A DNA stretch of 64,000 nucleotides from an uncultured Gemmatimonadales bacterium (GCA_963795085.1 CAWCFX010000004.1:576001-640000); one strand, 5' to 3'. Counted from the first letter of the stretch, positions 1 to 64,000 are shown. Made by a program: numbers and translations. Notes: generated by a model not told the origin, from the sequence alone.

Positions 1-402
1 GCTTAAGGTGTGCGGCTCACTGCTCCCGGCAGTTCCGGCCCACGCGCAGATGACCAGCGCCAGCCATCCGGCCAGGAAGGCGGCTCCACCGAGAGGCGTG
101 ATCATGCCGAAGCGGGCGACGCCAGTGAGGGCGAGCAGGTAGAGACTTCCGGAAAAGAGCACGATGCCGGCCACGAAGAACCAGCCCGCGTACTTCGCCA
201 TGCTCCATCCCCGCGCCTCCAGGTACGCGGTGATGAACAGGGCGAGGGCGTGGTACATCTGGTAGCGGGCCCCGGTTTCGAAGGCGGCGAGGTGTTCCGG
301 GGATATATGAGATTTGAGGGCATGGGCGCCGAAGGCGCCGGCGCCCACTGCGATGAACGCGCTCAACGCACCCAGGAAGGTAAAGAGGCCGGAGCGGCTC
401 AT
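1..402 (-). CDS. DUF423 (YgdD/TMEM256-like) small membrane protein, 3' end runs off the window
   Basis: Not in the ORF track. Manual translation from ATG 402, which overlaps the upstream stop (ATGA), gives MSRSGLFTFLGALSAFIAVGAGAFGAHAL...FETGARYQMYHALAL...GIVLFSGSLY...ITPLGG. These are hallmark DUF423 motifs. The frame stays open to base 1. Confidence 0.9.
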   Translation of the reverse strand, partial: MSRSGLFTFLGALSAFIAVGAGAFGAHALKSHISPEHLAAFETGARYQMYHALALFITAYLEARGWSMAKYAGWFFVAGIVLFSGSLYLLALTGVARFGMITPLGGAAFLAGWLALVICAWAGTAGSSEPHTLS

Positions 403-1076
403 GCGGGTGAGGCCGGCGGGCTCCGGTCGGCCCAGGCTGCCAGGGCGGCCAGTCCGAGAGTTCCCGCGATGGTCACGATCCCCACGGCCTGCAGGCTGGG
501 CGGCGGCGGGCTGAGGAGGCTCACGGCGTACAAAGCCACCAGGATGCCGGCAAGCAGGAGAACCCGGTTCGATCCGGCGGGGTGCCGGGCCCGGCGCCAC
601 CGCATGTAAATGACCAGCCCGGCTCCGAAGAGCACCGTCTCCAGGGCCAGTGTTGCGGCCAGGTGCCGCCAGAGGCCGAACCCAACCTTGGCCGTGGTGT
701 CACCGGCCAGGGGAAGGTCCGGCAGGTGCACGAGGAGATCCAGGAACCAGTGGGAGGCGACCGCGACCCCGGCGATGACCGCTTTCAGCCGGTGGTGCCG
801 GCTGGTGTCCCGGGTCGGCCAGGAGTACATGATGGCCGCGATGAGCAATCCCCAACCGAAGGCCGCCACCAGGCTGTGGGACAGCGGATAGCTGGTGAAC
901 TCCAGCGGGGTGACGGGGGTGAGACCGGGGACGATCCGGGCCGATTCCCATCCGGCCAGGAGAAAGGCGCCCCACGCGGTGTCCACCAGCGCGACCGAGA
1001 AAAACAGGGTCCCGAGTGACAGGCGCGGCTCGGCCCGCTTGAGCGCCAGCGCGACACCGTAGTGGCCGAGAAACAT
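399..1076 (-). CDS. Membrane-bound metal-dependent hydrolase-like protein
   Basis: MFLGHYGVALA...YPLSHSL...SHWFLDLLVH.PDLP conserved His/Asp pattern with multiple TM segments. ATG 1076 is preceded by AAAGAGG. Confidence 0.7.
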   Translation of the reverse strand: MFLGHYGVALALKRAEPRLSLGTLFFSVALVDTAWGAFLLAGWESARIVPGLTPVTPLEFTSYPLSHSLVAAFGWGLLIAAIMYSWPTRDTSRHHRLKAVIAGVAVASHWFLDLLVHLPDLPLAGDTTAKVGFGLWRHLAATLALETVLFGAGLVIYMRWRRARHPAGSNRVLLLAGILVALYAVSLLSPPPPSLQAVGIVTIAGTLGLAALAAWADRSPPASPA

Positions 1077-1092
1077 GGGGCCTCTTTCCGTC

Positions 1093-1992
1093 TCAGGAGG
1101 TAGGTTCGAGCACTCCCATGCCCATGGCATGATAGCCGTTGTCCACGTACACCACCGAGCCGGTGATCGCTCCGCCGAGCGGACTGCAGAGGAATGCGGC
1201 GGCATGGCCGACATCCGCCGCTTCGATAGGACGGGGGAGGGGAGAGTTGGCGCTGGTGTACGTGATCATCGTATCGATAAAGCCGATCGCCGACGCAGCG
1301 CGGGAAGCCCAGGGGCCGGCCGAGATGGCGTTGACCCGGACTCCAAAACGCCGCCCCGCCTCGAAGGCCAGGGTACGGGTATCCGCTTCCAGGGCCGCCT
1401 TGGCGCTTGACATGCCGCCGCCGTACCCCGGGATCACCCGTACCCCGGCCATGTAGGTCAGGGAGAGAAACGATCCGCCCGGCCGCATGAGCGGGCTCAA
1501 CTCCCGGACCAGCGAAACATTGCTGTAGGCGCTCACGCTCACTGCCGCCAGGTAGCCTTCTCGGCTGGTGTCGATCAGCGGCTTCCTGACTTCGGGCGCG
1601 TTGGCGAGGCTATGCACGACAATGTCCAGGGGCTGGTCACCGAAATCGTTCCGCAGCCGGCTGGTCATGCCCTGGACGCTGAAATCGCCCACCTCGCGGT
1701 AGCGCTTGTTCTCCCGGACCTCGGCGGGAGCATCCTCCAGCGTGTCGTAGGCGGCGTCGAGCGGGTAGATCCGCTCGAACTGCATCCGGGACCCATCGGC
1801 CAGGGTCATGGATTCGTCCATTTTGCCCCGCTCGAGCAGCTTCTCGAAGATGCCGAGGGCGGGGGGCCAGCTGCCGACGCAGATCGTGGCCCCAGCTTCG
1901 GCCAAGGACTTGGCGATGGCGAATCCGAACCCGCCGTCATCAGAAACTCCGGCGATCAGGGCGCGTTTTCCCGTGAGGTCAATGGCAAGCAT
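1093..1992 (-). CDS. fabI: Enoyl-ACP reductase, Chlamydia/plastid-type
   Basis: [25 protein letters not shown], catalytic [25 protein letters not shown]. Carries the long insertion (IYPLDA...ENKRY) typical of plant/chlamydial ENR. Confidence 0.92.
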
Positions 1993-2209
1993 GACGATGT
2001 GTCTCCCGGCTGTCGTAAGGAAGTCCGACCAAGATAATAGGATGGGGCCGCCTTCCCTCTTGCCCCGCCCGTTCGGTCATCGAGCACAATATTCACGGGA
2101 GGAAGAAGATCAAGGCCATGATCCGGGATGGGGTTTGGATTACCTGCGGGCCTGATCCGGGTGCCGGCACGTGGGGCCGCGATTGACCGGCATCCCGGTC
2201 CCCGGCCGG

Positions 2210-4777
2210 TCACTCGGCCCGCAGCACCTCCAGCGGCGTGTTGCGGAGCACCTCGGTGCTGTTGAGGAGGCCGACGGAGACCGTGAGCGCCAGCATCCCC
2301 AGGGCGAGGCCGGTGAGCGGCAGGGCGGGGAAGGCGAAGGACGACTCGAAAACGTAGCGCATCAGCAGCCACCCGGCGCCGGTGGAGAGGAGCAGCGCCA
2401 GGGCCACGGCCAGCATGCCCAGGAACAGGTATTCCACGAAGAGGATGTGGAGGATCTGCTTTCGCGTGGCGCCCAGCGTTTTGAGCAGGACCCCCTCGCG
2501 AACCCGCTGGTACCGGCTGGTCGCCACGGCACCGATCAGCACGATCGCGCCGGTCGCCAGGCTGAACAGCGCCATGAAACGGATGACCAGGACCACCTTG
2601 TCAATCAGGCCCTCGATGGAGGCCTGGATCTGGGTCAGGTCCAGCGAGGTGATGTTGGGATATTGCTCCACCACCCGGCGCTGGATCACGCCCCGCTCGG
2701 CAGCCTCCGCAACCCGGGTCAGCAGCACGAACATCTGGGGAGCCTCGTTGAGAGGGCCATCCGGAAAGACGACAAAGAAGTTGGGCTCCATCCGGGCCCA
2801 GTTGACCTCACGCAGGTTGGCGACACGGGTAGTGATGGGGAGGCCCTGTACGTCCCACATAATCGTATCGCCGACCGTGACGTCAATGTCGCCGGCCACC
2901 TCGACTTCCATGGAGATCGGTACCACGCCTCCCATCCCGTCCCCCGGCTTCCACCAGTCGCCCAGGACCATTTTTTCCGATCCGACGAGGGTGTCCCGGT
3001 AGGTGGACCGGAATTCCCTCCGTAGCGCCCAGCGTCCCATCGGCGCCCCGGTGGAAGTGACCGCGTTGGTGTCGGCGAGGATCTCCCGCACCGGACGCCC
3101 CTTCACCGAGAGCAGGCGCATCGGGATGATGGGCACCGCGGGCTGGATCTCCTGCCCCGCGCCCGCGAGGGTGGCCTCGACCCCGGCCTTCTGGCCGGGC
3201 TGAATATCGAAGAGGACGAGATTGGGCCGCGGGCCGGTCCCGCCGAAACGGAACTCCCGGAGCAAATTGGACTGGACCAGGTAGAGGGTGCTGAGCAGGA
3301 AGGCGCCGAAGCCGAGCGACAACATCACCACCACGGTCTGGTTGGCCGGCCGGTAGAGGTTCGCGAGTCCCTGGCGCCAGAGGTAGGGCAGGCCCGAGGG
3401 AAACCAGCGCCGGAGAATGCGGATGAGCGCCAGGGCGGCCAGGGCCAGCACGCCGAGCACGATGCCGATCGAGGCCGTGAAGACCGCCCCGGAAACCAGG
3501 TTCCCGACCTGGATGGCTGCCAGCGCCGCGACCGCGACGACCATGAGCAGATACAGAGGCAGTCGTTTCCAGAGGCGCCGTTTTCCGCCTGCCGACTCGA
3601 AGTCCCGGCGCAGCACCACGAGCGGCGACACCTCCCGGATGGCCAGCAACGGCAGCAGGGCAAAAATGCTGGCTACCACGAGCCCGGTGGAGATGCCGAG
3701 CCCTACCGCCGGCCAGGAAACCGCGAACTCCACGTCCACCGGCAGGAAATCCTGGAACAGGAGTGGCAGCCCCGTCTGCAGTCCCACGCCGAGCAGCGCG
3801 CCCGCCACGCTCCCCAGGAGGCCCATGGCCGCAGCCTGGACGAGATACACCGCCACCAGCCTCCTGGAACTTGCTCCGAGGCAGCGGAGGATGGCGATGG
3901 TGTCGATCTTCCGGCGAATGAAGACATGGACCGCGCTGGCCACCCCCAGGCCGCCCAGCAGCAGCGCCACCAGCGCCACCAGGCCGAGGTAGCGGCCCAG
4001 CTGGTCCAGCGTTTCGTCCAGGTCGCGCTCGTCGTCGGCGACGGTCCGCACGGTGACCCGCTCCCCGGTCAGGATACCGCGCAGCCGCTCCGCGGCGGTT
4101 CCCGGGTCGCCGGACTCCAGCTGGATGAACCGCTCGTACTCCGCGCGGGAGCCCGTCACCAGGAGGCGAGTCGCCGCGACCGCCTCGCCCGGGATGAAGA
4201 TGCGGGGGCCAAAGGCGCTCCGGACACCGACATCGCCCGGAACATCCACGATGATGCCGGTGATCTGGAAGCGGGCTTCGCCGAGTGACAGCGAGTCGCC
4301 AATCCGGGCGCTCAAGGCCGCGAGCAGGGTCGCGTCCACCAGGACGTGGCGTCCCGACTGGAGGGCGTCCCAGGCCGGGGCGGGGTCGGTGCGGATCCGC
4401 CCGTAGAACGGATAGCCGCCGGTGATGGCCGCGACCTGCACCAGGCGGGTGCCTTCGGTGCGGGGTACGTAGGCCATCGCCGAGAAGCTGGTGACCAGGG
4501 CGGCCCGGGCGCAGGATGCCGCGGCGCAGCCGGCAACCGAATCGATGGCCGCATTGGCGCGGGGAGAAAACGGCGCCCGGGCCCGGACCGCGAGGTCGGC
4601 CCCCAGCAGGGACTGGGCCTGGCTGGCGACCGCGCTCCGCATGTTCGCGGTAAAGGAGTTGAGCGCCACCAGGGCTCCCACCCCGACCGTAACCGAGGCG
4701 GTCAGCAGGAGCAACCGGCGCTTGGCAGCCCGGCTTTCCCGCCAGGCCATGGCGAAGACGAAGCCGAGGCGGGTCAC
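2210..4777 (-). CDS. ybbP: ABC transporter permease, YbbP-like (double FtsX/MacB-type)
   Basis: 855 aa with two FtsX-type TM blocks (IAILRCLGAS; VLLKTLGAT), GYPFYG and PNFFVVF. Coupled to the adjacent ATPase. Confidence 0.88.
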   Translation of the reverse strand: MTRLGFVFAMAWRESRAAKRRLLLLTASVTVGVGALVALNSFTANMRSAVASQAQSLLGADLAVRARAPFSPRANAAIDSVAGCAAASCARAALVTSFSAMAYVPRTEGTRLVQVAAITGGYPFYGRIRTDPAPAWDALQSGRHVLVDATLLAALSARIGDSLSLGEARFQITGIIVDVPGDVGVRSAFGPRIFIPGEAVAATRLLVTGSRAEYERFIQLESGDPGTAAERLRGILTGERVTVRTVADDERDLDETLDQLGRYLGLVALVALLLGGLGVASAVHVFIRRKIDTIAILRCLGASSRRLVAVYLVQAAAMGLLGSVAGALLGVGLQTGLPLLFQDFLPVDVEFAVSWPAVGLGISTGLVVASIFALLPLLAIREVSPLVVLRRDFESAGGKRRLWKRLPLYLLMVVAVAALAAIQVGNLVSGAVFTASIGIVLGVLALAALALIRILRRWFPSGLPYLWRQGLANLYRPANQTVVVMLSLGFGAFLLSTLYLVQSNLLREFRFGGTGPRPNLVLFDIQPGQKAGVEATLAGAGQEIQPAVPIIPMRLLSVKGRPVREILADTNAVTSTGAPMGRWALRREFRSTYRDTLVGSEKMVLGDWWKPGDGMGGVVPISMEVEVAGDIDVTVGDTIMWDVQGLPITTRVANLREVNWARMEPNFFVVFPDGPLNEAPQMFVLLTRVAEAAERGVIQRRVVEQYPNITSLDLTQIQASIEGLIDKVVLVIRFMALFSLATGAIVLIGAVATSRYQRVREGVLLKTLGATRKQILHILFVEYLFLGMLAVALALLLSTGAGWLLMRYVFESSFAFPALPLTGLALGMLALTVSVGLLNSTEVLRNTPLEVLRAE

Positions 4778-5442
4778 GCGGCACCGTCGGAGACCATCCG
4801 GCCATCCGCCAGCCGGATGACGCGGTGGGCCCGGGAGGCGAGTTCGTGATCGTGGGTGACCAGTACCAGGGTGGTCCCCAGCTCCCGGTTCAGCTCGGCC
4901 ATCAGGCCGATCACGGTGGCGCCGGTCGCGGCGTCCAGGTTCCCGGTGGGTTCGTCGGCGAACAGGATCCGGGGCCGGTTGCTGAAGGCCCGGGCCAATG
5001 CCACCCGCTGCTGCTCTCCGCCCGAGAGCTGGGCCGGATAGTGATGTCCCCGGTCGGCCAGGCCCACCCGGGCGAGCAGCTCGGTCGCCCGCGCCCCGGC
5101 ATCCTCGCCTCGCAGTTCCAGGGGCACTTGCACGTTTTCCCTCGCGGTCAGCGTGGGAATCAGGTGGAACGACTGGAAGACGAAGCCCACTTTTTCACCG
5201 CGGAGCCGGGCCCGCTGGTCTTCGGTCATCCCGGTCAGATCCAGGCCGTCGAGCAGGACCCGCCCTCGCCGGGGGCGGTCCAGGCCCGCCAGCAGGCCCA
5301 GCAGCGTGGTTTTCCCGCTTCCGGAGGGTCCCACGATGGCCAGGAACCCGCCGTCCTCGAGTTCGAAGCTGATATCCTCCAGCACGGTCAGTTCCCGGCC
5401 GCCCGAGAGATAAGTCTGGGTCAGAGATTCACAGCGAAGCAT
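4774..5442 (-). CDS. ybbA: ABC transporter ATP-binding protein, YbbA/LolD-like
   Basis: Walker A GPSGSGKT, signature LSGGEQQRV, Walker B FADEPTGNLD, VTHD. Confidence 0.92.
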   Translation of the reverse strand: MLRCESLTQTYLSGGRELTVLEDISFELEDGGFLAIVGPSGSGKTTLLGLLAGLDRPRRGRVLLDGLDLTGMTEDQRARLRGEKVGFVFQSFHLIPTLTARENVQVPLELRGEDAGARATELLARVGLADRGHHYPAQLSGGEQQRVALARAFSNRPRILFADEPTGNLDAATGATVIGLMAELNRELGTTLVLVTHDHELASRAHRVIRLADGRMVSDGAA

Positions 5443-5622
5443 CGATATCCTGGAGGTACGAGGTCGGGGGATTCCATCGAGCCGGAATGATACTGCCGGA
5501 GTCCATACGCACCATATATAGTGAAGGCTTCATGCCGGTGGCGGCGCCCAACGGGAGCTCCCGGCGGGGCGTATTGGGGCAGGTCTGCGCCCGTCCGTCC
5601 ACCACCTGTACCCGGTCGTCTC

Positions 5623-8600
5623 ATGTATCGTTCCGTATGTACGCTCCTCTCCCTCCTGGCGCTGGCTCCGGCGATTCCCGCGGCGGCCCAGATCGGGGCG
5701 GCCACCGACATCATCACCGGACAGGTGACCGACTCCACCGGGCGGCCGCTGGCCGAGGCGGTGGTAGAAGCGCTGTCTCTGGAGACCCAGGTGATGCGGA
5801 CCGCCAAGACCAACGGGAGCGGCCGCTTCACCATCCTCTTTTCGGACGGCGGCGGACAGTACCGGATGACGGCCCGCTCGATCGGGATGAGCCCGTTCAG
5901 CGCGACGCTGTTCCGCCAGGGCGAGGAGGACCGGCTGGTCTGGAACGTCCGGCTGAGCAGCCGCCCGGTCGTGCTCGACGAGATTACCATCCGGGGGGGG
6001 CCTCGTCCGGTGATCAATCCCGACCGGCCCACCGCCGGGTCCACCGAGCGGAGCCTGACCCCCGACGCGCTGTCCCGGCTGCCCTTCGACCCCACCGATC
6101 TCAACCTGCTGGCCACCCTGGTGCCGGGCGTCGTCGGCCTCGCGGGCAGCGACAGCACCGCCGCCGCCTTTTCCGTAGCGGGGCTCGGGCCGGAGGCCAA
6201 TGCGCTCACGCTGGACGGGCTTCTGTTCGGCACCGGCCTGGTTCCGCAGGAAGGGATCCGCAATACCCGGGTGATCACCAACACCTATGACGTGGCGCGG
6301 GGCCAGTTCAGCGGAGGCCTGGTGTCGGTCACCACCCGGAGCGGCAGCAACGTGGTGCAGGGGACCGCGAACTACTCCCTCCGCGACCAGGCCCTGTCGG
6401 CCGGCGCGGACGACTCGCCCTTCGGGCAGGCGTATAACCAGCAGACGCTGAGCGGGGGGATCGGCGGGCCGCTCCGCCACGACCGTTTCTTCGGGTTCGT
6501 CTCCGGCCAGGCGCGGCTGCGAGATGACCAGACGCTGTCGCTGCTCTCCGCCAACCCGGTCGACCTGGGCCGGCTGGGCGTTGCGCCCGACTCGGTGGAC
6601 CGGTTCATCGGGCTGGTGGGCGCCGAGGGCCTCTCGCCGGTCACCGACAGCAGCGGGAACCGCTCCAGCGACAACCTGAGCGCGCTGTTGCGGCTGGACT
6701 ACCTGATCTCCAACGCGCACACGCTGACGCTCCGGGGCGACTGGCAGGGCACCAGCCAGGATCCGACCCGGATCAGTTCCGTGGCCCTGCCCCAGACCGG
6801 CGGGATATCCAGTTCCTCGAGCGGCGGGGGCATGGCGACGCTGACCTCCCGGTTTGGCGCCGCGGTCATCAATGAAGCCCGGGTGTACCTCTCCGGGGCG
6901 CAGAACGACGGGACCCCGTTTCAGCCGCTGCCTTCCGGCCGGGTCCAGGTGGCTTCCGACTTTCCTGACGGAACTCAGGGCATCACCACGCTGGGTTTCG
7001 GCGGCAATACATCGCTGCCCCGCGAAAGCAGCACCAGCGGCCGGGAAGCGGCCAACGAGATCTCCTGGCTCCCGGGCGACGCCAGTCACCGGATCAAGCT
7101 GGGCGGCCTCTGGAGCCAGCGCCGGTCAACCGACGTGGTGGCGGCCAACCAGTATGGCACCTTCAGCTACAATTCGCTGGCCGACTTCGAAGCGGGCCAG
7201 CCGGCTTCGTTTACCCGCACGCTGGCGCCGATCCGGCGCACCTCGTCCTCGGATGAGTTTGCGCTCTATGCCGGTGATACCTGGAGGCTCAGCTCCGCCT
7301 GGCAGCTCACCTACGGGCTGCGCTGGGAGGCCACCGGACTCGGCAACGCACCGGCCTACAACCCGGCCGTGGACTCGGTTTTCGGGCGCCGCACCGACCG
7401 CTTCCCGGCCGACCGCCACCTGAGCCCCCGCATCGGCTTCAACTACATGGTGGGAACCGGCGGGGGCCTGCCCTCCCTGGTCATCCGTGGCGGAGTGGGT
7501 GAGTTCCGCAGCCAGATCGCCTCGCGGCTGGGGGCCTCCGCGGTGAGCGCGACCGGGCTCCCCAACTCCGAGGGCCAGATCTTCTGCGTCGGTGCCGACG
7601 TGCCCACACCCGACTGGGCCGCCTACCACCAGGACCCGTCAACGATTCCGGCCAGTTGCCTCGGCAGTGGAGGCCCGGCGAACCCGGCTCCCAGGAACGT
7701 GACGGTATTCGGCGAGGATTTCGGCGCTCCCCGGGCCTGGCGCAGTTCCCTCGGTGTCCAGAAAACGTTGACCGGCCTGATCCGGTTAACGGCGGACGCG
7801 AGCTACTCCCGGGGGGGGAGCCAGACCGGGTACCGGGAACTCAACCTGCGCAGCCAGCCGGCCTTTACCCTGGCGGCGGAGGGAAACCGCCCGGTGTTCA
7901 GTCCGGCCGCGGGTATCGTCCCAGAGACCGGCACGGTGCCGTTCACCGCCTCCCGGGCCGACTCTTCGTTCGGGCACGTGCTGGAGATCGGATCGGGAAT
8001 GGAATCGGAGGCGCTGCAGTTCTCGGTTGGCCTGACCGGAGTGACCCGCTCGGGAATCATCTTCAACGGGTCCTACACCTGGGCCAGCGCCCGGGATGCG
8101 GTGACCGGGATCGGGATGGGTCCGGAGGGGGGCAGCACGGCCGGCGATCCCAATGCCGGCCAGTGGGCTTCCAGCTCCTTTCAGCGGCGCCATTCCATTC
8201 TGCTCACGGCGATGGTTCCCCTCGGGCGGTCGCTGGAGCTGACGACCATCACCCGCCTTACCTCGGGCGCGCCGTTCACTCCGCTGGTGGGGTCGGATAT
8301 CAACGGCGATGGCTACCGAAACGACCAGGCTTTCATCTTCGGCGCCAACGCGCCGGCTGCCGTGGCGGCCGGCATGGCGAACCTCCTGGAAAATGCCTCG
8401 GGGCGGGTCCGGGCATGCCTGGAGTCCCAGGCGGGCAGGGTGGCCGATCGCAACAGCTGCAACGGGCCGTGGCAGCCCTCGCTGGACCTGCAACTGAACT
8501 GGCGACCCGCGTTCTGGGGACTCAATCGCAAGCTTTCCCTCCAGCTGGTTACCGTGAACATGCTGGGCGGGCTGGACCAGCTCCTTCATGGCAGCGACAA

Positions 8601-9234
8601 TCTCCACGGCTGGGGACAGAACACCCGGCCCGACCCGACGTTACTGTACGTGACCGGATTCGATTCCGGCAACCAGGCGTTTACCTACGCGGTAAACGAG
8701 CGGTTCGGGGCGGCCAACAGCAGCGCCAGCGCGTTCCGGTCGCCCTTCCAGATCGGGATCCAGGCCCGCATTACGATTGGTCCCGACCGCACCCGGCAGG
8801 CCATTGACGGGCTGCGCGGAGGCCGGGGCGGCGGCGGGGAGGGAGGGGGTCGCGGATTCGACCGGGAAACCATGATGCAGCGGCTGCGGGAGGCCTGGGT
8901 CAATCCGGCCCGCGGCGTCCTCGACCTCAAAGACACGCTGCAGCTCAGCGAAGCGCAGACCCTGGCGATTACCGCGCTGGCGGACTCGGTGCAGGGGAAA
9001 CAGGAGGCGCTGATCACGGCATTGTCCCGCCAGCTCGAGGAGGGCGGCTCCGGCGGCGACCCGCAGCGGATGATGGCTGCCCTGCAGCCCCTGTTCCAGG
9101 AGGGCATGACCACCACCCGCGACGCGGTCCAGCGGCTCCAGTCCCTGTTGACGCCGGACCAATGGGCCCGGGTACCGGAAACCATAAAGAACCCGGTGGG
9201 ACGTTTCGGCGGGCGGGGACGGCCTCCGCAATGA
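5623..9234 (+). CDS. Oar-like TonB-dependent receptor with N-terminal carboxypeptidase-regulatory-like domain and C-terminal helical extension
   Basis: Signal peptide from ATG 5623 (AAA-Q). CarboxypepD_reg-like ITGQVTDSTG. Plug motif YDVARGQFSGG..TRSGSN. Barrel motifs LTYGLRWE and SPRIGFNY. Confidence 0.8.
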   Translation: MYRSVCTLLSLLALAPAIPAAAQIGAATDIITGQVTDSTGRPLAEAVVEALSLETQVMRTAKTNGSGRFTILFSDGGGQYRMTARSIGMSPFSATLFRQGEEDRLVWNVRLSSRPVVLDEITIRGGPRPVINPDRPTAGSTERSLTPDALSRLPFDPTDLNLLATLVPGVVGLAGSDSTAAAFSVAGLGPEANALTLDGLLFGTGLVPQEGIRNTRVITNTYDVARGQFSGGLVSVTTRSGSNVVQGTANYSLRDQALSAGADDSPFGQAYNQQTLSGGIGGPLRHDRFFGFVSGQARLRDDQTLSLLSANPVDLGRLGVAPDSVDRFIGLVGAEGLSPVTDSSGNRSSDNLSALLRLDYLISNAHTLTLRGDWQGTSQDPTRISSVALPQTGGISSSSSGGGMATLTSRFGAAVINEARVYLSGAQNDGTPFQPLPSGRVQVASDFPDGTQGITTLGFGGNTSLPRESSTSGREAANEISWLPGDASHRIKLGGLWSQRRSTDVVAANQYGTFSYNSLADFEAGQPASFTRTLAPIRRTSSSDEFALYAGDTWRLSSAWQLTYGLRWEATGLGNAPAYNPAVDSVFGRRTDRFPADRHLSPRIGFNYMVGTGGGLPSLVIRGGVGEFRSQIASRLGASAVSATGLPNSEGQIFCVGADVPTPDWAAYHQDPSTIPASCLGSGGPANPAPRNVTVFGEDFGAPRAWRSSLGVQKTLTGLIRLTADASYSRGGSQTGYRELNLRSQPAFTLAAEGNRPVFSPAAGIVPETGTVPFTASRADSSFGHVLEIGSGMESEALQFSVGLTGVTRSGIIFNGSYTWASARDAVTGIGMGPEGGSTAGDPNAGQWASSSFQRRHSILLTAMVPLGRSLELTTITRLTSGAPFTPLVGSDINGDGYRNDQAFIFGANAPAAVAAGMANLLENASGRVRACLESQAGRVADRNSCNGPWQPSLDLQLNWRPAFWGLNRKLSLQLVTVNMLGGLDQLLHGSDNLHGWGQNTRPDPTLLYVTGFDSGNQAFTYAVNERFGAANSSASAFRSPFQIGIQARITIGPDRTRQAIDGLRGGRGGGGEGGGRGFDRETMMQRLREAWVNPARGVLDLKDTLQLSEAQTLAITALADSVQGKQEALITALSRQLEEGGSGGDPQRMMAALQPLFQEGMTTTRDAVQRLQSLLTPDQWARVPETIKNPVGRFGGRGRPPQ

Positions 9235-9929
9235 CCGGGCGGCCGTGGAATACCGGGATCCTGATGGCCCTCCTGGCATGCTCGGGGCAGGAGCAGCCGC
9301 GCGCCCAGCCGGACGCCACCGACCGGCAACCCGTTCCCCCCGTGACCGCGGCCCGGCCCACAATCGTCTTCCTGGGGACCAGTATCACGGCCGGGCTGGG
9401 GCTGGATCCCGCGCAGGCCTACCCGGCCCTCATCCAGGATCGGCTGGATTCGCTGGGCCTTGGCTACGAGGTGATCAACGCGGGAGTAAGCGGCGAGACA
9501 TCGGCGGGGGCCCTGGCGAGGATCGGCTGGGTGCTGCGGCAGCAGCCGGCCGTACTGGTCCTCGAGACCGGCGCCAACGACGGACTCCGCGGCCAGCCGG
9601 CGGACGCGATCGCCGGGAATATCCAGGCCATCATTGACCGCACCCGGGAACTATCACCCACCACGGCGATCATCCTGGCGGGCATGCAGGCGCTCCCCAA
9701 CCTCGGCAACCGCTACGTGCGCGGTTTCGTGGCGATCTACCCCGAACTGGCCCGGTCGAACGGGCTGCCCCTGGTGCCGTTCATCCTCGAGGGCGTGGGG
9801 GGCGTGGACTCACTCAACCAGTCCGACGGCATTCATCCCACGCCCGCCGGGCAGCGCATCGTCGCGGACAATGTCTGGAGAGTCCTGGAGCCGGTCCTGC
9901 GCTCCCGGCCTCCGGATTCGCCTGCCTGA
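9231..9929 (+). CDS. tesA: SGNH/GDSL arylesterase (TesA-like), probable lipoprotein
   Basis: Lipobox-like LLAC. Blocks FLGTSITAG, NAGVSGETS, GANDG and DGIHP. ATG overlaps the receptor stop (ATGA). Confidence 0.88.
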   Translation: MTGRPWNTGILMALLACSGQEQPRAQPDATDRQPVPPVTAARPTIVFLGTSITAGLGLDPAQAYPALIQDRLDSLGLGYEVINAGVSGETSAGALARIGWVLRQQPAVLVLETGANDGLRGQPADAIAGNIQAIIDRTRELSPTTAIILAGMQALPNLGNRYVRGFVAIYPELARSNGLPLVPFILEGVGGVDSLNQSDGIHPTPAGQRIVADNVWRVLEPVLRSRPPDSPA

Positions 9930-9940
9930 CCGCGGCCCGG

Positions 9941-10411
9941 CTACTCCTGGATGGAGAGCCGGGGTACGTCGGTGTCCTTCCCGCCCTCCCGCAGGTGCTG
10001 GCGCGCCTGCTTCGCCATCTCCAGGTAGACCCGCTGAAAACGGGACAGCTCCTCCGACGAGAGTTCCTCGAGGTCCAGCAGGGCGGTGTGGGCGCCTTTA
10101 TGCGACCGGATCAGCTCGTCCAGCTTGAGGTGGATCGCCACGGTATCCCGGTTCTGGGTGTTCTGGATCAGGAACACCATCAGGAAGGTGACGATGGTCG
10201 TGCCGGTGTTAATGACCAGCTGCCAGGTGTCGCTGAAGTGAAAGAGCGGGCCGGTGACGGCCCAGGCCAGGATGATCCCCGCGGCGCCGATAAAGGCGAT
10301 GGGCCGCCCGGACGTGCGGGCGGCCCATTTCGCGAACCTGGTGAAGGGATCCCGCCGGCCGAGCGAGGTGGGCCGCGGCTCCACGGTGAGTTCTCGGACT
10401 TTTCTGGGCAT
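9941..10411 (-). CDS. Low-affinity iron permease family protein
   Basis: FSDTWQLVINTGTTIVTFLMVFLIQNTQNRD..AIHLKLDELI signature. Confidence 0.9.
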   Translation of the reverse strand: MPRKVRELTVEPRPTSLGRRDPFTRFAKWAARTSGRPIAFIGAAGIILAWAVTGPLFHFSDTWQLVINTGTTIVTFLMVFLIQNTQNRDTVAIHLKLDELIRSHKGAHTALLDLEELSSEELSRFQRVYLEMAKQARQHLREGGKDTDVPRLSIQE

Positions 10412-10412
10412 T

Positions 10413-10844
10413 TCAGCTTTCCAGCGTGGCCTCCATGTTCACCGTGATGTTTCCCTTGAACGCCTGCGAAACCGGACATCCATTCTTCGCGCCTTCGGCC
10501 GCGGCCGCGAACGCCGCCTGGTCTATACCCGGCACCTTGCCACGGACGACCAGGCGCATGGTCGTAATCTTGAACCCTTCGGCGACCTTCTCCATGGTGG
10601 CGGAGGCGGTGGTGGTGATGGTCTCGGGGACATGGCCGCCGCGCTCCAGCGCGCCCGACAGGGCCATGCTGAAGCAGGCGGCGTGGGCCGCGGCCAGCAG
10701 CTCTTCGGGGTTGGTGCCTGGTGCGCTTTCGAACCGGGTCGGGAATGAATAGCTGCCCTTGAAGGCTCCGGTCTTCGCCTCAAAGGTGCCCTTGCCGCCC
10801 TTGAGCCCGCCGTCCCATCTGGCGTTGGCCGTACTGATGGTCAT
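10413..10844 (-). CDS. osmC: OsmC family peroxiredoxin
   Basis: ARWDGGLKGGKG, GTNPEELLAAAHAACFSMAL and CPVS; two catalytic Cys. Confidence 0.93.
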   Translation of the reverse strand: MTISTANARWDGGLKGGKGTFEAKTGAFKGSYSFPTRFESAPGTNPEELLAAAHAACFSMALSGALERGGHVPETITTTASATMEKVAEGFKITTMRLVVRGKVPGIDQAAFAAAAEGAKNGCPVSQAFKGNITVNMEATLES

Positions 10845-10883
10845 GAGTCTGCTCCTGCCGGCTGCCGGGCCGGCGGTTGGTTG

Positions 10884-11359
10884 TTAGAACGGAAACGTCA
10901 CTCCCGCGCCGATGCGGAAGATCGTTTCGGAGTTGACGAAGGTCCATCGTCCCTCGACATAGATCTGGCTGCCGGGCCGGGGTATGGGCCGGAAACCGAG
11001 GAACAAGTTAACGCCGGTGCCGGTGTCGTCGCCGGAGTCGAAGGCCCGGTGAAGATAGGCCACGCCCGCCCCGATGTAGGCCTGGTCCCGGGGGCCTCGC
11101 AGCGCCAGGTCCCCGTTGATCTGGAAGTCGTCGCCGATGTCTTTCAGCGCCAGGTCGCCGGAGGGCCGGAGGTCCAGCGTCCGGGCCAGCGGAATCCGGA
11201 GGTGGGCGCCGGCGGTCCAGGTGTCCGCCGAGAAATCCCGGCCGGCCCGGAGCCCCACTTCCGGCGCGGCCCGTACCCGGCTTCCGTATCGCTGGGCCTG
11301 CGCCGCACTGCCGGAACCGAGCAGCAGGGCAATGCCGATGGCCACCGCGCGTACCTGAA

Positions 11360-11363
<4 letters not shown>
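10884..11363 (-). CDS. Small outer-membrane beta-barrel protein
   Basis: Signal peptide (AQAQ) from ATG 11363, coupled to the kinase stop. Amphipathic strands, YIGAGV, terminal Phe (GVTFPF). Confidence 0.75.
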
Positions 11364-13633
<2,270 letters not shown>

Positions 13634-13714
13634 ATGCTGGACTATAGCCACCGATGACCGTTGCGCTAGGCCGGGTGGCGTACCACCCGGCCCGGTGCCA
13701 TGGCGTGAGGAATT

Positions 13715-14308
13715 TCAGCGGGCGCCCATCCGGCGGGCGATGGGAATGCCGAGCAGCAGGCCCAGCGCGAGGACCGCACCGGCGGGAATGCCGGCATCCG
13801 TGCCTGCCGGACGGCCGGTGTTGAGCGCCACCTGGGCCCGAAGCGCCGCATCGATGTCCTGGCGGGTGAGGGGACGCGGAATGATCCACCGGCCGCCCTC
13901 GCCGGAGCGGCTGGGCACCTGAACGGTGCCGGGCATACCACTCTTATCGACGGCCACCAGCATGCCGGCCCCATCGGCCTGGCCCAGCTGAAACGCCAGC
14001 ACCCAGGTCCCATTCCCCTGCGGCGCAAAGCGCACCGCAAAGACGCCAGGCTTGGAGGTCGCAACGATCTCCAGCCGCAGGGTCTGCCGGCGGCCGTTGA
14101 CCAGCCCCTCGGCGGTCCCGGTCAGCGGAAACTGGGTCGGGGTTCCGTGGTGATACGTGTGAACCAGGAGAAAGGCTCCCCGGGTGACCGCCTCATGCGG
14201 GTTGGCGGGAAACTCGGCCGAGATCCAGGGTGGGCCGGCGACGGCCGGTGTCGCGACGAGACTCAAGGCGGCGACAGCGCTGAGAACGGACAGCAGGGGG
14301 GAGGGCAT
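13715..14308 (-). CDS. Secreted/membrane-anchored hypothetical protein, probably a separate gene fused in-frame to the upstream DUF4097 gene by a frameshift
   Basis: Own signal peptide MPSPLLSVLSAVAALSLVATPAVA, GAGG upstream of ATG 14308, own ECF-type promoter motif, C-terminal TM with basic tail. Confidence 0.65.
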   Translation of the reverse strand: MPSPLLSVLSAVAALSLVATPAVAGPPWISAEFPANPHEAVTRGAFLLVHTYHHGTPTQFPLTGTAEGLVNGRRQTLRLEIVATSKPGVFAVRFAPQGNGTWVLAFQLGQADGAGMLVAVDKSGMPGTVQVPSRSGEGGRWIIPRPLTRQDIDAALRAQVALNTGRPAGTDAGIPAGAVLALGLLLGIPIARRMGAR

Positions 14309-14349
14309 GGGGGCCTCGCTTTTCGGGGGAAGGATCATGGTGCCGTAGA

Positions 14350-14378
14350 TCAGATGTCGCCCGGCGCCCCCGGGTTTA
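14350..14378 (-). promoter_or_regulatory. Putative ECF sigma promoter TAAACC-N17-ATCTGA
   Basis: Same -35 hexamer and 17-bp spacing as the motif upstream of the ECF sigma gene at 16471. Confidence 0.6.
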
Positions 14379-14385
14379 GAGACTC

Positions 14386-15277
14386 CTATTTTTTCCGCAA
14401 GAAGAATATTTCCCTTGAACGAGCGCACCGAGATATCGGCGCCGCCACCATCCCCGGTGCTGAAGGACTGCTCTATCCCGGCCCGGCCGGAGCCGGAGGC
14501 CGGCGGGCCAAACTCGTTGCGGATGGTGCCGTGATAGCTGGAGAGGTCGAAATCCGCCTTGATGTCACGGGGGAGGAGGATGTCGATCATTCCGCTGTGG
14601 GTCTCGATGGTGAGGTCGCCGTCGCGGGTGAGCCAGCCGGAAAATTCCAGGTCTCCGGTCACCGACTCGATGCGGGCCCGCCGCATGCCGGCGGAGAGCA
14701 TGCTCACCGACCCGCTGACCGTGGCGGCGCCGACGTCCTCGCCCGGACCCCGGATGGTGATGGCCCCGCTGGCGGTCTTGGCCCGGATCCAGGTTCCGCC
14801 GGCATTCACCTCGATGTTGCCATCCATGGTCTCGAGGTTCAGTTGATCCGGCTCTCCCTCGAACCGGATGGTGCCGCTGGTGCTGAACCCATCCACGCCC
14901 CCGCGCAGCCCGGTAAACACGATGGTGGCGGTGGCGGTCTTCACCCACACTTTGGCCCGGGCGGGAACCCGGAGGTAGAGATGAGCCGGCGGCTGGTCCA
15001 GTTCGAGTGGCCCTTCCACGCCCATTTTGGCGGCCCGGCGGTTTCCGCCCATGAAGAAGCGGGTGGTCGGGCTGCCGGCCAGCGAGCCGGTGACGGCCAC
15101 GGTATCCCGGTCCCAGCCTTCGATCCGGACCGAGCCGGCCATGTTGTGGATCCGGAGCGAGACATCGGGATCCACCGCGATGCGGCGGTCGATTCGCTGC
15201 TCGCCCGACTGGCCCCAGAGGGGCGGGGCCGCCAGGGCGAGCGCAAGTACGGCCGCGAGGGCGCTAGCTGGCCGCAT
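14386..15277 (-). CDS. DUF4097 beta-strand repeat protein; its natural stop is apparently out of frame by 1 nt
   Basis: Signal peptide and repeated T/S-x-S/D-G-x-I units (TSGTI, MDGNI, ASGAI, VSGSV, VTGDL, FKGNI). TAG at 14386-14388 lies in the +1 frame. Confidence 0.8.
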
Positions 15278-15872
15278 GCTGCGCCGCCCGCTCGAGCAGA
15301 TCGAGCTTCTTTTCCCAGGAGGCCCACAGCGACTCGGCTACCCGCTGGTTGCCGGGATTCTCCGCCAGGGCGGCCTGGGTCTCCCGGATGGCTTCGTCAA
15401 TGATGCGGAGGTTCTGCTCCACCACGGCCAGCGCGGCGGGGGTCAGCTGGGTCCGCCGCCGGTCAAGCGCCAGCGCCAGTTCTTCCGCGGCCTGGCGGTA
15501 GGTGGCTTCGGTCACTTCGAAGCTGCTGACCGGTACCGCGCCGGGCGGCCGGCGCACCACCACCGCGGTGACCGCCGAACTCAGAGCCATCAGGAGGATC
15601 GCGGCGGCCACCAGGAGCCCGCGGCGGCTCCACCACGCGGATGCGACGATCGGGGTCACGCCACGGGTCCGGATACCGGGCCAGAGCGATACCGGCGGGG
15701 TGACCTCCCGGGGGAGCGCCGCCACCGCGCCTTTCAGCGTCCGCTGGAACCGGAAATCAGCCCGGCACTCCTCGCAGGCCAGCAGGTGCTGTTCTATCGC
15801 CTCGGCCTCGGCCTGGTCCAGCCGGCCTTCGTGGTAGGCATCGAGCCGCTCGAAGAGTTGCAGGCAAGTCAT
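15264..15872 (-). CDS. Zinc-finger (ZAS, zf-HC2) anti-sigma factor
   Basis: HLLACEEC (HxxxCxxC), single TM, periplasmic helical domain. Coupled to the sigma gene. Confidence 0.88.
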   Translation of the reverse strand: MTCLQLFERLDAYHEGRLDQAEAEAIEQHLLACEECRADFRFQRTLKGAVAALPREVTPPVSLWPGIRTRGVTPIVASAWWSRRGLLVAAAILLMALSSAVTAVVVRRPPGAVPVSSFEVTEATYRQAAEELALALDRRRTQLTPAALAVVEQNLRIIDEAIRETQAALAENPGNQRVAESLWASWEKKLDLLERAAQHAAS

Positions 15873-16471
15873 CGGTCCAGCATCTCCCGTAACAGGCGCC
15901 GGGCGCGGAACAGCTGCGCCTTGGAGGTTCCCGCGGCCACGCCGCTCATCTCCGCGATTTCTTCATGTTGATAGCCTTCGATGTCATGGAGCACAAAAAC
16001 AGCCCTGGCTCCCGCCGGCAGTGACGCAATAGCCCGCTCCAGGTCCATCCGGATACCGGGCGCCGCGATCCGGGCGGGACGGTCAAGGTTGGCCAGGTCG
16101 GATCCCAGCGAAACCCGGGCTTCGCGACGGCCCCGGGCCCGCCGCTCCGTCAATGCCACGTTGACCGCGAGCCGGTGGAGCCAGGTGGAAAAGGCGCTCT
16201 CACCCCGGAAAGTGTCCAGCTTCTCCCAGGCCCGAACGAATACATCCTGGGTCAGCTCCTCAGCCAGGGCGGGGTCGGCCGCCAGGCGGAGACAGAGGGC
16301 GTACACCCGGTCCACCGACCCCTCGTAGAGGGACCGGAAGGCGGATTCGCTGCCATCCCGGGCGGCGGCGACCAGTTCACCGACAGCCGCCGGAGGCCCT
16401 GGATCCATCAAGCGGAGCCTGGGTGGCCCAGTTTCGGGGGCCGGGGCGGATGGGAGCCTTCTGATTTGCAC
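15869..16471 (-). CDS. ECF RNA polymerase sigma factor
   Basis: AEELTQDVFVRAW, FSTWLHRLAVN, region 4 HEEIAEM...TSKAQLFRAR. GTG start just downstream of an ECF-type promoter; alternative internal ATG. Confidence 0.93.
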   Translation of the reverse strand: MQIRRLPSAPAPETGPPRLRLMDPGPPAAVGELVAAARDGSESAFRSLYEGSVDRVYALCLRLAADPALAEELTQDVFVRAWEKLDTFRGESAFSTWLHRLAVNVALTERRARGRREARVSLGSDLANLDRPARIAAPGIRMDLERAIASLPAGARAVFVLHDIEGYQHEEIAEMSGVAAGTSKAQLFRARRLLREMLDR

Positions 16472-16477
16472 ACCTAA

Positions 16478-16506
16478 TGGGATGCCGGTGGGAGACCGGG
16501 GGTTTA
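16478..16506 (-). promoter_or_regulatory. Putative autoregulatory ECF promoter TAAACC-N17-ATCCCA
   Basis: AAC-containing -35 and -10 element 6 nt before GTG 16471. Confidence 0.6.
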
Positions 16507-16854
16507 TCCCTCGACCCGGACGACTTCCACGATCGGGCCGACCATACAGGTGCTCATCAGGTCGGGCCGGGGGCGGAGTATCAGGATGGCCTGTTTCCCG
16601 TCCGCCAGGAGGCCCGCGGGTGCCGAGCCGCGCGACAACTCGTAGTGCTTCCCATCATTGGCCTCGAAGCGCCAGCAGCCGCCTTCGACGTTTACGGAGC
16701 GAACGGTTCCGGTCGCCCGGAATGTGGTGGAGTCGGGCATGGGTTCCTGGGCCGTGGGTGGGGCCGAATCGGGCCGCTGGAGGGCGCCGTTACTGGCAGG
16801 ACGGCAGGCCACCAGTACGGCGGCAGCCAAGACGAGCGTCAGCGTGCATTTCAT
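16504..16854 (-). CDS. Hypothetical lipoprotein
   Basis: Lipobox LVAC. VEGGCW and STCMVGP give a Cys pair. Coupled to the VOC gene stop. Confidence 0.7.
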   Translation of the reverse strand: MKCTLTLVLAAAVLVACRPASNGALQRPDSAPPTAQEPMPDSTTFRATGTVRSVNVEGGCWRFEANDGKHYELSRGSAPAGLLADGKQAILILRPRPDLMSTCMVGPIVEVVRVEG

Positions 16855-17240
16855 GCTTCCTCCTTGGCGAATTCGGCCAGGATCACCGTGGTCCCGCAGG
16901 GGGCCCGGATCCCGATCTCCTCCGCGCCGTAAAAGGTCTTGCGTTGGGGAACCACCACCTTGGCGCCCTGGAGGCGGGGAAGGTAATCCCCCAGGGATTC
17001 CACTTCGATGAAGAGATGGGTCCGGGAGACGAACGGGTCGAGCGCCAGGGCGGGGACGTCTTTGGCGACGCTGGCCCTGCTCTGGTACATCACTTCGACC
17101 GGCCCGCTGGCGAGAATGGCGAACCCCATCTGGTCGCCTTCCGGCAGACTCATGACCAGGGTAAATCCCAGCCGATCGGTCCAGAATGGCAGGACCGGCT
17201 CGATGGTTTCGACGAAAATGACGGGGGTGAGTTTTTTCAC
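16851..17240 (-). CDS. VOC/glyoxalase family protein
   Basis: FWTDRLGF, LFIEV, TFYGAEEIGIRAPCG pattern. Likely GTG start at 17240. Confidence 0.8.
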   Translation of the reverse strand: MKKLTPVIFVETIEPVLPFWTDRLGFTLVMSLPEGDQMGFAILASGPVEVMYQSRASVAKDVPALALDPFVSRTHLFIEVESLGDYLPRLQGAKVVVPQRKTFYGAEEIGIRAPCGTTVILAEFAKEEA

Positions 17241-17315
17241 GGTCGGCGGTCCGGTTGGGGCAGGCGCGCTGCTATTATACACCCGGCTGAAAGAAGCCCG
17301 GCGGGAGGCCGCATG

Positions 17316-17344
17316 GCAACCTTTCGCTCCCCCCGCCTATCCAA
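17316..17344 (+). promoter_or_regulatory. Putative autoregulatory ECF promoter GCAACC-N17-ATCCAA
   Basis: Located 9 nt before ATG 17354, with the same architecture as the two minus-strand motifs. Confidence 0.6.
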
Positions 17345-17353
17345 CCCCACGCA

Positions 17354-17929
17354 ATGACCAACACCGGCCGCGGAGTCGATACTCTGAACGAAAACCGGGA
17401 CGTGGTGCCGACTGAGAATGATGCAGTCGACGCGGTGATGGCCGCGGCGGGGGATGCCCGCGCCTTTGAGCGGCTCTACCGGCGGCACGTGGCCCGGATT
17501 CACAGCCTGGCCCGGCGGATGATCGGGCCGGACGAATCCGATGACGTCACCCAGGCGGTGTTCGTGAGGACCTGGGAGAAGTTGGGGACGTTTCGGGGCG
17601 AATCGGCCTTCGGGACCTGGCTGCACCGGCTGGCGGTCAACGTGATACTGGCGCGGCGGACTTCGCTGGGGATCGAGCGGGGACGGCTGAAGGATGGCGA
17701 GGGGGTAACGGAGGCGATCGCCTCCCGCCCCGGACGGCCCGATCTCTCGGTGGATTTCGAAGCGGCGATGGCGAAACTGCCGGGCGGAGCGAGGGAGGTC
17801 TTCGTGCTTCACGACATCGAAGGCTATAAACACGAGGAAATTGCCGGCATGCTGGGCATCGTCGCGGGAACGTCGAAGGCCCAGCTGCACCGGGCCCGGA
17901 TGGCGCTCCGCGGGTACCTGGGCCGATAG
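17354..17929 (+). CDS. ECF RNA polymerase sigma factor, paralog of 15869-16471
   Basis: FRGESAFGTWLHRLAVN and VFVLHDIEGYKHEEIA...TSKAQLHRAR. Confidence 0.93.
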   Translation: MTNTGRGVDTLNENRDVVPTENDAVDAVMAAAGDARAFERLYRRHVARIHSLARRMIGPDESDDVTQAVFVRTWEKLGTFRGESAFGTWLHRLAVNVILARRTSLGIERGRLKDGEGVTEAIASRPGRPDLSVDFEAAMAKLPGGAREVFVLHDIEGYKHEEIAGMLGIVAGTSKAQLHRARMALRGYLGR

Positions 17930-17938
17930 GAGGAATTC

Positions 17939-18607
17939 ATGATCGACGAATGGACCGAACGACTCTCGGAGTACCTGGACGGGGAACTCGCGCCGGGAGA
18001 TCGGCAGGCGCTTGAAGCCCACCTGGCCGGCTGCATGCTTTGCCGCGGGGTTCTGGCGGACCTGGAACTGGTGGCGGCGCGGGCCCGGACGATCGAGGAC
18101 CGCGACCCGGCCGGCGATCTCTGGCCCGGTATTCGGGCCGCCATCGAGGGCGGGCGGGTCCTGCCCCTGGCTCCCCGGCGACCGCCGGTCCGCCGCTTTA
18201 CGTTCTCGTTTTCCCAATTGGCGGCGGCGGCGGCGGCGTTGGTCCTGCTCTCCGGCGGTGCGGTGTGGCTGGCTACCGGGGCCGGCGGTCCTGCTCCGGC
18301 TCTTTCGGAAGCCGCCGCGCCGGCCGCCGCCATCAAGCTGGTGACCTTTGATCCCCGGGGCCGGGCCGACTCGGCCATCGCGGAACTGGAGCGATACCTG
18401 GATGCGGGCCGGGGCCATCTCGATACCAGCACGGTCCGGATCCTGGCCGGCAATCTCGCGCTGATTGACCGGGCGATCGACCAGGCCCGGTCGGCGCTGG
18501 AGGCCGACCCCGCCAACGCCTACCTGAACGATCACCTTGCGCGGACCATGCGCAAGAAAATTGAAGTCCTCCGCCGTGCGGCCGACCTGGCGCAGGCGGC
18601 GACCTGA
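17939..18607 (+). CDS. Zinc-finger (ZAS) anti-sigma factor
   Basis: LSEYLDGEL, HLAGCMLC, TM segment, SD AGGAGG. Confidence 0.88.
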   Translation: MIDEWTERLSEYLDGELAPGDRQALEAHLAGCMLCRGVLADLELVAARARTIEDRDPAGDLWPGIRAAIEGGRVLPLAPRRPPVRRFTFSFSQLAAAAAALVLLSGGAVWLATGAGGPAPALSEAAAPAAAIKLVTFDPRGRADSAIAELERYLDAGRGHLDTSTVRILAGNLALIDRAIDQARSALEADPANAYLNDHLARTMRKKIEVLRRAADLAQAAT

Positions 18608-18625
18608 CCTGAGAGGAATCGAACC

Positions 18626-19492
18626 ATGATGCTCACGTTGGCGCTGGGAGCCGCGCTCTTCGCTCCCCTGCCCCAGGACACCACGGTGCCGGTACCGGCG
18701 GGGACCCGGCTGGAACTCAGTGCCCGGACCGGATCCATCACCGTGCGCACCTGGAGCCGGAGCGCGATCCAGGTCTCCGGCGATAACGGCTCCGGCGCTG
18801 CCCTGGCCGTCAGGGTGACGGTGAGCGGGGGTGTCGCCCGGGTCGGGCCGGAGCGGGGCCGGGGCCGGCACGGCTCCCCCGAAGACTACCGGCTGACGGT
18901 GCCGGCCTGGATGGACCTCGAGCTGTCCACCACCGAGGGGGATATCGCCGTCACCGGGTCCGAAGGCCGGCTGCGAATCTCCTCTGTGGAAGGCAATGTC
19001 AGCATCCGGGGCGGCCGGGAGTTCGTCTCCGTCACCTCGGTGGAGGGCGAGGTGCTGGTGGACGGGGCGCGGGGGCGGGTGGAAACCAGTTCCGTTGACG
19101 GCGGTATCACCATCCGTAACACTGACGGCGTTATCGTGGCCAGCACGGTGGACGGGGACATTACTATGGAGTCGATCGTATCGGGCGACGTGGACGCCAC
19201 CACCGTGGACGGCAGCATTAGCCTGCGCGGCCGGGTGAGCCCGACCGGCCGCTACCGGCTGAATTCCCATGACGGGGACATCACCCTGGAGTTGCCCGGC
19301 CTGGACGCGATGGTGACGGTGTCCACCTTCGATGGTGAGTTCTCCACCTGCGGGTACCCGGCCACGGTGGTGCCCTCCGGCGATCGGCCCAGCCGGAAGC
19401 GTTTCAGCTTCAAGGTCGGCACCGGCCAGGGCCGGGTGGACCTCGAATCCTTTGACGGCAGCATCTTCCTGGTGAAAACCGGCTGTCGCTGA
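18626..19492 (+). CDS. DUF4097 beta-strand repeat protein
   Basis: Signal peptide and repeated SVEG/TVDG/SFDG units. Confidence 0.82.
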   Translation: MMLTLALGAALFAPLPQDTTVPVPAGTRLELSARTGSITVRTWSRSAIQVSGDNGSGAALAVRVTVSGGVARVGPERGRGRHGSPEDYRLTVPAWMDLELSTTEGDIAVTGSEGRLRISSVEGNVSIRGGREFVSVTSVEGEVLVDGARGRVETSSVDGGITIRNTDGVIVASTVDGDITMESIVSGDVDATTVDGSISLRGRVSPTGRYRLNSHDGDITLELPGLDAMVTVSTFDGEFSTCGYPATVVPSGDRPSRKRFSFKVGTGQGRVDLESFDGSIFLVKTGCR

Positions 19493-19514
19493 TCCCTGAC
19501 TTCTGGAGGACGCA

Positions 19515-20330
19515 ATGAAATCAGTACTGGTACTTGCGGTAGCCGGCTTCCTTCTTCTGCCGGCCCTGGGCACCCCGGGTGGCCGGGCCGTGGAAGGCCA
19601 GCCGTCAGGCGCCGACGACTTCTCGTGGCGCAAGCGGATGGCGGCGGGCCAGACCCTGGAGATCAAGGGGATCAACGGCGATGTCCGGGCGGTGCTGGCG
19701 GACGGCGCCGAGGCGGAGGTAACCGCCACCCGGACGGCGCGCCGGAGCGATCCCGAGTCAGTGGAGATCAAGGTGGTCGAGCACGGGGGCGGCGTGACGA
19801 TCTGCGCGGTCTATCCCACCCCCTCCCGGTCCCGGCGGGAAAACGTCTGTGCCCCGGGAAGCGAAGGTCACATGAACAACGAGCGGAACGACGTTACCGT
19901 GACCTTCGTGGTGAAGGTCCCCCGCGGCGTCCACTATGCTCCTTCTACCGTGAACGGTGAGATCCGCGCCGCCGGGCTCCAGTCGAACGTGCGGGCGGGC
20001 ACGGTCAACGGCAGCGTCCGGGTCTCGACCACCGGCCGGGCCATCGCCAGTACGGTGAACGGCTCCATCGAGGCCAACATGGGCCGGGCCGACTGGGGCG
20101 AGGACGTGGCCTTCTCCACCGTCAATGGCGAGATCGTTCTCGAACTGCCGGCCGACGTCAATGCCGAGTTGCGGGCGTCCACCGTCAATGGGAACATCAC
20201 CAGTGATTTCCCGGTTACCGTGCAGGGCCGTTTTGGTCCTCGGCGCGTCAGCGGGACCCTGGGCCGGGGCGGCCCGGAGCTGGAACTGGAGACGGTGAAC
20301 GGCAGCATCACCCTGCGCAAGACACCGTAG
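19515..20330 (+). CDS. DUF4097 beta-strand repeat protein
   Basis: Signal peptide, repeated STVNG units, SD GGAGG. Confidence 0.85.
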   Translation: MKSVLVLAVAGFLLLPALGTPGGRAVEGQPSGADDFSWRKRMAAGQTLEIKGINGDVRAVLADGAEAEVTATRTARRSDPESVEIKVVEHGGGVTICAVYPTPSRSRRENVCAPGSEGHMNNERNDVTVTFVVKVPRGVHYAPSTVNGEIRAAGLQSNVRAGTVNGSVRVSTTGRAIASTVNGSIEANMGRADWGEDVAFSTVNGEIVLELPADVNAELRASTVNGNITSDFPVTVQGRFGPRRVSGTLGRGGPELELETVNGSITLRKTP

Positions 20331-20389
20331 GGACGTTTGCAACCGCTGGGGTCCGGGGTAAGTTCTGTTGACCCATTACCGCCGGACCC

Positions 20390-21490
20390 ATGCGTCTCTT
20401 CGATAGCAAGCACCAGCGCGCCGCCTTCCTGATCCTGCTCCTGGGGGCGGCGCTGATCATTGCCCTGGCGCCGTTCGCCACCGGCCTGATCGGCATTCCC
20501 GTACTCTATATCATCTTCTCTCCGGTGTACCTGGAGCTGGAGCCCCGGATCAAGCCGACCGCCGCGGCCGCGGTAACCGTGGGCCTCGCCCTGGTTGTCA
20601 TCGTCCTGATGGCGCTGGTCATCACGCTGGTCATCGTGCAGCAGGCGCCGGATATCGCACGCGGCATCCTGGACAGCCCGCTGCGGGTGCGGCTGGCCAA
20701 CGTGACGATCGGGCCTTACGAGTTGGGGCCCCAGCTGGCCGCCATGAGCGAGCGGGTGGTGAGCTGGCTGGGTACCGGGGCCCTGGGGTTCATCGGGACC
20801 GCCACCCGGCTGACGCTGAACCTGACCATCTCGCTGTTCGGCTTCTTCTACCTGCTGCTGAGCGCCGGCCAGATCTGGAGCGCGGTCGCGCCGTATATCC
20901 CCTTCTCGCCTACCAACAGCCAGCTGCTCAAGGCCCGGTTCCGGCTGGTGACCATCTCCACGCTGATCGGCACCGGCCTTACCGCGCTGATCCAGGGCCT
21001 GCTGGTGGGCGTCGCGTTCCTGGTGGTGGGCCTGCCCAACGCGCTGTTCTGGGGTGTCGTCACGACGATCCTGTCGGTGCTGCCCATCGTGGGAAGCGGG
21101 CTGATCTGGGTTCCTGGGGCCATCGTGCTTTTTCTGCAGGACCGCTACGGCGCCGCGGCCGCCCTGGGTCTCTGGGGGCTGCTCATCGTGGGGAACATCG
21201 ACAACGTCATCCGGCCGATCGTCTTTCGCCGCTATGCCAAGATCCATCCCCTGCTCACCCTGGTCGGCGCCTTTGCCGGGATCCGGTACTTTGGCCTCCT
21301 CGGGCTCCTGGTCGGCCCGCTGGCGCTGTCGTACTTCTTCGAGTTGATCCGGATGTACAAGGAGGAGTACATCCGGACCCCGTCCCGGCAGCGCCGGATG
21401 GAAGACCCCCGGGAGCCGCCGGCGGCTACCGAGCTGGCTGGCGCGAGCGCGCCTTCCAGAACAGAAATACCGGAATACCCAGGCCAATGA
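20390..21490 (+). CDS. AI-2E family transporter
   Basis: Multi-TM protein with LPIVGSGLIWVP, IDNVIRP and FGLLGLLVGP motifs. Confidence 0.9.
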   Translation: MRLFDSKHQRAAFLILLLGAALIIALAPFATGLIGIPVLYIIFSPVYLELEPRIKPTAAAAVTVGLALVVIVLMALVITLVIVQQAPDIARGILDSPLRVRLANVTIGPYELGPQLAAMSERVVSWLGTGALGFIGTATRLTLNLTISLFGFFYLLLSAGQIWSAVAPYIPFSPTNSQLLKARFRLVTISTLIGTGLTALIQGLLVGVAFLVVGLPNALFWGVVTTILSVLPIVGSGLIWVPGAIVLFLQDRYGAAAALGLWGLLIVGNIDNVIRPIVFRRYAKIHPLLTLVGAFAGIRYFGLLGLLVGPLALSYFFELIRMYKEEYIRTPSRQRRMEDPREPPAATELAGASAPSRTEIPEYPGQ

Positions 21491-22784
21491 GCAGCGTGCC
21501 CCGGAGCGCGTTGCCGGGGTTCGACTGGACCGAACTGACCACCACGTAGGCGGCCGCCAGGATGAAGAGCGCGGGCGTCACCGGATATCCCGGCGTCCGG
21601 AAGGCGCCGGCGGGCGTCGGGCCGATTCCCCGGGCCCGGTCCCGGGCCCGGAACACGTAGAGCGTCGCGACGGTCATGCCGAAGAAGATCCAATCCCCGA
21701 ACACCACATAGTCCACCAGGTCACCGTACTTCCCGGTGAGCGCCAGGCCGATCGCCCAGACCGCCTGGAAGACAATTGCCGCCGTCGGGGTCCGGTACCG
21801 GGGGTGCAGCCGGGCCATCCGGGGAAAGAAAAGGCCGTCGGCGGCCATCGCCTGGTACACCCGGGGCGACACCAGGATGACCAGGTTGAGAAACCCGAAG
21901 GTCGAGATGGCGATCCCGGCGGCGATGACGGTGCCGCCCGCCGGACCCACCGTGACCCGCATGGCATCGGCCGCGGGCGCGGTGCTCGCGGCGAGGCCGT
22001 CGATGCCCAGGGCCCGGATGTACGCCACGTTGGCGAGGACGTACACGGCGACGACCGCGACCACCCCGATGAGCAGCGCCCGAGGCAGGTTCTTCGGGGC
22101 GTCGATAATCTCCTCGCCTACGAAGTTGGTCTGCTGCCATCCGCCATAGGAAAAGAGCACCGGGACCAGGGCCCACCCTACGGCCACACCGATTCCCAGG
22201 AACCCGGCGGGGGCCGCCAGCGCCGGCGCCGGCACTGCAGCGCTCCCGCCGCTCCGGGCGAGGAAGATCCCAGCGCCAATCAGGAGTGCCAGCGGCACCA
22301 GCTTGAGCACGGTGAAGATGTTCTGGGTAATGGCGCCCGGCTTGACCCCGACGTAGTTGATCGCCGAGAGCAGCACGATGGCCCCGACGGCCAGGGGGAC
22401 GGTCGCCGACGCGGGCAGGTCCAGCAGGTTGATGGTGTAGTCCGCGAAAGTGACCGCGACGCCGGCGATGGCGCCGGTGGCGATGATCAGGAGCAGCGAC
22501 CACGCGTACAGGAATGCCGGCAGCTCGCCGAAGGCGTCCCGCAGGTACACGTAGCCTCCGCCGGCCCGCGGGTTCCGGTTCCCCAGCTCGCCATAACAGA
22601 ACGCGCCGATCAGCGCGATGACGCCACCGGCGATCCACACCGCCAGCGTCAGTTCGGTGGTGACTACCCGCCGGGCCACTTCGGCGGGGTTCCGGAAGAT
22701 GCCGGCGCCGATGATGCCGCCGATCACCATCATGACGCCGGAGAAGAGGCCGAGCCGGCGGGCATACTGGACGGGAGGGGTCAC
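21426..22784 (-). CDS. APC family amino acid permease (SteT/LAT-like)
   Basis: IIGAGIF, YGELG..PRAGGGYVYL, FSYGGW, PKNLPRA, LHPRYRTP. Likely GTG start at 22784. Confidence 0.92.
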   Translation of the reverse strand: MTPPVQYARRLGLFSGVMMVIGGIIGAGIFRNPAEVARRVVTTELTLAVWIAGGVIALIGAFCYGELGNRNPRAGGGYVYLRDAFGELPAFLYAWSLLLIIATGAIAGVAVTFADYTINLLDLPASATVPLAVGAIVLLSAINYVGVKPGAITQNIFTVLKLVPLALLIGAGIFLARSGGSAAVPAPALAAPAGFLGIGVAVGWALVPVLFSYGGWQQTNFVGEEIIDAPKNLPRALLIGVVAVVAVYVLANVAYIRALGIDGLAASTAPAADAMRVTVGPAGGTVIAAGIAISTFGFLNLVILVSPRVYQAMAADGLFFPRMARLHPRYRTPTAAIVFQAVWAIGLALTGKYGDLVDYVVFGDWIFFGMTVATLYVFRARDRARGIGPTPAGAFRTPGYPVTPALFILAAAYVVVSSVQSNPGNALRGTLLIGLGIPVFLFWKARSRQPAR

Positions 22785-22905
22785 CGGGTGCTCCTGGCTG
22801 ATCCGGGAGGGCGACAAGGAACGCGAGAATATAGCGGGGAGGGGGAGGGGGCTTGAGGGATTGCCACTGGGCGTCATATATTCTTGATCGACGCCGGAGA
22901 CATAT

Positions 22906-23391
22906 GTGATTGACGCCATTGATACCCAAATCCTGACGATTCTTCGGGACAACGCCAGAATATCGAACGTTGAGATATCCCGGCAGGTCGGTATGGCCCC
23001 TTCCGCCGTCCTCGAGCGGGTCCGCAAGCTGGAGTCCCGCGGGGTCATCACCGGCTATGAAGCCCGGGTCAGCCCCAAGGCCCTCGGCCTGGGGCTGCTG
23101 GCCTACGTGTTCGTCCGCGCCGAGGACCGGCTGGGCAGCGAGCAGTCGGGCGAGGCCCTGGCCCAGATCCCCGAGGTCCTCGAAGTCCACCACATCGCCG
23201 GCGAGGACTGCTTCCTGGTCAAGGTCCGCACCGCCGACACCGAGTCGCTGGGCCGGCTGCTGCGCGAACAGTTCGGCGCCATCAGCACCATTCGCTCCAC
23301 CCGCACCACCATTGTCATGAACACCATCAAGGAAACGGCGCAGCTCCCGCTGGAGTTACCGGTAGGAGCGGATTCCCATGACCCCGACTGA
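22906..23391 (+). CDS. Lrp/AsnC family transcriptional regulator
   Basis: HTH (ISRQVGMAPSAVLERVRKLE..GVITGY) and RAM domain (HHIAGEDCFLVKV). Confidence 0.93.
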   Translation: MIDAIDTQILTILRDNARISNVEISRQVGMAPSAVLERVRKLESRGVITGYEARVSPKALGLGLLAYVFVRAEDRLGSEQSGEALAQIPEVLEVHHIAGEDCFLVKVRTADTESLGRLLREQFGAISTIRSTRTTIVMNTIKETAQLPLELPVGADSHDPD

Positions 23392-24346
23392 GGCCGCGCC
23401 CAAGCGCTGGCACCTGATTCTCGCCTTCGCGTCGGTTTACCTGATCTGGGGCTCCACTTACCTGGCGATCAAGTTCGCCATCGAGACGATCCCGCCCTTC
23501 TTCATGGCGGGCGTACGCTTCCTGATTTCGGGCAGCATCCTGTACGCGTGGGCCCGGATGCAGGGTGCCGCCCGGCCCACCCGAATCCATTGGAAGTCCG
23601 CCGCGGTGGTCGGCGTCCTGCTGCTGCTGGGCGGTAATGGGGGCGTGGTCTGGGCGGAGCGGGTGGTGCCCTCCGGGGTCGCCGCCCTGATCGTCGCCAT
23701 TGTACCGGTGTGGATCGCGCTGCTGGAGTGGATGCGGCCCGGCGGCAAGAAACCGGGCTGGCAGGTGACGGCGGGCCTGGCCGCGGGGACCCTCGGCCTC
23801 CTGCTTCTCGCCAGCCCGGGCGAGGCCGCGCTGGGCGCGCGGGTGGATTTGGTGGGGGCCGCCGTCCTGGTCTTCGCGACCCTGTCCTGGGCGGTGGGGT
23901 CCATCCAGGCCAAGCATTCCCCGTTGCCCGACTCTCCCTGGCTGGCCACCGGCATGGAGATGCTGGCCGGGGGCGCATCGCTCATGCTGGTCGGGCTGCT
24001 TACCGGGGAAGCCGGCCAGCTCGACTTCGGCTCGATGTCTCAGAAATCGCTGCTGTCGATGATCTACCTGACCACGTTCGGGTCGCTGGTCGGGTTCACA
24101 GCCTACATCTGGCTGCTCCGGGTCGGCTCCCCCACCAGGGCCGCGACCTACGCGTATGTGAACCCGGTGGTGGCGGTGTTCCTGGGCTGGCTTCTGGCCA
24201 GCGAGGCCATCACGCCAAGAACTGTCCTGGCCACCCTGGTAATCGTGGGCGGGGTGGTGTTGATCACCAGCGCGCGTACCAGGGCTCCATCGGCCTCGGC
24301 GCCGGCCGACCCGGTCACGCCGCCGCTGGTCCCCAACCGCCGATAG
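23378..24346 (+). CDS. EamA/DMT family transporter (YedA-like)
   Basis: VYLIWGSTYLAI and YAYVNPVVAV; about 10 TM segments. Confidence 0.92.
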   Translation: MTPTEAAPKRWHLILAFASVYLIWGSTYLAIKFAIETIPPFFMAGVRFLISGSILYAWARMQGAARPTRIHWKSAAVVGVLLLLGGNGGVVWAERVVPSGVAALIVAIVPVWIALLEWMRPGGKKPGWQVTAGLAAGTLGLLLLASPGEAALGARVDLVGAAVLVFATLSWAVGSIQAKHSPLPDSPWLATGMEMLAGGASLMLVGLLTGEAGQLDFGSMSQKSLLSMIYLTTFGSLVGFTAYIWLLRVGSPTRAATYAYVNPVVAVFLGWLLASEAITPRTVLATLVIVGGVVLITSARTRAPSASAPADPVTPPLVPNRR

Positions 24347-24365
24347 GCCGCTCATGGGAGGCGCC

Positions 24366-24842
24366 ATGCATTCACGAATCGAGAGCCTGTTGCTGCTGCT
24401 GCACCAGGGGTGGGGGCCGCGCGCGTGGCACGGGACGGCCCTCAAGGGCGCCGTCCGTGGTGTGAGCGCGCGGCAGGCGCTGTGGCGGCCGGGGCCGGGG
24501 CGCCACAACATCCGCGAACTGGTCCTCCACATGGCCTATTGGAAGTATGCCGTCATTCGGCGGCTGACCGGCGAGACTCGCGGCGGTTTCCCCCGGGACG
24601 GGTCCAACTGGATCGAGGTGGCGGATCCTTCGGACCGGGGGTGGAAGTCCGATATCGCGCTGCTGCACGCCGAGCATGACCGGCTGGTCCGGACGGTCCG
24701 GGCCTTCCCGGTCCGCCGTCTGGATGCCAAAGACGGACTCCAGTGGACCTGCGCCGAGCAGATCGCCGGCGCGGCGGCCCACGATCTCTACCATACGGGA
24801 CAGCTGCAGCTGATCAAGAAACTCGCGCCCCGGCGCCGCTGA
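24366..24842 (+). CDS. DinB family protein
   Basis: AWHG, HNIRELVLHMAYWK, HDLYHTGQL. SD GGGAGG before ATG 24366. Confidence 0.85.
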   Translation: MHSRIESLLLLLHQGWGPRAWHGTALKGAVRGVSARQALWRPGPGRHNIRELVLHMAYWKYAVIRRLTGETRGGFPRDGSNWIEVADPSDRGWKSDIALLHAEHDRLVRTVRAFPVRRLDAKDGLQWTCAEQIAGAAAHDLYHTGQLQLIKKLAPRRR

Positions 24843-24878
24843 GGGAAGCGACCATCACCCCGCGGCCGCCCGGCATGC

Positions 24879-24924
24879 AAAAAAGCAGCGCTCACGACCT
24901 TCGTGAACGCTGCCTTTGTGTTTT
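24879..24924. terminator. Bidirectional intrinsic terminator between convergent dinB and ompA
   Basis: A6-GCAGCG(c)TCACGA-cct-TCGTGA(a)CGCTGC followed by a T-rich tract. A second GC hairpin lies at 24965-24994. Confidence 0.65.
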
Positions 24925-24999
24925 CGCTCCGCTATACCCGGGGCACAGGGCCTCCGGGGAACTACAGCGGGCGGGTACGGAGACCCGCCCGTTGCCGTG

Positions 25000-26463
25000 T
25001 TACTCGCCGCCGTCGGTCCGGACCAGCTCCACCCGGCGGTTCTGCTTCCTGCCCTCTTCGGTCGCGTTATCCGCGATGGGCTGCGTTTCGCCATAACCCT
25101 TGGAGGTCATGCGGGACGCGCTCACGCCCTTGTCCTGGAGGTACGCCCGGACTGACGCGGCGCGCCGCTCCGAGAGGTTCATGTTGTAGGAGTCCGAGCC
25201 CTCGCTGCTGGCATGGCCCTGGATCTCGAACGTGACGTCGGTGTTCGCGTTCAGCGACTGGGCCACGAAGTCGAGGATCTTCTTCGCGTCAATCGTGAGC
25301 TCGGCCCGGTTCACCACGAAGTTCACGCCTTCGAGGACGACGTTCTTCTTGCCCTCGACGAACAGCACCAGGCAGCCGTTGGGGCCCACCAGCATGCCCG
25401 CGGGCGTATCGGGGCAGCGGTCGGCGCTGTCGAGCACGCCGTCGCCGTCGGAATCGCGGGCCGGGCAGCCCTGGCCGTCCACCTTCTCGCCGGCCGGGGT
25501 ATTGGGGCAGCGGTCCGCCGCATCGGTGACGCCATCGCCATCCGAGTCAATCGGGCAGCCGGTCGCATCGACCGCGGTGCCGGCGGGCGTGTTGGCGCAC
25601 CGGTCGTTGGCGTCGATCACGCCGTCCTTGTCGCTGTCCAGCGGGCAACCGGTGGCGTCCACCTTCTGGCCGGCCGGGGTGTTGGCGCAACGGTCGGCAT
25701 CATCCAGCACGCCGTCGTTGTCGGAATCCTTGACGGGACAGCCGCTGCCGTCCACCCGGGTTCCCGCCGGGGTGTCGGGGCAGCGATCAAAGTTGTCCCG
25801 GACGCCATCGTTGTCGGTATCGGGGCAGCCGTTGGTGTCCACCGCGGCGCCGCGGGGCGTATCGGGGCACAGGTCGGCCACATCCAGCACGCCGTCGTGG
25901 TCCCGGTCCTTGGAGCCGTACCCGCCGAACAGCAGGCTCAACCCGGCGCGGGCGCCGTAGTTGATGTTGCGGTCCACGGTCGCGTCGTTGATCAGCGAGC
26001 CGGTCATGTAATCCATGGTGCCGTCCAACCGGAGGATCAGGTGGTCACCCATGCCGATCTTGAAGCCGGCCAGCGCGGTGAAGCCGCTCTCGCTGTTGTC
26101 ATAGAACTCCCCGAGCCGGGTGCGGACGTATCCGCCGCCGATGGCCAGCCGGGAGCGGCCGCCGATGGGGATGTTATAGACCAGCCGGGCCCGCATCGGC
26201 ATGACCGAGACTTCACGGTCCGCCGGAAGGGCGTCCTGGGTGGTCGAAGTCCGCGAAATGTCGGCTTCGAGGGCCAGGTTGCTCGCGAGGTAAATCCCGA
26301 GCTGGCCGCCAAAGCCGACCTTGTTGGAGAACTGCAGGCTCTGGTCGAACTGGGGATAGACACCATACGCGCCCAGTTCCACACTGCCCCCTTTTTGAGC
26401 CTCGAGCGGGGCGTTAAGTGTGAAGGCTGCGGCTGCCGCAATAACGATGTGTCTCCATGACAT
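25000..26463 (-). CDS. OmpA family outer membrane protein with thrombospondin type 3 repeats
   Basis: Signal peptide, N-terminal barrel, six D.D.DGV.D..D.CP.TP.G..VD..GC repeats, OmpA_C motifs NLSERRA and NRRVEL. Confidence 0.93.
   Translation of the reverse strand: MSWRHIVIAAAAAFTLNAPLEAQKGGSVELGAYGVYPQFDQSLQFSNKVGFGGQLGIYLASNLALEADISRTSTTQDALPADREVSVMPMRARLVYNIPIGGRSRLAIGGGYVRTRLGEFYDNSESGFTALAGFKIGMGDHLILRLDGTMDYMTGSLINDATVDRNINYGARAGLSLLFGGYGSKDRDHDGVLDVADLCPDTPRGAAVDTNGCPDTDNDGVRDNFDRCPDTPAGTRVDGSGCPVKDSDNDGVLDDADRCANTPAGQKVDATGCPLDSDKDGVIDANDRCANTPAGTAVDATGCPIDSDGDGVTDAADRCPNTPAGEKVDGQGCPARDSDGDGVLDSADRCPDTPAGMLVGPNGCLVLFVEGKKNVVLEGVNFVVNRAELTIDAKKILDFVAQSLNANTDVTFEIQGHASSEGSDSYNMNLSERRAASVRAYLQDKGVSASRMTSKGYGETQPIADNATEEGRKQNRRVELVRTDGGE
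25370..25912 (-). repeat. Six approximately 90-bp intragenic TSP3 (Ca-binding) repeats
   Basis: Visible tandem DxDxDG...C...GC units in the translation; boundaries approximate. Confidence 0.85.
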
Positions 26464-26675
26464 GGTCTAGTTCCTCGCTCCGTGAGAAAAGCAATGACGA
26501 CGTGAAATCTCCGGCCCTGTTTGGCCGGCTGACAGGGCTATATGTCGTACATCTCCCGAGATTTGTACGTGACTGCCGTCACCCATGGCGGCAGTGTGGC
26601 CCCCGTCACATGCAGAAATGAGGTGCATCACCACGCGAGCGCTTATCTTCCGGGGAATATCCTCCCGAGGGTTCC

Positions 26676-29600
26676 ATGCTTCCCGCCCGCTTCCTTTTGC
26701 TTGTGGGCCTCTCCGCCTATGCGGCGGACCCCGGCGACCCGCTGCGCGTTCTCCGGGTGACCCCGGCTGCCGATCCAGGGCCGGCCTCGGTCATCACCGT
26801 ATCGTTCGATCGCCCGGTCGCGGGGTCCCTCGACCGCACGGTTGATCCGGCGGCCATCTTCTCCATCTCGCCCGGCGTTCGAGGCAAACTGGAATGGCGG
26901 GATCCCATCACCCTTCGGTTCGTGCCGGCCGGTCTCCTTGAGCCGGGGACCGCCTACACGGTGACCGTCGCCCCGGCCTTTACCGCGATGGACGGCAGCC
27001 GCCTCGCCGAGCCGTTTGTCCATTCGTTCCGGGTCCGCGGTCCCGAAGTCCTGGCCACGTCGGTCAGCCAGGGCAACAGCCGGTACCTGCGTCCCGACGC
27101 CGGCTTCTCGCTGGCGGTCAGCGCGGCAGTGGATCCCCGGATCGTCGAGCGAGTCGTGTATCTCGAGTTCGAGGCGGCCTGTCCTACGCGGACCGTGCGG
27201 TTCCGGGTCACCGGCCAGCGGGGCATCGAGGACGCGGACGGCTGGGAATACCGCGAGGCCGGCGGCTGGGAGCGGAACCGGTCGCTGGATGGGCTCCGGC
27301 GGGTGGTGGAACTGCGCCCCGCCACTTCGCTGCCGCGTGGGTGCGAGGGCAACCTCGTTACGCCGGACCGGCTCGACCAGCTTGCGTCCGGGGAGCTGCG
27401 CCGGTTCGCGCTGGCGACCTACGGTGATTTCTGGATGCGGGGCACCAGCTGTCCCTGGGGGGAATGTCCTACCGGGCCGGTATCGGTTTCCTTCTCCACG
27501 CCGGTGAAAGGCGCCGAGGTGCTGCGGCGGCTTCGCCTGCAGCCGGCCACCCCGTTCACCATCAGCGACACGACCGACGAGCGCGCGGACTGGGTGCTGC
27601 ACGCGGGACTGGACCCGAGGACGGGCTATGCGGTCGTCGCCGATACCGGGCTGCACGACATCTTCGGGCAGCGGCTGACCTGCGGGCCGGCCGCCCCCCG
27701 GTGCGACGCCCGGATCCCCAAGGCGGTGGCTTTCTTCACCCCTGGCTATTCACCCACGGTGGACTATCCGTTCGGCCGCCTTACCGTCGAGCGGGATGGG
27801 TTTCGCACCCTGGCGGTGCGGCACATCAACGTGGACACCCTGATCGCCGCGATTGCGCCGGTGCCCGATTCGCTCGCGGCGATCTTTCTGGCCCGGTCGG
27901 AGTGGGGCTGGGATGATCTCTGGCCCCGGGTCAGCGCCGGCGCGGTGGTGCGCAAGTTCGTCGTGACCAACGAACGAGACCGGGCCCGCATCCATGGGAT
28001 TCCCCTGCCGCTCTTCAACGCCCAGCGGCCCGGCGGCCCCACGCTCCTCGCGGTGCGGGTGCGGGCTCCCAACCTGCCCGTGGCCGAGGGCGCCGCTCCC
28101 AGCCTCGGTCCGCTCGCCCTGGTGCAGGTGACCGACCTCGGCGTCCACGCGAAAATCGGCGTACAGGAAGGCCTGGTCTGGGTGACGCGGGCATCCGACG
28201 GCCAGGCCCGAAGCGGCGCCCGGGTTGAGCTGCGCAACCTGCAGGGCCGGCTCCTCGCATCGGGAACCACCGATTCGCTGGGGCTGGTCCGGCTTCACGG
28301 CTACCGGGCGCCGCCGGTGCCTGCCGAAGACGATGAAAACCCCGCCGGCAACCTCGAAGCGGTGGTGATCGCCACCCACGGCGGCGACCGCGCAATCACC
28401 GCGATCAACCAGTACGATCCCGACCTGAGCCCGTGGCGGTTCAACGTCTGGAGCGCGTGGCAGCAGGGGCGAGTGCCCATGGCCGGCGCGGTCTTCACCG
28501 AACGCGGCATCTATCGTCCCGGCGAATCGGTTTATGCCAAGGCCATTCTCCGGCAGGGCCCGCTCGGCGCTCTGCGCGTGCCGGAGCGGGGCGACTCGCT
28601 GCGCTGGATCTTCTACGACCGGGAGCGGGGCACGCTGGAACAGCGCCACGTCCCGGTGTCGAGGTTCGGCACCGCGGACCAGGTATTCCGGCTGCCCGAT
28701 GACCTGCCGCTGGGCGACTACTCCCTCGAAGTCCAGTTCCAGTGGGGCCGGGACTGGCTGGAGCTGGCGACGACCTCCTACCGGGTGGCCGAGTACCGGC
28801 CCCCCGAGTTCCTGGTGGGCGTCACCGCTGATTCGGGGCCGCTGTTCGCGGGTGGCCGCCTGGCCGGCGCGATCGAATCGCGGTACCTCTTCGGCGCCCC
28901 GATGGCTCGTGCGGCCGTGGCCTGGACCGCGCGGCTTGCGCCAGCCGCCGGCTGGGAGGCCGCCATTCCCTCGCTGGCGGGATACCACGTGGGCGAAACT
29001 GACAACTGGTGGGAAAACCAGTCCGGCCAATCGGGCACGACCCACCTGGCAACCGGTACCGACACGCTGGACCAGGCGGGGCGGCTGGCGGTGGCGGTGG
29101 ACATCCCCGCCTTGCCCAACGGGCGGCCGGCGCGGGCGACCCTCCAGGCCGTGGTGACCGACGTGAACCGGCAGGCCATCGGCAACGCCGTGTCCGTCCT
29201 GGTCCATCCCGCCGATTTCTACCTCGGCGCCAGGCCCGCCGGCTCCAGCTACTTCTGGAAAGCCGGTTCTCCGGAGCGTATCGCGGTGCTGGCGGCGCGG
29301 CCATCGGGGGCCACGGTGAGCGGCGTCCGGGTGGAAGGCTCGATCGTCCGGCGCGAGTGGCACCGGGTACGCCGGGAACGGGCCGGCATTGCGGAAGAGG
29401 TGGGCCAGTGGGTGATGGATACGGTCGGCGCCTGCAACGTGACAACGGCGGCGGCTCCGGTTTTCTGTACCTTCACGCCCGAGAAGGGCGGCATCTACGT
29501 CGTTTCGCTCTCGGCCCGCGATCCCCAGGGCCGGCAGGCCGCGACCAGCTTCAGCCGCTGGGCCTCCGGCAGCGACTGGGTTCCGTGGAACGATGAAAAC

Positions 29601-32438
29601 CAGTTCAAGATGGACGTGATCGCCGACCGGCCCCGCTATTCGGTCGGGGATACCGCGACCGTGCTCTTCGCCTCGCCGTTTACGGGGACGGAAGCCTGGA
29701 TCACCGTCGAGCGGGAAGGGCTGATCGAGCAGCGCCGGCTCCGCCTCACCTCCGGGTCCACCACGCTCAAGTTCCCGGTGACGGAAGCGTACGCCCCCAA
29801 CGCCTATGTCTCGATCGTGGTCGCCCGGGGCCGCTCGGCGCCGCCGGGACCGCTGGACGATCCCGGGCGGCCAACCATCCGGGTCGGCTACACGGAGCTG
29901 CGGGTGACGCCCGAAGTCAAACGACTGGAGGTCACGGTGGAGCCGGCGCGGCCCGAGTTCCGGCCCGGGGACAGCGCCAGCGTGCGGATCCGGGTGCGGG
30001 ATGCACAGGGCGGCGGGCACCGGAGTGAAGTGACGCTCTGGGCTGTGGACGAAGGCGTCCTGGCCCTCACCGGATACCAGACTCCGGATCCACTGGACCT
30101 GATCTACCGGTCCAGAGGCCTCGGTCTTCGCCTGGCCAGTAACATGGTGTCGGTGGCGCCGCAGGTGCCGGAGGGCGAGAAAGGGCGCCGCGCGCCCGGC
30201 GGGGGGGGCGGCGCCGGCGACGCCGACATACTCCGGTCCCGCTTCCAGACCACGGCCTTCTTCCTGGGCTCGGTCGTGACCGACTCCGCGGGAACGGCGG
30301 TGGCACGGGCCCGGCTTCCCGACAACCTGACGACGTTCCGGGTCATGGCCGTGGCCGTCACCGCCGGAGACCGCTATGGACACGGCCAGTCCAGCATGCT
30401 GGTCACCCGGCCGCTGGTCGCGCGGCCGGCGTTGCCCCGCTTCCTGCGCGCGGGAGACCGGTTCTCAGCCGGCGTTGTCGTGAACCAGCGGGCCGGCGGC
30501 ACTCCGAGGGTCACGGTAACCGCCGCCGTCTCGGATGTCACCCTGATGGGGCCGGCGACTCGGAGCGCCCAGCTTGAGGCCGGCCGGGGACGGGAGTTGC
30601 GATTCGATTTCCTGGCTCGTCCGGCCGACACGGCGGCGGTCACCTTCCGGGTCACCGGCGCCGGCGATGCCGATGCGGTACTGGCCCGGCTTCCGCTCAA
30701 GGAGGCATTTCGTCCCCGTTTCCATACCATTGCGGGCGTACTCGCGGATACGGCCACGGCCGAGTTCCTGCTTCCCGCCGATATTGATCCGGCAAGGTCT
30801 GAACTCCAGCTGAGCCTGGGGTCCTCGCCGCTGGGAATCATCCGCGGAGCGTTCCAGTCCCTCCGCGTCTATCCCTACTACTGCACGGAGCAGGTGGCCA
30901 GTTCGGCGCTGCCGCTGATCGCGCTGTTCCGGGCCGGCATGGCTCTGAAAGACAGCGGCCTGGCGCCGCCGTCCGCGAAGCGGGACATCGAACTTGCGGT
31001 GGCGACGCTGTCGCGCCGGCAGCGGCCCGACGGCGGGATCGGGTTCTGGGCCGCCTCCGACTGGACCACGCCGTGGCTGAGCGCCTACGCGGGGCTGGCC
31101 TTGCTGGAAGCACGCGCCGCCGGGATCCGGGTGAGCGACTCGGTGCTCGGCCGGCTGGGGACTTATCTGCGCGAGACCCTTGCGGACCGGGGGGCGGTTT
31201 ATTCGCCGGTGGCCCACTGGTATGAGGATCGCGCCATCACTCTGGCCGAGCAGGTGGCGGCCGTGGATCTGCTGCGGCGGCTGGGGTCGCCGGATGTCGC
31301 GACGGAGAACGAGCTATTGCGGCAGGCCGCCCAGCTGGACTGGGAGGACCGGGTGCGGCTCGCCGACGTCCTCGCCCGGCGGAGGGACCCTGGGCCGGCC
31401 CGGGAACTGCTTCGCGCTTCGCTGGCGCCGGTCCGCATCGAGGGGCGGGTGGCCGTGATTCCCGATTCCCTCTACCGGCGCTTCTACTTCCAGTCCAGTG
31501 TGCGTCCCACGGCGCAGCTGCTCACCGCCTTGCTGGCCATTGATTCCTCCCACGCCCTGATTGGTCCCCTGGTGGAACAACTGGTCCAGGGCACCCGGAT
31601 CACACCGCTCTTCCAGTGGAACACCCAGGACTACGGGTCGGCGGTCCATGCGCTGGCGGTATTCCAGCGGCGGCAGGCCCGCGCGGCGGCCCGCGGCGTC
31701 GCCGTCCGCGCGGGTGGCCGAACCCTTTTCCAGGCGGGGTCGGTCGGGCCGGTGGGCGAAGCGACGGCGCCGCTGACGCGGCTGCTGACCGATGCGCCGG
31801 GAGGCCGCCAGACCCTGCGGGTATCGCTCGCGGCAGCCAGGACCGGCTTGCCGGTGTACTACTATCTCACCGTCCGGGAAATTCCTCGAACTCCGCCGGT
31901 CCGCCCCGACGAAACCGGGATCGCCGTCGAGCGATGGTACGAGTCTTACTCCGATGGCAAGCCGGTCACCGAAGTGATGGAGGGCGGACTGGTACGGGTT
32001 CGCCTCCGGATCACGGTGCCGGCGACCCGGCACTTCGTTGTCCTCGATGACGCGCTGCCGGCGGGACTGGAGGCCATAGACCTTTCCCTGCGCACCGCGG
32101 CGCCCCCCGGTATCGGCCTGGTGGAGCCGGAGGCGGGGGGGCCCGATGAAGCCACCGATGGTGAAGCTGGAGGACCGGGATACCGCTGGTCCTACGGCAG
32201 CTGGGATTCGGGCTGGTGGTCTCCGTTCGACCACAAGGAACTCCGGGACGACCGGGTGGTCTATTCCGCCACCGTGCTCTGGCCGGGAAGTTACACCGCG
32301 ACCTATGTCGCCCGGGCGACGACGCCGGGAGTCTTTCTCCGCCCCCCGGCCCATGCGGAGGAGATGTACAATCCCGGCGTTCATGGCCGAAGCGATGGCG
32401 GGATCTTCACGGTGACGGCGCGGGGCGAGCGCCCATGA
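26676..32438 (+). CDS. Bacterial alpha-2-macroglobulin
   Basis: 1920 aa. Big_5-like N-terminus, FTERGIYRPGE (MG2), AVDEGVL, LPDNLTTFRV, thioester motif YPYYCTEQ, PAHAEEMY. Confidence 0.93.
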   Translation: MLPARFLLLVGLSAYAADPGDPLRVLRVTPAADPGPASVITVSFDRPVAGSLDRTVDPAAIFSISPGVRGKLEWRDPITLRFVPAGLLEPGTAYTVTVAPAFTAMDGSRLAEPFVHSFRVRGPEVLATSVSQGNSRYLRPDAGFSLAVSAAVDPRIVERVVYLEFEAACPTRTVRFRVTGQRGIEDADGWEYREAGGWERNRSLDGLRRVVELRPATSLPRGCEGNLVTPDRLDQLASGELRRFALATYGDFWMRGTSCPWGECPTGPVSVSFSTPVKGAEVLRRLRLQPATPFTISDTTDERADWVLHAGLDPRTGYAVVADTGLHDIFGQRLTCGPAAPRCDARIPKAVAFFTPGYSPTVDYPFGRLTVERDGFRTLAVRHINVDTLIAAIAPVPDSLAAIFLARSEWGWDDLWPRVSAGAVVRKFVVTNERDRARIHGIPLPLFNAQRPGGPTLLAVRVRAPNLPVAEGAAPSLGPLALVQVTDLGVHAKIGVQEGLVWVTRASDGQARSGARVELRNLQGRLLASGTTDSLGLVRLHGYRAPPVPAEDDENPAGNLEAVVIATHGGDRAITAINQYDPDLSPWRFNVWSAWQQGRVPMAGAVFTERGIYRPGESVYAKAILRQGPLGALRVPERGDSLRWIFYDRERGTLEQRHVPVSRFGTADQVFRLPDDLPLGDYSLEVQFQWGRDWLELATTSYRVAEYRPPEFLVGVTADSGPLFAGGRLAGAIESRYLFGAPMARAAVAWTARLAPAAGWEAAIPSLAGYHVGETDNWWENQSGQSGTTHLATGTDTLDQAGRLAVAVDIPALPNGRPARATLQAVVTDVNRQAIGNAVSVLVHPADFYLGARPAGSSYFWKAGSPERIAVLAARPSGATVSGVRVEGSIVRREWHRVRRERAGIAEEVGQWVMDTVGACNVTTAAAPVFCTFTPEKGGIYVVSLSARDPQGRQAATSFSRWASGSDWVPWNDENQFKMDVIADRPRYSVGDTATVLFASPFTGTEAWITVEREGLIEQRRLRLTSGSTTLKFPVTEAYAPNAYVSIVVARGRSAPPGPLDDPGRPTIRVGYTELRVTPEVKRLEVTVEPARPEFRPGDSASVRIRVRDAQGGGHRSEVTLWAVDEGVLALTGYQTPDPLDLIYRSRGLGLRLASNMVSVAPQVPEGEKGRRAPGGGGGAGDADILRSRFQTTAFFLGSVVTDSAGTAVARARLPDNLTTFRVMAVAVTAGDRYGHGQSSMLVTRPLVARPALPRFLRAGDRFSAGVVVNQRAGGTPRVTVTAAVSDVTLMGPATRSAQLEAGRGRELRFDFLARPADTAAVTFRVTGAGDADAVLARLPLKEAFRPRFHTIAGVLADTATAEFLLPADIDPARSELQLSLGSSPLGIIRGAFQSLRVYPYYCTEQVASSALPLIALFRAGMALKDSGLAPPSAKRDIELAVATLSRRQRPDGGIGFWAASDWTTPWLSAYAGLALLEARAAGIRVSDSVLGRLGTYLRETLADRGAVYSPVAHWYEDRAITLAEQVAAVDLLRRLGSPDVATENELLRQAAQLDWEDRVRLADVLARRRDPGPARELLRASLAPVRIEGRVAVIPDSLYRRFYFQSSVRPTAQLLTALLAIDSSHALIGPLVEQLVQGTRITPLFQWNTQDYGSAVHALAVFQRRQARAAARGVAVRAGGRTLFQAGSVGPVGEATAPLTRLLTDAPGGRQTLRVSLAAARTGLPVYYYLTVREIPRTPPVRPDETGIAVERWYESYSDGKPVTEVMEGGLVRVRLRITVPATRHFVVLDDALPAGLEAIDLSLRTAAPPGIGLVEPEAGGPDEATDGEAGGPGYRWSYGSWDSGWWSPFDHKELRDDRVVYSATVLWPGSYTATYVARATTPGVFLRPPAHAEEMYNPGVHGRSDGGIFTVTARGERP

Positions 32439-34678
32439 GATCGTCCCTGCGCCTGGTCCTCGGCGCGGCCGCGGCGCTGCTGGTGCCGGCCGCCGCCCTG
32501 CTGGCGTATCTCGCCCGGCCGCTGCCCGGGGGCCTGGCGGATCGCCCGGTCACCGGCATCCGGATCGAAGACCGGAACGGGCTCCTGCTGCGGAGCACCC
32601 GGGCCGGCGAGGGCAGCCGTCAGTCCTGGGCGCCGCTGGCCGAAATCGATCCCGATGTCATTGCCGCATTCCTCGCGGTGGAGGACCGCCGGTTCTACCG
32701 GCACCGGGGCGTCGATGGGAGAGCCCTGGCCCGCGCGGCGCGCGACAACCTGGGCGGCGGCACCGGGCTTTCCGGTGGTTCGACCATCACGATGCAGCTG
32801 GCCCGGATCTACTTCGGCACGCCGCGTACCCTGCCCGGAAAGGTTGTCCAGGTGCTGCAGGCGAGGCGACTGGAATGGCACCTGGACAAGCAGACCATCC
32901 TGGAGCAGTACCTGAACCGGGTACCGCTGGGCCAGGGCGCCGTCGGTGTCCCTGCCGCGGCGGCGCTCTACTTCAACCGCGGCTCCGCCGACCTGAGCCT
33001 GGGCGAGTCGGCGCTGCTGGCCGCGCTGGCGCGAGGACCGTCCAGCAACAATCCAATCGTCTCTCCGTCCCGGGCCGAGGGCCGGCGGCAGGCAGGCCTG
33101 CGACGGCTGGTGGCCGCCGGGTATGCCACCGAGGCGCAGGCCGCGCTGGCTTCCCAGGAACCGATCCTGGCCCGAGGCAGGCCCCACGCGTTCCTGGCTC
33201 CCCATTTTACCAGCCGTATCCTGCAGGAAGATCCGCCCGGGGCGGGCGAGTCGGTGCGGCGGACCACGCTGGACCTGCCGCTCCAGAGGGCGGTGGAGGC
33301 CGAGGTCCGGCACACGGTGGATCTGCTGGGAAGCTCGGGGGCCCGCCATGCGGCGGTGATCGTGCTGGAGAACCAGACCGGGGAGATTCTCGCGTGGGTC
33401 GGCTCTCCCGATTTCTGGTCCGACACCTCCGGCCAGGTGGACATGGTGGTCTCGGCCCGGCAGCCGGGCTCCGCCCTCAAGCCCTTCCTGTATGGTCTCG
33501 CCTTTGACCATGGCTACACGCCCGCCTCGGTGCTGCCCGATGTGGCCCGGTCGTACGCCACGTCGCTGGGCCCCTACCGTCCGCGGAACTACGACCGGCG
33601 CTTTCATGGCCCGGTGCGAAGCCGCGAGGCGCTGGCCAGTTCCTACAATGTCCCGGCGGTTGAACTCACTTCGCGGCTGGGTGCGGGCGCCCTGCTCGGC
33701 GTACTGCACGACGCCGGGTTTGCCAGCCTGACCCGGTCCCCCGGGCACTACGGGCTGGGCCTGGCGCTGGGCAACGGCGACGTCACCCTCTTCGAGTTGG
33801 CCAATGCGTACCGCGCGCTGGCTAATCGGGGTGCCTGGTCCCCCGCAACCTGGAGAGCGGGACATCGTCCGGCGGCCACCCGGGTGACCAGGCGGGTCAT
33901 GACGGCGGCGTCGGCGGCCCTGGTGCTGGACATCCTGTCCGATGCGGAGGCCCGAACCCCCGGCTTCGGGATCTCCACCCCGTTCGATTTCCCGTTCCCG
34001 GTCGCGGCCAAGACGGGCACCAGCCGTCACTTTACCGATAACTGGGCGGTGGCGGTGGCAGGCAACTTCACCGTTGCCACGTGGGTCGGCGATTTCAGCG
34101 GGAGGCCCATGGCTGGCATCAGCGGCATCACCGGAGCAGGGCCTCTCCTGCACCGCGTGGTCATGACCACGGCGACGCGCCACCCGGCGGGCTCGCTTCC
34201 CACACCCGGTGAGACAGGCGCGGTGAGGGCATCCGTCTGCGTTCTCTCCGGCGAACGGGCCGGGCCGGGATGTCCCACCTATTCCGAGTGGTTTGCGCCG
34301 GGCACCGAACCGGCCGGAGTCTGCCGCTGGCATCGGCCGGAAGGCCTGGTATTGCCGGCTGAGTACCAGGAGTGGGCCGGGCAGGCGGGGCCGCGACTGG
34401 CCTCGGTCGCCCGGGTCGAAGACAGCGCGGGGGAAGGGTTTCGTATTACGGCGCCCCGGCCGGGAGACCGCTACAGCGTGCCGCCCGGCGTGGAGCAGCG
34501 CTACGCGACACTGGCCTTCCGTTCGACCGGGTCCAGGCGCAAGGTGACGTGGATGGTGGACGGCGTGCCGGTTCCGGGCGGGCGGTGGCCGCTCCAGCCG
34601 GGACCCCACACGGTCAAGGCGATCACTCGGAACGGAGAAGCAGATTCCGTCCAGTTCGAGGTCATGGGTGTCCGATGA
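32435..34678 (+). CDS. pbpC: Penicillin-binding protein 1C
   Basis: EDRRFYRH.GVD, GGSTITMQLAR, catalytic SALK, SYN and KTGTS. Coupled to the A2M stop. Confidence 0.92.
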   Translation: MRSSLRLVLGAAAALLVPAAALLAYLARPLPGGLADRPVTGIRIEDRNGLLLRSTRAGEGSRQSWAPLAEIDPDVIAAFLAVEDRRFYRHRGVDGRALARAARDNLGGGTGLSGGSTITMQLARIYFGTPRTLPGKVVQVLQARRLEWHLDKQTILEQYLNRVPLGQGAVGVPAAAALYFNRGSADLSLGESALLAALARGPSSNNPIVSPSRAEGRRQAGLRRLVAAGYATEAQAALASQEPILARGRPHAFLAPHFTSRILQEDPPGAGESVRRTTLDLPLQRAVEAEVRHTVDLLGSSGARHAAVIVLENQTGEILAWVGSPDFWSDTSGQVDMVVSARQPGSALKPFLYGLAFDHGYTPASVLPDVARSYATSLGPYRPRNYDRRFHGPVRSREALASSYNVPAVELTSRLGAGALLGVLHDAGFASLTRSPGHYGLGLALGNGDVTLFELANAYRALANRGAWSPATWRAGHRPAATRVTRRVMTAASAALVLDILSDAEARTPGFGISTPFDFPFPVAAKTGTSRHFTDNWAVAVAGNFTVATWVGDFSGRPMAGISGITGAGPLLHRVVMTTATRHPAGSLPTPGETGAVRASVCVLSGERAGPGCPTYSEWFAPGTEPAGVCRWHRPEGLVLPAEYQEWAGQAGPRLASVARVEDSAGEGFRITAPRPGDRYSVPPGVEQRYATLAFRSTGSRRKVTWMVDGVPVPGGRWPLQPGPHTVKAITRNGEADSVQFEVMGVR

Positions 34679-35637
34679 CGATCGCCACGGCGGGTATCCA
34701 TCACATCAGCTCCATCGCGGGCGATGCCCAGCGCAACCTGTCATTTTACAGCGGTGTGCTGGGACTCCGGTTGGTGAAGGTAACGGTGAACTTTGACGAT
34801 CCCGGGTCATACCATTTCTACTATGGCGACCAGACCGGACAGCCGGGGACGTTGCTGACCTTCTTTCCCTGGGGCAGGAAGGCCGCGGGAGGCCGGGTCG
34901 GCACCGGGCAGGCGGCCGCCATCGCCCTGTCCATTGCGCCGGCTGCCATGGCTTTCTGGATCGGTCGGCTCATCGAAAAGGGGATCCCATTCGAGGGACC
35001 CCGGGGCCGGCTGGGGAACCAGGTGCTTTCATTCAAGGACCCTGACGGCAACCCGCTGGAACTGGTCGGCCATGCCACCGCACTGGTGCGGCCCGGGAGG
35101 GAGATCGATGCGATTCCGGCGGACGCTTCTATCCGGGGCATTCATGGCGTCACCCTGCTGGTGTCCGACCTGGACGCGACAGCCCGGGTCCTGACCGAAG
35201 TGCTGGGGCTGGTGCCGAAGGAAACCGGGGACAGCCGGTACCGATTCGAGAGCGCCGGCGAGCTGGCCAGCATCGTGGATGTGCGGGTGGTCACCGGATT
35301 CTGGAGTGCCGCGATGGGCGTGGGTTCGATCCACCACGTGGCGTTCCGCTCGGCTGATCCGGAGAGCCAGTCGGCCACCCGGGCTCGCGCCATGGCGGCG
35401 GGCCTGGAGGCGACGGCGGTGCAGGACCGCCACTATTTTCAATCGGTGTACTTCCGGGAGCCCGGTGGAGTCCTGTTCGAATCGGCTACCGAGGAACCGG
35501 GGTTCCTGGTGGACGAGTCAGCGGATCAGCTGGGCCATTCGATCCAGCTCCCGCCCTGGCTGGAACCGCAGCGAGCCGCGGTCGAAGGCCGGCTTCCACC
35601 TCTGGTGCTCCCGCACCAGGATTCCTTCCCCTCGTGA
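34675..35637 (+). CDS. Ring-cleaving dioxygenase (MhqA/MhqO-like, double VOC)
   Basis: GIHHI, LVKVTVNFDDPGSYHFYYG, IHHVAFR, DRHYFQSVYFREPGGVLFE. Confidence 0.9.
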   Translation: MTIATAGIHHISSIAGDAQRNLSFYSGVLGLRLVKVTVNFDDPGSYHFYYGDQTGQPGTLLTFFPWGRKAAGGRVGTGQAAAIALSIAPAAMAFWIGRLIEKGIPFEGPRGRLGNQVLSFKDPDGNPLELVGHATALVRPGREIDAIPADASIRGIHGVTLLVSDLDATARVLTEVLGLVPKETGDSRYRFESAGELASIVDVRVVTGFWSAAMGVGSIHHVAFRSADPESQSATRARAMAAGLEATAVQDRHYFQSVYFREPGGVLFESATEEPGFLVDESADQLGHSIQLPPWLEPQRAAVEGRLPPLVLPHQDSFPS

Positions 35638-35649
35638 GGTGATGACCGC

Positions 35650-36291
35650 ATGGCATGTCGCTGGACCCTGCCTCTCCTCGGCATTGCCCTTTTCGCCCGT
35701 TCGGCACCAGCGCAGGTCACGATGGAGGCGTTCACGGGGACCGCGTTCAATCTCCACACCCGGCTTTCAATCAGCCAGGCCGGCCAGCCCGACATCGGCT
35801 TCACCGCCCGGTACGAGACCAAGCCGATGGAGGATACGCCGTATTTCGGGGCCCGTGTTTCCGTCTGGAAGAACGACCGGGCCTGGGTCGCTACTTTCGT
35901 CCACCACAAGCTCTACCTCGCGAATCCGCCCCGGGAGGTCCAGTGGTTTCGGATCACCTATGGCTTCAACATCGCGACCCTGGGCCTGGCCTGGCGGCAC
36001 GGGAATTTCATTTACGGCGTGGGGGCCGGTGCCGTCATTACCCACGCGTCCAATTCGGTGCGCGGAAAGCGCTACCTCGGCACCGGAGGCCCGTTGAACA
36101 AGGGCTACACCTTCTCCGGCGTGTCCGCGCTGGGAAGCTTCCAGTACAAGCTGCCGGTGTCCAGGGTCTTCTCCCTGTCGGCGGAGACCATGGCGTCGGC
36201 GTCGTACATCGAGGTCAGCGTCAAGGATGGCCAAGCCCGAGTGCCCGCAGCGGCGCTGCACCTGCATGCGGGGTTCGGGTACGAGTTCTAA
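35650..36291 (+). CDS. Hypothetical outer-membrane beta-barrel protein
   Basis: Signal peptide, amphipathic strands, terminal GFGYEF. Confidence 0.7.
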   Translation: MACRWTLPLLGIALFARSAPAQVTMEAFTGTAFNLHTRLSISQAGQPDIGFTARYETKPMEDTPYFGARVSVWKNDRAWVATFVHHKLYLANPPREVQWFRITYGFNIATLGLAWRHGNFIYGVGAGAVITHASNSVRGKRYLGTGGPLNKGYTFSGVSALGSFQYKLPVSRVFSLSAETMASASYIEVSVKDGQARVPAAALHLHAGFGYEF

Positions 36292-36338
36292 AAGAGGGCA
36301 AGAGGGCAAGAGGGCAAGGGGGCAAGGGGCAAGGGGGC
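36292..36338 (+). repeat. Purine-rich octamer array (AAGRGGGC)x6
   Basis: Directly visible tandem repeat; one unit is 7 nt. Confidence 0.9.
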
Positions 36339-36352
36339 CGGAGGAGAGTGGG

Positions 36353-37318
36353 TCAGTCTCCCGCGCTGAGCATGCCGTCCATCTGGGACCGGAGCCGGAG
36401 GGCCAGCCGCTCGCTCTCGGCGAACTGCTTGCCGGCGTTCTCAAGGTGGGTGCCGACCTTTTCGTAGCTGGACCAGAACCGGGAAAGATGCTCCGCCAGC
36501 TGGCCCAGTTCGTCCTGCAGCCGGCGGGCGTGCTCCTCCACACGAAGTCCTTTGAGGCCATGGAGGACCGCGGACAGGTAGGCATAAAACGTGTGGGGCG
36601 AAACCGGAATGACCCGCCGGGACATGGCGTAGGCCAGGAGCGAGTTCCCGTCCAGCTGTTCGCCCCGGACGATGGCCTCGTAGTAGACATTCTCCGCCGG
36701 GATGTACATCAGGGCAAAATCGAAGGTGCCGTCGCCGGGACAGATATATCGCTCGGCGATCTCGTCGATTCGCTCCCGAAGCGACTTCCGAAAGGCCCGG
36801 CGTTCCCGCTCCGCCGCCGCGGGTTCGGCTGCCAGCATGCGTTGGCACGCCTCGAGCGGAAACTTGGCGTCAATGGCCAGGAGCCGCTCGCCGATCCGGA
36901 TCACCGCGTCCACCCGTACGCCGGATCCCAGGGAATACTGCATTTCGTAGAGACCTTCGGGAAATACCTGCCGCAGCAGTTCCTCCAGCCAGATCTCCCC
37001 GATGGTACCCCGGAGCCGGGGCACCCGCAGCAGTTCCTGCACTTCCCGCACCGACTGCCCCATCGCTTCTACCCGGGCCGTGGCCTCGGCCAGGTGCCCC
37101 AGCCGCTCCCGCAGATCGGCCACTACCTGGCCGGTGGCATCCAGCCGCTGCCCCAGCGTGGTCTGGGTGGCCTCCAGCTGCCGCGTCACCAGGGTGGAAA
37201 GGGTGGCGACCTGCTCGGACATCTGCCGGTCCATCGGCGCCGGCCGCCGCCGGAGCAGCAGGGCCAGCAGCAGCACCGCGATCGTGCCGAGCAGGAGGGT
37301 GTCGAGATCAGGGGTCAT
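36353..37318 (-). CDS. rmuC: DNA recombination protein RmuC
   Basis: N-terminal TM and coiled coil; RGTIGEIWLE, IDAKFP, DFALMYIPAENVY, VSPHTF. Confidence 0.9.
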   Translation of the reverse strand: MTPDLDTLLLGTIAVLLLALLLRRRPAPMDRQMSEQVATLSTLVTRQLEATQTTLGQRLDATGQVVADLRERLGHLAEATARVEAMGQSVREVQELLRVPRLRGTIGEIWLEELLRQVFPEGLYEMQYSLGSGVRVDAVIRIGERLLAIDAKFPLEACQRMLAAEPAAAERERRAFRKSLRERIDEIAERYICPGDGTFDFALMYIPAENVYYEAIVRGEQLDGNSLLAYAMSRRVIPVSPHTFYAYLSAVLHGLKGLRVEEHARRLQDELGQLAEHLSRFWSSYEKVGTHLENAGKQFAESERLALRLRSQMDGMLSAGD

Positions 37319-37323
37319 GGGTG

Positions 37324-37346
37324 AAGGGGGCAAAGGGGGCAAAGGG
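37324..37346 (+). repeat. Short degenerate copy of the AAGGGGGC array
   Basis: aagggggc aaagggggc aaaggg, just upstream of the rmuC start. Confidence 0.6.
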
Positions 37347-37405
37347 TCGGGCTCAAAGGCTGGAGCAAATCTAGCTGGAGGGGTCACCACCCGGGCCGGC
37401 GCCAA

Positions 37406-37457
37406 TTGACAGCGGGCTCCCTGCGTTGCATGTTTATGCATTATGCATAAACAGCCC
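37406..37457 (+). promoter_or_regulatory. Sigma70 promoter with ArgR operator (ARG boxes) overlapping the argG start
   Basis: TTGACA (37406) + 17 bp + CATGTT. ARG-like TGCAT-GTTT-ATGCA at 37427-37440. Perfect inverted repeat TGTTTATGCAT-T-ATGCATAAACA at 37431-37453. argR lies in the operon. Confidence 0.8.
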
Positions 37458-38639
37458 ATCGTCCTGGCCTTCAGCGGCGGACTCGATACCTCCTACTGTG
37501 TGCCCCGGCTGGCCGAGCAGGGGCACCCGGTGCACACCGTGTTCGTGGATACCGGAGGAAGCACCCGGGAAGAGAAGGACCGAATCCACCGGCAGGCGCT
37601 CGCGGTGGGCGCCGTCGCCCACCACGAGGTGGATGCCCGCGCCGAGGTGTACCAGCGGTTCGTGCGGTTCCTGATCCAGGGCAATGTGCTCCGGGGGGAG
37701 GTGTACCCGCTGAGCGTGGCGGCAGAGCGCACCCAGCAGGCCATGTCGGTCATCGCCAAGGCACGGGAGCTGGGGGCGGCGGCGGTGGCGCACGGTTCCA
37801 CCGGCGCCGGCAACGACCAGGTCCGGTTCGATATCGCGTTCCGGGTGCTGGCGCCGGACCTCGCCATCATCACACCCATCCGGGACGAGTCGGTCACCCG
37901 GGACGCCTCGATTCGCTACCTGCAGGAGCGCAGGCTGCCGGTGCCGGAGAAAGCCGGAGCCTACTCGGTAAACCGGGGCGGGTGGGGCACCACCTGGGGC
38001 GGTGGCTGGACCCATGACCCCTGGGCCGGTCCGCCCGAGGACCTCCTTCACCCGCCGGCCGATGCGCCCGAAGCCCGGGAGATCGTGGTCGGCTGGGAAG
38101 CCGGGTTGCCCATCTCGCTCGACGGCCGCCAGAAAGCAGGGCCCGACCTGGTCGAAACCCTGGGCGACCTGTCCCACCGCTATGGCCTGGGCCGAAACAT
38201 TCATGTCGGTGAGACTGCCATGGGTATCAAGGGCCGAATCGGGTTTGAGGCCGGGGCCGCGTTGCTTCTGATCGCGGCCCACCGGGAGCTGGAGAAGCTG
38301 GTGCTCACCAAGTGGCAGACGTTCTGGAAGGACCAGCTGGGCCGTTTCTACGGCGACCGGCTCCACGAGGGGCAGTATTTCGATCCGAGCCTCCGGGACA
38401 TCGAGGCCCTGATCACCAGTTCTCAGCGCCGCGTCGCCGGCGAGACCCGGGTGTTGCTGGCGCCGGGACGGTTCCAGGTGGTGGGCACCCGGAGCCCGTT
38501 CTCCCTGATGGATCCCGCCGTGGCCACCTACGGGGAAGAGGCCCGGCTCTGGTCCGGCGACGAGGCGCGTGCCTTTGCCCGGGTCGCATCCATTCCTTCC
38601 CTGCTCGCGGCTCGGGCCGGCCAGGAGAACGGCCGATGA
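37443..38639 (+). CDS. argG: Argininosuccinate synthase
   Basis: VLAFSGGLDTS, AHGSTGAGNDQVRF, GIKGR..FEA, AHRELEKL. Confidence 0.95.
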   Translation: MHKQPIVLAFSGGLDTSYCVPRLAEQGHPVHTVFVDTGGSTREEKDRIHRQALAVGAVAHHEVDARAEVYQRFVRFLIQGNVLRGEVYPLSVAAERTQQAMSVIAKARELGAAAVAHGSTGAGNDQVRFDIAFRVLAPDLAIITPIRDESVTRDASIRYLQERRLPVPEKAGAYSVNRGGWGTTWGGGWTHDPWAGPPEDLLHPPADAPEAREIVVGWEAGLPISLDGRQKAGPDLVETLGDLSHRYGLGRNIHVGETAMGIKGRIGFEAGAALLLIAAHRELEKLVLTKWQTFWKDQLGRFYGDRLHEGQYFDPSLRDIEALITSSQRRVAGETRVLLAPGRFQVVGTRSPFSLMDPAVATYGEEARLWSGDEARAFARVASIPSLLAARAGQENGR

Positions 38640-39700
38640 TGACCACCCGGGTTCGGCTTGACCGGATTGCCTCCTCCACCCGGAACGCCAACCTGGCCTC
38701 CGAGGTGATGGTCGGTCCCGAGATCGTCTCCGAAGAGGGTTACCTGCTCGCGGTGCGGATACTCGCGGACAAGTCTTCCTACAACTCGGTGGAGGATCTC
38801 TCGGGGCGGATGGTCTCCCTCCGCGGGGGCGATGTGCTGGCCGGAACCCTGGGCAGCCGCCGCGCCCTTCGGGGATACGCCGGCATCGTGCCGGAGCGCC
38901 TGGTCCCCGGCGAAACGATCGAGGTGCTGAACCTCGGCGGCATCCTGGGACGCTGCACGTCGATCAATCCCGACATCGGCCCGCCGTTCCAGGCCGAGGT
39001 GCTGGGTGCCATACTCACCTTTCCCGCGCTGGGCGACCGGGTCGGCCGCCCGGCCCACATCCGCGAGCACTCGATCCCGCCGGCCGACCGGCTCGATGCC
39101 GCGATCCCGGTGGTGTATGTCGCCGGGACCTGCATGAACGCGGGGAAGACCGTCGCCGCCACCGAGCTGGTCCGGGGGATGACCCGGTCGGGCCTGCGGG
39201 TGGCGGCCGCCAAGCTCACCGGGGTCTCGTTGATGCGGGACGCCCTGGCGATGACCGATGCCGGCGCGATTACCGCCGCCACTTTCAACGACGCTGGCAT
39301 CGCCACCACCCGCGCCGGCATGACGGTGCCGGTGGCCCGCGGCATCTTCAACCGGCTGGCCACCAGCAAGCCTGACGTGATTGTCGCCGAACTGGGCGAC
39401 GGCATCCTCGGCGAGTACGGGGTCCAGGACATCCTGCGCGACCCGTCGCTCACCGGGGTGGGCGCCGCCTATGTCATGGCCGCGCCCGATCCGGTGGGAT
39501 GCTGGGGCGCCGCCCAGCTGATGACGCATAGCTTCCACCTGCCGATCACCGTGTTCACCGGTCCCGCCACCGATAACGAAGTGGGGCGGGACTACATCCG
39601 GAACGCGCTCGAGCTTCCCGCCCACAATGCCCTGCGGGACAGCGGGGGACTGACCCAGGTCGTGCTTGCCGCCCTCGCCTCGAACCTGGTGACCGCGTGA
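38636..39700 (+). CDS. DUF1611/DgcN-like P-loop protein, candidate glutamate N-acyltransferase
   Basis: VAGTCMNAGKT P-loop, AAKLTG, DAG, VAELGDG. Overlaps both the argG stop and the argC start. Confidence 0.65.
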   Translation: MMTTRVRLDRIASSTRNANLASEVMVGPEIVSEEGYLLAVRILADKSSYNSVEDLSGRMVSLRGGDVLAGTLGSRRALRGYAGIVPERLVPGETIEVLNLGGILGRCTSINPDIGPPFQAEVLGAILTFPALGDRVGRPAHIREHSIPPADRLDAAIPVVYVAGTCMNAGKTVAATELVRGMTRSGLRVAAAKLTGVSLMRDALAMTDAGAITAATFNDAGIATTRAGMTVPVARGIFNRLATSKPDVIVAELGDGILGEYGVQDILRDPSLTGVGAAYVMAAPDPVGCWGAAQLMTHSFHLPITVFTGPATDNEVGRDYIRNALELPAHNALRDSGGLTQVVLAALASNLVTA

Positions 39701-40725
39701 AAGCCGTCGTCATCGGAGCCGCCGGATATGTCGGCGGCGAGTTGCTGCGGCTCCTGCTGCAGCACCCGGAGGTGACCATTTGTTCGGCAGTAAGCCGGAG
39801 CCAGGCCGGCAAGGCGCTGGGCGAGATTCATCCCGGGCTGCTGGGCCTGACCGACAGCGTCTTCAGCGGGGCGAGCCCCGCCGAGGCGGCCCGGGAAGCC
39901 GATGTGGTCTTCCTGTCCCTCGAGCACGGCGAGAGTTCCCGGATCGCGGCGGAACTCTTTGCCAACCCTCCCGCGCTGGTGGTGGACCTGGCGGCGGATT
40001 TCCGGGTGCCCCAGGTGCCGCTCTACGAGCGGTACTACGGCGCTCACCCTTCGCCCGACTTGCTGTCCCGATTTCAGTACGGCCTCGCCGATGTGCGGGG
40101 GACCGAACTGCGGGGCGCCCGGGCGATCGCGGTCCCCGGCTGTTTCGCGACCGCCGCCCAGCTGGCGCTCTACCCGCTGGCCGGCATCGTGGACGACGGG
40201 CCGGCCCTCTTCGCGATTACCGGCTCGAGTGGGAGCGGGGTGCATCCCCGGGCGACCACCCATCACCCGGCGCGCGCCAATAATGTATTCGCCTACTCTG
40301 TGCTCTCTCACCGGCACGAGGCCGAAATCCTGGGCCAGTGGCGGGCCTGGACCGGCCGGGAAGATGCGTCGGTCCGCCTGATGACCCATTCGGGCCCCTT
40401 CGTCCGGGGGATCTATCTCACCCTTCGGGCGACTCGGCGGGCGGGCGGGTCCGCGCAGGAGCCCGCCGCCTGTTTCGAACGCACCTACGCCGGGCGGCCC
40501 TTCGTGCGGCTGCTTTCCCAGCCACCGGAGCTGACCCATGCTGTCGGCGGCAACAGCGCGCTTATCCACGTGGCCGCCGATGCGGCCGGCGCCGACATCC
40601 AGGTGTCGGTGGCCATTGATAACCTCATCAAAGGCGCCGGGGGCCAGGGGGTGCAGGCCATGAACCTGGCGCTGGGCTTGTCCGAGACGGCCGGGCTGCC
40701 GGCCGGGGGAATGTTCCCATGCTGA
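39697..40725 (+). CDS. argC: N-acyl-gamma-glutamyl-phosphate reductase
   Basis: IGAAGYVGGEL, DLAADFR, catalytic PGCFAT, HRHEAEI, IDNLIKGAGGQGVQAMN. Confidence 0.95.
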   Translation: MKAVVIGAAGYVGGELLRLLLQHPEVTICSAVSRSQAGKALGEIHPGLLGLTDSVFSGASPAEAAREADVVFLSLEHGESSRIAAELFANPPALVVDLAADFRVPQVPLYERYYGAHPSPDLLSRFQYGLADVRGTELRGARAIAVPGCFATAAQLALYPLAGIVDDGPALFAITGSSGSGVHPRATTHHPARANNVFAYSVLSHRHEAEILGQWRAWTGREDASVRLMTHSGPFVRGIYLTLRATRRAGGSAQEPAACFERTYAGRPFVRLLSQPPELTHAVGGNSALIHVAADAAGADIQVSVAIDNLIKGAGGQGVQAMNLALGLSETAGLPAGGMFPC

Positions 40726-41897
40726 CGACGCCCGGAGCCCAGGTGGCCCCACGGCGCGGCGCCGCGCTGCTTCCGGTGTACGCGCCGATGCCGCTTCGGG
40801 CCCGGTCCGGCCATGGGTCCTGGCTGGTGGACGAGGACGGTAACCGGTGGCTCGATGCCTATGGCGGCCATGCCGTGTCCTCTACCGGGCACTGTCATCC
40901 CCGGGTGGTCCAGGCCATCGCCGACCAGGCCGCGACCCTGCTGTTCTATTCGACCGCGGTGCCTCACGCTGCGCGGGAGGAGTTTGCCGACCGGCTGGCC
41001 GCCCTCTGTCCTCCGCAGCTGGACCGGGTTTTCCTGTGCAACTCGGGCGCGGAGGCGAACGAGAATGCCCTGCATTTGGCCCGGCGTTTCACCGGCCGCC
41101 AGCAGGTGGTGACCCTGGAGGGCGGCTGGCACGGCCGGACCGCGGCGACCCTGGCCTGTTGTGACGGCGCCCGATACGAGGCTGGCGCCCGCCGGGCCGG
41201 AATGCCCCTTTCCCGCCGCGCGGCGTTCAACGACCTGGACAGTCTCGCCCAGGTTCTCGACGATTCGGCTGCGGCGTTGCTGCTGGAGCCGGTGCAGGGC
41301 ATGGCCGGGGCCCGCGATTGTACCAGGGAGTTTCTCCAGGGCGCCCGCCGGCTCTGCGATGAGCGCCGGGTGGTGCTGATCTTTGACGAGATCCAGTGTG
41401 GCGCCGGCCGGAGCGGCCATTTCACCGCGGCCGAAGCGTTCGGGGTCACGCCGGACATTGTCACCATGGCCAAGGGTCTCGCGTCGGGCCTGCCGATCGG
41501 CGCGGTGGTCGCGTCCCGGCGGGTGACCGACGATCTCAAAGTGGGCGACCTCGGGAGTACCTTCGGCGGCGGACCGGTCCCCTGCGCGGCCGGCATCGCT
41601 ACCCTGGATGTGATCCGGGACGAAGCGCTGCTCCACAACGTCCAGGCGGTCGAGCGGCGGATCCGGGAGGGTGCCCTCCGCTTGGGGATTCCGGTGCAGG
41701 GGAAGGGGTTGTTGCTCGGGCTCCGGCTGGGCCGGCCCGCCACACCGGTCCAGCAATCCCTGTTCGAGCGTCGGATACTCACGGGGACTTCTTCCGATCC
41801 CGAAGTGCTCCGCCTGCTGCCGCCGCTGACTTTTTCCGAGGCCGAGGCCGGCCTGCTGCTGGATAACCTCGCCGCTTCCCTGGAGGCGCGGCCATGA
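40719..41897 (+). CDS. argD: Acylornithine aminotransferase (class III)
   Basis: CNSGAEANE, WHGRT, LIFDEIQCG.GRSG, PLP lysine in MAKGLASG, STFGG. Confidence 0.92.
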   Translation: MLTTPGAQVAPRRGAALLPVYAPMPLRARSGHGSWLVDEDGNRWLDAYGGHAVSSTGHCHPRVVQAIADQAATLLFYSTAVPHAAREEFADRLAALCPPQLDRVFLCNSGAEANENALHLARRFTGRQQVVTLEGGWHGRTAATLACCDGARYEAGARRAGMPLSRRAAFNDLDSLAQVLDDSAAALLLEPVQGMAGARDCTREFLQGARRLCDERRVVLIFDEIQCGAGRSGHFTAAEAFGVTPDIVTMAKGLASGLPIGAVVASRRVTDDLKVGDLGSTFGGGPVPCAAGIATLDVIRDEALLHNVQAVERRIREGALRLGIPVQGKGLLLGLRLGRPATPVQQSLFERRILTGTSSDPEVLRLLPPLTFSEAEAGLLLDNLAASLEARP

Positions 41898-42904
41898 CCA
41901 AGCGCGATTTCCTTGCCGTGGAAGACTGGTCGCCTGCCCAGATCACCGCCCTTCTCGACCTGGCCGACCGGGTCAAGCGGGGCGAGGTGAGCGGCGGCCT
42001 GGAGCGGAAGGTCATGTCGCTGGTGTTCATGGATCCGAGCCTGCGGACCCGGGCCAGTTTCGAGGCGGCGATGTTCCTGCATGGCGGGCACGCCATTGTG
42101 TTGGAGCCGGGCAAGGGCAGCTGGACCCTGGAGACGGAGCCGGGCGCGGTCATGGACGGCGCCTCGGTCGAGCATATCGCCGATGCGGCCCGGGTGCTGG
42201 GGCGCTATGCCGACGTTGTCGGCGTGCGGAGCTTTCCCCGGGGGAGCGACTGGCAGGTGGCCCGCCAGGACCGGGTCATCCGCAACTTCGCCCGCTACTG
42301 CGAGAAGCCGGTGATCAACCTCGAGTCCTCGCGGCGGCACCCCTGCCAGGAGCTGGCGGACGCGATGACGCTGCGGGAGACCCTGGGGGATACCCGCGGC
42401 AAGCGCTTCGTGCTGAGCTGGGCCTGGCACCCCAAGGCCCTCCCGACGGCGGTGCCGGTGAGCGCCGCGCTGGCCGCGGCCCGGCTGGGTATGGAAATCG
42501 TGATCGCGCGGCCCGAAGGGTATGAGCTGGATCCGGATGATACCGCGCTCATCCGGCAGGTCACCCGGGAGTCCGGCGGCCAGGCGGTCCACATCATCAA
42601 CGACCCCGATGAAGCGCTGGTGGGTGCCGACGCGGTCTATGTCAAATCATGGGGCTCGTTGAAGCTGTACGGAAAACCCGACGAGGAGCAGGCCCTCCGC
42701 CACGGCCACCGTGACTGGAAGCTGACCGAGTCCCGCCGCCGCTCCAGCCGGGGAAGCAAGGGAGTCGTGATGCATTGCCTGCCGGTGCGGCGTAACGTGG
42801 AGATCGACGACGAAGTCCTCGACGGTCCCCACTCGGTGGTGGTGGACCAGGCCGAAAACCGGCTCCATGTCCAGCGGGCGCTCCTGCTGGAGATGCTCCG
42901 ATGA
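41894..42904 (+). CDS. argF': N-acyl(succinyl/acetyl)-ornithine carbamoyltransferase
   Basis: SLRT carbamoyl-phosphate site, W.LE....MDG...EH loop, HPCQ, WAWHPKALP proline-rich loop, HCLPVRRN. These mark the AOTCase/SOTCase family rather than classical OTCase. Confidence 0.92.
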   Translation: MTKRDFLAVEDWSPAQITALLDLADRVKRGEVSGGLERKVMSLVFMDPSLRTRASFEAAMFLHGGHAIVLEPGKGSWTLETEPGAVMDGASVEHIADAARVLGRYADVVGVRSFPRGSDWQVARQDRVIRNFARYCEKPVINLESSRRHPCQELADAMTLRETLGDTRGKRFVLSWAWHPKALPTAVPVSAALAAARLGMEIVIARPEGYELDPDDTALIRQVTRESGGQAVHIINDPDEALVGADAVYVKSWGSLKLYGKPDEEQALRHGHRDWKLTESRRRSSRGSKGVVMHCLPVRRNVEIDDEVLDGPHSVVVDQAENRLHVQRALLLEMLR

Positions 42905-42966
42905 GCGGCCGGCCGGGTGGGGTGCCGGGGACGGCGGGGCGGAAAACCGATACCGGAGAGACCAGG

Positions 42967-43899
42967 GTGATCGATTCAGCGAAGGGGGTGGTGGGACTCA
43001 AGGGCGCGTTGCGGTACGTGCGGGCCTACCGGGACAATATCTTCGTGCTCAAGCTGGGCGGAGACGTGGCGGGCGAGAGCGATACGCTGGACCATGTCGC
43101 CGCGCAGGTCGCCCTGCTTTCGTCCCTGGGCATCAAGCTGGTCATCGTGCACGGCGGCGGCCCCCAGGCCACCCGGGTGAGCCGCCGGCTGGGATTCGAG
43201 CCGCGGATGGTGAACGGCCGCCGGGTGACCGACGATTCCGCGCTGGAAGTGGCCAAGATGGTGTACGCCGGCACCATCAACGTGGACGTCGTGGCGGCCC
43301 TGCGGAGCCACGAAGTCCAGGCGGTGGGCCTCTCCGGCGTGGACGCCGACCTGCTGACCGCGCACCGGCGCCCACCGGTGACGGTGGCCACCGCCGGAGG
43401 GGGCAGCGAACTGGTGGACTACGGCCATGTCGGTGATCTCGACGGGGTGGATCCGCGGGTCCTGCACACCCTGCTGGCCGGCCGGTTCGTCCCCGTCATC
43501 GCCAGCCTGGCCGGCGACCAGGACGGCAACATCTTCAACGTCAACGCCGACACCGTGGCCGAGTCGCTGGCGGTATCACTCCAGGCCCAGAAACTCATCT
43601 TTCTCACTGGCGCGCCCGGTATTCTCCGGGACCGGAACGACGACTCGACCCTGGTCGCCTTTGCCGATCCGGAAGAGCTGGGCGCCCTGATGGCCGCCGG
43701 CGCGATCCAGGGCGGCATGCTGCCCAAGGTCGAAGCGTGCATCCGCGCGGCGACCAACGGGGTCGAGCGGACCCACATCATCGGCGGGAAGGGCACCGAC
43801 GCGCTGCTGCTGGAGGTGTTCACCGGGGCCGGGTGCGGCACCATGATCGTGGGGCGCAAGGAAAAGGCCGCCTATCTCGATGTCGATCTCGCCGACTGA
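42967..43899 (+). CDS. argB: Acylglutamate kinase
   Basis: VLKLGG, VHGGGPQ, GRRVTD, NVNAD, GGMLPKV. Probable GTG 42967; alternative ATG 42901. Confidence 0.93.
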   Translation: MIDSAKGVVGLKGALRYVRAYRDNIFVLKLGGDVAGESDTLDHVAAQVALLSSLGIKLVIVHGGGPQATRVSRRLGFEPRMVNGRRVTDDSALEVAKMVYAGTINVDVVAALRSHEVQAVGLSGVDADLLTAHRRPPVTVATAGGGSELVDYGHVGDLDGVDPRVLHTLLAGRFVPVIASLAGDQDGNIFNVNADTVAESLAVSLQAQKLIFLTGAPGILRDRNDDSTLVAFADPEELGALMAAGAIQGGMLPKVEACIRAATNGVERTHIIGGKGTDALLLEVFTGAGCGTMIVGRKEKAAYLDVDLAD

Positions 43900-44962
43900 G
43901 ATCGCGCTGCTCCGCGACCTGGTCGCCACCCCTTCGGTCAGCGGGACCGAAGAGGCGGCCGGTCAGCTGGTGGAGACGGTCGCCCGGCAATGGGGTCTCG
44001 ACGTGGTGCGCGATGATGCCGGGGTGCGGATCGAAGTGGATTTCGGGGGCGGCGGGCCTACCCTCGCCCTGGTCAGCCATCTCGACGTGGTACCGCCGGG
44101 CGAAGGATGGACCCGCGATCCGTTCACCCCGGTGGTCGAGAACGGCCGCCTGTACGGGCGCGGCTCCGGCGACGCCAAGGCCTCGGTCGCGGCGATGCTG
44201 ACGGCGGCGCGGGACACGGCGGGGGATCGCTCCGGTGCCGCCGGGCGGCTGCTGGTCCTCCTGGGGTACGGCGAAGAGACCCACGACACCACGATGGCGG
44301 AAGCCGTACGCCGGTCCGGAACCATCGATGCGGCGGTGATCGGTGAGCCAACCAATCTCGAGGTCGCGGTAGCCCAGCGGGGCCTGCTGATGATCGACCT
44401 GGTGGCCCGGGGCAGCCAGCGACACGCCGCCTATGCCGGAGACGGCACCTTCACCAATGCCCTCGAGGTGCTGGCCCGGGACCTCGGCGCGCTGGGCGCC
44501 CTCTGCCGCGACCGGCCCCACCCGGTGCTCGGCCATCCCACGATCACCCCGACGATGGTCAGCGCCGGGGTGAGCCGCAACGTCACTCCGCCGACGGCCA
44601 CCGCGATCCTCGATGTGCGCAGCACGCCGAACTGGACCCATGAAGAGCTGGCAGAGGCTATCACGCTGGTCGTGAAATCGGAGGTCGTGGTGACGTCGGA
44701 CCGGCTGGTGCCCTGCGAGACTCCGGCGCCCTCGCGCCTCCTCGAGGCGGCGCTGGAGGTCCGGCCCGGGGCGGGGCGCTACGGCAGTCCTACCTGTTCG
44801 GACTGGGTCTTTCTCCGGCACGTGGACGCCTTCAAGTGTGGCCCGGGCACCAGCAAGGTTTCGCACACGCCGGACGAATGGGTCGCCCTGGCCGAGGTGA
44901 CCGAGGCGAGGTCATTCTACGGCAGGCTGGTGAAGACTTACCTCAATGCGGCGGCCCGATGA
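43880..44962 (+). CDS. argE: M20 deacylase (acylornithine/acylcitrulline deacylase)
   Basis: SHLDVVP, LYGRGSGDAK, GEE, IGEPT, HTPDE. Confidence 0.88.
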   Translation: MSISPTEIALLRDLVATPSVSGTEEAAGQLVETVARQWGLDVVRDDAGVRIEVDFGGGGPTLALVSHLDVVPPGEGWTRDPFTPVVENGRLYGRGSGDAKASVAAMLTAARDTAGDRSGAAGRLLVLLGYGEETHDTTMAEAVRRSGTIDAAVIGEPTNLEVAVAQRGLLMIDLVARGSQRHAAYAGDGTFTNALEVLARDLGALGALCRDRPHPVLGHPTITPTMVSAGVSRNVTPPTATAILDVRSTPNWTHEELAEAITLVVKSEVVVTSDRLVPCETPAPSRLLEAALEVRPGAGRYGSPTCSDWVFLRHVDAFKCGPGTSKVSHTPDEWVALAEVTEARSFYGRLVKTYLNAAAR

Positions 44963-46347
44963 AACCTGCACCGAAGCGGCCTACCCTGTGGGCCGCCCAT
45001 GCCACGCCGGACCCGGCCATGCTGGCCTACACCGCGGGCTCCGACCAGGCCTGGGATGCCCGGCTGCTGCCCTGGGACATCCTCGGCAGCCTGGGCCACG
45101 TCGAAGGCCTCGCCGCCTCCCGCCTGATCACCGGGCCTGACCGGGTCCGGCTGCAGCGGGCGCTGCGGTCCGCGCTGCGCGCCGCGGACCGAGGGTCGTT
45201 GGCGCTCGCGCCGGGCGACGAAGACGTCCACACCGCGGTGGAGAACTGGCTGACGGCCAGGTTCGGCCGGGTGGGCGAGATGGTCCATGCGGGCCGCTCC
45301 CGCAACGACCAGGTCGCTTGCGACTTGCGGCTCTACCTCAAAGCCCGGGTGCTCGCGCTGCATGCCCGGGGCCGGGGCGTGGTGCGCCAGCTGCTCGCCT
45401 TTGCCGCCCGGGAGCGGCGCTCGCTCTGGCCGGGCTACACCCACACCCGCCGGGCGATGCCCTCATCCGCGGCGCTCTGGGCGGCGGGGATCGCCGAGGG
45501 GTTGCTGGAAACGCTCGACGCGGCGCCGGCGTTGTGGGGACAGGTGGATCGTTCGCCCCTGGGGAGCGCGGCGGGGTATGGCGTCCCTCTCCCGTTGAAC
45601 CGGGAGGCCGCGGCGCGCGCGCTCGGATTCGGCGGACTCGACCACGCGGTGACCAGCACCCAGAACAGCCGCGGCCGCATCGAAGCGGCGGCGCTCTTCT
45701 GGTGCGCGCAGATTGCCCACGAGCTGGCCCGGTTGTCGGCGGACGTGATTCTCTTCAGCGCGGAAGAGTTCGGCTTCCTGGAGCTTCCCGCCGCGTTCGC
45801 GACCGGTTCCAGCATCATGCCCCACAAGAAGAACCCCGACCTGTTCGAAGTGACCCGGGCCCGCGCCGGGCTGGTCGAGGGTGACCTGGCTTCCGTGCTG
45901 GCCGTTCGGGGCAAGCTGACCAGCGGCTATCATCGCGACTACCAGCTGCTGAAGGAGCCGCTCTTCCGGGGGCTCGACCGGACGGAGGAAATGCTCGCCA
46001 TGCTGGAGCGGGTGATTCCGGCGCTGGTCGTCGCGCGCGGCCGGGCCCGCGCCGCGGTCTCCGGCGACCTGCTGGCGACCGACGAAGTCATGCGGCGGGT
46101 GGAGCGGGGGACGCCGTTCCGCCGGGCTTACCGCGAGGTCGCGCGCCTGCTGGCGGACGGCGAGCCGCCCGAGTCCGCGTCTCCCGGCGCGGTGCTCGCG
46201 CGGCGGCGTTCCACCGGCGGGATTGGGAATCCGGGCCTGCCGGTGCTGGCCCGAAGGCTCCGCGCCCGGGAGCAGTGGGAGAACCGGGAACGCACGCGGT
46301 TCTTCACCGCCATGACCCGGCTGGCCGGACGGAGGGTGGGTGAGTAG
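44959..46347 (+). CDS. argH: Argininosuccinate lyase
   Basis: EDVHT, HAGRSRNDQV, PGYTH, GSSIMPHKKNPD. Confidence 0.95.
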   Translation: MKPAPKRPTLWAAHATPDPAMLAYTAGSDQAWDARLLPWDILGSLGHVEGLAASRLITGPDRVRLQRALRSALRAADRGSLALAPGDEDVHTAVENWLTARFGRVGEMVHAGRSRNDQVACDLRLYLKARVLALHARGRGVVRQLLAFAARERRSLWPGYTHTRRAMPSSAALWAAGIAEGLLETLDAAPALWGQVDRSPLGSAAGYGVPLPLNREAAARALGFGGLDHAVTSTQNSRGRIEAAALFWCAQIAHELARLSADVILFSAEEFGFLELPAAFATGSSIMPHKKNPDLFEVTRARAGLVEGDLASVLAVRGKLTSGYHRDYQLLKEPLFRGLDRTEEMLAMLERVIPALVVARGRARAAVSGDLLATDEVMRRVERGTPFRRAYREVARLLADGEPPESASPGAVLARRRSTGGIGNPGLPVLARRLRAREQWENRERTRFFTAMTRLAGRRVGE

Positions 46348-46780
46348 CGAACGGAGGAAACGGCATCTTCGCATCCTGGAGCTGATCACCACGCGCCCGG
46401 TCCGCACCCAGGACGAACTCGCCGCGGCGCTGTCGTCCGAAGGATGGAAAGTCACCCAGTCGAGCGTGAGCCGGGATATCGCCGTGCTGGGCCTGGTCAA
46501 GTCGGGGGGGGCCTATCGCCGGGGCCTGCCCCGGGTCCCGGCCGACCCCGACGAGCAGCGCATCAGCGAGGGCGTGCTTTCGGTGGAACGGGCCGGTGAT
46601 GCGTTGCTGGTGGTGCACACCCCGCCCGGGGAGGCCAACCGGGTGGCCGTGGCCCTGGACCGGCTGGCGTGGAACGATGTCATGGGCACCATTGCCGGCG
46701 ACGACACCCTCTTCATCGCGGTGCGGGACCGGGCCAGCCAGACCCGGGTCCACCGGCAGCTGACCAAGATGAGTCCCTGA
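46340..46780 (+). CDS. argR: Arginine repressor
   Basis: TQDEL, VTQSSVSRDI, GTIAGDDT. Confidence 0.95.
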   Translation: MSSERRKRHLRILELITTRPVRTQDELAAALSSEGWKVTQSSVSRDIAVLGLVKSGGAYRRGLPRVPADPDEQRISEGVLSVERAGDALLVVHTPPGEANRVAVALDRLAWNDVMGTIAGDDTLFIAVRDRASQTRVHRQLTKMSP

Positions 46781-46909
46781 CCTGTTGTCCCATAAGGCCT
46801 TACAAGATCCTTCCCCGACCTCATGATTCCTCGCTGACCTGCCGATAATCCTGGTATTCCCGGGCCCTTCCCCCCCCTCGCCCGGAAAGCCGCCGCATCC
46901 GGTGCAGTC

Positions 46910-49411
46910 ATGGCGCTCTTCAGCGGGATCGACATCGCGAACATTCGTGGCAGTATCCGGGGACGGCTCACGCTGATGGCGGCGGCCGTGGTCGCCGCCT
47001 TTCTGCTGCTGTCCATCTCGGAGAGTTACGCGGTCCGGCTGATTCTCCACCGGGTGGAGGCGGACGGCCTGGCCCGCCGGCTGCACTACGCTCAGCGGTT
47101 TTTTGCCCGCCGGGCGGAGACCAAGGCCAACCTCATCAGTGAATTCGCGTTCTGGAATGACACCTGGCGGGCCGTCGAAGCCCCCCACAGCCTCGAATCG
47201 CGCACCCATATCCGGGAGAATTTTCTGGAGTGGCTGCCCCAGCGCTACGGGGAGCGCCTGGTCGAACTGTGGGACAAGGATCGAACGCCGGTCTGGCGCT
47301 GGGCCGATACCGCGATGGTCGGGCTCCAGCCGGGGTTCGACTGGACGGCGCTGTTCGACCGGCTGGATTCCAGCCGGCTGGGCGGCGGGTACCTCCAGAC
47401 TCCGCGGGGCGTCATGCTGGTGTCGGCCGGGGTGATCCTGCGGGAGTGGGATATTACGCTCAAGGGCCCCACCAACGGATACCTGGTCGCCGCCGAGCCC
47501 ATCGATTCTGCCCGGCTCCGCCGGTTCGAGTATGAACTGCAGGAGTCGATTGCCCTCGAGCCGCTGCCGGCCGGCTGGGTTGGTGATTCGGTGCGGATGG
47601 ACGTGGCCGGCGACCAGGCGCAAGCCACCTTCCCCCTCATGGGATTCGACGGACGCCCGGCGGCCCTGGTGACGATCAGTTCACCCCGGGTGGTGAACCA
47701 GCAGCTGGCGCTCTGGACGACGGTGCTCATTGCCGTCACCATGGTGGTGGGTGTGGTGGTGCTCGGTGTGCTCTGGCGGGCGGGCCACCGGCTGGTGGTG
47801 CGGCCGCTGGGCGAGATCGGCGAGAAGCTGGAAAACATGGAACGGGCGGGGGATCTCTCCCGGATCGAAACCTCTCCCCCGACCCGGGAATGGGGGCTCT
47901 TCGTCTCGGCCTTCAATCGCACCATCGACGCGCTCAAGAGCTCGGAGCGCCGGTATCGCGTCCTCTTCGACCATGCCGCGGACGCCCACCTGCTGCTGGA
48001 CGCCAAGACCCAGACCATCCTGGAAGCCAACCCGGCCGCGGAGCAACTGGCCGGGCGGGACCGCCACGCCCTGATCGGGCGGCCCTTCTCGACGGTGGTC
48101 AAGCTGGAACCTTCGGGCTCGCGGGACGGGACCTTTCGACTCCGGCGCCCCGATGGAACTCAGCTCATCGTCGGGGTGGCGACCGCGGAACTGGAGATCG
48201 CCGGCGCCCCCCGTCAGCTGGCTTCGCTGCGCGACCTGACCCGTAACGAGGCCCTCTCCGCCCAGCTCCGGCAGGCCCAGAAAATGGAGGCCGTGGGCTC
48301 CCTCGCCGGCGGGATCGCCCACGACTTCAACAACCTGCTGGGAGCGGTCATCATGGCCTCCTCCACGCTGAAGGAGGAGGTCGCCGGCAACCCGGCGGCC
48401 GCTGAATCCATCCAGACGATCGAACAGGCCTCCCAGCGGGCCGCCGAACTCACCCGGCGCCTGCTCAGTTTTGCCCGGCGGGAGCAGACCGTCAGCGCCC
48501 CGGTCGCGATGAACGAAGTAGTCCAGAACGTGGTGCGGCTGTGCGAGCGGACCTTCAACCGGGTAATCCGGATCGAGGTTGAACTCGATGACCCGCTGCC
48601 CCCGGTCTCCGGTGATGCCGGCCAGCTGGAGCAGGCGCTCCTGAATCTCTGCATCAACTCGCGGGACGCGATGCCACAGGGTGGCATCATCCGCATCGTG
48701 ACCCGGACCAGAAAGGTCTCTATCCGCGAGCCGGCGCACACCAGCGACCTGGAACCCGGTTCCTACGTGACCGTCTCGGTGAGCGACACCGGGTTCGGGC
48801 TGACCCAGCAGGCGGAGCAGCACCTGTTCGAGCCGTTTTTCACCACCAAGGGCCAGGGCAAAGGCACCGGGCTTGGCCTCGCGATGGTCTATGGGATGGT
48901 TCGGGCGCACGGCGGAGCGATCGTGGTTCGCAACCGGCCGGGACAGGGAGTGGAGTTCGAGGTCTTTCTGCCGATGAGACCGGACGGCGCCCTGGAACCG
49001 GCGCATACGCTGACCAGCGGCCCGGCCCGGGGGGAGGAGCGGCTGTTGCTCATCGACGACGAGGCGGCTCTGCGCCGATCAATGGCCCGGGCGCTGACCC
49101 GGCTCGGCTATCACGTGGCGGTGGCGGAGAACGGCGCCCAGGGAGCCCGGATGGTGCAGGAGGATCCCGAGGCGTATGACCTGGTGATCCTCGACATGGT
49201 CATGCCCGAAATGGGCGGAGCCGAAGCGTTCCACGTCATCCGGCAGATCCGGCCTGACATGCGCATCCTGGTGTGCTCCGGGTATTCCGCCGACGAAGAA
49301 CGCAACGAGTTGATACGGGACGGCGCATCCGGGTTCCTGCAGAAGCCCTTCGACACCGTCACTCTCACCGGCGCGATCCGGGAGATCCTGGACGGGGTGC
49401 GTTTGGCCTGA
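46910..49411 (+). CDS. Membrane hybrid histidine kinase (CHASE4-like-HAMP-PAS-HisKA-HATPase-REC)
   Basis: Two TM segments flank an AFWNDTW CHASE4-like domain; GGIAHDFNNLL, G boxes and a C-terminal receiver. Confidence 0.9.
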   Translation: MALFSGIDIANIRGSIRGRLTLMAAAVVAAFLLLSISESYAVRLILHRVEADGLARRLHYAQRFFARRAETKANLISEFAFWNDTWRAVEAPHSLESRTHIRENFLEWLPQRYGERLVELWDKDRTPVWRWADTAMVGLQPGFDWTALFDRLDSSRLGGGYLQTPRGVMLVSAGVILREWDITLKGPTNGYLVAAEPIDSARLRRFEYELQESIALEPLPAGWVGDSVRMDVAGDQAQATFPLMGFDGRPAALVTISSPRVVNQQLALWTTVLIAVTMVVGVVVLGVLWRAGHRLVVRPLGEIGEKLENMERAGDLSRIETSPPTREWGLFVSAFNRTIDALKSSERRYRVLFDHAADAHLLLDAKTQTILEANPAAEQLAGRDRHALIGRPFSTVVKLEPSGSRDGTFRLRRPDGTQLIVGVATAELEIAGAPRQLASLRDLTRNEALSAQLRQAQKMEAVGSLAGGIAHDFNNLLGAVIMASSTLKEEVAGNPAAAESIQTIEQASQRAAELTRRLLSFARREQTVSAPVAMNEVVQNVVRLCERTFNRVIRIEVELDDPLPPVSGDAGQLEQALLNLCINSRDAMPQGGIIRIVTRTRKVSIREPAHTSDLEPGSYVTVSVSDTGFGLTQQAEQHLFEPFFTTKGQGKGTGLGLAMVYGMVRAHGGAIVVRNRPGQGVEFEVFLPMRPDGALEPAHTLTSGPARGEERLLLIDDEAALRRSMARALTRLGYHVAVAENGAQGARMVQEDPEAYDLVILDMVMPEMGGAEAFHVIRQIRPDMRILVCSGYSADEERNELIRDGASGFLQKPFDTVTLTGAIREILDGVRLA

Positions 49412-51083
49412 CGCCCGCCTGGGGCCGGTACCCGGCTCCGCGCACGACCCGGCCGGGCCGCGCGCCGGTGTGCTCCCCGTCCTTGAGCACCTGCACGCCG
49501 TTCACGAATACATGGACCATGCCGGTCGCGAACTGCTGCGGCCGTTCGAAGGTAGCATGATCGCGGATCTGCTCCGAATCGAAAATCGCGAGATCGGCAA
49601 ACCGGCCCGGCGCCAGGGCACCCCGCCGGGCGATTCCCAGGTTTTGCGCCGGGAGGACGGTGAGCCGGCGGACCGCCTCGGCCAGTGAGATCAGGCCTTC
49701 GTCCCGCACGTAGCGGCCCAGCACGCGGGCGAAATTGCCATAGGCCCGGGGATGCGTGGATGAGCGCAGGAACACTCCCTCGGGCGCCTGGGAACTGGCG
49801 TCCGACCCGAAACTCACCCAGGGCAGCGCGATCGCCTTCCGTACGTTCTCCTCCGACATCAGGAAGAACACGCAATCCACCCGGCTGTCGTCCTGGATTA
49901 CCAGGTCCATCGCGGTTTCCTCGGGAGAAGTGCCCCGGAGGGCGGCGACCTCGGCCAGGGTCTTTCCGGTCAGGTACTTGAGGCTGTCCTGCCGGAACCC
50001 CACCAGCAGGATACCGGCGCCGCCGCCGGCGTTGATGAACATGTTGTCGAAGGCATTCCCTTCATTGCGCATTTCATCGGCCACCCGGGCCCGGATGGCG
50101 GGGTCCCTGAGCCGGGTCACCCAGGCTCGGTGGCCGCCCTCCTGCACCCAGGGCGGCATCGTCGCATCCAGCCCGGTGGAACCGGCCGGGTAGGTGTACA
50201 TGTCCGCCGTAATCTTGAGCCCGCTGGCCCGGGCATACTCGACCCGCGCAATGACGCTGTCCATCCGGGGCCAGTTGTGCCGCCCGCTGGCCTTGAGGTG
50301 ATAGATCTCGGCCGGCACCTCGGCTTCGCTCGCGATCGCGATGAGCTCGTTCACCGCTTCCAGCAGGCGGTTTCCCTCGTTCCTGATATGCGAGATGTAC
50401 ATGCCGCCGTGGTCCCCCGCGACTTCCGCCAGGGCGATCAATTCATCGGTGCGGGCGTAGGCGGCCGGCGCGTAGATGAGGGAGGACCCCACGCCGAGGG
50501 CTCCCTCCTCCATGGCGGCGCGGACGAGGGCTCGCATCCGATCCAGTTCTTCCGGGGTGGGGCGGCGGTTTTCATGTCCCAGCTCGTGGATCCGAACGGT
50601 GGTGGCGCCCACGAACGACGCCACGTTGGGCGAGATCCCCCGCTGCACCAGGTGGTCGAGATATTCCCCGAGGGTGGTCCAGGGCACGTCAAACTTGAGG
50701 TCGCCCTGGCTTTCGATCATGTCCCTGCGCATGGACTCGTTGATCGGGCCCATGGACCACCCTTCTCCGAACACCTCGAGGGTGACGCCCTGCCGGATAT
50801 CGCTGTGGGAGCGCCCATCTTCGAGCAGTGACTCGGTGGCCCAGCTCAGCATGTTGATGAAGCCGGGGGCCACCGCCAGCCCGCGGGCGCTGATTTCAGC
50901 GTCCCCGCGTCCGGTCACCCGCCCGATCGCCGCGATGGAATCGCCCCGAATCGCGACATCGCCCACGAAGGGCCGGCCGCCGGTGCCGTCATAGATGGTG
51001 CCGCCCCGGATAACCACATCGTAATCGGCCGGCGGAAGGGACGCGGTGAACCAGGGGAGCAGGAGGAGCAGGGCTCGGCGCAT
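49365..51083 (-). CDS. N-acyl-D-amino-acid deacylase (amidohydrolase)
   Basis: VAPGFIN, SHIRNEG, HLK, GSD, HPRAYGNFARVLG, GRFADL. N-terminal signal-like sequence. Confidence 0.9.
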   Translation of the reverse strand: MRRALLLLLPWFTASLPPADYDVVIRGGTIYDGTGGRPFVGDVAIRGDSIAAIGRVTGRGDAEISARGLAVAPGFINMLSWATESLLEDGRSHSDIRQGVTLEVFGEGWSMGPINESMRRDMIESQGDLKFDVPWTTLGEYLDHLVQRGISPNVASFVGATTVRIHELGHENRRPTPEELDRMRALVRAAMEEGALGVGSSLIYAPAAYARTDELIALAEVAGDHGGMYISHIRNEGNRLLEAVNELIAIASEAEVPAEIYHLKASGRHNWPRMDSVIARVEYARASGLKITADMYTYPAGSTGLDATMPPWVQEGGHRAWVTRLRDPAIRARVADEMRNEGNAFDNMFINAGGGAGILLVGFRQDSLKYLTGKTLAEVAALRGTSPEETAMDLVIQDDSRVDCVFFLMSEENVRKAIALPWVSFGSDASSQAPEGVFLRSSTHPRAYGNFARVLGRYVRDEGLISLAEAVRRLTVLPAQNLGIARRGALAPGRFADLAIFDSEQIRDHATFERPQQFATGMVHVFVNGVQVLKDGEHTGARPGRVVRGAGYRPQAGVRPNAPRPGSPGSRR

Positions 51084-51088
51084 GTCTC

Positions 51089-51167
51089 AAGGGGGCAAGA
51101 GGGTAAGGGGGCAAGAGGGCAAGAGGGCAAGAGGGCAAAGGGGCAAAGGGGCAAGGGGGCAAGGGGC
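51089..51167 (+). repeat. Purine-rich octamer array (AARRGGGC)x10
   Basis: Ten tandem 7-8-nt units ending 5 nt before the deacylase ATG on the opposite strand. Confidence 0.9.
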
Positions 51168-51187
51168 GCGTCAGACCCTCTGTCCTC

Positions 51188-51221
51188 CTCAGCTATGGCA
51201 CCATCTCAGCTATGGCACCAT
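51188..51221. repeat. Perfect 17-bp tandem duplication CTCAGCTATGGCACCAT x2
   Basis: Copies at 51188-51204 and 51205-51221; duplicates the 3' end and stop of the gene at 51206. Confidence 0.9.
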
Positions 51222-51940
51222 CCCCGGCCGCAGGCAATCCAGAATACCTGGCTGGTGAGGTCGGTCCCCTGCCAGAAGGCGTCCTTGTCCGCGGGGGCGC
51301 CGGCGGGGGGACGGGGGCTCCAGATGAGGGGCATGATTTTCGGCGGGACGACAACCGACGTGGACCATATTTCCGCTTGCAGCGGCTGGCCCAGGACCCC
51401 CTGAAGCCAGATGAAATTGTCCCCGTTGTGGATTGAGAGTGCCGGCAGGGCGGCTTCGCTACGGATCCTGGCCACGACCCGTCCCTGGGCCAGGGCCGTC
51501 GAGTCAATCTGGCGCAGGTTGGCCAGCGGCTCCACCCGCACCATCCGGGTCCGCCCATGTTCGTCCACCGGGAGCGAAAGCTCTCCGCCGCGGGCCGGGT
51601 CGAACAGCATCCGCCTGGCATATTCCAGCAGGTTGGCGACGGGAACCGAACCGGTCCGCTCGAAATTCGGCGGCGGGGCAATGAAGGGGGTGTCGGGAGG
51701 CCGGGGGCCGATCACGGTGAGCTCGCCGGGATGGTCCGGCGGGACCCCGCTGTCGGGCGGCACGACCGGCCCACTGGAATCCGCCGTGGCGACCTGGATG
51801 GGGCGCGCCACCGGCTCAACCACCTTGTTCTGCTGGAACCAGATATAGAACCCGAAAGCGGAGACCAGCACGAGCGCGAGGAGCAGCCACCAGCTGGCTG
51901 CTCCCCGCCTTGCGTTGGGGGTCCTGTTGTTTGCCTTCAC
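51206..51940 (-). CDS. Hypothetical bitopic membrane protein (paralog A), ends WIACGRGWCHS
   Basis: N-terminal TM, Pro-rich linker, clear similarity to the neighbour (ALAQGRVVARIRS, NFIWLQ). Confidence 0.7.
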   Translation of the reverse strand: MKANNRTPNARRGAASWWLLLALVLVSAFGFYIWFQQNKVVEPVARPIQVATADSSGPVVPPDSGVPPDHPGELTVIGPRPPDTPFIAPPPNFERTGSVPVANLLEYARRMLFDPARGGELSLPVDEHGRTRMVRVEPLANLRQIDSTALAQGRVVARIRSEAALPALSIHNGDNFIWLQGVLGQPLQAEIWSTSVVVPPKIMPLIWSPRPPAGAPADKDAFWQGTDLTSQVFWIACGRGWCHS

Positions 51941-52014
51941 CCGGCGGATCTCCGGAGGTATCGGGAGGACCGTATTCTACTCCCTCATCCCCGCCGGGGG
52001 AACGCCTGACTGGA

Positions 52015-52707
52015 TCAGCAGCGCCCGCAGGCGATCCAGGGACTCCCGTTGACCCAGTAGGCTCCCTTTTCCAGGGGGACGCCGCCGGGTGTGCGCTCGC
52101 TGATCGCCACCTGGTCGAGGTCGTGCAGGGGCACGAACGCGGTGGCCGGGATAACCACCCCGCGATAACCTCCCCCGGGGCGGGATTCCACCCACAGGTA
52201 GTTGAGACCATCGGCCAGTCCGAGTTTCTCGTAGCCGACATTGCTCTCGATACGGGCGATGATGCGGCCCTGCCCGAGTGCGTCCGCTTCGAGGCTGCTG
52301 GCCCCGGCATACGGCCACAGCTTGACGCGGACGGTACGCCCGGCCTGGTTCGGGCCCAGTTCCATCTCGTGTCCCCGGGCCTCGGCATAGGTCAAGGTCC
52401 GGGCATGGTCCAGGATCTCGCCCAGCGGCACGTCATGAATGTCCCGCCCGGCGAACAGCGCGGCCTCCGCCGGCAGGCCGGCACCGACGCCGTTACCGTC
52501 CCGGTTGGACCGTCCCGGTTCCGTGCCCGCGGCCGCCGGAGAGTCAGCCAGGGAGTCCGGTGTCAGGGCATCGACCGTGGCGACATCCCGGGCGTCCCGG
52601 TCCCGGTCGCGGGCGAGAAACCAGAAGCCCAGGCCGAGGATAGCCAGGATGACCACGACCATTCCAATGACCGGTCCTGATGGTTTGCGCGCGTCTGCGT
52701 CAGCCAT
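52015..52707 (-). CDS. Hypothetical bitopic membrane protein (paralog B), ends WIACGRC-TGA; possible Sec read-through to 51985
   Basis: SD AGGAGG, TM segment, ALGQGRIIARIES, NYLWVE. Confidence 0.7.
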   Translation of the reverse strand: MADADARKPSGPVIGMVVVILAILGLGFWFLARDRDRDARDVATVDALTPDSLADSPAAAGTEPGRSNRDGNGVGAGLPAEAALFAGRDIHDVPLGEILDHARTLTYAEARGHEMELGPNQAGRTVRVKLWPYAGASSLEADALGQGRIIARIESNVGYEKLGLADGLNYLWVESRPGGGYRGVVIPATAFVPLHDLDQVAISERTPGGVPLEKGAYWVNGSPWIACGRC

Positions 52708-52823
52708 ATGGCCTCCTGCCAGAGTTTGGAGTAGAGCGAGTAGTTTGCCAGTCCACCTTAGGCGGGGTCCGGACCGGCGGCGGTGCGGTAGCGCACAATG
52801 GCCGAAAATCGGTACATTGGGCG

Positions 52824-53546
52824 ATGCTTCGCCTGGCCATGTGGTCCGGTCCCCGGAACATCTCGACCGCGATGATGCGCTCCTGGGGTAACCGGCCCGA
52901 CACCGTTGTCTGCGATGAGCCCCTCTACTCCCATTATCTCCGCCACGTCCCGGTGGATCATCCCGGGCGCGACGAGATCATGGCCGCGCACGATGGCGAC
53001 TGGCGGTCGGTGGTGCGGTGGCTGACCGAAGAGGAGATCCCGGGGGCCCGGGTTTTTTACCAGAAGCACATGGCCCACCACCTGCTGCCGCATATCTCCC
53101 GCGTCTGGCTGCCACGGGTGACCCACGCATTCCTGATTCGGGATCCGCGGCGGATGCTGGCCTCGCTCGCGGCCCGGATGGGCCTGCCGGTTCTTCGCGA
53201 TACCGGGCTGGAGCAGCAGGTCGAAATTTTCCGGGCGACCAGGGAACGGAGCGGCCGGGTCCCCCCGGTGATCGATTCCGCCGACGTGCTCCGGGACCCG
53301 CGGCGGGTGCTGACCCGGCTCTGCGACGCGGCGGGGGTCGAGTTCAGCGAGGCCATGCTGACCTGGCCGCCCGGGCCCCGGGAGACCGACGGGGTCTGGG
53401 CCAGATACTGGTACGACGCGGTGGAACGCAGCACCGGGTTCGAAGCACCGGCGGACCGGCCCGTCGAGCTTTCTCCCGAATTGGAGTCGCTCGCCGCGGC
53501 ATGCCAGCCGTACTACGAGGAACTGCATCAGCACCGCCTGGCCTGA
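52824..53546 (+). CDS. Sulfotransferase-like P-loop protein (BCAT-associated family)
   Basis: MWSGPRNISTAMMRS, DEPLY, FYQKHMAHH, FLIRDP, DGVWA.YWY. Confidence 0.85.
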   Translation: MLRLAMWSGPRNISTAMMRSWGNRPDTVVCDEPLYSHYLRHVPVDHPGRDEIMAAHDGDWRSVVRWLTEEEIPGARVFYQKHMAHHLLPHISRVWLPRVTHAFLIRDPRRMLASLAARMGLPVLRDTGLEQQVEIFRATRERSGRVPPVIDSADVLRDPRRVLTRLCDAAGVEFSEAMLTWPPGPRETDGVWARYWYDAVERSTGFEAPADRPVELSPELESLAAACQPYYEELHQHRLA

Positions 53547-53593
53547 CCGCGCTCCTTTCGGCGGTCTCCACTCACTCGCCACCAGGAGTCTCC

Positions 53594-54496
53594 GTGCTCC
53601 AGTCGTTCAACGAGAAGAACCGCGACCTGATCGTCAACATCAACGGCACCCTGGTGCATCGGGATCAAGCCGGGGTCAGCCCCTTTGACTCGGCGGTGCA
53701 GGGGGGCGACGCGGTGTGGGAGGGGCTCCGGGTGTATGGCGGGCGAATCTTCCGGCTGCACGAACACCTGGAGCGGCTGCGCCACTCGGCGCTGGCCCTT
53801 GCGTACACCGACATCCCGCCGGCGGAGCGGCTGATCGAGGAGATTCGCCGGACCCTGGACGCCAACCGGATGCGGGACGGCGTCCACATCCGGCTGACGC
53901 TCTCCCGCGGCGTCAAGATTACCTCCGGCATGGACCCCCGGCTCAACCAGTCAGGGTCCACCCTCATCGTGCTGGCCGAGCACAAGCCGCCCGTGTACGG
54001 CCAGACCGGCCTGGCTCTGGTCACCAGTTCCATTCGCCGGTTTCCGCCCGACTGCCTGGATCCCAAGATCCATCATTGCAACCTGATCCAGTCCATCCTT
54101 GCCAAGATCGAAGCCAATGCGGCGGGGGCGGACGATGCGCTGATGCTGGACACCCGCGGGTTCGTGGCGGAGACCAACGCGACGCATGTATTCGTGGTGG
54201 AGAAGGGTAACGTCCGCACCAGCCGGACCGTGGCGTGCCCGGAAGGCATTACCCGCGCGGCCGTCCTCGAACTCTGCGGGACCCACGGCATTCCCTGCGA
54301 CGTCACCGACCTTTCGCTGACCGAGATTTACCGCGCCGACGAGATGTTCTGTACCGGCACCATGGGGGAGCTGGCGCCGGTGACCCGGGTGGATGGGCGA
54401 CCGATTGGAGCCGGGACGCCGGGAGAACTGACCGGCACCCTTACCCGGCACTTTCAGGCGTTGACCCTAAGCGAAGGGGTCAGGCTGGTGGACTGA
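53594..54496 (+). CDS. Class IV PLP aminotransferase (BCAT/DAT-like)
   Basis: FDSAVQGGDAVWEGLR, PLP lysine in DPKIHHCNL, AETNATHVF, EGITR, ADEMFCTGT. SD AGGAG before GTG 53594. Confidence 0.9.
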   Translation: MLQSFNEKNRDLIVNINGTLVHRDQAGVSPFDSAVQGGDAVWEGLRVYGGRIFRLHEHLERLRHSALALAYTDIPPAERLIEEIRRTLDANRMRDGVHIRLTLSRGVKITSGMDPRLNQSGSTLIVLAEHKPPVYGQTGLALVTSSIRRFPPDCLDPKIHHCNLIQSILAKIEANAAGADDALMLDTRGFVAETNATHVFVVEKGNVRTSRTVACPEGITRAAVLELCGTHGIPCDVTDLSLTEIYRADEMFCTGTMGELAPVTRVDGRPIGAGTPGELTGTLTRHFQALTLSEGVRLVD

Positions 54497-55184
54497 GCCG
54501 GGCCGCGGCCCGGCGGATGGCGGGTACATCGATGACCCGGATGCCGTCTGCCGGGTCCTCCACGGCATGCACCAGGGCGGCGATCATCTGGTCCCGGGTC
54601 ACCAGGCCCAGCCGTTCCGCGCCTGCGCGCGTCGCGGGAATCAGGCCGAGCAGCCAGTAGGCCGGCAGGACCAGGTAGGGCCACCGGTGCCCGGGACCCA
54701 GGATATACCAGGGACGCAGGAAAGTCGCCGCCAGCCCGCTCCTGCGGATGATCTCCTCCGCCTTCCGCCGCGCGGCGACGTAGGCCCGCATCACCGGCGC
54801 CGGCTGCGCGACGCTGACATAGACGAAATGGCGGACGCCCGCCACCACCGCCGCAGCCACGGCCGCCTCGACGGAAGCCAGGTCAATCCGGAGAAAATCC
54901 TCGGCCTTGGCGGGACTGGGGCGAGCGACTCCGACCAGGTGCACGAAGGTGTCCGCCGGAGCAATGGACCCGGCGTAGCCGGCCCCGTGCAGCGCATCAC
55001 CCACGACCGGTTCGGGGCCGGCGGGAAGGCGGTGCAGTGACCCCTGCCGGACCAGCGCCTTCACGGCGTGCCCCCGCCGGCTCAATACCATGATCAGCCG
55101 GCTCCCCAGGTAGCCGGTGCCGCCGGTGACGAACACCGCGGCTGGGTGCGCCGGCCGAGTCGCCGCCCGCTCAGGCCTTGCCAT
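54480..55184 (-). CDS. NAD(P)-binding atypical SDR/epimerase
   Basis: VTGGTGYLG Rossmann motif, FVYVS, LRPWYILGP. Confidence 0.85.
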   Translation of the reverse strand: MARPERAATRPAHPAAVFVTGGTGYLGSRLIMVLSRRGHAVKALVRQGSLHRLPAGPEPVVGDALHGAGYAGSIAPADTFVHLVGVARPSPAKAEDFLRIDLASVEAAVAAAVVAGVRHFVYVSVAQPAPVMRAYVAARRKAEEIIRRSGLAATFLRPWYILGPGHRWPYLVLPAYWLLGLIPATRAGAERLGLVTRDQMIAALVHAVEDPADGIRVIDVPAIRRAAARLSPPA

Positions 55185-56241
55185 GGCGGGCCATGGTCAT
55201 CTCCGCGAGAATGGCGAGCGCCGTTTCCGCCGGCTCTTTTCCCCCAAGGTCGAGGCCGATTGGACCGTGCAGGCGGGCGATTTCTTCACCGCTGAATCCC
55301 CGCTGGGCCAGCCGCTCCCGGCGGGCCGCCTGGGTTTTCCTGGAACCAATGGCGCCGATGTAGGCGGCGTCCGACCGCAGGGCGATCTCCAGCGCGGTCT
55401 CATCAAACTTGGGATCGTGGGACAGCACGCATACGCAGGTGCCCCGGTCGATACCGGTCCGGGCAAAGGCGTCTTCCGGCCAGCCCAGCACCAGCTCGTC
55501 GGCGTCGGGAAAGCGTTCCCGGGTGAGAAAGGCGGCGCGGCCGTCCGCCACCACGGTGCGATACCCCAACCGGCGGGCCAGGCCCACCAGGGCCATCGCG
55601 ACATGGGTGGCGCCGAAGATCAGGAGGGTGGCTTGCCGGGGGAAGAATTCGAGGAAGATGCGGTGGGGCTCGCCGTGCTGGCCTGGAATGTCGAACGCCA
55701 TGCTGGCGTGCCGCCGGTGGGCCTCGGCTGCGCGGGCCAGGACTTCCGGCCCCAGTTCGCGGAGCGTGGCCAGGGCCCCAGTATCATCCTGCCCCACATC
55801 GGGTGGAAGTACCGGACCGCTGGGCTCGTCGTCGTCGGGGACGATCCAGTGGGCGCCGGGGGGAGCCGGACCGGCCACGACCGTGGCCACGACCACCCCG
55901 CCCCGTTCGGCTGCCGCCAGAATCTCGGGACGGACCACTGGCTCGAAGAGAATCTCGATGCTCCCGCCGCAGGCCAGTCCCACCCCCCACGCCGTTTCGT
56001 CGGAAACCGAGAACCGGTCCACCCGGGGCGTACCCCGCAGGATGGCAAGGCCAATCTCTTCGACCGCGGCGGATTCCACGCAGCCGCCCGATACCGACCC
56101 CGCCATCGTCCCGTCAGGGCGAGCCAGCAGGCAGGCGCCTTCCGGGCGGGGTGCCGATCCCCAGACGCTCGTCACCACCGCCCGTCCCACCGGGCCCCCC
56201 TCGGCGAGCTGCCGGTACTCGGGAAGGAGGTCTCGCATCAT
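55171..56241 (-). CDS. xdhC: XdhC/CoxI molybdoenzyme maturation factor
   Basis: WGSAPR, GSVSGGCVE, GLACGG, SHDPKFD, YIGAIGS, PIGLDLG. Confidence 0.92.
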   Translation of the reverse strand: MMRDLLPEYRQLAEGGPVGRAVVTSVWGSAPRPEGACLLARPDGTMAGSVSGGCVESAAVEEIGLAILRGTPRVDRFSVSDETAWGVGLACGGSIEILFEPVVRPEILAAAERGGVVVATVVAGPAPPGAHWIVPDDDEPSGPVLPPDVGQDDTGALATLRELGPEVLARAAEAHRRHASMAFDIPGQHGEPHRIFLEFFPRQATLLIFGATHVAMALVGLARRLGYRTVVADGRAAFLTRERFPDADELVLGWPEDAFARTGIDRGTCVCVLSHDPKFDETALEIALRSDAAYIGAIGSRKTQAARRERLAQRGFSGEEIARLHGPIGLDLGGKEPAETALAILAEMTMARHGKA

Positions 56242-56687
56242 CCGGCCTCGACGGTGGCGATGAACCGGTCCCAGAACCGCTGGGTGAGATCCCTGGCCAG
56301 CCCCTCCAGCCGGCTGCCGCCGACCCGGGCCACGATACCGGTCATCTCGGTGGTGGCCGCCCAGCGCAGCTGGGTGTGGGTCTCGCCCCTGGATTCCAGC
56401 TCCACGGCCGAGGTCACCCGGATCGAGGATCCGGTCGCCTTGCCGCGGGCGTCCATGGTGAGTTTGCGTTCCGGCACCACGTCGGACAGCGCCACTTTCA
56501 TTGTGAACTCCAGCTTGAACGCCGCCAGCTTGAGGGCGGTCACGACTTCGAAATGGTGCGAATCGATGACCCTGACCCGCTGGACCCCGGGCCCGGCGTT
56601 GGCGATCGTCTGGGGATCCAGCAATCGCAGCCAGACCCGGTGCAGGGGGGCCGCCACCTCGGGTGTTCCGGAAAACTCGAATATCAT
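56238..56687 (-). CDS. coxG: CoxG/SRPBCC family protein
   Basis: VW..LLDP..IA...PG motif and typical length; context with xdhC. Confidence 0.8.
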   Translation of the reverse strand: MIFEFSGTPEVAAPLHRVWLRLLDPQTIANAGPGVQRVRVIDSHHFEVVTALKLAAFKLEFTMKVALSDVVPERKLTMDARGKATGSSIRVTSAVELESRGETHTQLRWAATTEMTGIVARVGGSRLEGLARDLTQRFWDRFIATVEAG

Positions 56688-57304
56688 CGGGCCATGGACT
56701 CCAGCCGAGCAAGGTCGGAAGGGGTGGAGATATCAGGATTGATACCGGGCACGTCTATCGCCGTGACCAGTTCCGGGTACTTTCGCAGCAAGGGAGCGAA
56801 CCCGGCGTCGCCCCGCAGTTCGCCGGCCCGGGGCCAGAACGACCGGTGGAGCAGCACCGGATGCCCGGGAACGCCGGGAGCGCCGGCGAACCGGGGCCGC
56901 ACCACCGGAGTTGACTCGCGGCCGGCGGCCACCAGCCTGGCAATCACGTCCCCGGGGAGCAACGGCTGGTCCCCCTGGAATACCAGCGCCGCATCGGCGT
57001 CGGGGTGACGGGCGGCCAGGGTCTCCAGTCCCAGGGCAAGCGAGCGAGCCACGCCGGCCGCCGGGTCGGGGTTTCGCACGTATTCGAAGTCCGCCGAAGC
57101 CAGCAACGCTTCCCGCTCCGGTACGCCGGCCGGGATGACGGCAAGGCCGCCGTGGAGCGTCGTCTTCCGGATCGCGTCGCGCACGGTGGCCAGGACGTGG
57201 GCAAGGACCGGGCGGCCGCGCAGTTCCGCCAGCAATTTATCGGCGCCGAACCGGCGGCTCCGGCCGGCCGCCAGGACCAGGGCATAGACGCGGAAGGCAG
57301 CCAT
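56684..57304 (-). CDS. mocA: Molybdenum cofactor cytidylyltransferase-like NTP transferase
   Basis: VLAAGRSRRFGADKLL, GDQP, GHPVL, GDAG, DISTPSD. Confidence 0.85.
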   Translation of the reverse strand: MAAFRVYALVLAAGRSRRFGADKLLAELRGRPVLAHVLATVRDAIRKTTLHGGLAVIPAGVPEREALLASADFEYVRNPDPAAGVARSLALGLETLAARHPDADAALVFQGDQPLLPGDVIARLVAAGRESTPVVRPRFAGAPGVPGHPVLLHRSFWPRAGELRGDAGFAPLLRKYPELVTAIDVPGINPDISTPSDLARLESMAR

Positions 57305-57384
57305 GGCGTATAAAGTAAGCGGATCACGCTCGAGCCACGGGCTCCCGGTTTTCCCCGGTCGGAACTCGGTTAGATTCTGGACAT

Positions 57385-57457
57385 TGGGGTGTAGCTCAAT
57401 TGGCAGAGCGCCCGGCTGTTAACCGGGAGGTTGCTGGTTCGAAGCCAGCCGCCCCAG
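57385..57457 (+). tRNA. tRNA-Asn (GTT), CCA not encoded
   Basis: Acceptor TGGGGTG/CGCCCCA+G, D arm GCTC-AATTGGCA-GAGC, anticodon arm CCCGG-CTGTTAA-CCGGG, T arm GCTGG-TTCGAAG-CCAGC. TAGATT -10-like hexamer upstream. Confidence 0.96.
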
Positions 57458-57460
57458 TTT

Positions 57461-58603
57461 ATGCGCATCGCCATCTTTTCTGAGGTTTACTGGCCGATGG
57501 TCAGCGGGGTCGGCGTGACACTGCGCCGGCTCTCCGATGCGCTGGTCCAGCGGGGCCACCAGGTGCGGGTCTATTCGGCCGCCTACCCGCTTCCCGACGG
57601 GCAGCCCGACCGCCCCGATGTGCACCGCTCCGGCAGCCTCCCGCTGTTTCTCTATCCCGATGTGTACTGGGCCTTTCCCCGCTATCGCGAGGTGCTGGAC
57701 GATGTGGCCCGGTTCAGGCCCGACCTGGTGCATGTCGCCACCGAGTTCGCCATGGGGGTGACCGGCAACCGGATCGCCCGCCAGCTCGGCGTTCCGGTCA
57801 TTTCCTCCGCCCACACGGATTACGAGCACTACGCTTCGCGCTATAAGCTGGACTGGTTCATGGGGGCCGGCTGGAGCTATCTCCGCTGGTTCTACCGGCA
57901 GACCGAGGCGGTGCTCTGCCCCTCGGCGATCTACCAGCGGCACCTCCAGTCCCGGGGGGTCACCAATACCAGGATCTGGAGCCGGGGGGTGGATGCCGAG
58001 CAATTCCATCCCCGGCACCGGCGGGAATCCTATCGCCGGGACTTGGGGCTGGACCCGGGGGACCGCCTGGTGACGTACGTCGGACGGCTGGCGCGGGAAA
58101 AGGATCTTGACCTGCTGGTGCAGGCGTGGAAGCTGCTGGATCCCGGTCCCCGGGCCCGGCTGGTCCTGGTGGGGCGGGGGCCGATGGAGAACGATCTTCG
58201 GCGGATGGGCATTCCGGGGCTGGTGCTCACCGGGATCAAGCGGGATCTCGATCTCTCCGCCGCGTACGCCTCGTCCGACCTGTTCGTATTTCCCTCGACC
58301 ACGGAGACCTTCGGCAATGTCCTGCTGGAGGGGATGGCGTCGGGGCTGCCCTGCCTCGCCGCCGCGGCCGGCGGCGTGCTCGAATATGCGCGGCATGGAG
58401 CCAACGCGTGGCTGGTTCAGCCGCACAGCGCCGCCGCCATCGCCGAAGGTCTGGACCGCCTGATGGGGGATGCCGGGTTGCGGGGAGAACTGTCCGCCGG
58501 GGGGCGGGCCACCGCGACGGAGCGTGACTGGGGCCCGGTTTTCGATGCGCTGGTTCTCGACTATTTGCGGGTCAGCCGGACCCCGCATCACCGGGCCGCC
58601 TGA
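57461..58603 (+). CDS. GT4 family glycosyltransferase (MgtA-like)
   Basis: MRIAIFSEVYWPMVSGV, RGVD, YVGRLAREK, PSTTETFGNVLLEGMASGLP. Confidence 0.92.
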   Translation: MRIAIFSEVYWPMVSGVGVTLRRLSDALVQRGHQVRVYSAAYPLPDGQPDRPDVHRSGSLPLFLYPDVYWAFPRYREVLDDVARFRPDLVHVATEFAMGVTGNRIARQLGVPVISSAHTDYEHYASRYKLDWFMGAGWSYLRWFYRQTEAVLCPSAIYQRHLQSRGVTNTRIWSRGVDAEQFHPRHRRESYRRDLGLDPGDRLVTYVGRLAREKDLDLLVQAWKLLDPGPRARLVLVGRGPMENDLRRMGIPGLVLTGIKRDLDLSAAYASSDLFVFPSTTETFGNVLLEGMASGLPCLAAAAGGVLEYARHGANAWLVQPHSAAAIAEGLDRLMGDAGLRGELSAGGRATATERDWGPVFDALVLDYLRVSRTPHHRAA

Positions 58604-58614
58604 ACGGCGGCCGC

Positions 58615-59640
58615 CTACCGTATTATCGCGTAGAACAGGGCCGCGATCGCGGCGCTCATCGGGATCGTCAGGATCCACGCCCACACGATTTTCCCCGCCA
58701 CTCCCCAGCGCACCGCCGAGAACCGCCTGCTGGCGCCGACCCCGACGATCGCGCCGGTGATGGTATGGGTGGTACTGACCGGGACACCCAGGTGAGTCGC
58801 CATCAACACGGTCAGGCCGCCGGCCGTCTCCGCGCAGAACCCGCCGAATGGACGCAGCTTGGTGATCCGGGTGCCCATGGTCTTGACGATCCGCCACCCA
58901 CCCATCGCGGTGCCCATCGCGATGGCGATATGGGCGGCCAGCACGATCCACATGGGGATCTCATCGGCGTTGGGCAGATACAGGTGGGAGAGGTAGCCGG
59001 TCTGATTGATGAAGTAGGCCTGGGTCGCTACCAGCAGGCCGACGATGATGCCCATGGTTTTCTGAGCATCGTTGGCCCCGTGGCTCAGTGAGTAGAGTGC
59101 CGCCGACACCAGCTGGAGGCGCTTGAACAGCTTCTCGGTCGGGTGGGCCGGGCGCTTGTAGAACGCCCAGGATAATCCCACCGTCAGCAGCAGGGCCAGG
59201 AGCATGCCGGTAATGGGGGACAGGAAGATGAAGAGAATCGGTTTGACCCACCCGGCAAGAATGAGGGATCCCAGGCCCGCCTTCGCCACCGCGGCCCCGC
59301 CGTACCCTCCCAGCAGGGCATGGGAGGACGACGAGGGAAGCCCCAGCCACCAGGTTACCAGGTTCCAGATGATCGCGCCCAGCAGGCCGGCGAGGATCAC
59401 GTTGGGGTCCACGATCGCCGGGTCGATCAGGCCCTTGCCGATGGTCTTGGCGACGGCGGTGCCGACGGTAAACGCCGCGATGAAGTTGAAGAATGCGGCC
59501 CAGAGCACGGCCACCCCGGGCGACAGGACCCGGGTGGACACCACCGTTGCGATCGAGTTGGCGCTGTCGTGAAACCCGTTGATGAAGTCAAAAATCAGCG
59601 CCACGCCGATGATGACCAGGACGTACGTGACGGTGTCCAT
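58615..59640 (-). CDS. pit: Inorganic phosphate transporter (PiT family)
   Basis: GFHDSANSIAT, LPSSSSHAL, HGANDAQK, PVSTTH. Confidence 0.95.
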   Translation of the reverse strand: MDTVTYVLVIIGVALIFDFINGFHDSANSIATVVSTRVLSPGVAVLWAAFFNFIAAFTVGTAVAKTIGKGLIDPAIVDPNVILAGLLGAIIWNLVTWWLGLPSSSSHALLGGYGGAAVAKAGLGSLILAGWVKPILFIFLSPITGMLLALLLTVGLSWAFYKRPAHPTEKLFKRLQLVSAALYSLSHGANDAQKTMGIIVGLLVATQAYFINQTGYLSHLYLPNADEIPMWIVLAAHIAIAMGTAMGGWRIVKTMGTRITKLRPFGGFCAETAGGLTVLMATHLGVPVSTTHTITGAIVGVGASRRFSAVRWGVAGKIVWAWILTIPMSAAIAALFYAIIR

Positions 59641-59642
59641 GA

Positions 59643-60263
59643 TCAGCTGTGCTTGATGGCGATGGACTCCAGCACGTTGGCCACGTCCTCCGCCTGGTCC
59701 AGTGTTTTCTCCAGGGTGTCGTAGATCTCCTTCCACTTCATGACCGCGAGCGCATCGGTGCCCTCTTCGAAGAGGCGGGCCAGCCATTCGTGATAGAGGG
59801 CGTCCCCCTCCTCTTCCATGCGCTTGACCTCGATGCAGGCGGCGATGACCACCTGGGCCCGGCCGCTGTCCAGTACCTTGACCGCGGCCAGCAACTGCCC
59901 GGTGGCGCGATGGATGACCTCGGCAAGCATCACCGCGCCCACGGGGGCGGGGCCCGGCTTGAAGATCATGGTCCGCCGGGCGGCGCCGTCGATCCGGTCC
60001 AGGATGTCATCCAGCCGGGAGGCCAGCATGTGGATGTCTTCGCGGTCCAGCGGTGTGATGAAGCTCCGGTCCAGCCGGGTGACCACTTCGTGGGTCAGTT
60101 CGTCGGCCCGGTGCTCGCATCGCTTGATAGCGTCGGCGATAGGTCCCCGGCGATTCTGGTCGGCCTGGAGCATCTGGTGCAGTTGCTCGGCGGCCTGGAC
60201 ATTCAGGGTTGCGACCTCGGTGAACAGGTCGAAGAAGCGTTCGTCGCGGGGTAGCAGGCGCAC
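59643..60263 (-). CDS. DUF47 phosphate transport regulator
   Basis: EHRAD, FITPLDREDI, EEEGD, KWKEIY. Adjacent to pit; GTG start at 60263. Confidence 0.92.
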   Translation of the reverse strand: MRLLPRDERFFDLFTEVATLNVQAAEQLHQMLQADQNRRGPIADAIKRCEHRADELTHEVVTRLDRSFITPLDREDIHMLASRLDDILDRIDGAARRTMIFKPGPAPVGAVMLAEVIHRATGQLLAAVKVLDSGRAQVVIAACIEVKRMEEEGDALYHEWLARLFEEGTDALAVMKWKEIYDTLEKTLDQAEDVANVLESIAIKHS

Positions 60264-60335
60264 GGGACGGAACTCCGGTTGGGGTAGACCGGGGCAGAAG
60301 ATGGCGTTCCCGGCAGCCGCCGACAAGGTCTCAGG

Positions 60336-60989
60336 TCACACCGGTATTTCCAGCAGGGCCAGCAGGGTTGCCGGGGTCTCCAGCCAGTGGTCCGGCCGGG
60401 TTTCTTCCAGGTGGCGGCGCCCGAAAGGCCCCCAGAGGACGGCGCCGGTCCTGACCCCGGCATCCCGACCGCACCGCATGTCGTGGACGCTGTCTCCGAC
60501 GAACAACGTCTCCTCGGGCCGGGCCCCGAGCAATCCGAGGGCCTTGAGCACCGGCTCCGGATGGGGCTTGGGATTGACCACGTCGTCGGCACAGACCAGG
60601 TGGTCAAACTGCTCCAGGATGCCCGCCAGCCGGAGGCCCCGAATGGCACCCGGCCGGTTTTTGCTCGTCACCAGCCCGATCCGGTAGCCTTCGGATCGGA
60701 CCCGCCGGATGAGTTCGGGGGCCCCCACGTAAGGAAGTACGTGAGTATCGTGGTGCGCCATGTTGTATTCCCGGTAGGTCTCGACCAGCGCTTCCATCTG
60801 TTCCGGCCCCGGCGCGATCTCCCCAAAGGCGACCCGGAGCGGGGTACCCACCCCGGCCAGCCATTCTTCGTCGGTCCGGGGCGGCAGCCCATGGGTCTTG
60901 AGGGTGTGGTGGTAGCTGTCCAGGATCAGCCGGATCGAGTCGATCAGGGTCCCGTCCAGGTCGAACAGCAGCGTAGTAAATCGAGGCAT
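60336..60989 (-). CDS. HAD-IA family phosphatase (PpaX-like)
   Basis: FDLDGTLIDS, VTSK, KPHPEP, VGDSVHD. Confidence 0.9.
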   Translation of the reverse strand: MPRFTTLLFDLDGTLIDSIRLILDSYHHTLKTHGLPPRTDEEWLAGVGTPLRVAFGEIAPGPEQMEALVETYREYNMAHHDTHVLPYVGAPELIRRVRSEGYRIGLVTSKNRPGAIRGLRLAGILEQFDHLVCADDVVNPKPHPEPVLKALGLLGARPEETLFVGDSVHDMRCGRDAGVRTGAVLWGPFGRRHLEETRPDHWLETPATLLALLEIPV

Positions 60990-60998
60990 CCGGGAAGC

Positions 60999-63215
60999 TT
61001 AATCGGGCCGGTCTCCCCCGAATACTACGAGTCCGAGCAACGCACCCAGCACCAGCGCCCCTTCCGGTTCCCGGCCGGGGCACTGATCGATGGCGCGCAG
61101 GAACTCCCGGGCAGGAAGTTCCATTACCTGCTCAAGCCAGAGCCGCTCACCGGCGGTGTGCCCTCTCCGCGCGAAGGCGATTCCCCGCTCCAGCGCTGCG
61201 ACCCGGGCTCCATCTCGCGCCTTTACCGCGTCCGCCGCCAGCCGGTTGAGCCTGCCGATCAGCTTCGTCTGCATGGTGGTGAGTGGACGGGACCACTGCG
61301 CCTGCTGGAAGGTCGAGAGGTAGTGCTGGAGTCCGGCTGCCGCGCGCGAAATGGCCTGGATACGGTCCTCGGAGGAGAGCCGGAGCCGGGTGCGCGACCC
61401 GGCAGCCTGCATGCGCCGCTCGACCCGTGCCAGGTCTTCCGACCAGGCGCCGTCCGGGCCGCAGGACGCCACGACCGATGCAAGCCGCCGCGGCCCATCG
61501 GGAGCCACCTCCACGATGGCGAAGCCCGCCAGCAACCCGGGCTCGCCATGAACGCCACAATACCCGGCAGGCCCGGACCCGAAGGGGCCTCCATGGCGCG
61601 CCACGACTTCCTCCCGCCGGGTCCAGTCCAGGGCCGCCTGCTCGATCCCGGCCTGGGTGGGGAGACGGCGTTTCCGGGCCAGGACCGGGAGCTGCTCCAG
61701 CCGGCGGCGGATGGGAGCGGGGAGGTTGAACCGGATGACTTCTACCCGTTCGTGACGGGATCCCCGGCGAATGGCGCGGCCGTCCCGCTGGTCGAGCCGA
61801 ACCGCGGTCCAGGGCAGATCGTAGTGGATCACCCGCTCGGCTCCCTGCAGGTCGAGTCCTTCCGCCAGGACATCCGTGGTAATCAGCACCCGGGGCCCGC
61901 CGGGCGGTGCCCCAGGCCCGAACCAGGACAGGATGGCCTGCCGGGCCATTCGCTGCCCACCGATGCCCGCGGATTCCCCAGTGCACCACGCCGATCCGGG
62001 CAAGTGGTTCCGGAGATACCGCACGGTGCCGCGCGCGCAGGTGAAGACCAGCGTGGTCCTGCCATCGGCGGTCATCCCGGCGAGGCGCTCACACCGCGGG
62101 TCCCTCCGCCGCTGGGCGGTTCTGGCCTGCTCGAGGAGCGTGTCCAGCAACGGCAGGTCATCCAGGCAGAGGTCGGTCAGCGAGGCGTCCGCGGGCATCA
62201 GGCTCCACATGATCAGCTGGTCGTCGTCCGGTGGAAGTATGCATCGCAGCGAGCGGCGGTCCAGCTCCAGCCCGACGGCGCGCGCATCCTGCGCGTGGGC
62301 CAGCAGGTTCCGGTAGCGCCGGAGCAGGTCGAGTAGCGCGGCATCGCTGGAGCCCAGCGCCCGCCAGAGCAGGGAGCGAAGCAGGACCCGGGTGGGTTCC
62401 CGGGGTGAGAGAGCCAGCTGTTCCAGTTGCCGGCACCGGCCCTCGAGGTCATCATCGCCGGGCGGCGGATCCACCTTGCGGCGAAGCCGTGCCGGCCGGC
62501 CGGACCCGTGCGCGGCCTGCCCTACGATCAACTCGCCCAGGGCTGGTGAAGCCCGGCCCGGCCGGCCCAGGTGGTCAGCGATCGACGCCACCCCGAACGG
62601 CGCCAGCGCATCGTCCCGCACGCCGAGGGCGAGCTGCGCGGCCAGGTCGGCCAATCGGTTCACGGCCGGTGTCGCGCTGAGAAGCAAAACCGTCCGGTTT
62701 ACCAGGCAGGGTGCCAGGACCCGGTAGCGCCGGCAGCCGGGTGAACGGTAGTGGTGGCTCTCGTCGATGATCACGAGCGTGGAGCCGAGTCCGGGCCGGA
62801 GCGTGGCTGGGACGTTGCCGCGGCTAAGCCGCTCATGCGACCAGGTCATAAGGGAGACGCCGGCGGAGCTTCCGGCGCGCCGCCATTGCTCCTGCAGCGC
62901 GGCGGGCAGCAGCACGGTCACCGGCCGGGTGTCGGGCCACAGGCTGGCCACGGCCAGGGCTACCCACGTCTTGCCGCTGCCAACCGGGTCGGCCAGCAGC
63001 GCACCGCGGAAGCGTTGGAGAATCGGCAGCAATCGCGCGCAGGAGTTCTGCTGTTCCGGGCGGAGCCACCCTGGCATTGGCCGGGGGTCGCGGGGGCGGG
63101 CCATCCCTGCGGCGATCTGCTGCACCACCCGCCGGGGCGAAGCCAAGCGGGGGTGAAGCAGCGTGCCCAGCGGCATCGGAACATCGCGGAGCGATTCGGC
63201 CACCAGTGCCGGCAC
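60999..63215 (-). CDS. SNF2/RapA-like SF2 helicase; start uncertain (GTG 63215 or ATG 63287)
   Basis: LLADPVGSGKT, IIDESHH, LSATP, TDVLAEGLDLQ, HYDLPW, QRDGR. Confidence 0.85.
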   Translation of the reverse strand: MPALVAESLRDVPMPLGTLLHPRLASPRRVVQQIAAGMARPRDPRPMPGWLRPEQQNSCARLLPILQRFRGALLADPVGSGKTWVALAVASLWPDTRPVTVLLPAALQEQWRRAGSSAGVSLMTWSHERLSRGNVPATLRPGLGSTLVIIDESHHYRSPGCRRYRVLAPCLVNRTVLLLSATPAVNRLADLAAQLALGVRDDALAPFGVASIADHLGRPGRASPALGELIVGQAAHGSGRPARLRRKVDPPPGDDDLEGRCRQLEQLALSPREPTRVLLRSLLWRALGSSDAALLDLLRRYRNLLAHAQDARAVGLELDRRSLRCILPPDDDQLIMWSLMPADASLTDLCLDDLPLLDTLLEQARTAQRRRDPRCERLAGMTADGRTTLVFTCARGTVRYLRNHLPGSAWCTGESAGIGGQRMARQAILSWFGPGAPPGGPRVLITTDVLAEGLDLQGAERVIHYDLPWTAVRLDQRDGRAIRRGSRHERVEVIRFNLPAPIRRRLEQLPVLARKRRLPTQAGIEQAALDWTRREEVVARHGGPFGSGPAGYCGVHGEPGLLAGFAIVEVAPDGPRRLASVVASCGPDGAWSEDLARVERRMQAAGSRTRLRLSSEDRIQAISRAAAGLQHYLSTFQQAQWSRPLTTMQTKLIGRLNRLAADAVKARDGARVAALERGIAFARRGHTAGERLWLEQVMELPAREFLRAIDQCPGREPEGALVLGALLGLVVFGGDRPD

Positions 63216-63219
63216 CGGC

Positions 63220-64000
63220 TCACGCCAGGTTTCCCAGGGTGCGGAGGGATCCGGGGGGCAGATCGAGATGCATAGCGGCGAGGTCATCGAGTTCGGCCTG
63301 CACAAATGAATGGGTGGTGGCGCGCCGGGCCCACGCGGCAAGGTCGGAGCTTCCTGGTACGGACGCCGGGAGCGGAAGACCCCCGACAATCCGGGCATTG
63401 AAGCGCCGGAATCCGCCGCTCGCCGGGTCGGCGGTGAGCCGCGCGAGCGCTCCCATCCAGCTGCTGTTGAGCCACGCCGCCAGCGCGAAGCACTGGGTCT
63501 CATCCGCCCGGATTGCGTAACAGGTGTTGAGCGGCACCGCCACTCTTTCCGGCTCCAGGGGCACCGCTCCAAGCCGCCGGGCCAGGTCGGCCCAGATGAC
63601 CCGGGGGCCCGGGGCAGCGCCCGCGGTGCGGAACAGCGCCCATGCCGGTCCGCTTCGATAGTCGGCCCGCGCCCGAAGGCGGTCGTCGTAGTGCGCCAGG
63701 TATCGGCCGGCCCGGGCTGGCAGCCGCTCGAGCGGTACGCCTGAGTCGGTGCAGGGCCAGAGCAGCGGCACCGTGCGAAGCAGGCGAAAGGGTCGGGTGT
63801 CCCGGCCCCGGATGGCTGGCCTGATCAGCCCCGGCTCGAGCGAAGCGGGAGGGTTCAGAAAAATCCGGTTGTCGCCCGTCTTTACTCCCAGGTGAATCGG
63901 AAAGCGGGACGCCACTGTCGGGAATCGAAGGGCCAGTTCGCGGGAGATTTCCATCCCGCCTCCACCGCGAAGGATCCACGGCCCCCCATCGAGATCGGAC
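63220..64000 (-). CDS. C-terminal (TaqI-C-like target recognition) part of an N6-adenine DNA methyltransferase / type IIG-like protein; 5' part lies beyond the window
   Basis: GVKTGDN.IF, RGRD, LNTCY, LAAWLNS, GGFRRF....LPLP pattern. The frame is open to the window edge; catalytic motifs are not visible. Confidence 0.7.
   Translation of the reverse strand, partial: SDLDGGPWILRGGGGMEISRELALRFPTVASRFPIHLGVKTGDNRIFLNPPASLEPGLIRPAIRGRDTRPFRLLRTVPLLWPCTDSGVPLERLPARAGRYLAHYDDRLRARADYRSGPAWALFRTAGAAPGPRVIWADLARRLGAVPLEPERVAVPLNTCYAIRADETQCFALAAWLNSSWMGALARLTADPASGGFRRFNARIVGGLPLPASVPGSSDLAAWARRATTHSFVQAELDDLAAMHLDLPPGSLRTLGNLA

Follow-up and report, generated by a model that had tools for sequence, protein, structure and literature searches.

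The analysed window is a 64,000-nucleotide stretch from an uncultured Gemmatimonadales bacterium (GCA_963795085.1 CAWCFX010000004.1:576001-640000). Our analysis revealed that positions 37443-46780 form a single translationally coupled operon, argG, X, argC, argD, argF', argB, an argE-like gene, argH and argR, all on the plus strand and assigned by Pfam and NCBIfam scans. The operon opens with argG, encoding argininosuccinate synthase (37443-38639; PF00764 and PF20979; TIGR00032, 267.3 bits), followed by X (38636-39700), an otherwise unassigned P-loop gene that we predict to encode an N-succinyl-L-glutamate-forming enzyme of 354 aa, and by argC (39697-40725; TIGR01850, 322 bits). Downstream lie argD for N-acylornithine aminotransferase (40719-41897; PF00202, 304 bits; TIGR00707, 322 bits), argF' for a knotted N-acylornithine transcarbamylase with N-succinylornithine-type residues (41894-42904; NF003384, 417 bits, cut-off 288) and argB for N-acylglutamate kinase (42901-43899; TIGR00761, 225.5 bits). 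The next gene encodes an M20 deacylase of the ArgE/DapE type (43880-44962; PF01546 and PF07687; TIGR01910, 136 bits, under its cut-off), which scored 130 bits with the DapE model NF009557 and 110 bits with the ArgE model TIGR01892, and which is likely an N-succinylcitrulline desuccinylase. The operon ends with argH for argininosuccinate lyase (44959-46347; TIGR00838, 286.7 bits), whose ATG start overlaps the argE stop in the sequence ATGA, and argR for the arginine repressor (46340-46780; PF01316 and PF02863; TIGR01529, 115.7 bits, under the cut-off of 130.45). X shares 4 nt with each neighbour (ATGA with argG, GTGA with argC) and is the sole gene of the operon left unassigned, since each other pathway step has an enzyme by Pfam and NCBIfam. 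The coupling of X on both sides within an arg operon, as described in the earlier note, was thus confirmed.

The ARG-box that had been placed upstream of the operon is also present, as the exact palindrome TGCATGTTTATGCA (TGCAT-N4-ATGCA; 37427-37440, with no strand assigned), 3 nt before the argG ATG. Taken alone, such a palindrome is at chance level (0.85 expected per window with at most one mismatch); within 160 nt upstream of argG, the motif, again with at most one mismatch, was found in 47 of 72 related loci. The palindrome is likely an operator bound by ArgR, judging from its sequence and position.

None of the operon genes carries a GNAT or ArgJ domain in the Pfam scan, and the reported lack of argA and argJ extended to the whole genome (6 contigs, 93.42% complete). 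Profile searches of this assembly gave no match to PF01960 (ArgJ) or to PF04768, and the ArgA model TIGR01890 hit only argB and a single short GNAT encoded on a different contig, both below the cut-off. No match to TIGR01890 above the cut-off was obtained in this genome or in any of its 41 relatives. That the genome is 93.42% complete weakens the argument from the absence of argA and argJ. X would occupy the same position in the pathway as ArgA or ArgJ; unlike them, it is devoid of GNAT, amino-acid-kinase and ArgJ domains, and its acyl group is probably succinyl.

The association of X with arginine genes is not peculiar to this genome. In 80 of 80 related loci, argG and/or argC adjoins X on the same strand within 1.1 kb, and ArgJ was found in none of them. 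These loci come from at least seven phyla (Gemmatimonadota, Myxococcota, Acidobacteriota, Planctomycetota, Proteobacteria, Elusimicrobia and a Verrucomicrobia-labelled bin), most of them from Gemmatimonadota, and related genomes do not count as independent cases. Among the 41 relatives, 14 genomes have an orthologous X and 10 have ArgJ, with no overlap. A sample of 61 genomes of the phylum gave the same picture (X in 15, ArgJ in 30, both in none; ArgB above the cut-off in 48). The co-location with arg genes and the anti-correlation with ArgJ that had been anticipated were therefore both observed. ArgF' exceeded its cut-off in 13 of the 61 genomes, and X was present in 13 of these 13. Because X and ArgF' travel together, the anti-correlation between X and ArgJ could reflect the type of pathway (succinyl and linear) and not the step of X itself.

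The predicted structure of X (pLDDT 97.1) comprises two domains. The N-terminal beta-rich domain (residues 1-146; 38636-39073), for which an AF2 model of the domain alone had a pLDDT of 91.2, matched no chain at Z of at least 5 among 48,161 PDB chains (best Z 3.6). The C-terminal domain (residues about 151-354; 39086-39697) was identified by VIA-align and hhalign as a SIMIBI-type P-loop domain, and it contains the Walker A motif GTCMNAGKT (residues 164-172; 39125-39151). G170 and K171 are invariant in the 58 family representatives, and T172 is kept in 57 of them; taken together, K171/T172, K193 and E252 are kept in 57-58 of the 58. Rare fusions of X with ArgC and with an amino-acid kinase were found, each a singleton, which may be frameshift artefacts of the 4-nt overlaps. 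An X paralogue of 34% identity is located away from any arg genes.

The earlier note had likened X to DUF1611 and DgcN, and the comparison supports this likeness for the fold more than for the sequence. In VIA-align, the P-loop domain matched the DUF1611 proteins 2g0t (Z 17.5) and 2obn (16.3), ApbC (16.0), BioD 1a82 (15.9) and DgcN 7xrj (15.4), so that by structure DUF1611 proteins, BioD and DgcN are almost tied as its nearest relatives. The DUF1611 and DgcN superpositions have an rmsd of 3.0-3.1 A over 182-184 residues (3.1 A over 182 residues for 7XRJ, which ties with BioD and ApbC), and the layout GT..N.GK ... E-G-x-G is common to X and these proteins. The 50 Foldseek matches listed for X did not include 7XRJ. 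At the level of profiles, X scored 20.2 bits against PF07755 (DUF1611), below the cut-off of 25 and over residues 155-201 only, and none of the 12 unfused representatives among the 14 proteins scanned reached this cut-off. An hhalign comparison of the X-side alignment with 18 DUF1611 proteins gave 57.7% (E 1e-4), confined to the P-loop domain, with no alignment between the N-terminal domains. In this phylum, DUF1611 proteins carry GKMT where X has GKT, and they lack a Lys equivalent to K193. The genome encodes a true DUF1611 paralogue in addition to X, and DUF1611 occurs in 46 of the 61 genomes of the phylum irrespective of X. We therefore do not assign X to DUF1611, given the score under the cut-off, the other N-terminal domain and the hhalign value.

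The best profile-profile match of X was instead BioD (TIGR00347; PDB 1A82 and 3FGN), at 93.6% and E 2.2e-7 over 100 columns that span the first half of the domain only. In this alignment K16/T17, the "KPV" Lys K38 and the EGxGG Glu E116 of BioD correspond to K171/T172, K193 and E252 of X. BioD forms N-C bonds in an ATP-dependent manner via a phosphorylated intermediate. X itself is not a BioD: TIGR00347 had no match in the genome at E up to 0.001, and BioD lacks both the N-terminal beta domain of X and any linkage to arg genes.

A generic GNAT encoded outside the operon might form the acylglutamate while X has another job in the succinyl pathway, such as nucleotide-dependent regulation, scaffolding of ArgB or, like the G3E-type SIMIBI GTPases, delivery of metal to the M20 deacylase. 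The genome has 20 PF00583 matches outside the operon, the fold matches of X include HypB, UreG and MeaB (Z 12-15), and a fusion with an amino-acid kinase exists; moreover, since X and ArgF' co-travel, the profile of X is not specific to the first step. Nevertheless, we consider this explanation unlikely. Relatives without X keep a short GNAT resembling ArgA (E 1e-14 to 1e-21) within or adjacent to argC-argB-argD, next to argD, whereas none was found in the X clusters inspected and GNAT matches in X genomes are weak only (1e-8 to 1e-10). Metal delivery is disfavoured by the lack of a conserved Cys/His metal motif in X (C166 is kept in just 30 of 58 representatives). The remaining steps of the pathway all have enzymes, and a Steroidobacter carrier described in a preprint (10.1101/2024.10.14.618325) reportedly lacks ArgE yet retains the gene.

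The identity of the acyl group was approached through ArgF'. According to a passage of one review (PMC4581275), on which the succinyl assignment depends, N-succinylornithine transcarbamylases are marked, in Xanthomonas numbering, by a residue other than Glu at position 92 (A/S/P/V/Q), by Pro at 185 and by V/I/E at 302. The ArgF' of the window has V92, P184 and E303 at the aligned positions and agrees with the rule at all three. The succinyl-type pattern was found in 60 of 60 X-linked ArgF' proteins, in which position 92 is V in 54, A in 3 and I, T or S in one each. Since these residues are of the succinyl type, the operon probably runs on succinyl rather than acetyl intermediates. Some X clusters lack ArgF' (L078, L083, L084, L098 and genome G073), and this criterion is inapplicable to them.

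The primary reading of the earlier note, in which X synthesises N-acetylglutamate and the pathway proceeds through acetylated intermediates, consequently retains a slim chance. DgcN is catalogued as an acetyltransferase, and ArgF' is above the cut-off of the NCBIfam N-acetylornithine carbamoyltransferase model and is closer overall to the acetyl-type Xanthomonas enzyme (320 bits, about 55% identity) than to the succinyl-type Bacteroides enzyme (181 bits). Against this stand the three specificity positions, in the window and in all 60 linked proteins, the best PDB sequence match of ArgF' (3l06, a variant of the Xanthomonas enzyme with V at 92) and the same pattern given for 70 ArgF' proteins in the preprint (10.1101/2024.10.14.618325). 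The proposal that X replaces ArgA is thus supported in part, by linkage, the lack of overlap with ArgJ and a genome devoid of both enzymes, but the acyl group is probably a different one. A transacylase that returns succinyl from N-succinylcitrulline or N-succinylornithine to glutamate, a functional analogue of ArgJ, would account for the mutual exclusion of X and ArgJ and for the carriers that reportedly lack ArgE in that preprint, but it is very improbable, as the M20 deacylase is kept in most clusters, including this one, and the initial succinylglutamate would still need a de novo source. We know of no P-loop fold that catalyses an energy-neutral transacylation.

We therefore prefer the reading that X probably makes N-succinylglutamate as the predicted first enzyme of the arginine pathway. 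X would N-acylate L-glutamate, starting arginine synthesis in place of ArgA or ArgJ, and its product would most likely be N-succinyl-L-glutamate. ArgB, ArgC, ArgD, the succinyl-type ArgF' and the M20 deacylase would carry this compound on to citrulline, which ArgG and ArgH would turn into arginine, all under the control of ArgR. The catalytic core of X would be the SIMIBI P-loop with the Walker A Lys-Thr, K193 at the "KPV" Lys position and the Walker B Glu E252, and the family-specific N-terminal beta domain probably forms the substrate pocket.

As for the acyl donor, we slightly and tentatively favour, at less than even odds, an ATP-dependent ligation of free succinate via succinyl phosphate, as the likeness to BioD suggests. 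The BioD-type P-loop site would activate succinate as succinyl phosphate, which would pass to the amino group of glutamate held by the fold-novel N-terminal domain, and succinate released by the deacylase of the operon could be re-used with no CoA thioester. That X is an ADP-forming succinate:L-glutamate ligase and not an acyl-CoA transferase is accordingly put forward as a conjecture to which we give about one chance in three. Transfer from succinyl-CoA, as in DgcN, is a possible alternative that we rate slightly lower. To our knowledge, no characterised enzyme with this fold other than DgcN, a D-glutamate N-acetyltransferase, carries out the N-acylation of glutamate that is also proposed for X, and DgcN presumably uses acetyl-CoA. 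That this fold relative (EC 2.3.1.312, named in PMC11747546) is catalogued as an acetyl-CoA enzyme argues against the use of ATP. The comparison with DgcN and DUF1611 called for in the earlier note thus yielded a likeness of fold (Z 15.4-17.5) together with a profile closer to BioD.

The idea that such a gene encodes a new acylglutamate synthase proved to have a precedent. The GapMind 2026 preprint (10.1101/2024.10.14.618325), in its Appendix 2, predicts Steroidobacter ACG33_RS14135 to be an alternative N-succinylglutamate synthase, on evidence of the same kind as that presented here. As described there, this family consists of hypothetical proteins whose genes lie in clusters that contain argB, C, D, F', (E), G, H and R, never co-occurs with ArgA homologues, weakly resembles DgcN 7XRJ in structure and is linked to ArgF' proteins with A/P/S/V (or I/T/Q) at position 92, and X agrees in each respect. 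Judging from these descriptors, X and ACG33_RS14135 look like members of the same family; the 120 matches listed include no Steroidobacter name. Our carrier differs in being a member of Gemmatimonadota and in keeping the ArgE-type deacylase. The preprint presumes acyltransferase activity on the model of DgcN and is silent on the BioD-like residues and the N-terminal domain.

A review of 2015 stated that the glutamate-succinylating enzyme was then still unidentified (PMC4490483). Bacteroides has since gained a candidate, the GNAT BT3761, with genetic support according to PMC8121099. BT3761 shares with X the proposed reaction, the succinylated pathway, a gene placed with other arg genes in one operon and arginine-mediated repression; in contrast, its fold is unrelated to that of X, whose role is predicted. 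Many other phyla with a succinyl-type ArgF' lack a GNAT of the Bacteroides type.

Since the idea has already been published as a prediction, the value of this window lies in corroboration, to which it adds a sharper question about the acyl donor, namely ATP and succinate versus succinyl-CoA. If the ligase reading is true, X would represent a new class of enzymes that initiate arginine synthesis. If the role proposed for X is true, Gemmatimonadota, together with parts of Myxococcota, Acidobacteriota, Planctomycetota, Elusimicrobia and Proteobacteria, would begin to make arginine with a P-loop protein and not with a GNAT. Names could then be given to thousands of "hypothetical proteins", and carriers of X would no longer be mis-called arginine auxotrophs in metabolic models.

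The gene for the P-loop protein X (P0001, 354 aa) lies in an arginine operon of nine plus-strand genes in the window (G000:C4:576001-640000; the genome, G000, comprises 3.9 Mb in 6 contigs and is 93.42% complete). Gene calls based on Pfam and NCBIfam scans gave argG (37443-38639), X (38636-39700), argC (39697-40725), argD (40719-41897), argF' (41894-42904), argB (42901-43899), an ArgE/DapE-type M20 deacylase gene (argE, 43880-44962), argH (44959-46347) and argR (46340-46780). Adjacent genes share 4-20 nt, and the junctions read ATGA at argG/X, GTGA at X/argC and ATGA at argE/argH, which confirms the arginine genes and the coupling of X on both sides described in the earlier note. An exact palindrome, TGCATGTTTATGCA (37427-37440), stands upstream of argG. 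Taken singly it does not exceed what chance would give, but 47 of 72 related loci show it again, with at most one mismatch, in the 160 nt 5' of argG, which makes it a plausible ArgR operator. Promoter and terminator scans gave output at chance level, and the sole Rfam match in the window was a tRNA gene (57385-57457, plus strand) distant from the operon. Immediately 3' of argR is the gene for a hybrid sensor kinase (46910-49411, plus strand) with CHASE4, PAS, HisKA, HATPase and receiver domains.

The operon is set in a genome in which our searches found neither ArgA nor ArgJ: across G000, PF01960 (ArgJ) and PF04768 had no matches, and TIGR01890 (ArgA) matched only argB and one 161-aa GNAT on contig 3 (L002, 1426-1911, minus strand). 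The latter is the only GNAT of this genome that resembles the ArgA acetyltransferase domain at all (E 8.9e-9). Its neighbours, judged by eye, are a Cys-rich methyltransferase-like ORF and an ArsR-like ORF, and by the same judgement it looks like an ArsN-type arsenic-resistance acetyltransferase. The generic GNAT family PF00583 has 20 matches in the genome, none of them within the arg operon; these proteins are the main caveat to X as the first enzyme.

The linkage of X to arginine genes extends well beyond this genome. With a 12-sequence X alignment and one genome per species, we confirmed 588 relatives and kept the best 80 loci, which are mostly from Gemmatimonadota and are not independent. 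In all of these best 80 of 588, tblastn with the Arg proteins of the window found argG and/or argC on the strand of X and no more than 1.1 kb away, and detected no ArgJ. About 25 of the 80 carry the label Myxococcota, Acidobacteriota, Planctomycetota, Alphaproteobacteria or “proteobacterium”, Elusimicrobia or Verrucomicrobia. Inspection of extra ORFs within the clusters revealed no GNAT. Four loci of Myxococcota or “Deltaproteobacteria” (L078, L083, L084 and L098) have the order X-argC-(argD)-argB-argE-(argR)-argG-argH, without argF'. Three X-type clusters contain an alpha/beta-hydrolase gene (Abhydrolase_1/6; L043 10973-12064, L053 10996-12081 and L093 7016-7948). In two of them, from Gemmatimonadales, it separates argD from argF'; in the third, a proteobacterial locus with no ArgE seen nearby, it separates argG from X. 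The inserted enzyme could be an alternative N-acylcitrulline hydrolase.

The phylogenetic distribution of X shows the anti-correlation with ArgJ that the earlier note had proposed to look for. Among 41 relatives, X matches in 15 genomes, 14 of them with an orthologue and one (G035) with nothing closer than a 34% paralogue; ArgJ occurs in 10, none of which is among the 15. In a 61-genome sample of the phylum, X occurs in 15, ArgJ in 30 and ArgB over its cut-off in 48, again without overlap between X and ArgJ. ArgF' (NF003384 over cut-off) is present in 13 of the 61 genomes, each of which also has X. These phylum counts include the genome G083; its removal leaves X in 14 of 60 genomes and ArgF' in 12 of 60, with the ArgJ overlap unchanged at 0. 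One genome, G073, has an orthologous X and ArgB, and no NF003384 match at E <=1e-60. An X-like query matched 64 of 201 genomes, and the carriers in the phylum sample include a genus whose genomes consist of one to three contigs. In relatives that have ArgB and lack X (G018 left out), a short GNAT has a match to the ArgA acetyltransferase domain (E 1e-14 to 1e-21); it is encoded mostly 1.5-2 kb from argB and, by its coordinates, immediately downstream of argD in G033. The best such match in genomes with X is weaker (E 1e-8 to 1e-10). Of five arg regions from genomes without X, four have argC-argB-argD and argR-argG-argH, and the fifth, ended by a contig edge, has argC-argB-argD alone; their proteins are 32-40% identical to those of the window, and X, argF' and argE are in none. 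In seven relatives TIGR01890 had no match, so that no ArgB-like kinase and no ArgA-like GNAT was found there, and these genomes are uninformative on either reading. The distribution is compatible with X replacing ArgA or ArgJ. It agrees equally with X being a component of the ArgF'-type linear pathway.

The linked enzymes indicate which acyl group X would handle if it is the first enzyme. The window ArgF', a knotted N-acylornithine transcarbamylase (NF003384, 417 bits; cut-off 288), resembles the Xanthomonas N-acetylornithine enzyme (320 bits) more than the Bacteroides N-succinylornithine enzyme (181 bits), and its top PDB match is the Xanthomonas variant with V at residue 92. According to a review, the acetyl enzyme is marked by Glu92, Asn185 and Lys302 and the succinyl enzyme by A/S/P/V/Q, P and V/I/E (PMC4581275; Xanthomonas numbering). 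At the aligned positions the window protein has V92, P184 and E303. By these marks, the succinyl pattern is present in all 60 ArgF' from the best 80 of 588 loci: position 92 is V in 54, A in 3, and I, T and S in 1 each; position 185 is P in 60; and position 302 is E in 54, V in 5 and I in 1. The M20 deacylase scored 130 bits with the succinyl-diaminopimelate desuccinylase model and 110 with the ArgE model. These residues and the deacylase scores suggest that the pathway probably runs on N-succinyl intermediates, so that the product of X would be N-succinyl-L-glutamate. An acetyl group, by analogy with DgcN, is thus probably wrong. In L078, L083, L084, L098 and G073 there is no ArgF', and the acyl group is therefore not readable from it.

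The AlphaFold2 model of X, built on 58 representatives (pLDDT 97.1, pTM 0.93), has two domains. The beta-rich N-terminal domain (residues 1-146; pLDDT 91.2 when folded singly) had no match at Z >=5 among 48,161 PDB chains (best Z 3.6), a result that does not prove a new fold. The C-terminal domain (residues about 151-354) is a SIMIBI P-loop domain, for which the top VIA-align matches are close in score (Z 15.4-17.5): the DUF1611 proteins 2g0t (17.5) and 2obn (16.3), ApbC 8zkc (16.0), BioD 1a82 and 4a0f, the latter bifunctional with a BioD part (15.9), and DgcN 7xrj (15.4). DUF1611 and DgcN entries surfaced through this wide search; the best 50 Foldseek matches in the PDB contained none, being generic SIMIBI NTPases (SRP GTPases, BioD, ParA, MeaB and HypB). 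X has no NCBIfam match, and its single Pfam match, to PF07755 (DUF1611) over residues 155-201, is below threshold (20.2 bits, cut-off 25). With hhalign, X matched 18 true DUF1611 proteins of the phylum at 57.7% (E 1e-4, 179 columns, P-loop domain only) and 15 BioD proteins at 93.6% (E 2.2e-7, 100 columns). The BioD alignment pairs K171/T172 of X with K16/T17, K193 with K38 of the invariant “KPV”, and E252 with E116, and these residues are kept in 57-58 of 58 representatives. In contrast, the DUF1611 proteins have GKMT, where X has GKT, and no Lys at the position of K193. Thus, the likeness to DUF1611 noted earlier holds for the fold and not for family membership, and the catalytic motifs of X appear at least as BioD-like as DUF1611-like. 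A true DUF1611 paralogue is present in G000 (L101 on contig 6, 1441-2520, minus strand; PF07755 250.8 bits), and 46 of 61 phylum genomes encode the family regardless of X. A metallochaperone role was dropped because the 58 representatives have no conserved metal motif, and short-chain dehydrogenase matches (phmmer against PDB sequences) were at chance level (E >=0.018).

From the observed fold, motifs, linkage, distribution and ArgF' residues we infer all catalysis by X, and we consider it fairly likely that X makes N-succinylglutamate. Two chemistries can be proposed. X might transfer the succinyl group from succinyl-CoA, after DgcN, the mechanism of which is acetyl-CoA-dependent. Alternatively, X might activate free succinate with ATP to succinyl phosphate, which the glutamate amine would then attack; BioD, formyltetrahydrofolate synthetase and CobQ/CbiA, of the same fold class, form N-C bonds from free acids in this manner. 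The ATP route is suggested by the canonical GKT, the BioD-type Lys, the Walker B Glu and the stronger BioD profile match. The two chemistries receive nearly equal shares of the functional claim, the ATP route being slightly preferred. Of the earlier proposal of X as an ArgA replacement, the role is favored by the linkage, the exclusion of ArgJ and the genome without ArgA or ArgJ, while an acetyl group is probably wrong, and the DUF1611 membership and the newness did not hold.

X belongs to a strongly conserved family: the best 120 of 2258 matches are 75-84% identical, and all named ones among them are “hypothetical protein” and stem from MAGs of Gemmatimonadota. Among 50%-identity representatives, searched exhaustively, 1394 matched at E <=1e-3 and 169 at E <=1e-30. 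Planctomycetota, Elusimicrobia, Chloroflexi, Eisenbacteria and others are named among the matches listed by the profile search; in the ESM Atlas, relatives have names assigned automatically to clusters, for example “DUF1611 domain-containing protein”, and are commonest in Pseudomonadota. In rare long forms (P0237, P0250 and P0389-P0391), X is joined with an amino-acid kinase domain, giving 626 aa, or with ArgC domains, giving 661-687 aa. A word-index search for longer proteins found four, each one sequence on one contig, of which three are X+ArgC-like singletons. The long forms may be genuine, or may be artefacts of frameshifts at the 4-nt gene overlap, and the singletons are weak evidence, restating the adjacency of X and argC. 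The 34% paralogue, in G035 alone among 201 phylum genomes (L132 on contig 21, 7874-8947, region 6574-13173), lacks arg context; it lies between a 407-aa ORF of no assigned role and genes for an 800-aa protein with M36-like and PGA_cap (poly-gamma-glutamate CapA) domains and an ABC exporter. G035 retains a standard argC-argB-argD cluster and an ArgA-like GNAT match, and its paralogue may work on glutamate in a different pathway.

A 2015 review gave the enzyme succinylating glutamate as not yet identified (PMC4490483), and for the Bacteroides GNAT BT3761 there is genetic support for this role (PMC8121099). The GapMind 2026 preprint predicts that ACG33_RS14135 of Steroidobacter denitrificans is an alternative N-succinylglutamate synthase: its homologues are nearly always within arg operons and never together with ArgA homologues, it has a weak Foldseek match to DgcN 7XRJ, and A/P/S/V occupies position 92 in 90% of 70 linked ArgF' (10.1101/2024.10.14.618325). 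All these descriptors recur for X, the comparison being of descriptions only; no Steroidobacter name was found among the 120 proteins listed by our profile search. X thus appears to be a further member of a family whose function is already predicted in print, and the idea of a new glutamate N-acyltransferase in the earlier note is not new.
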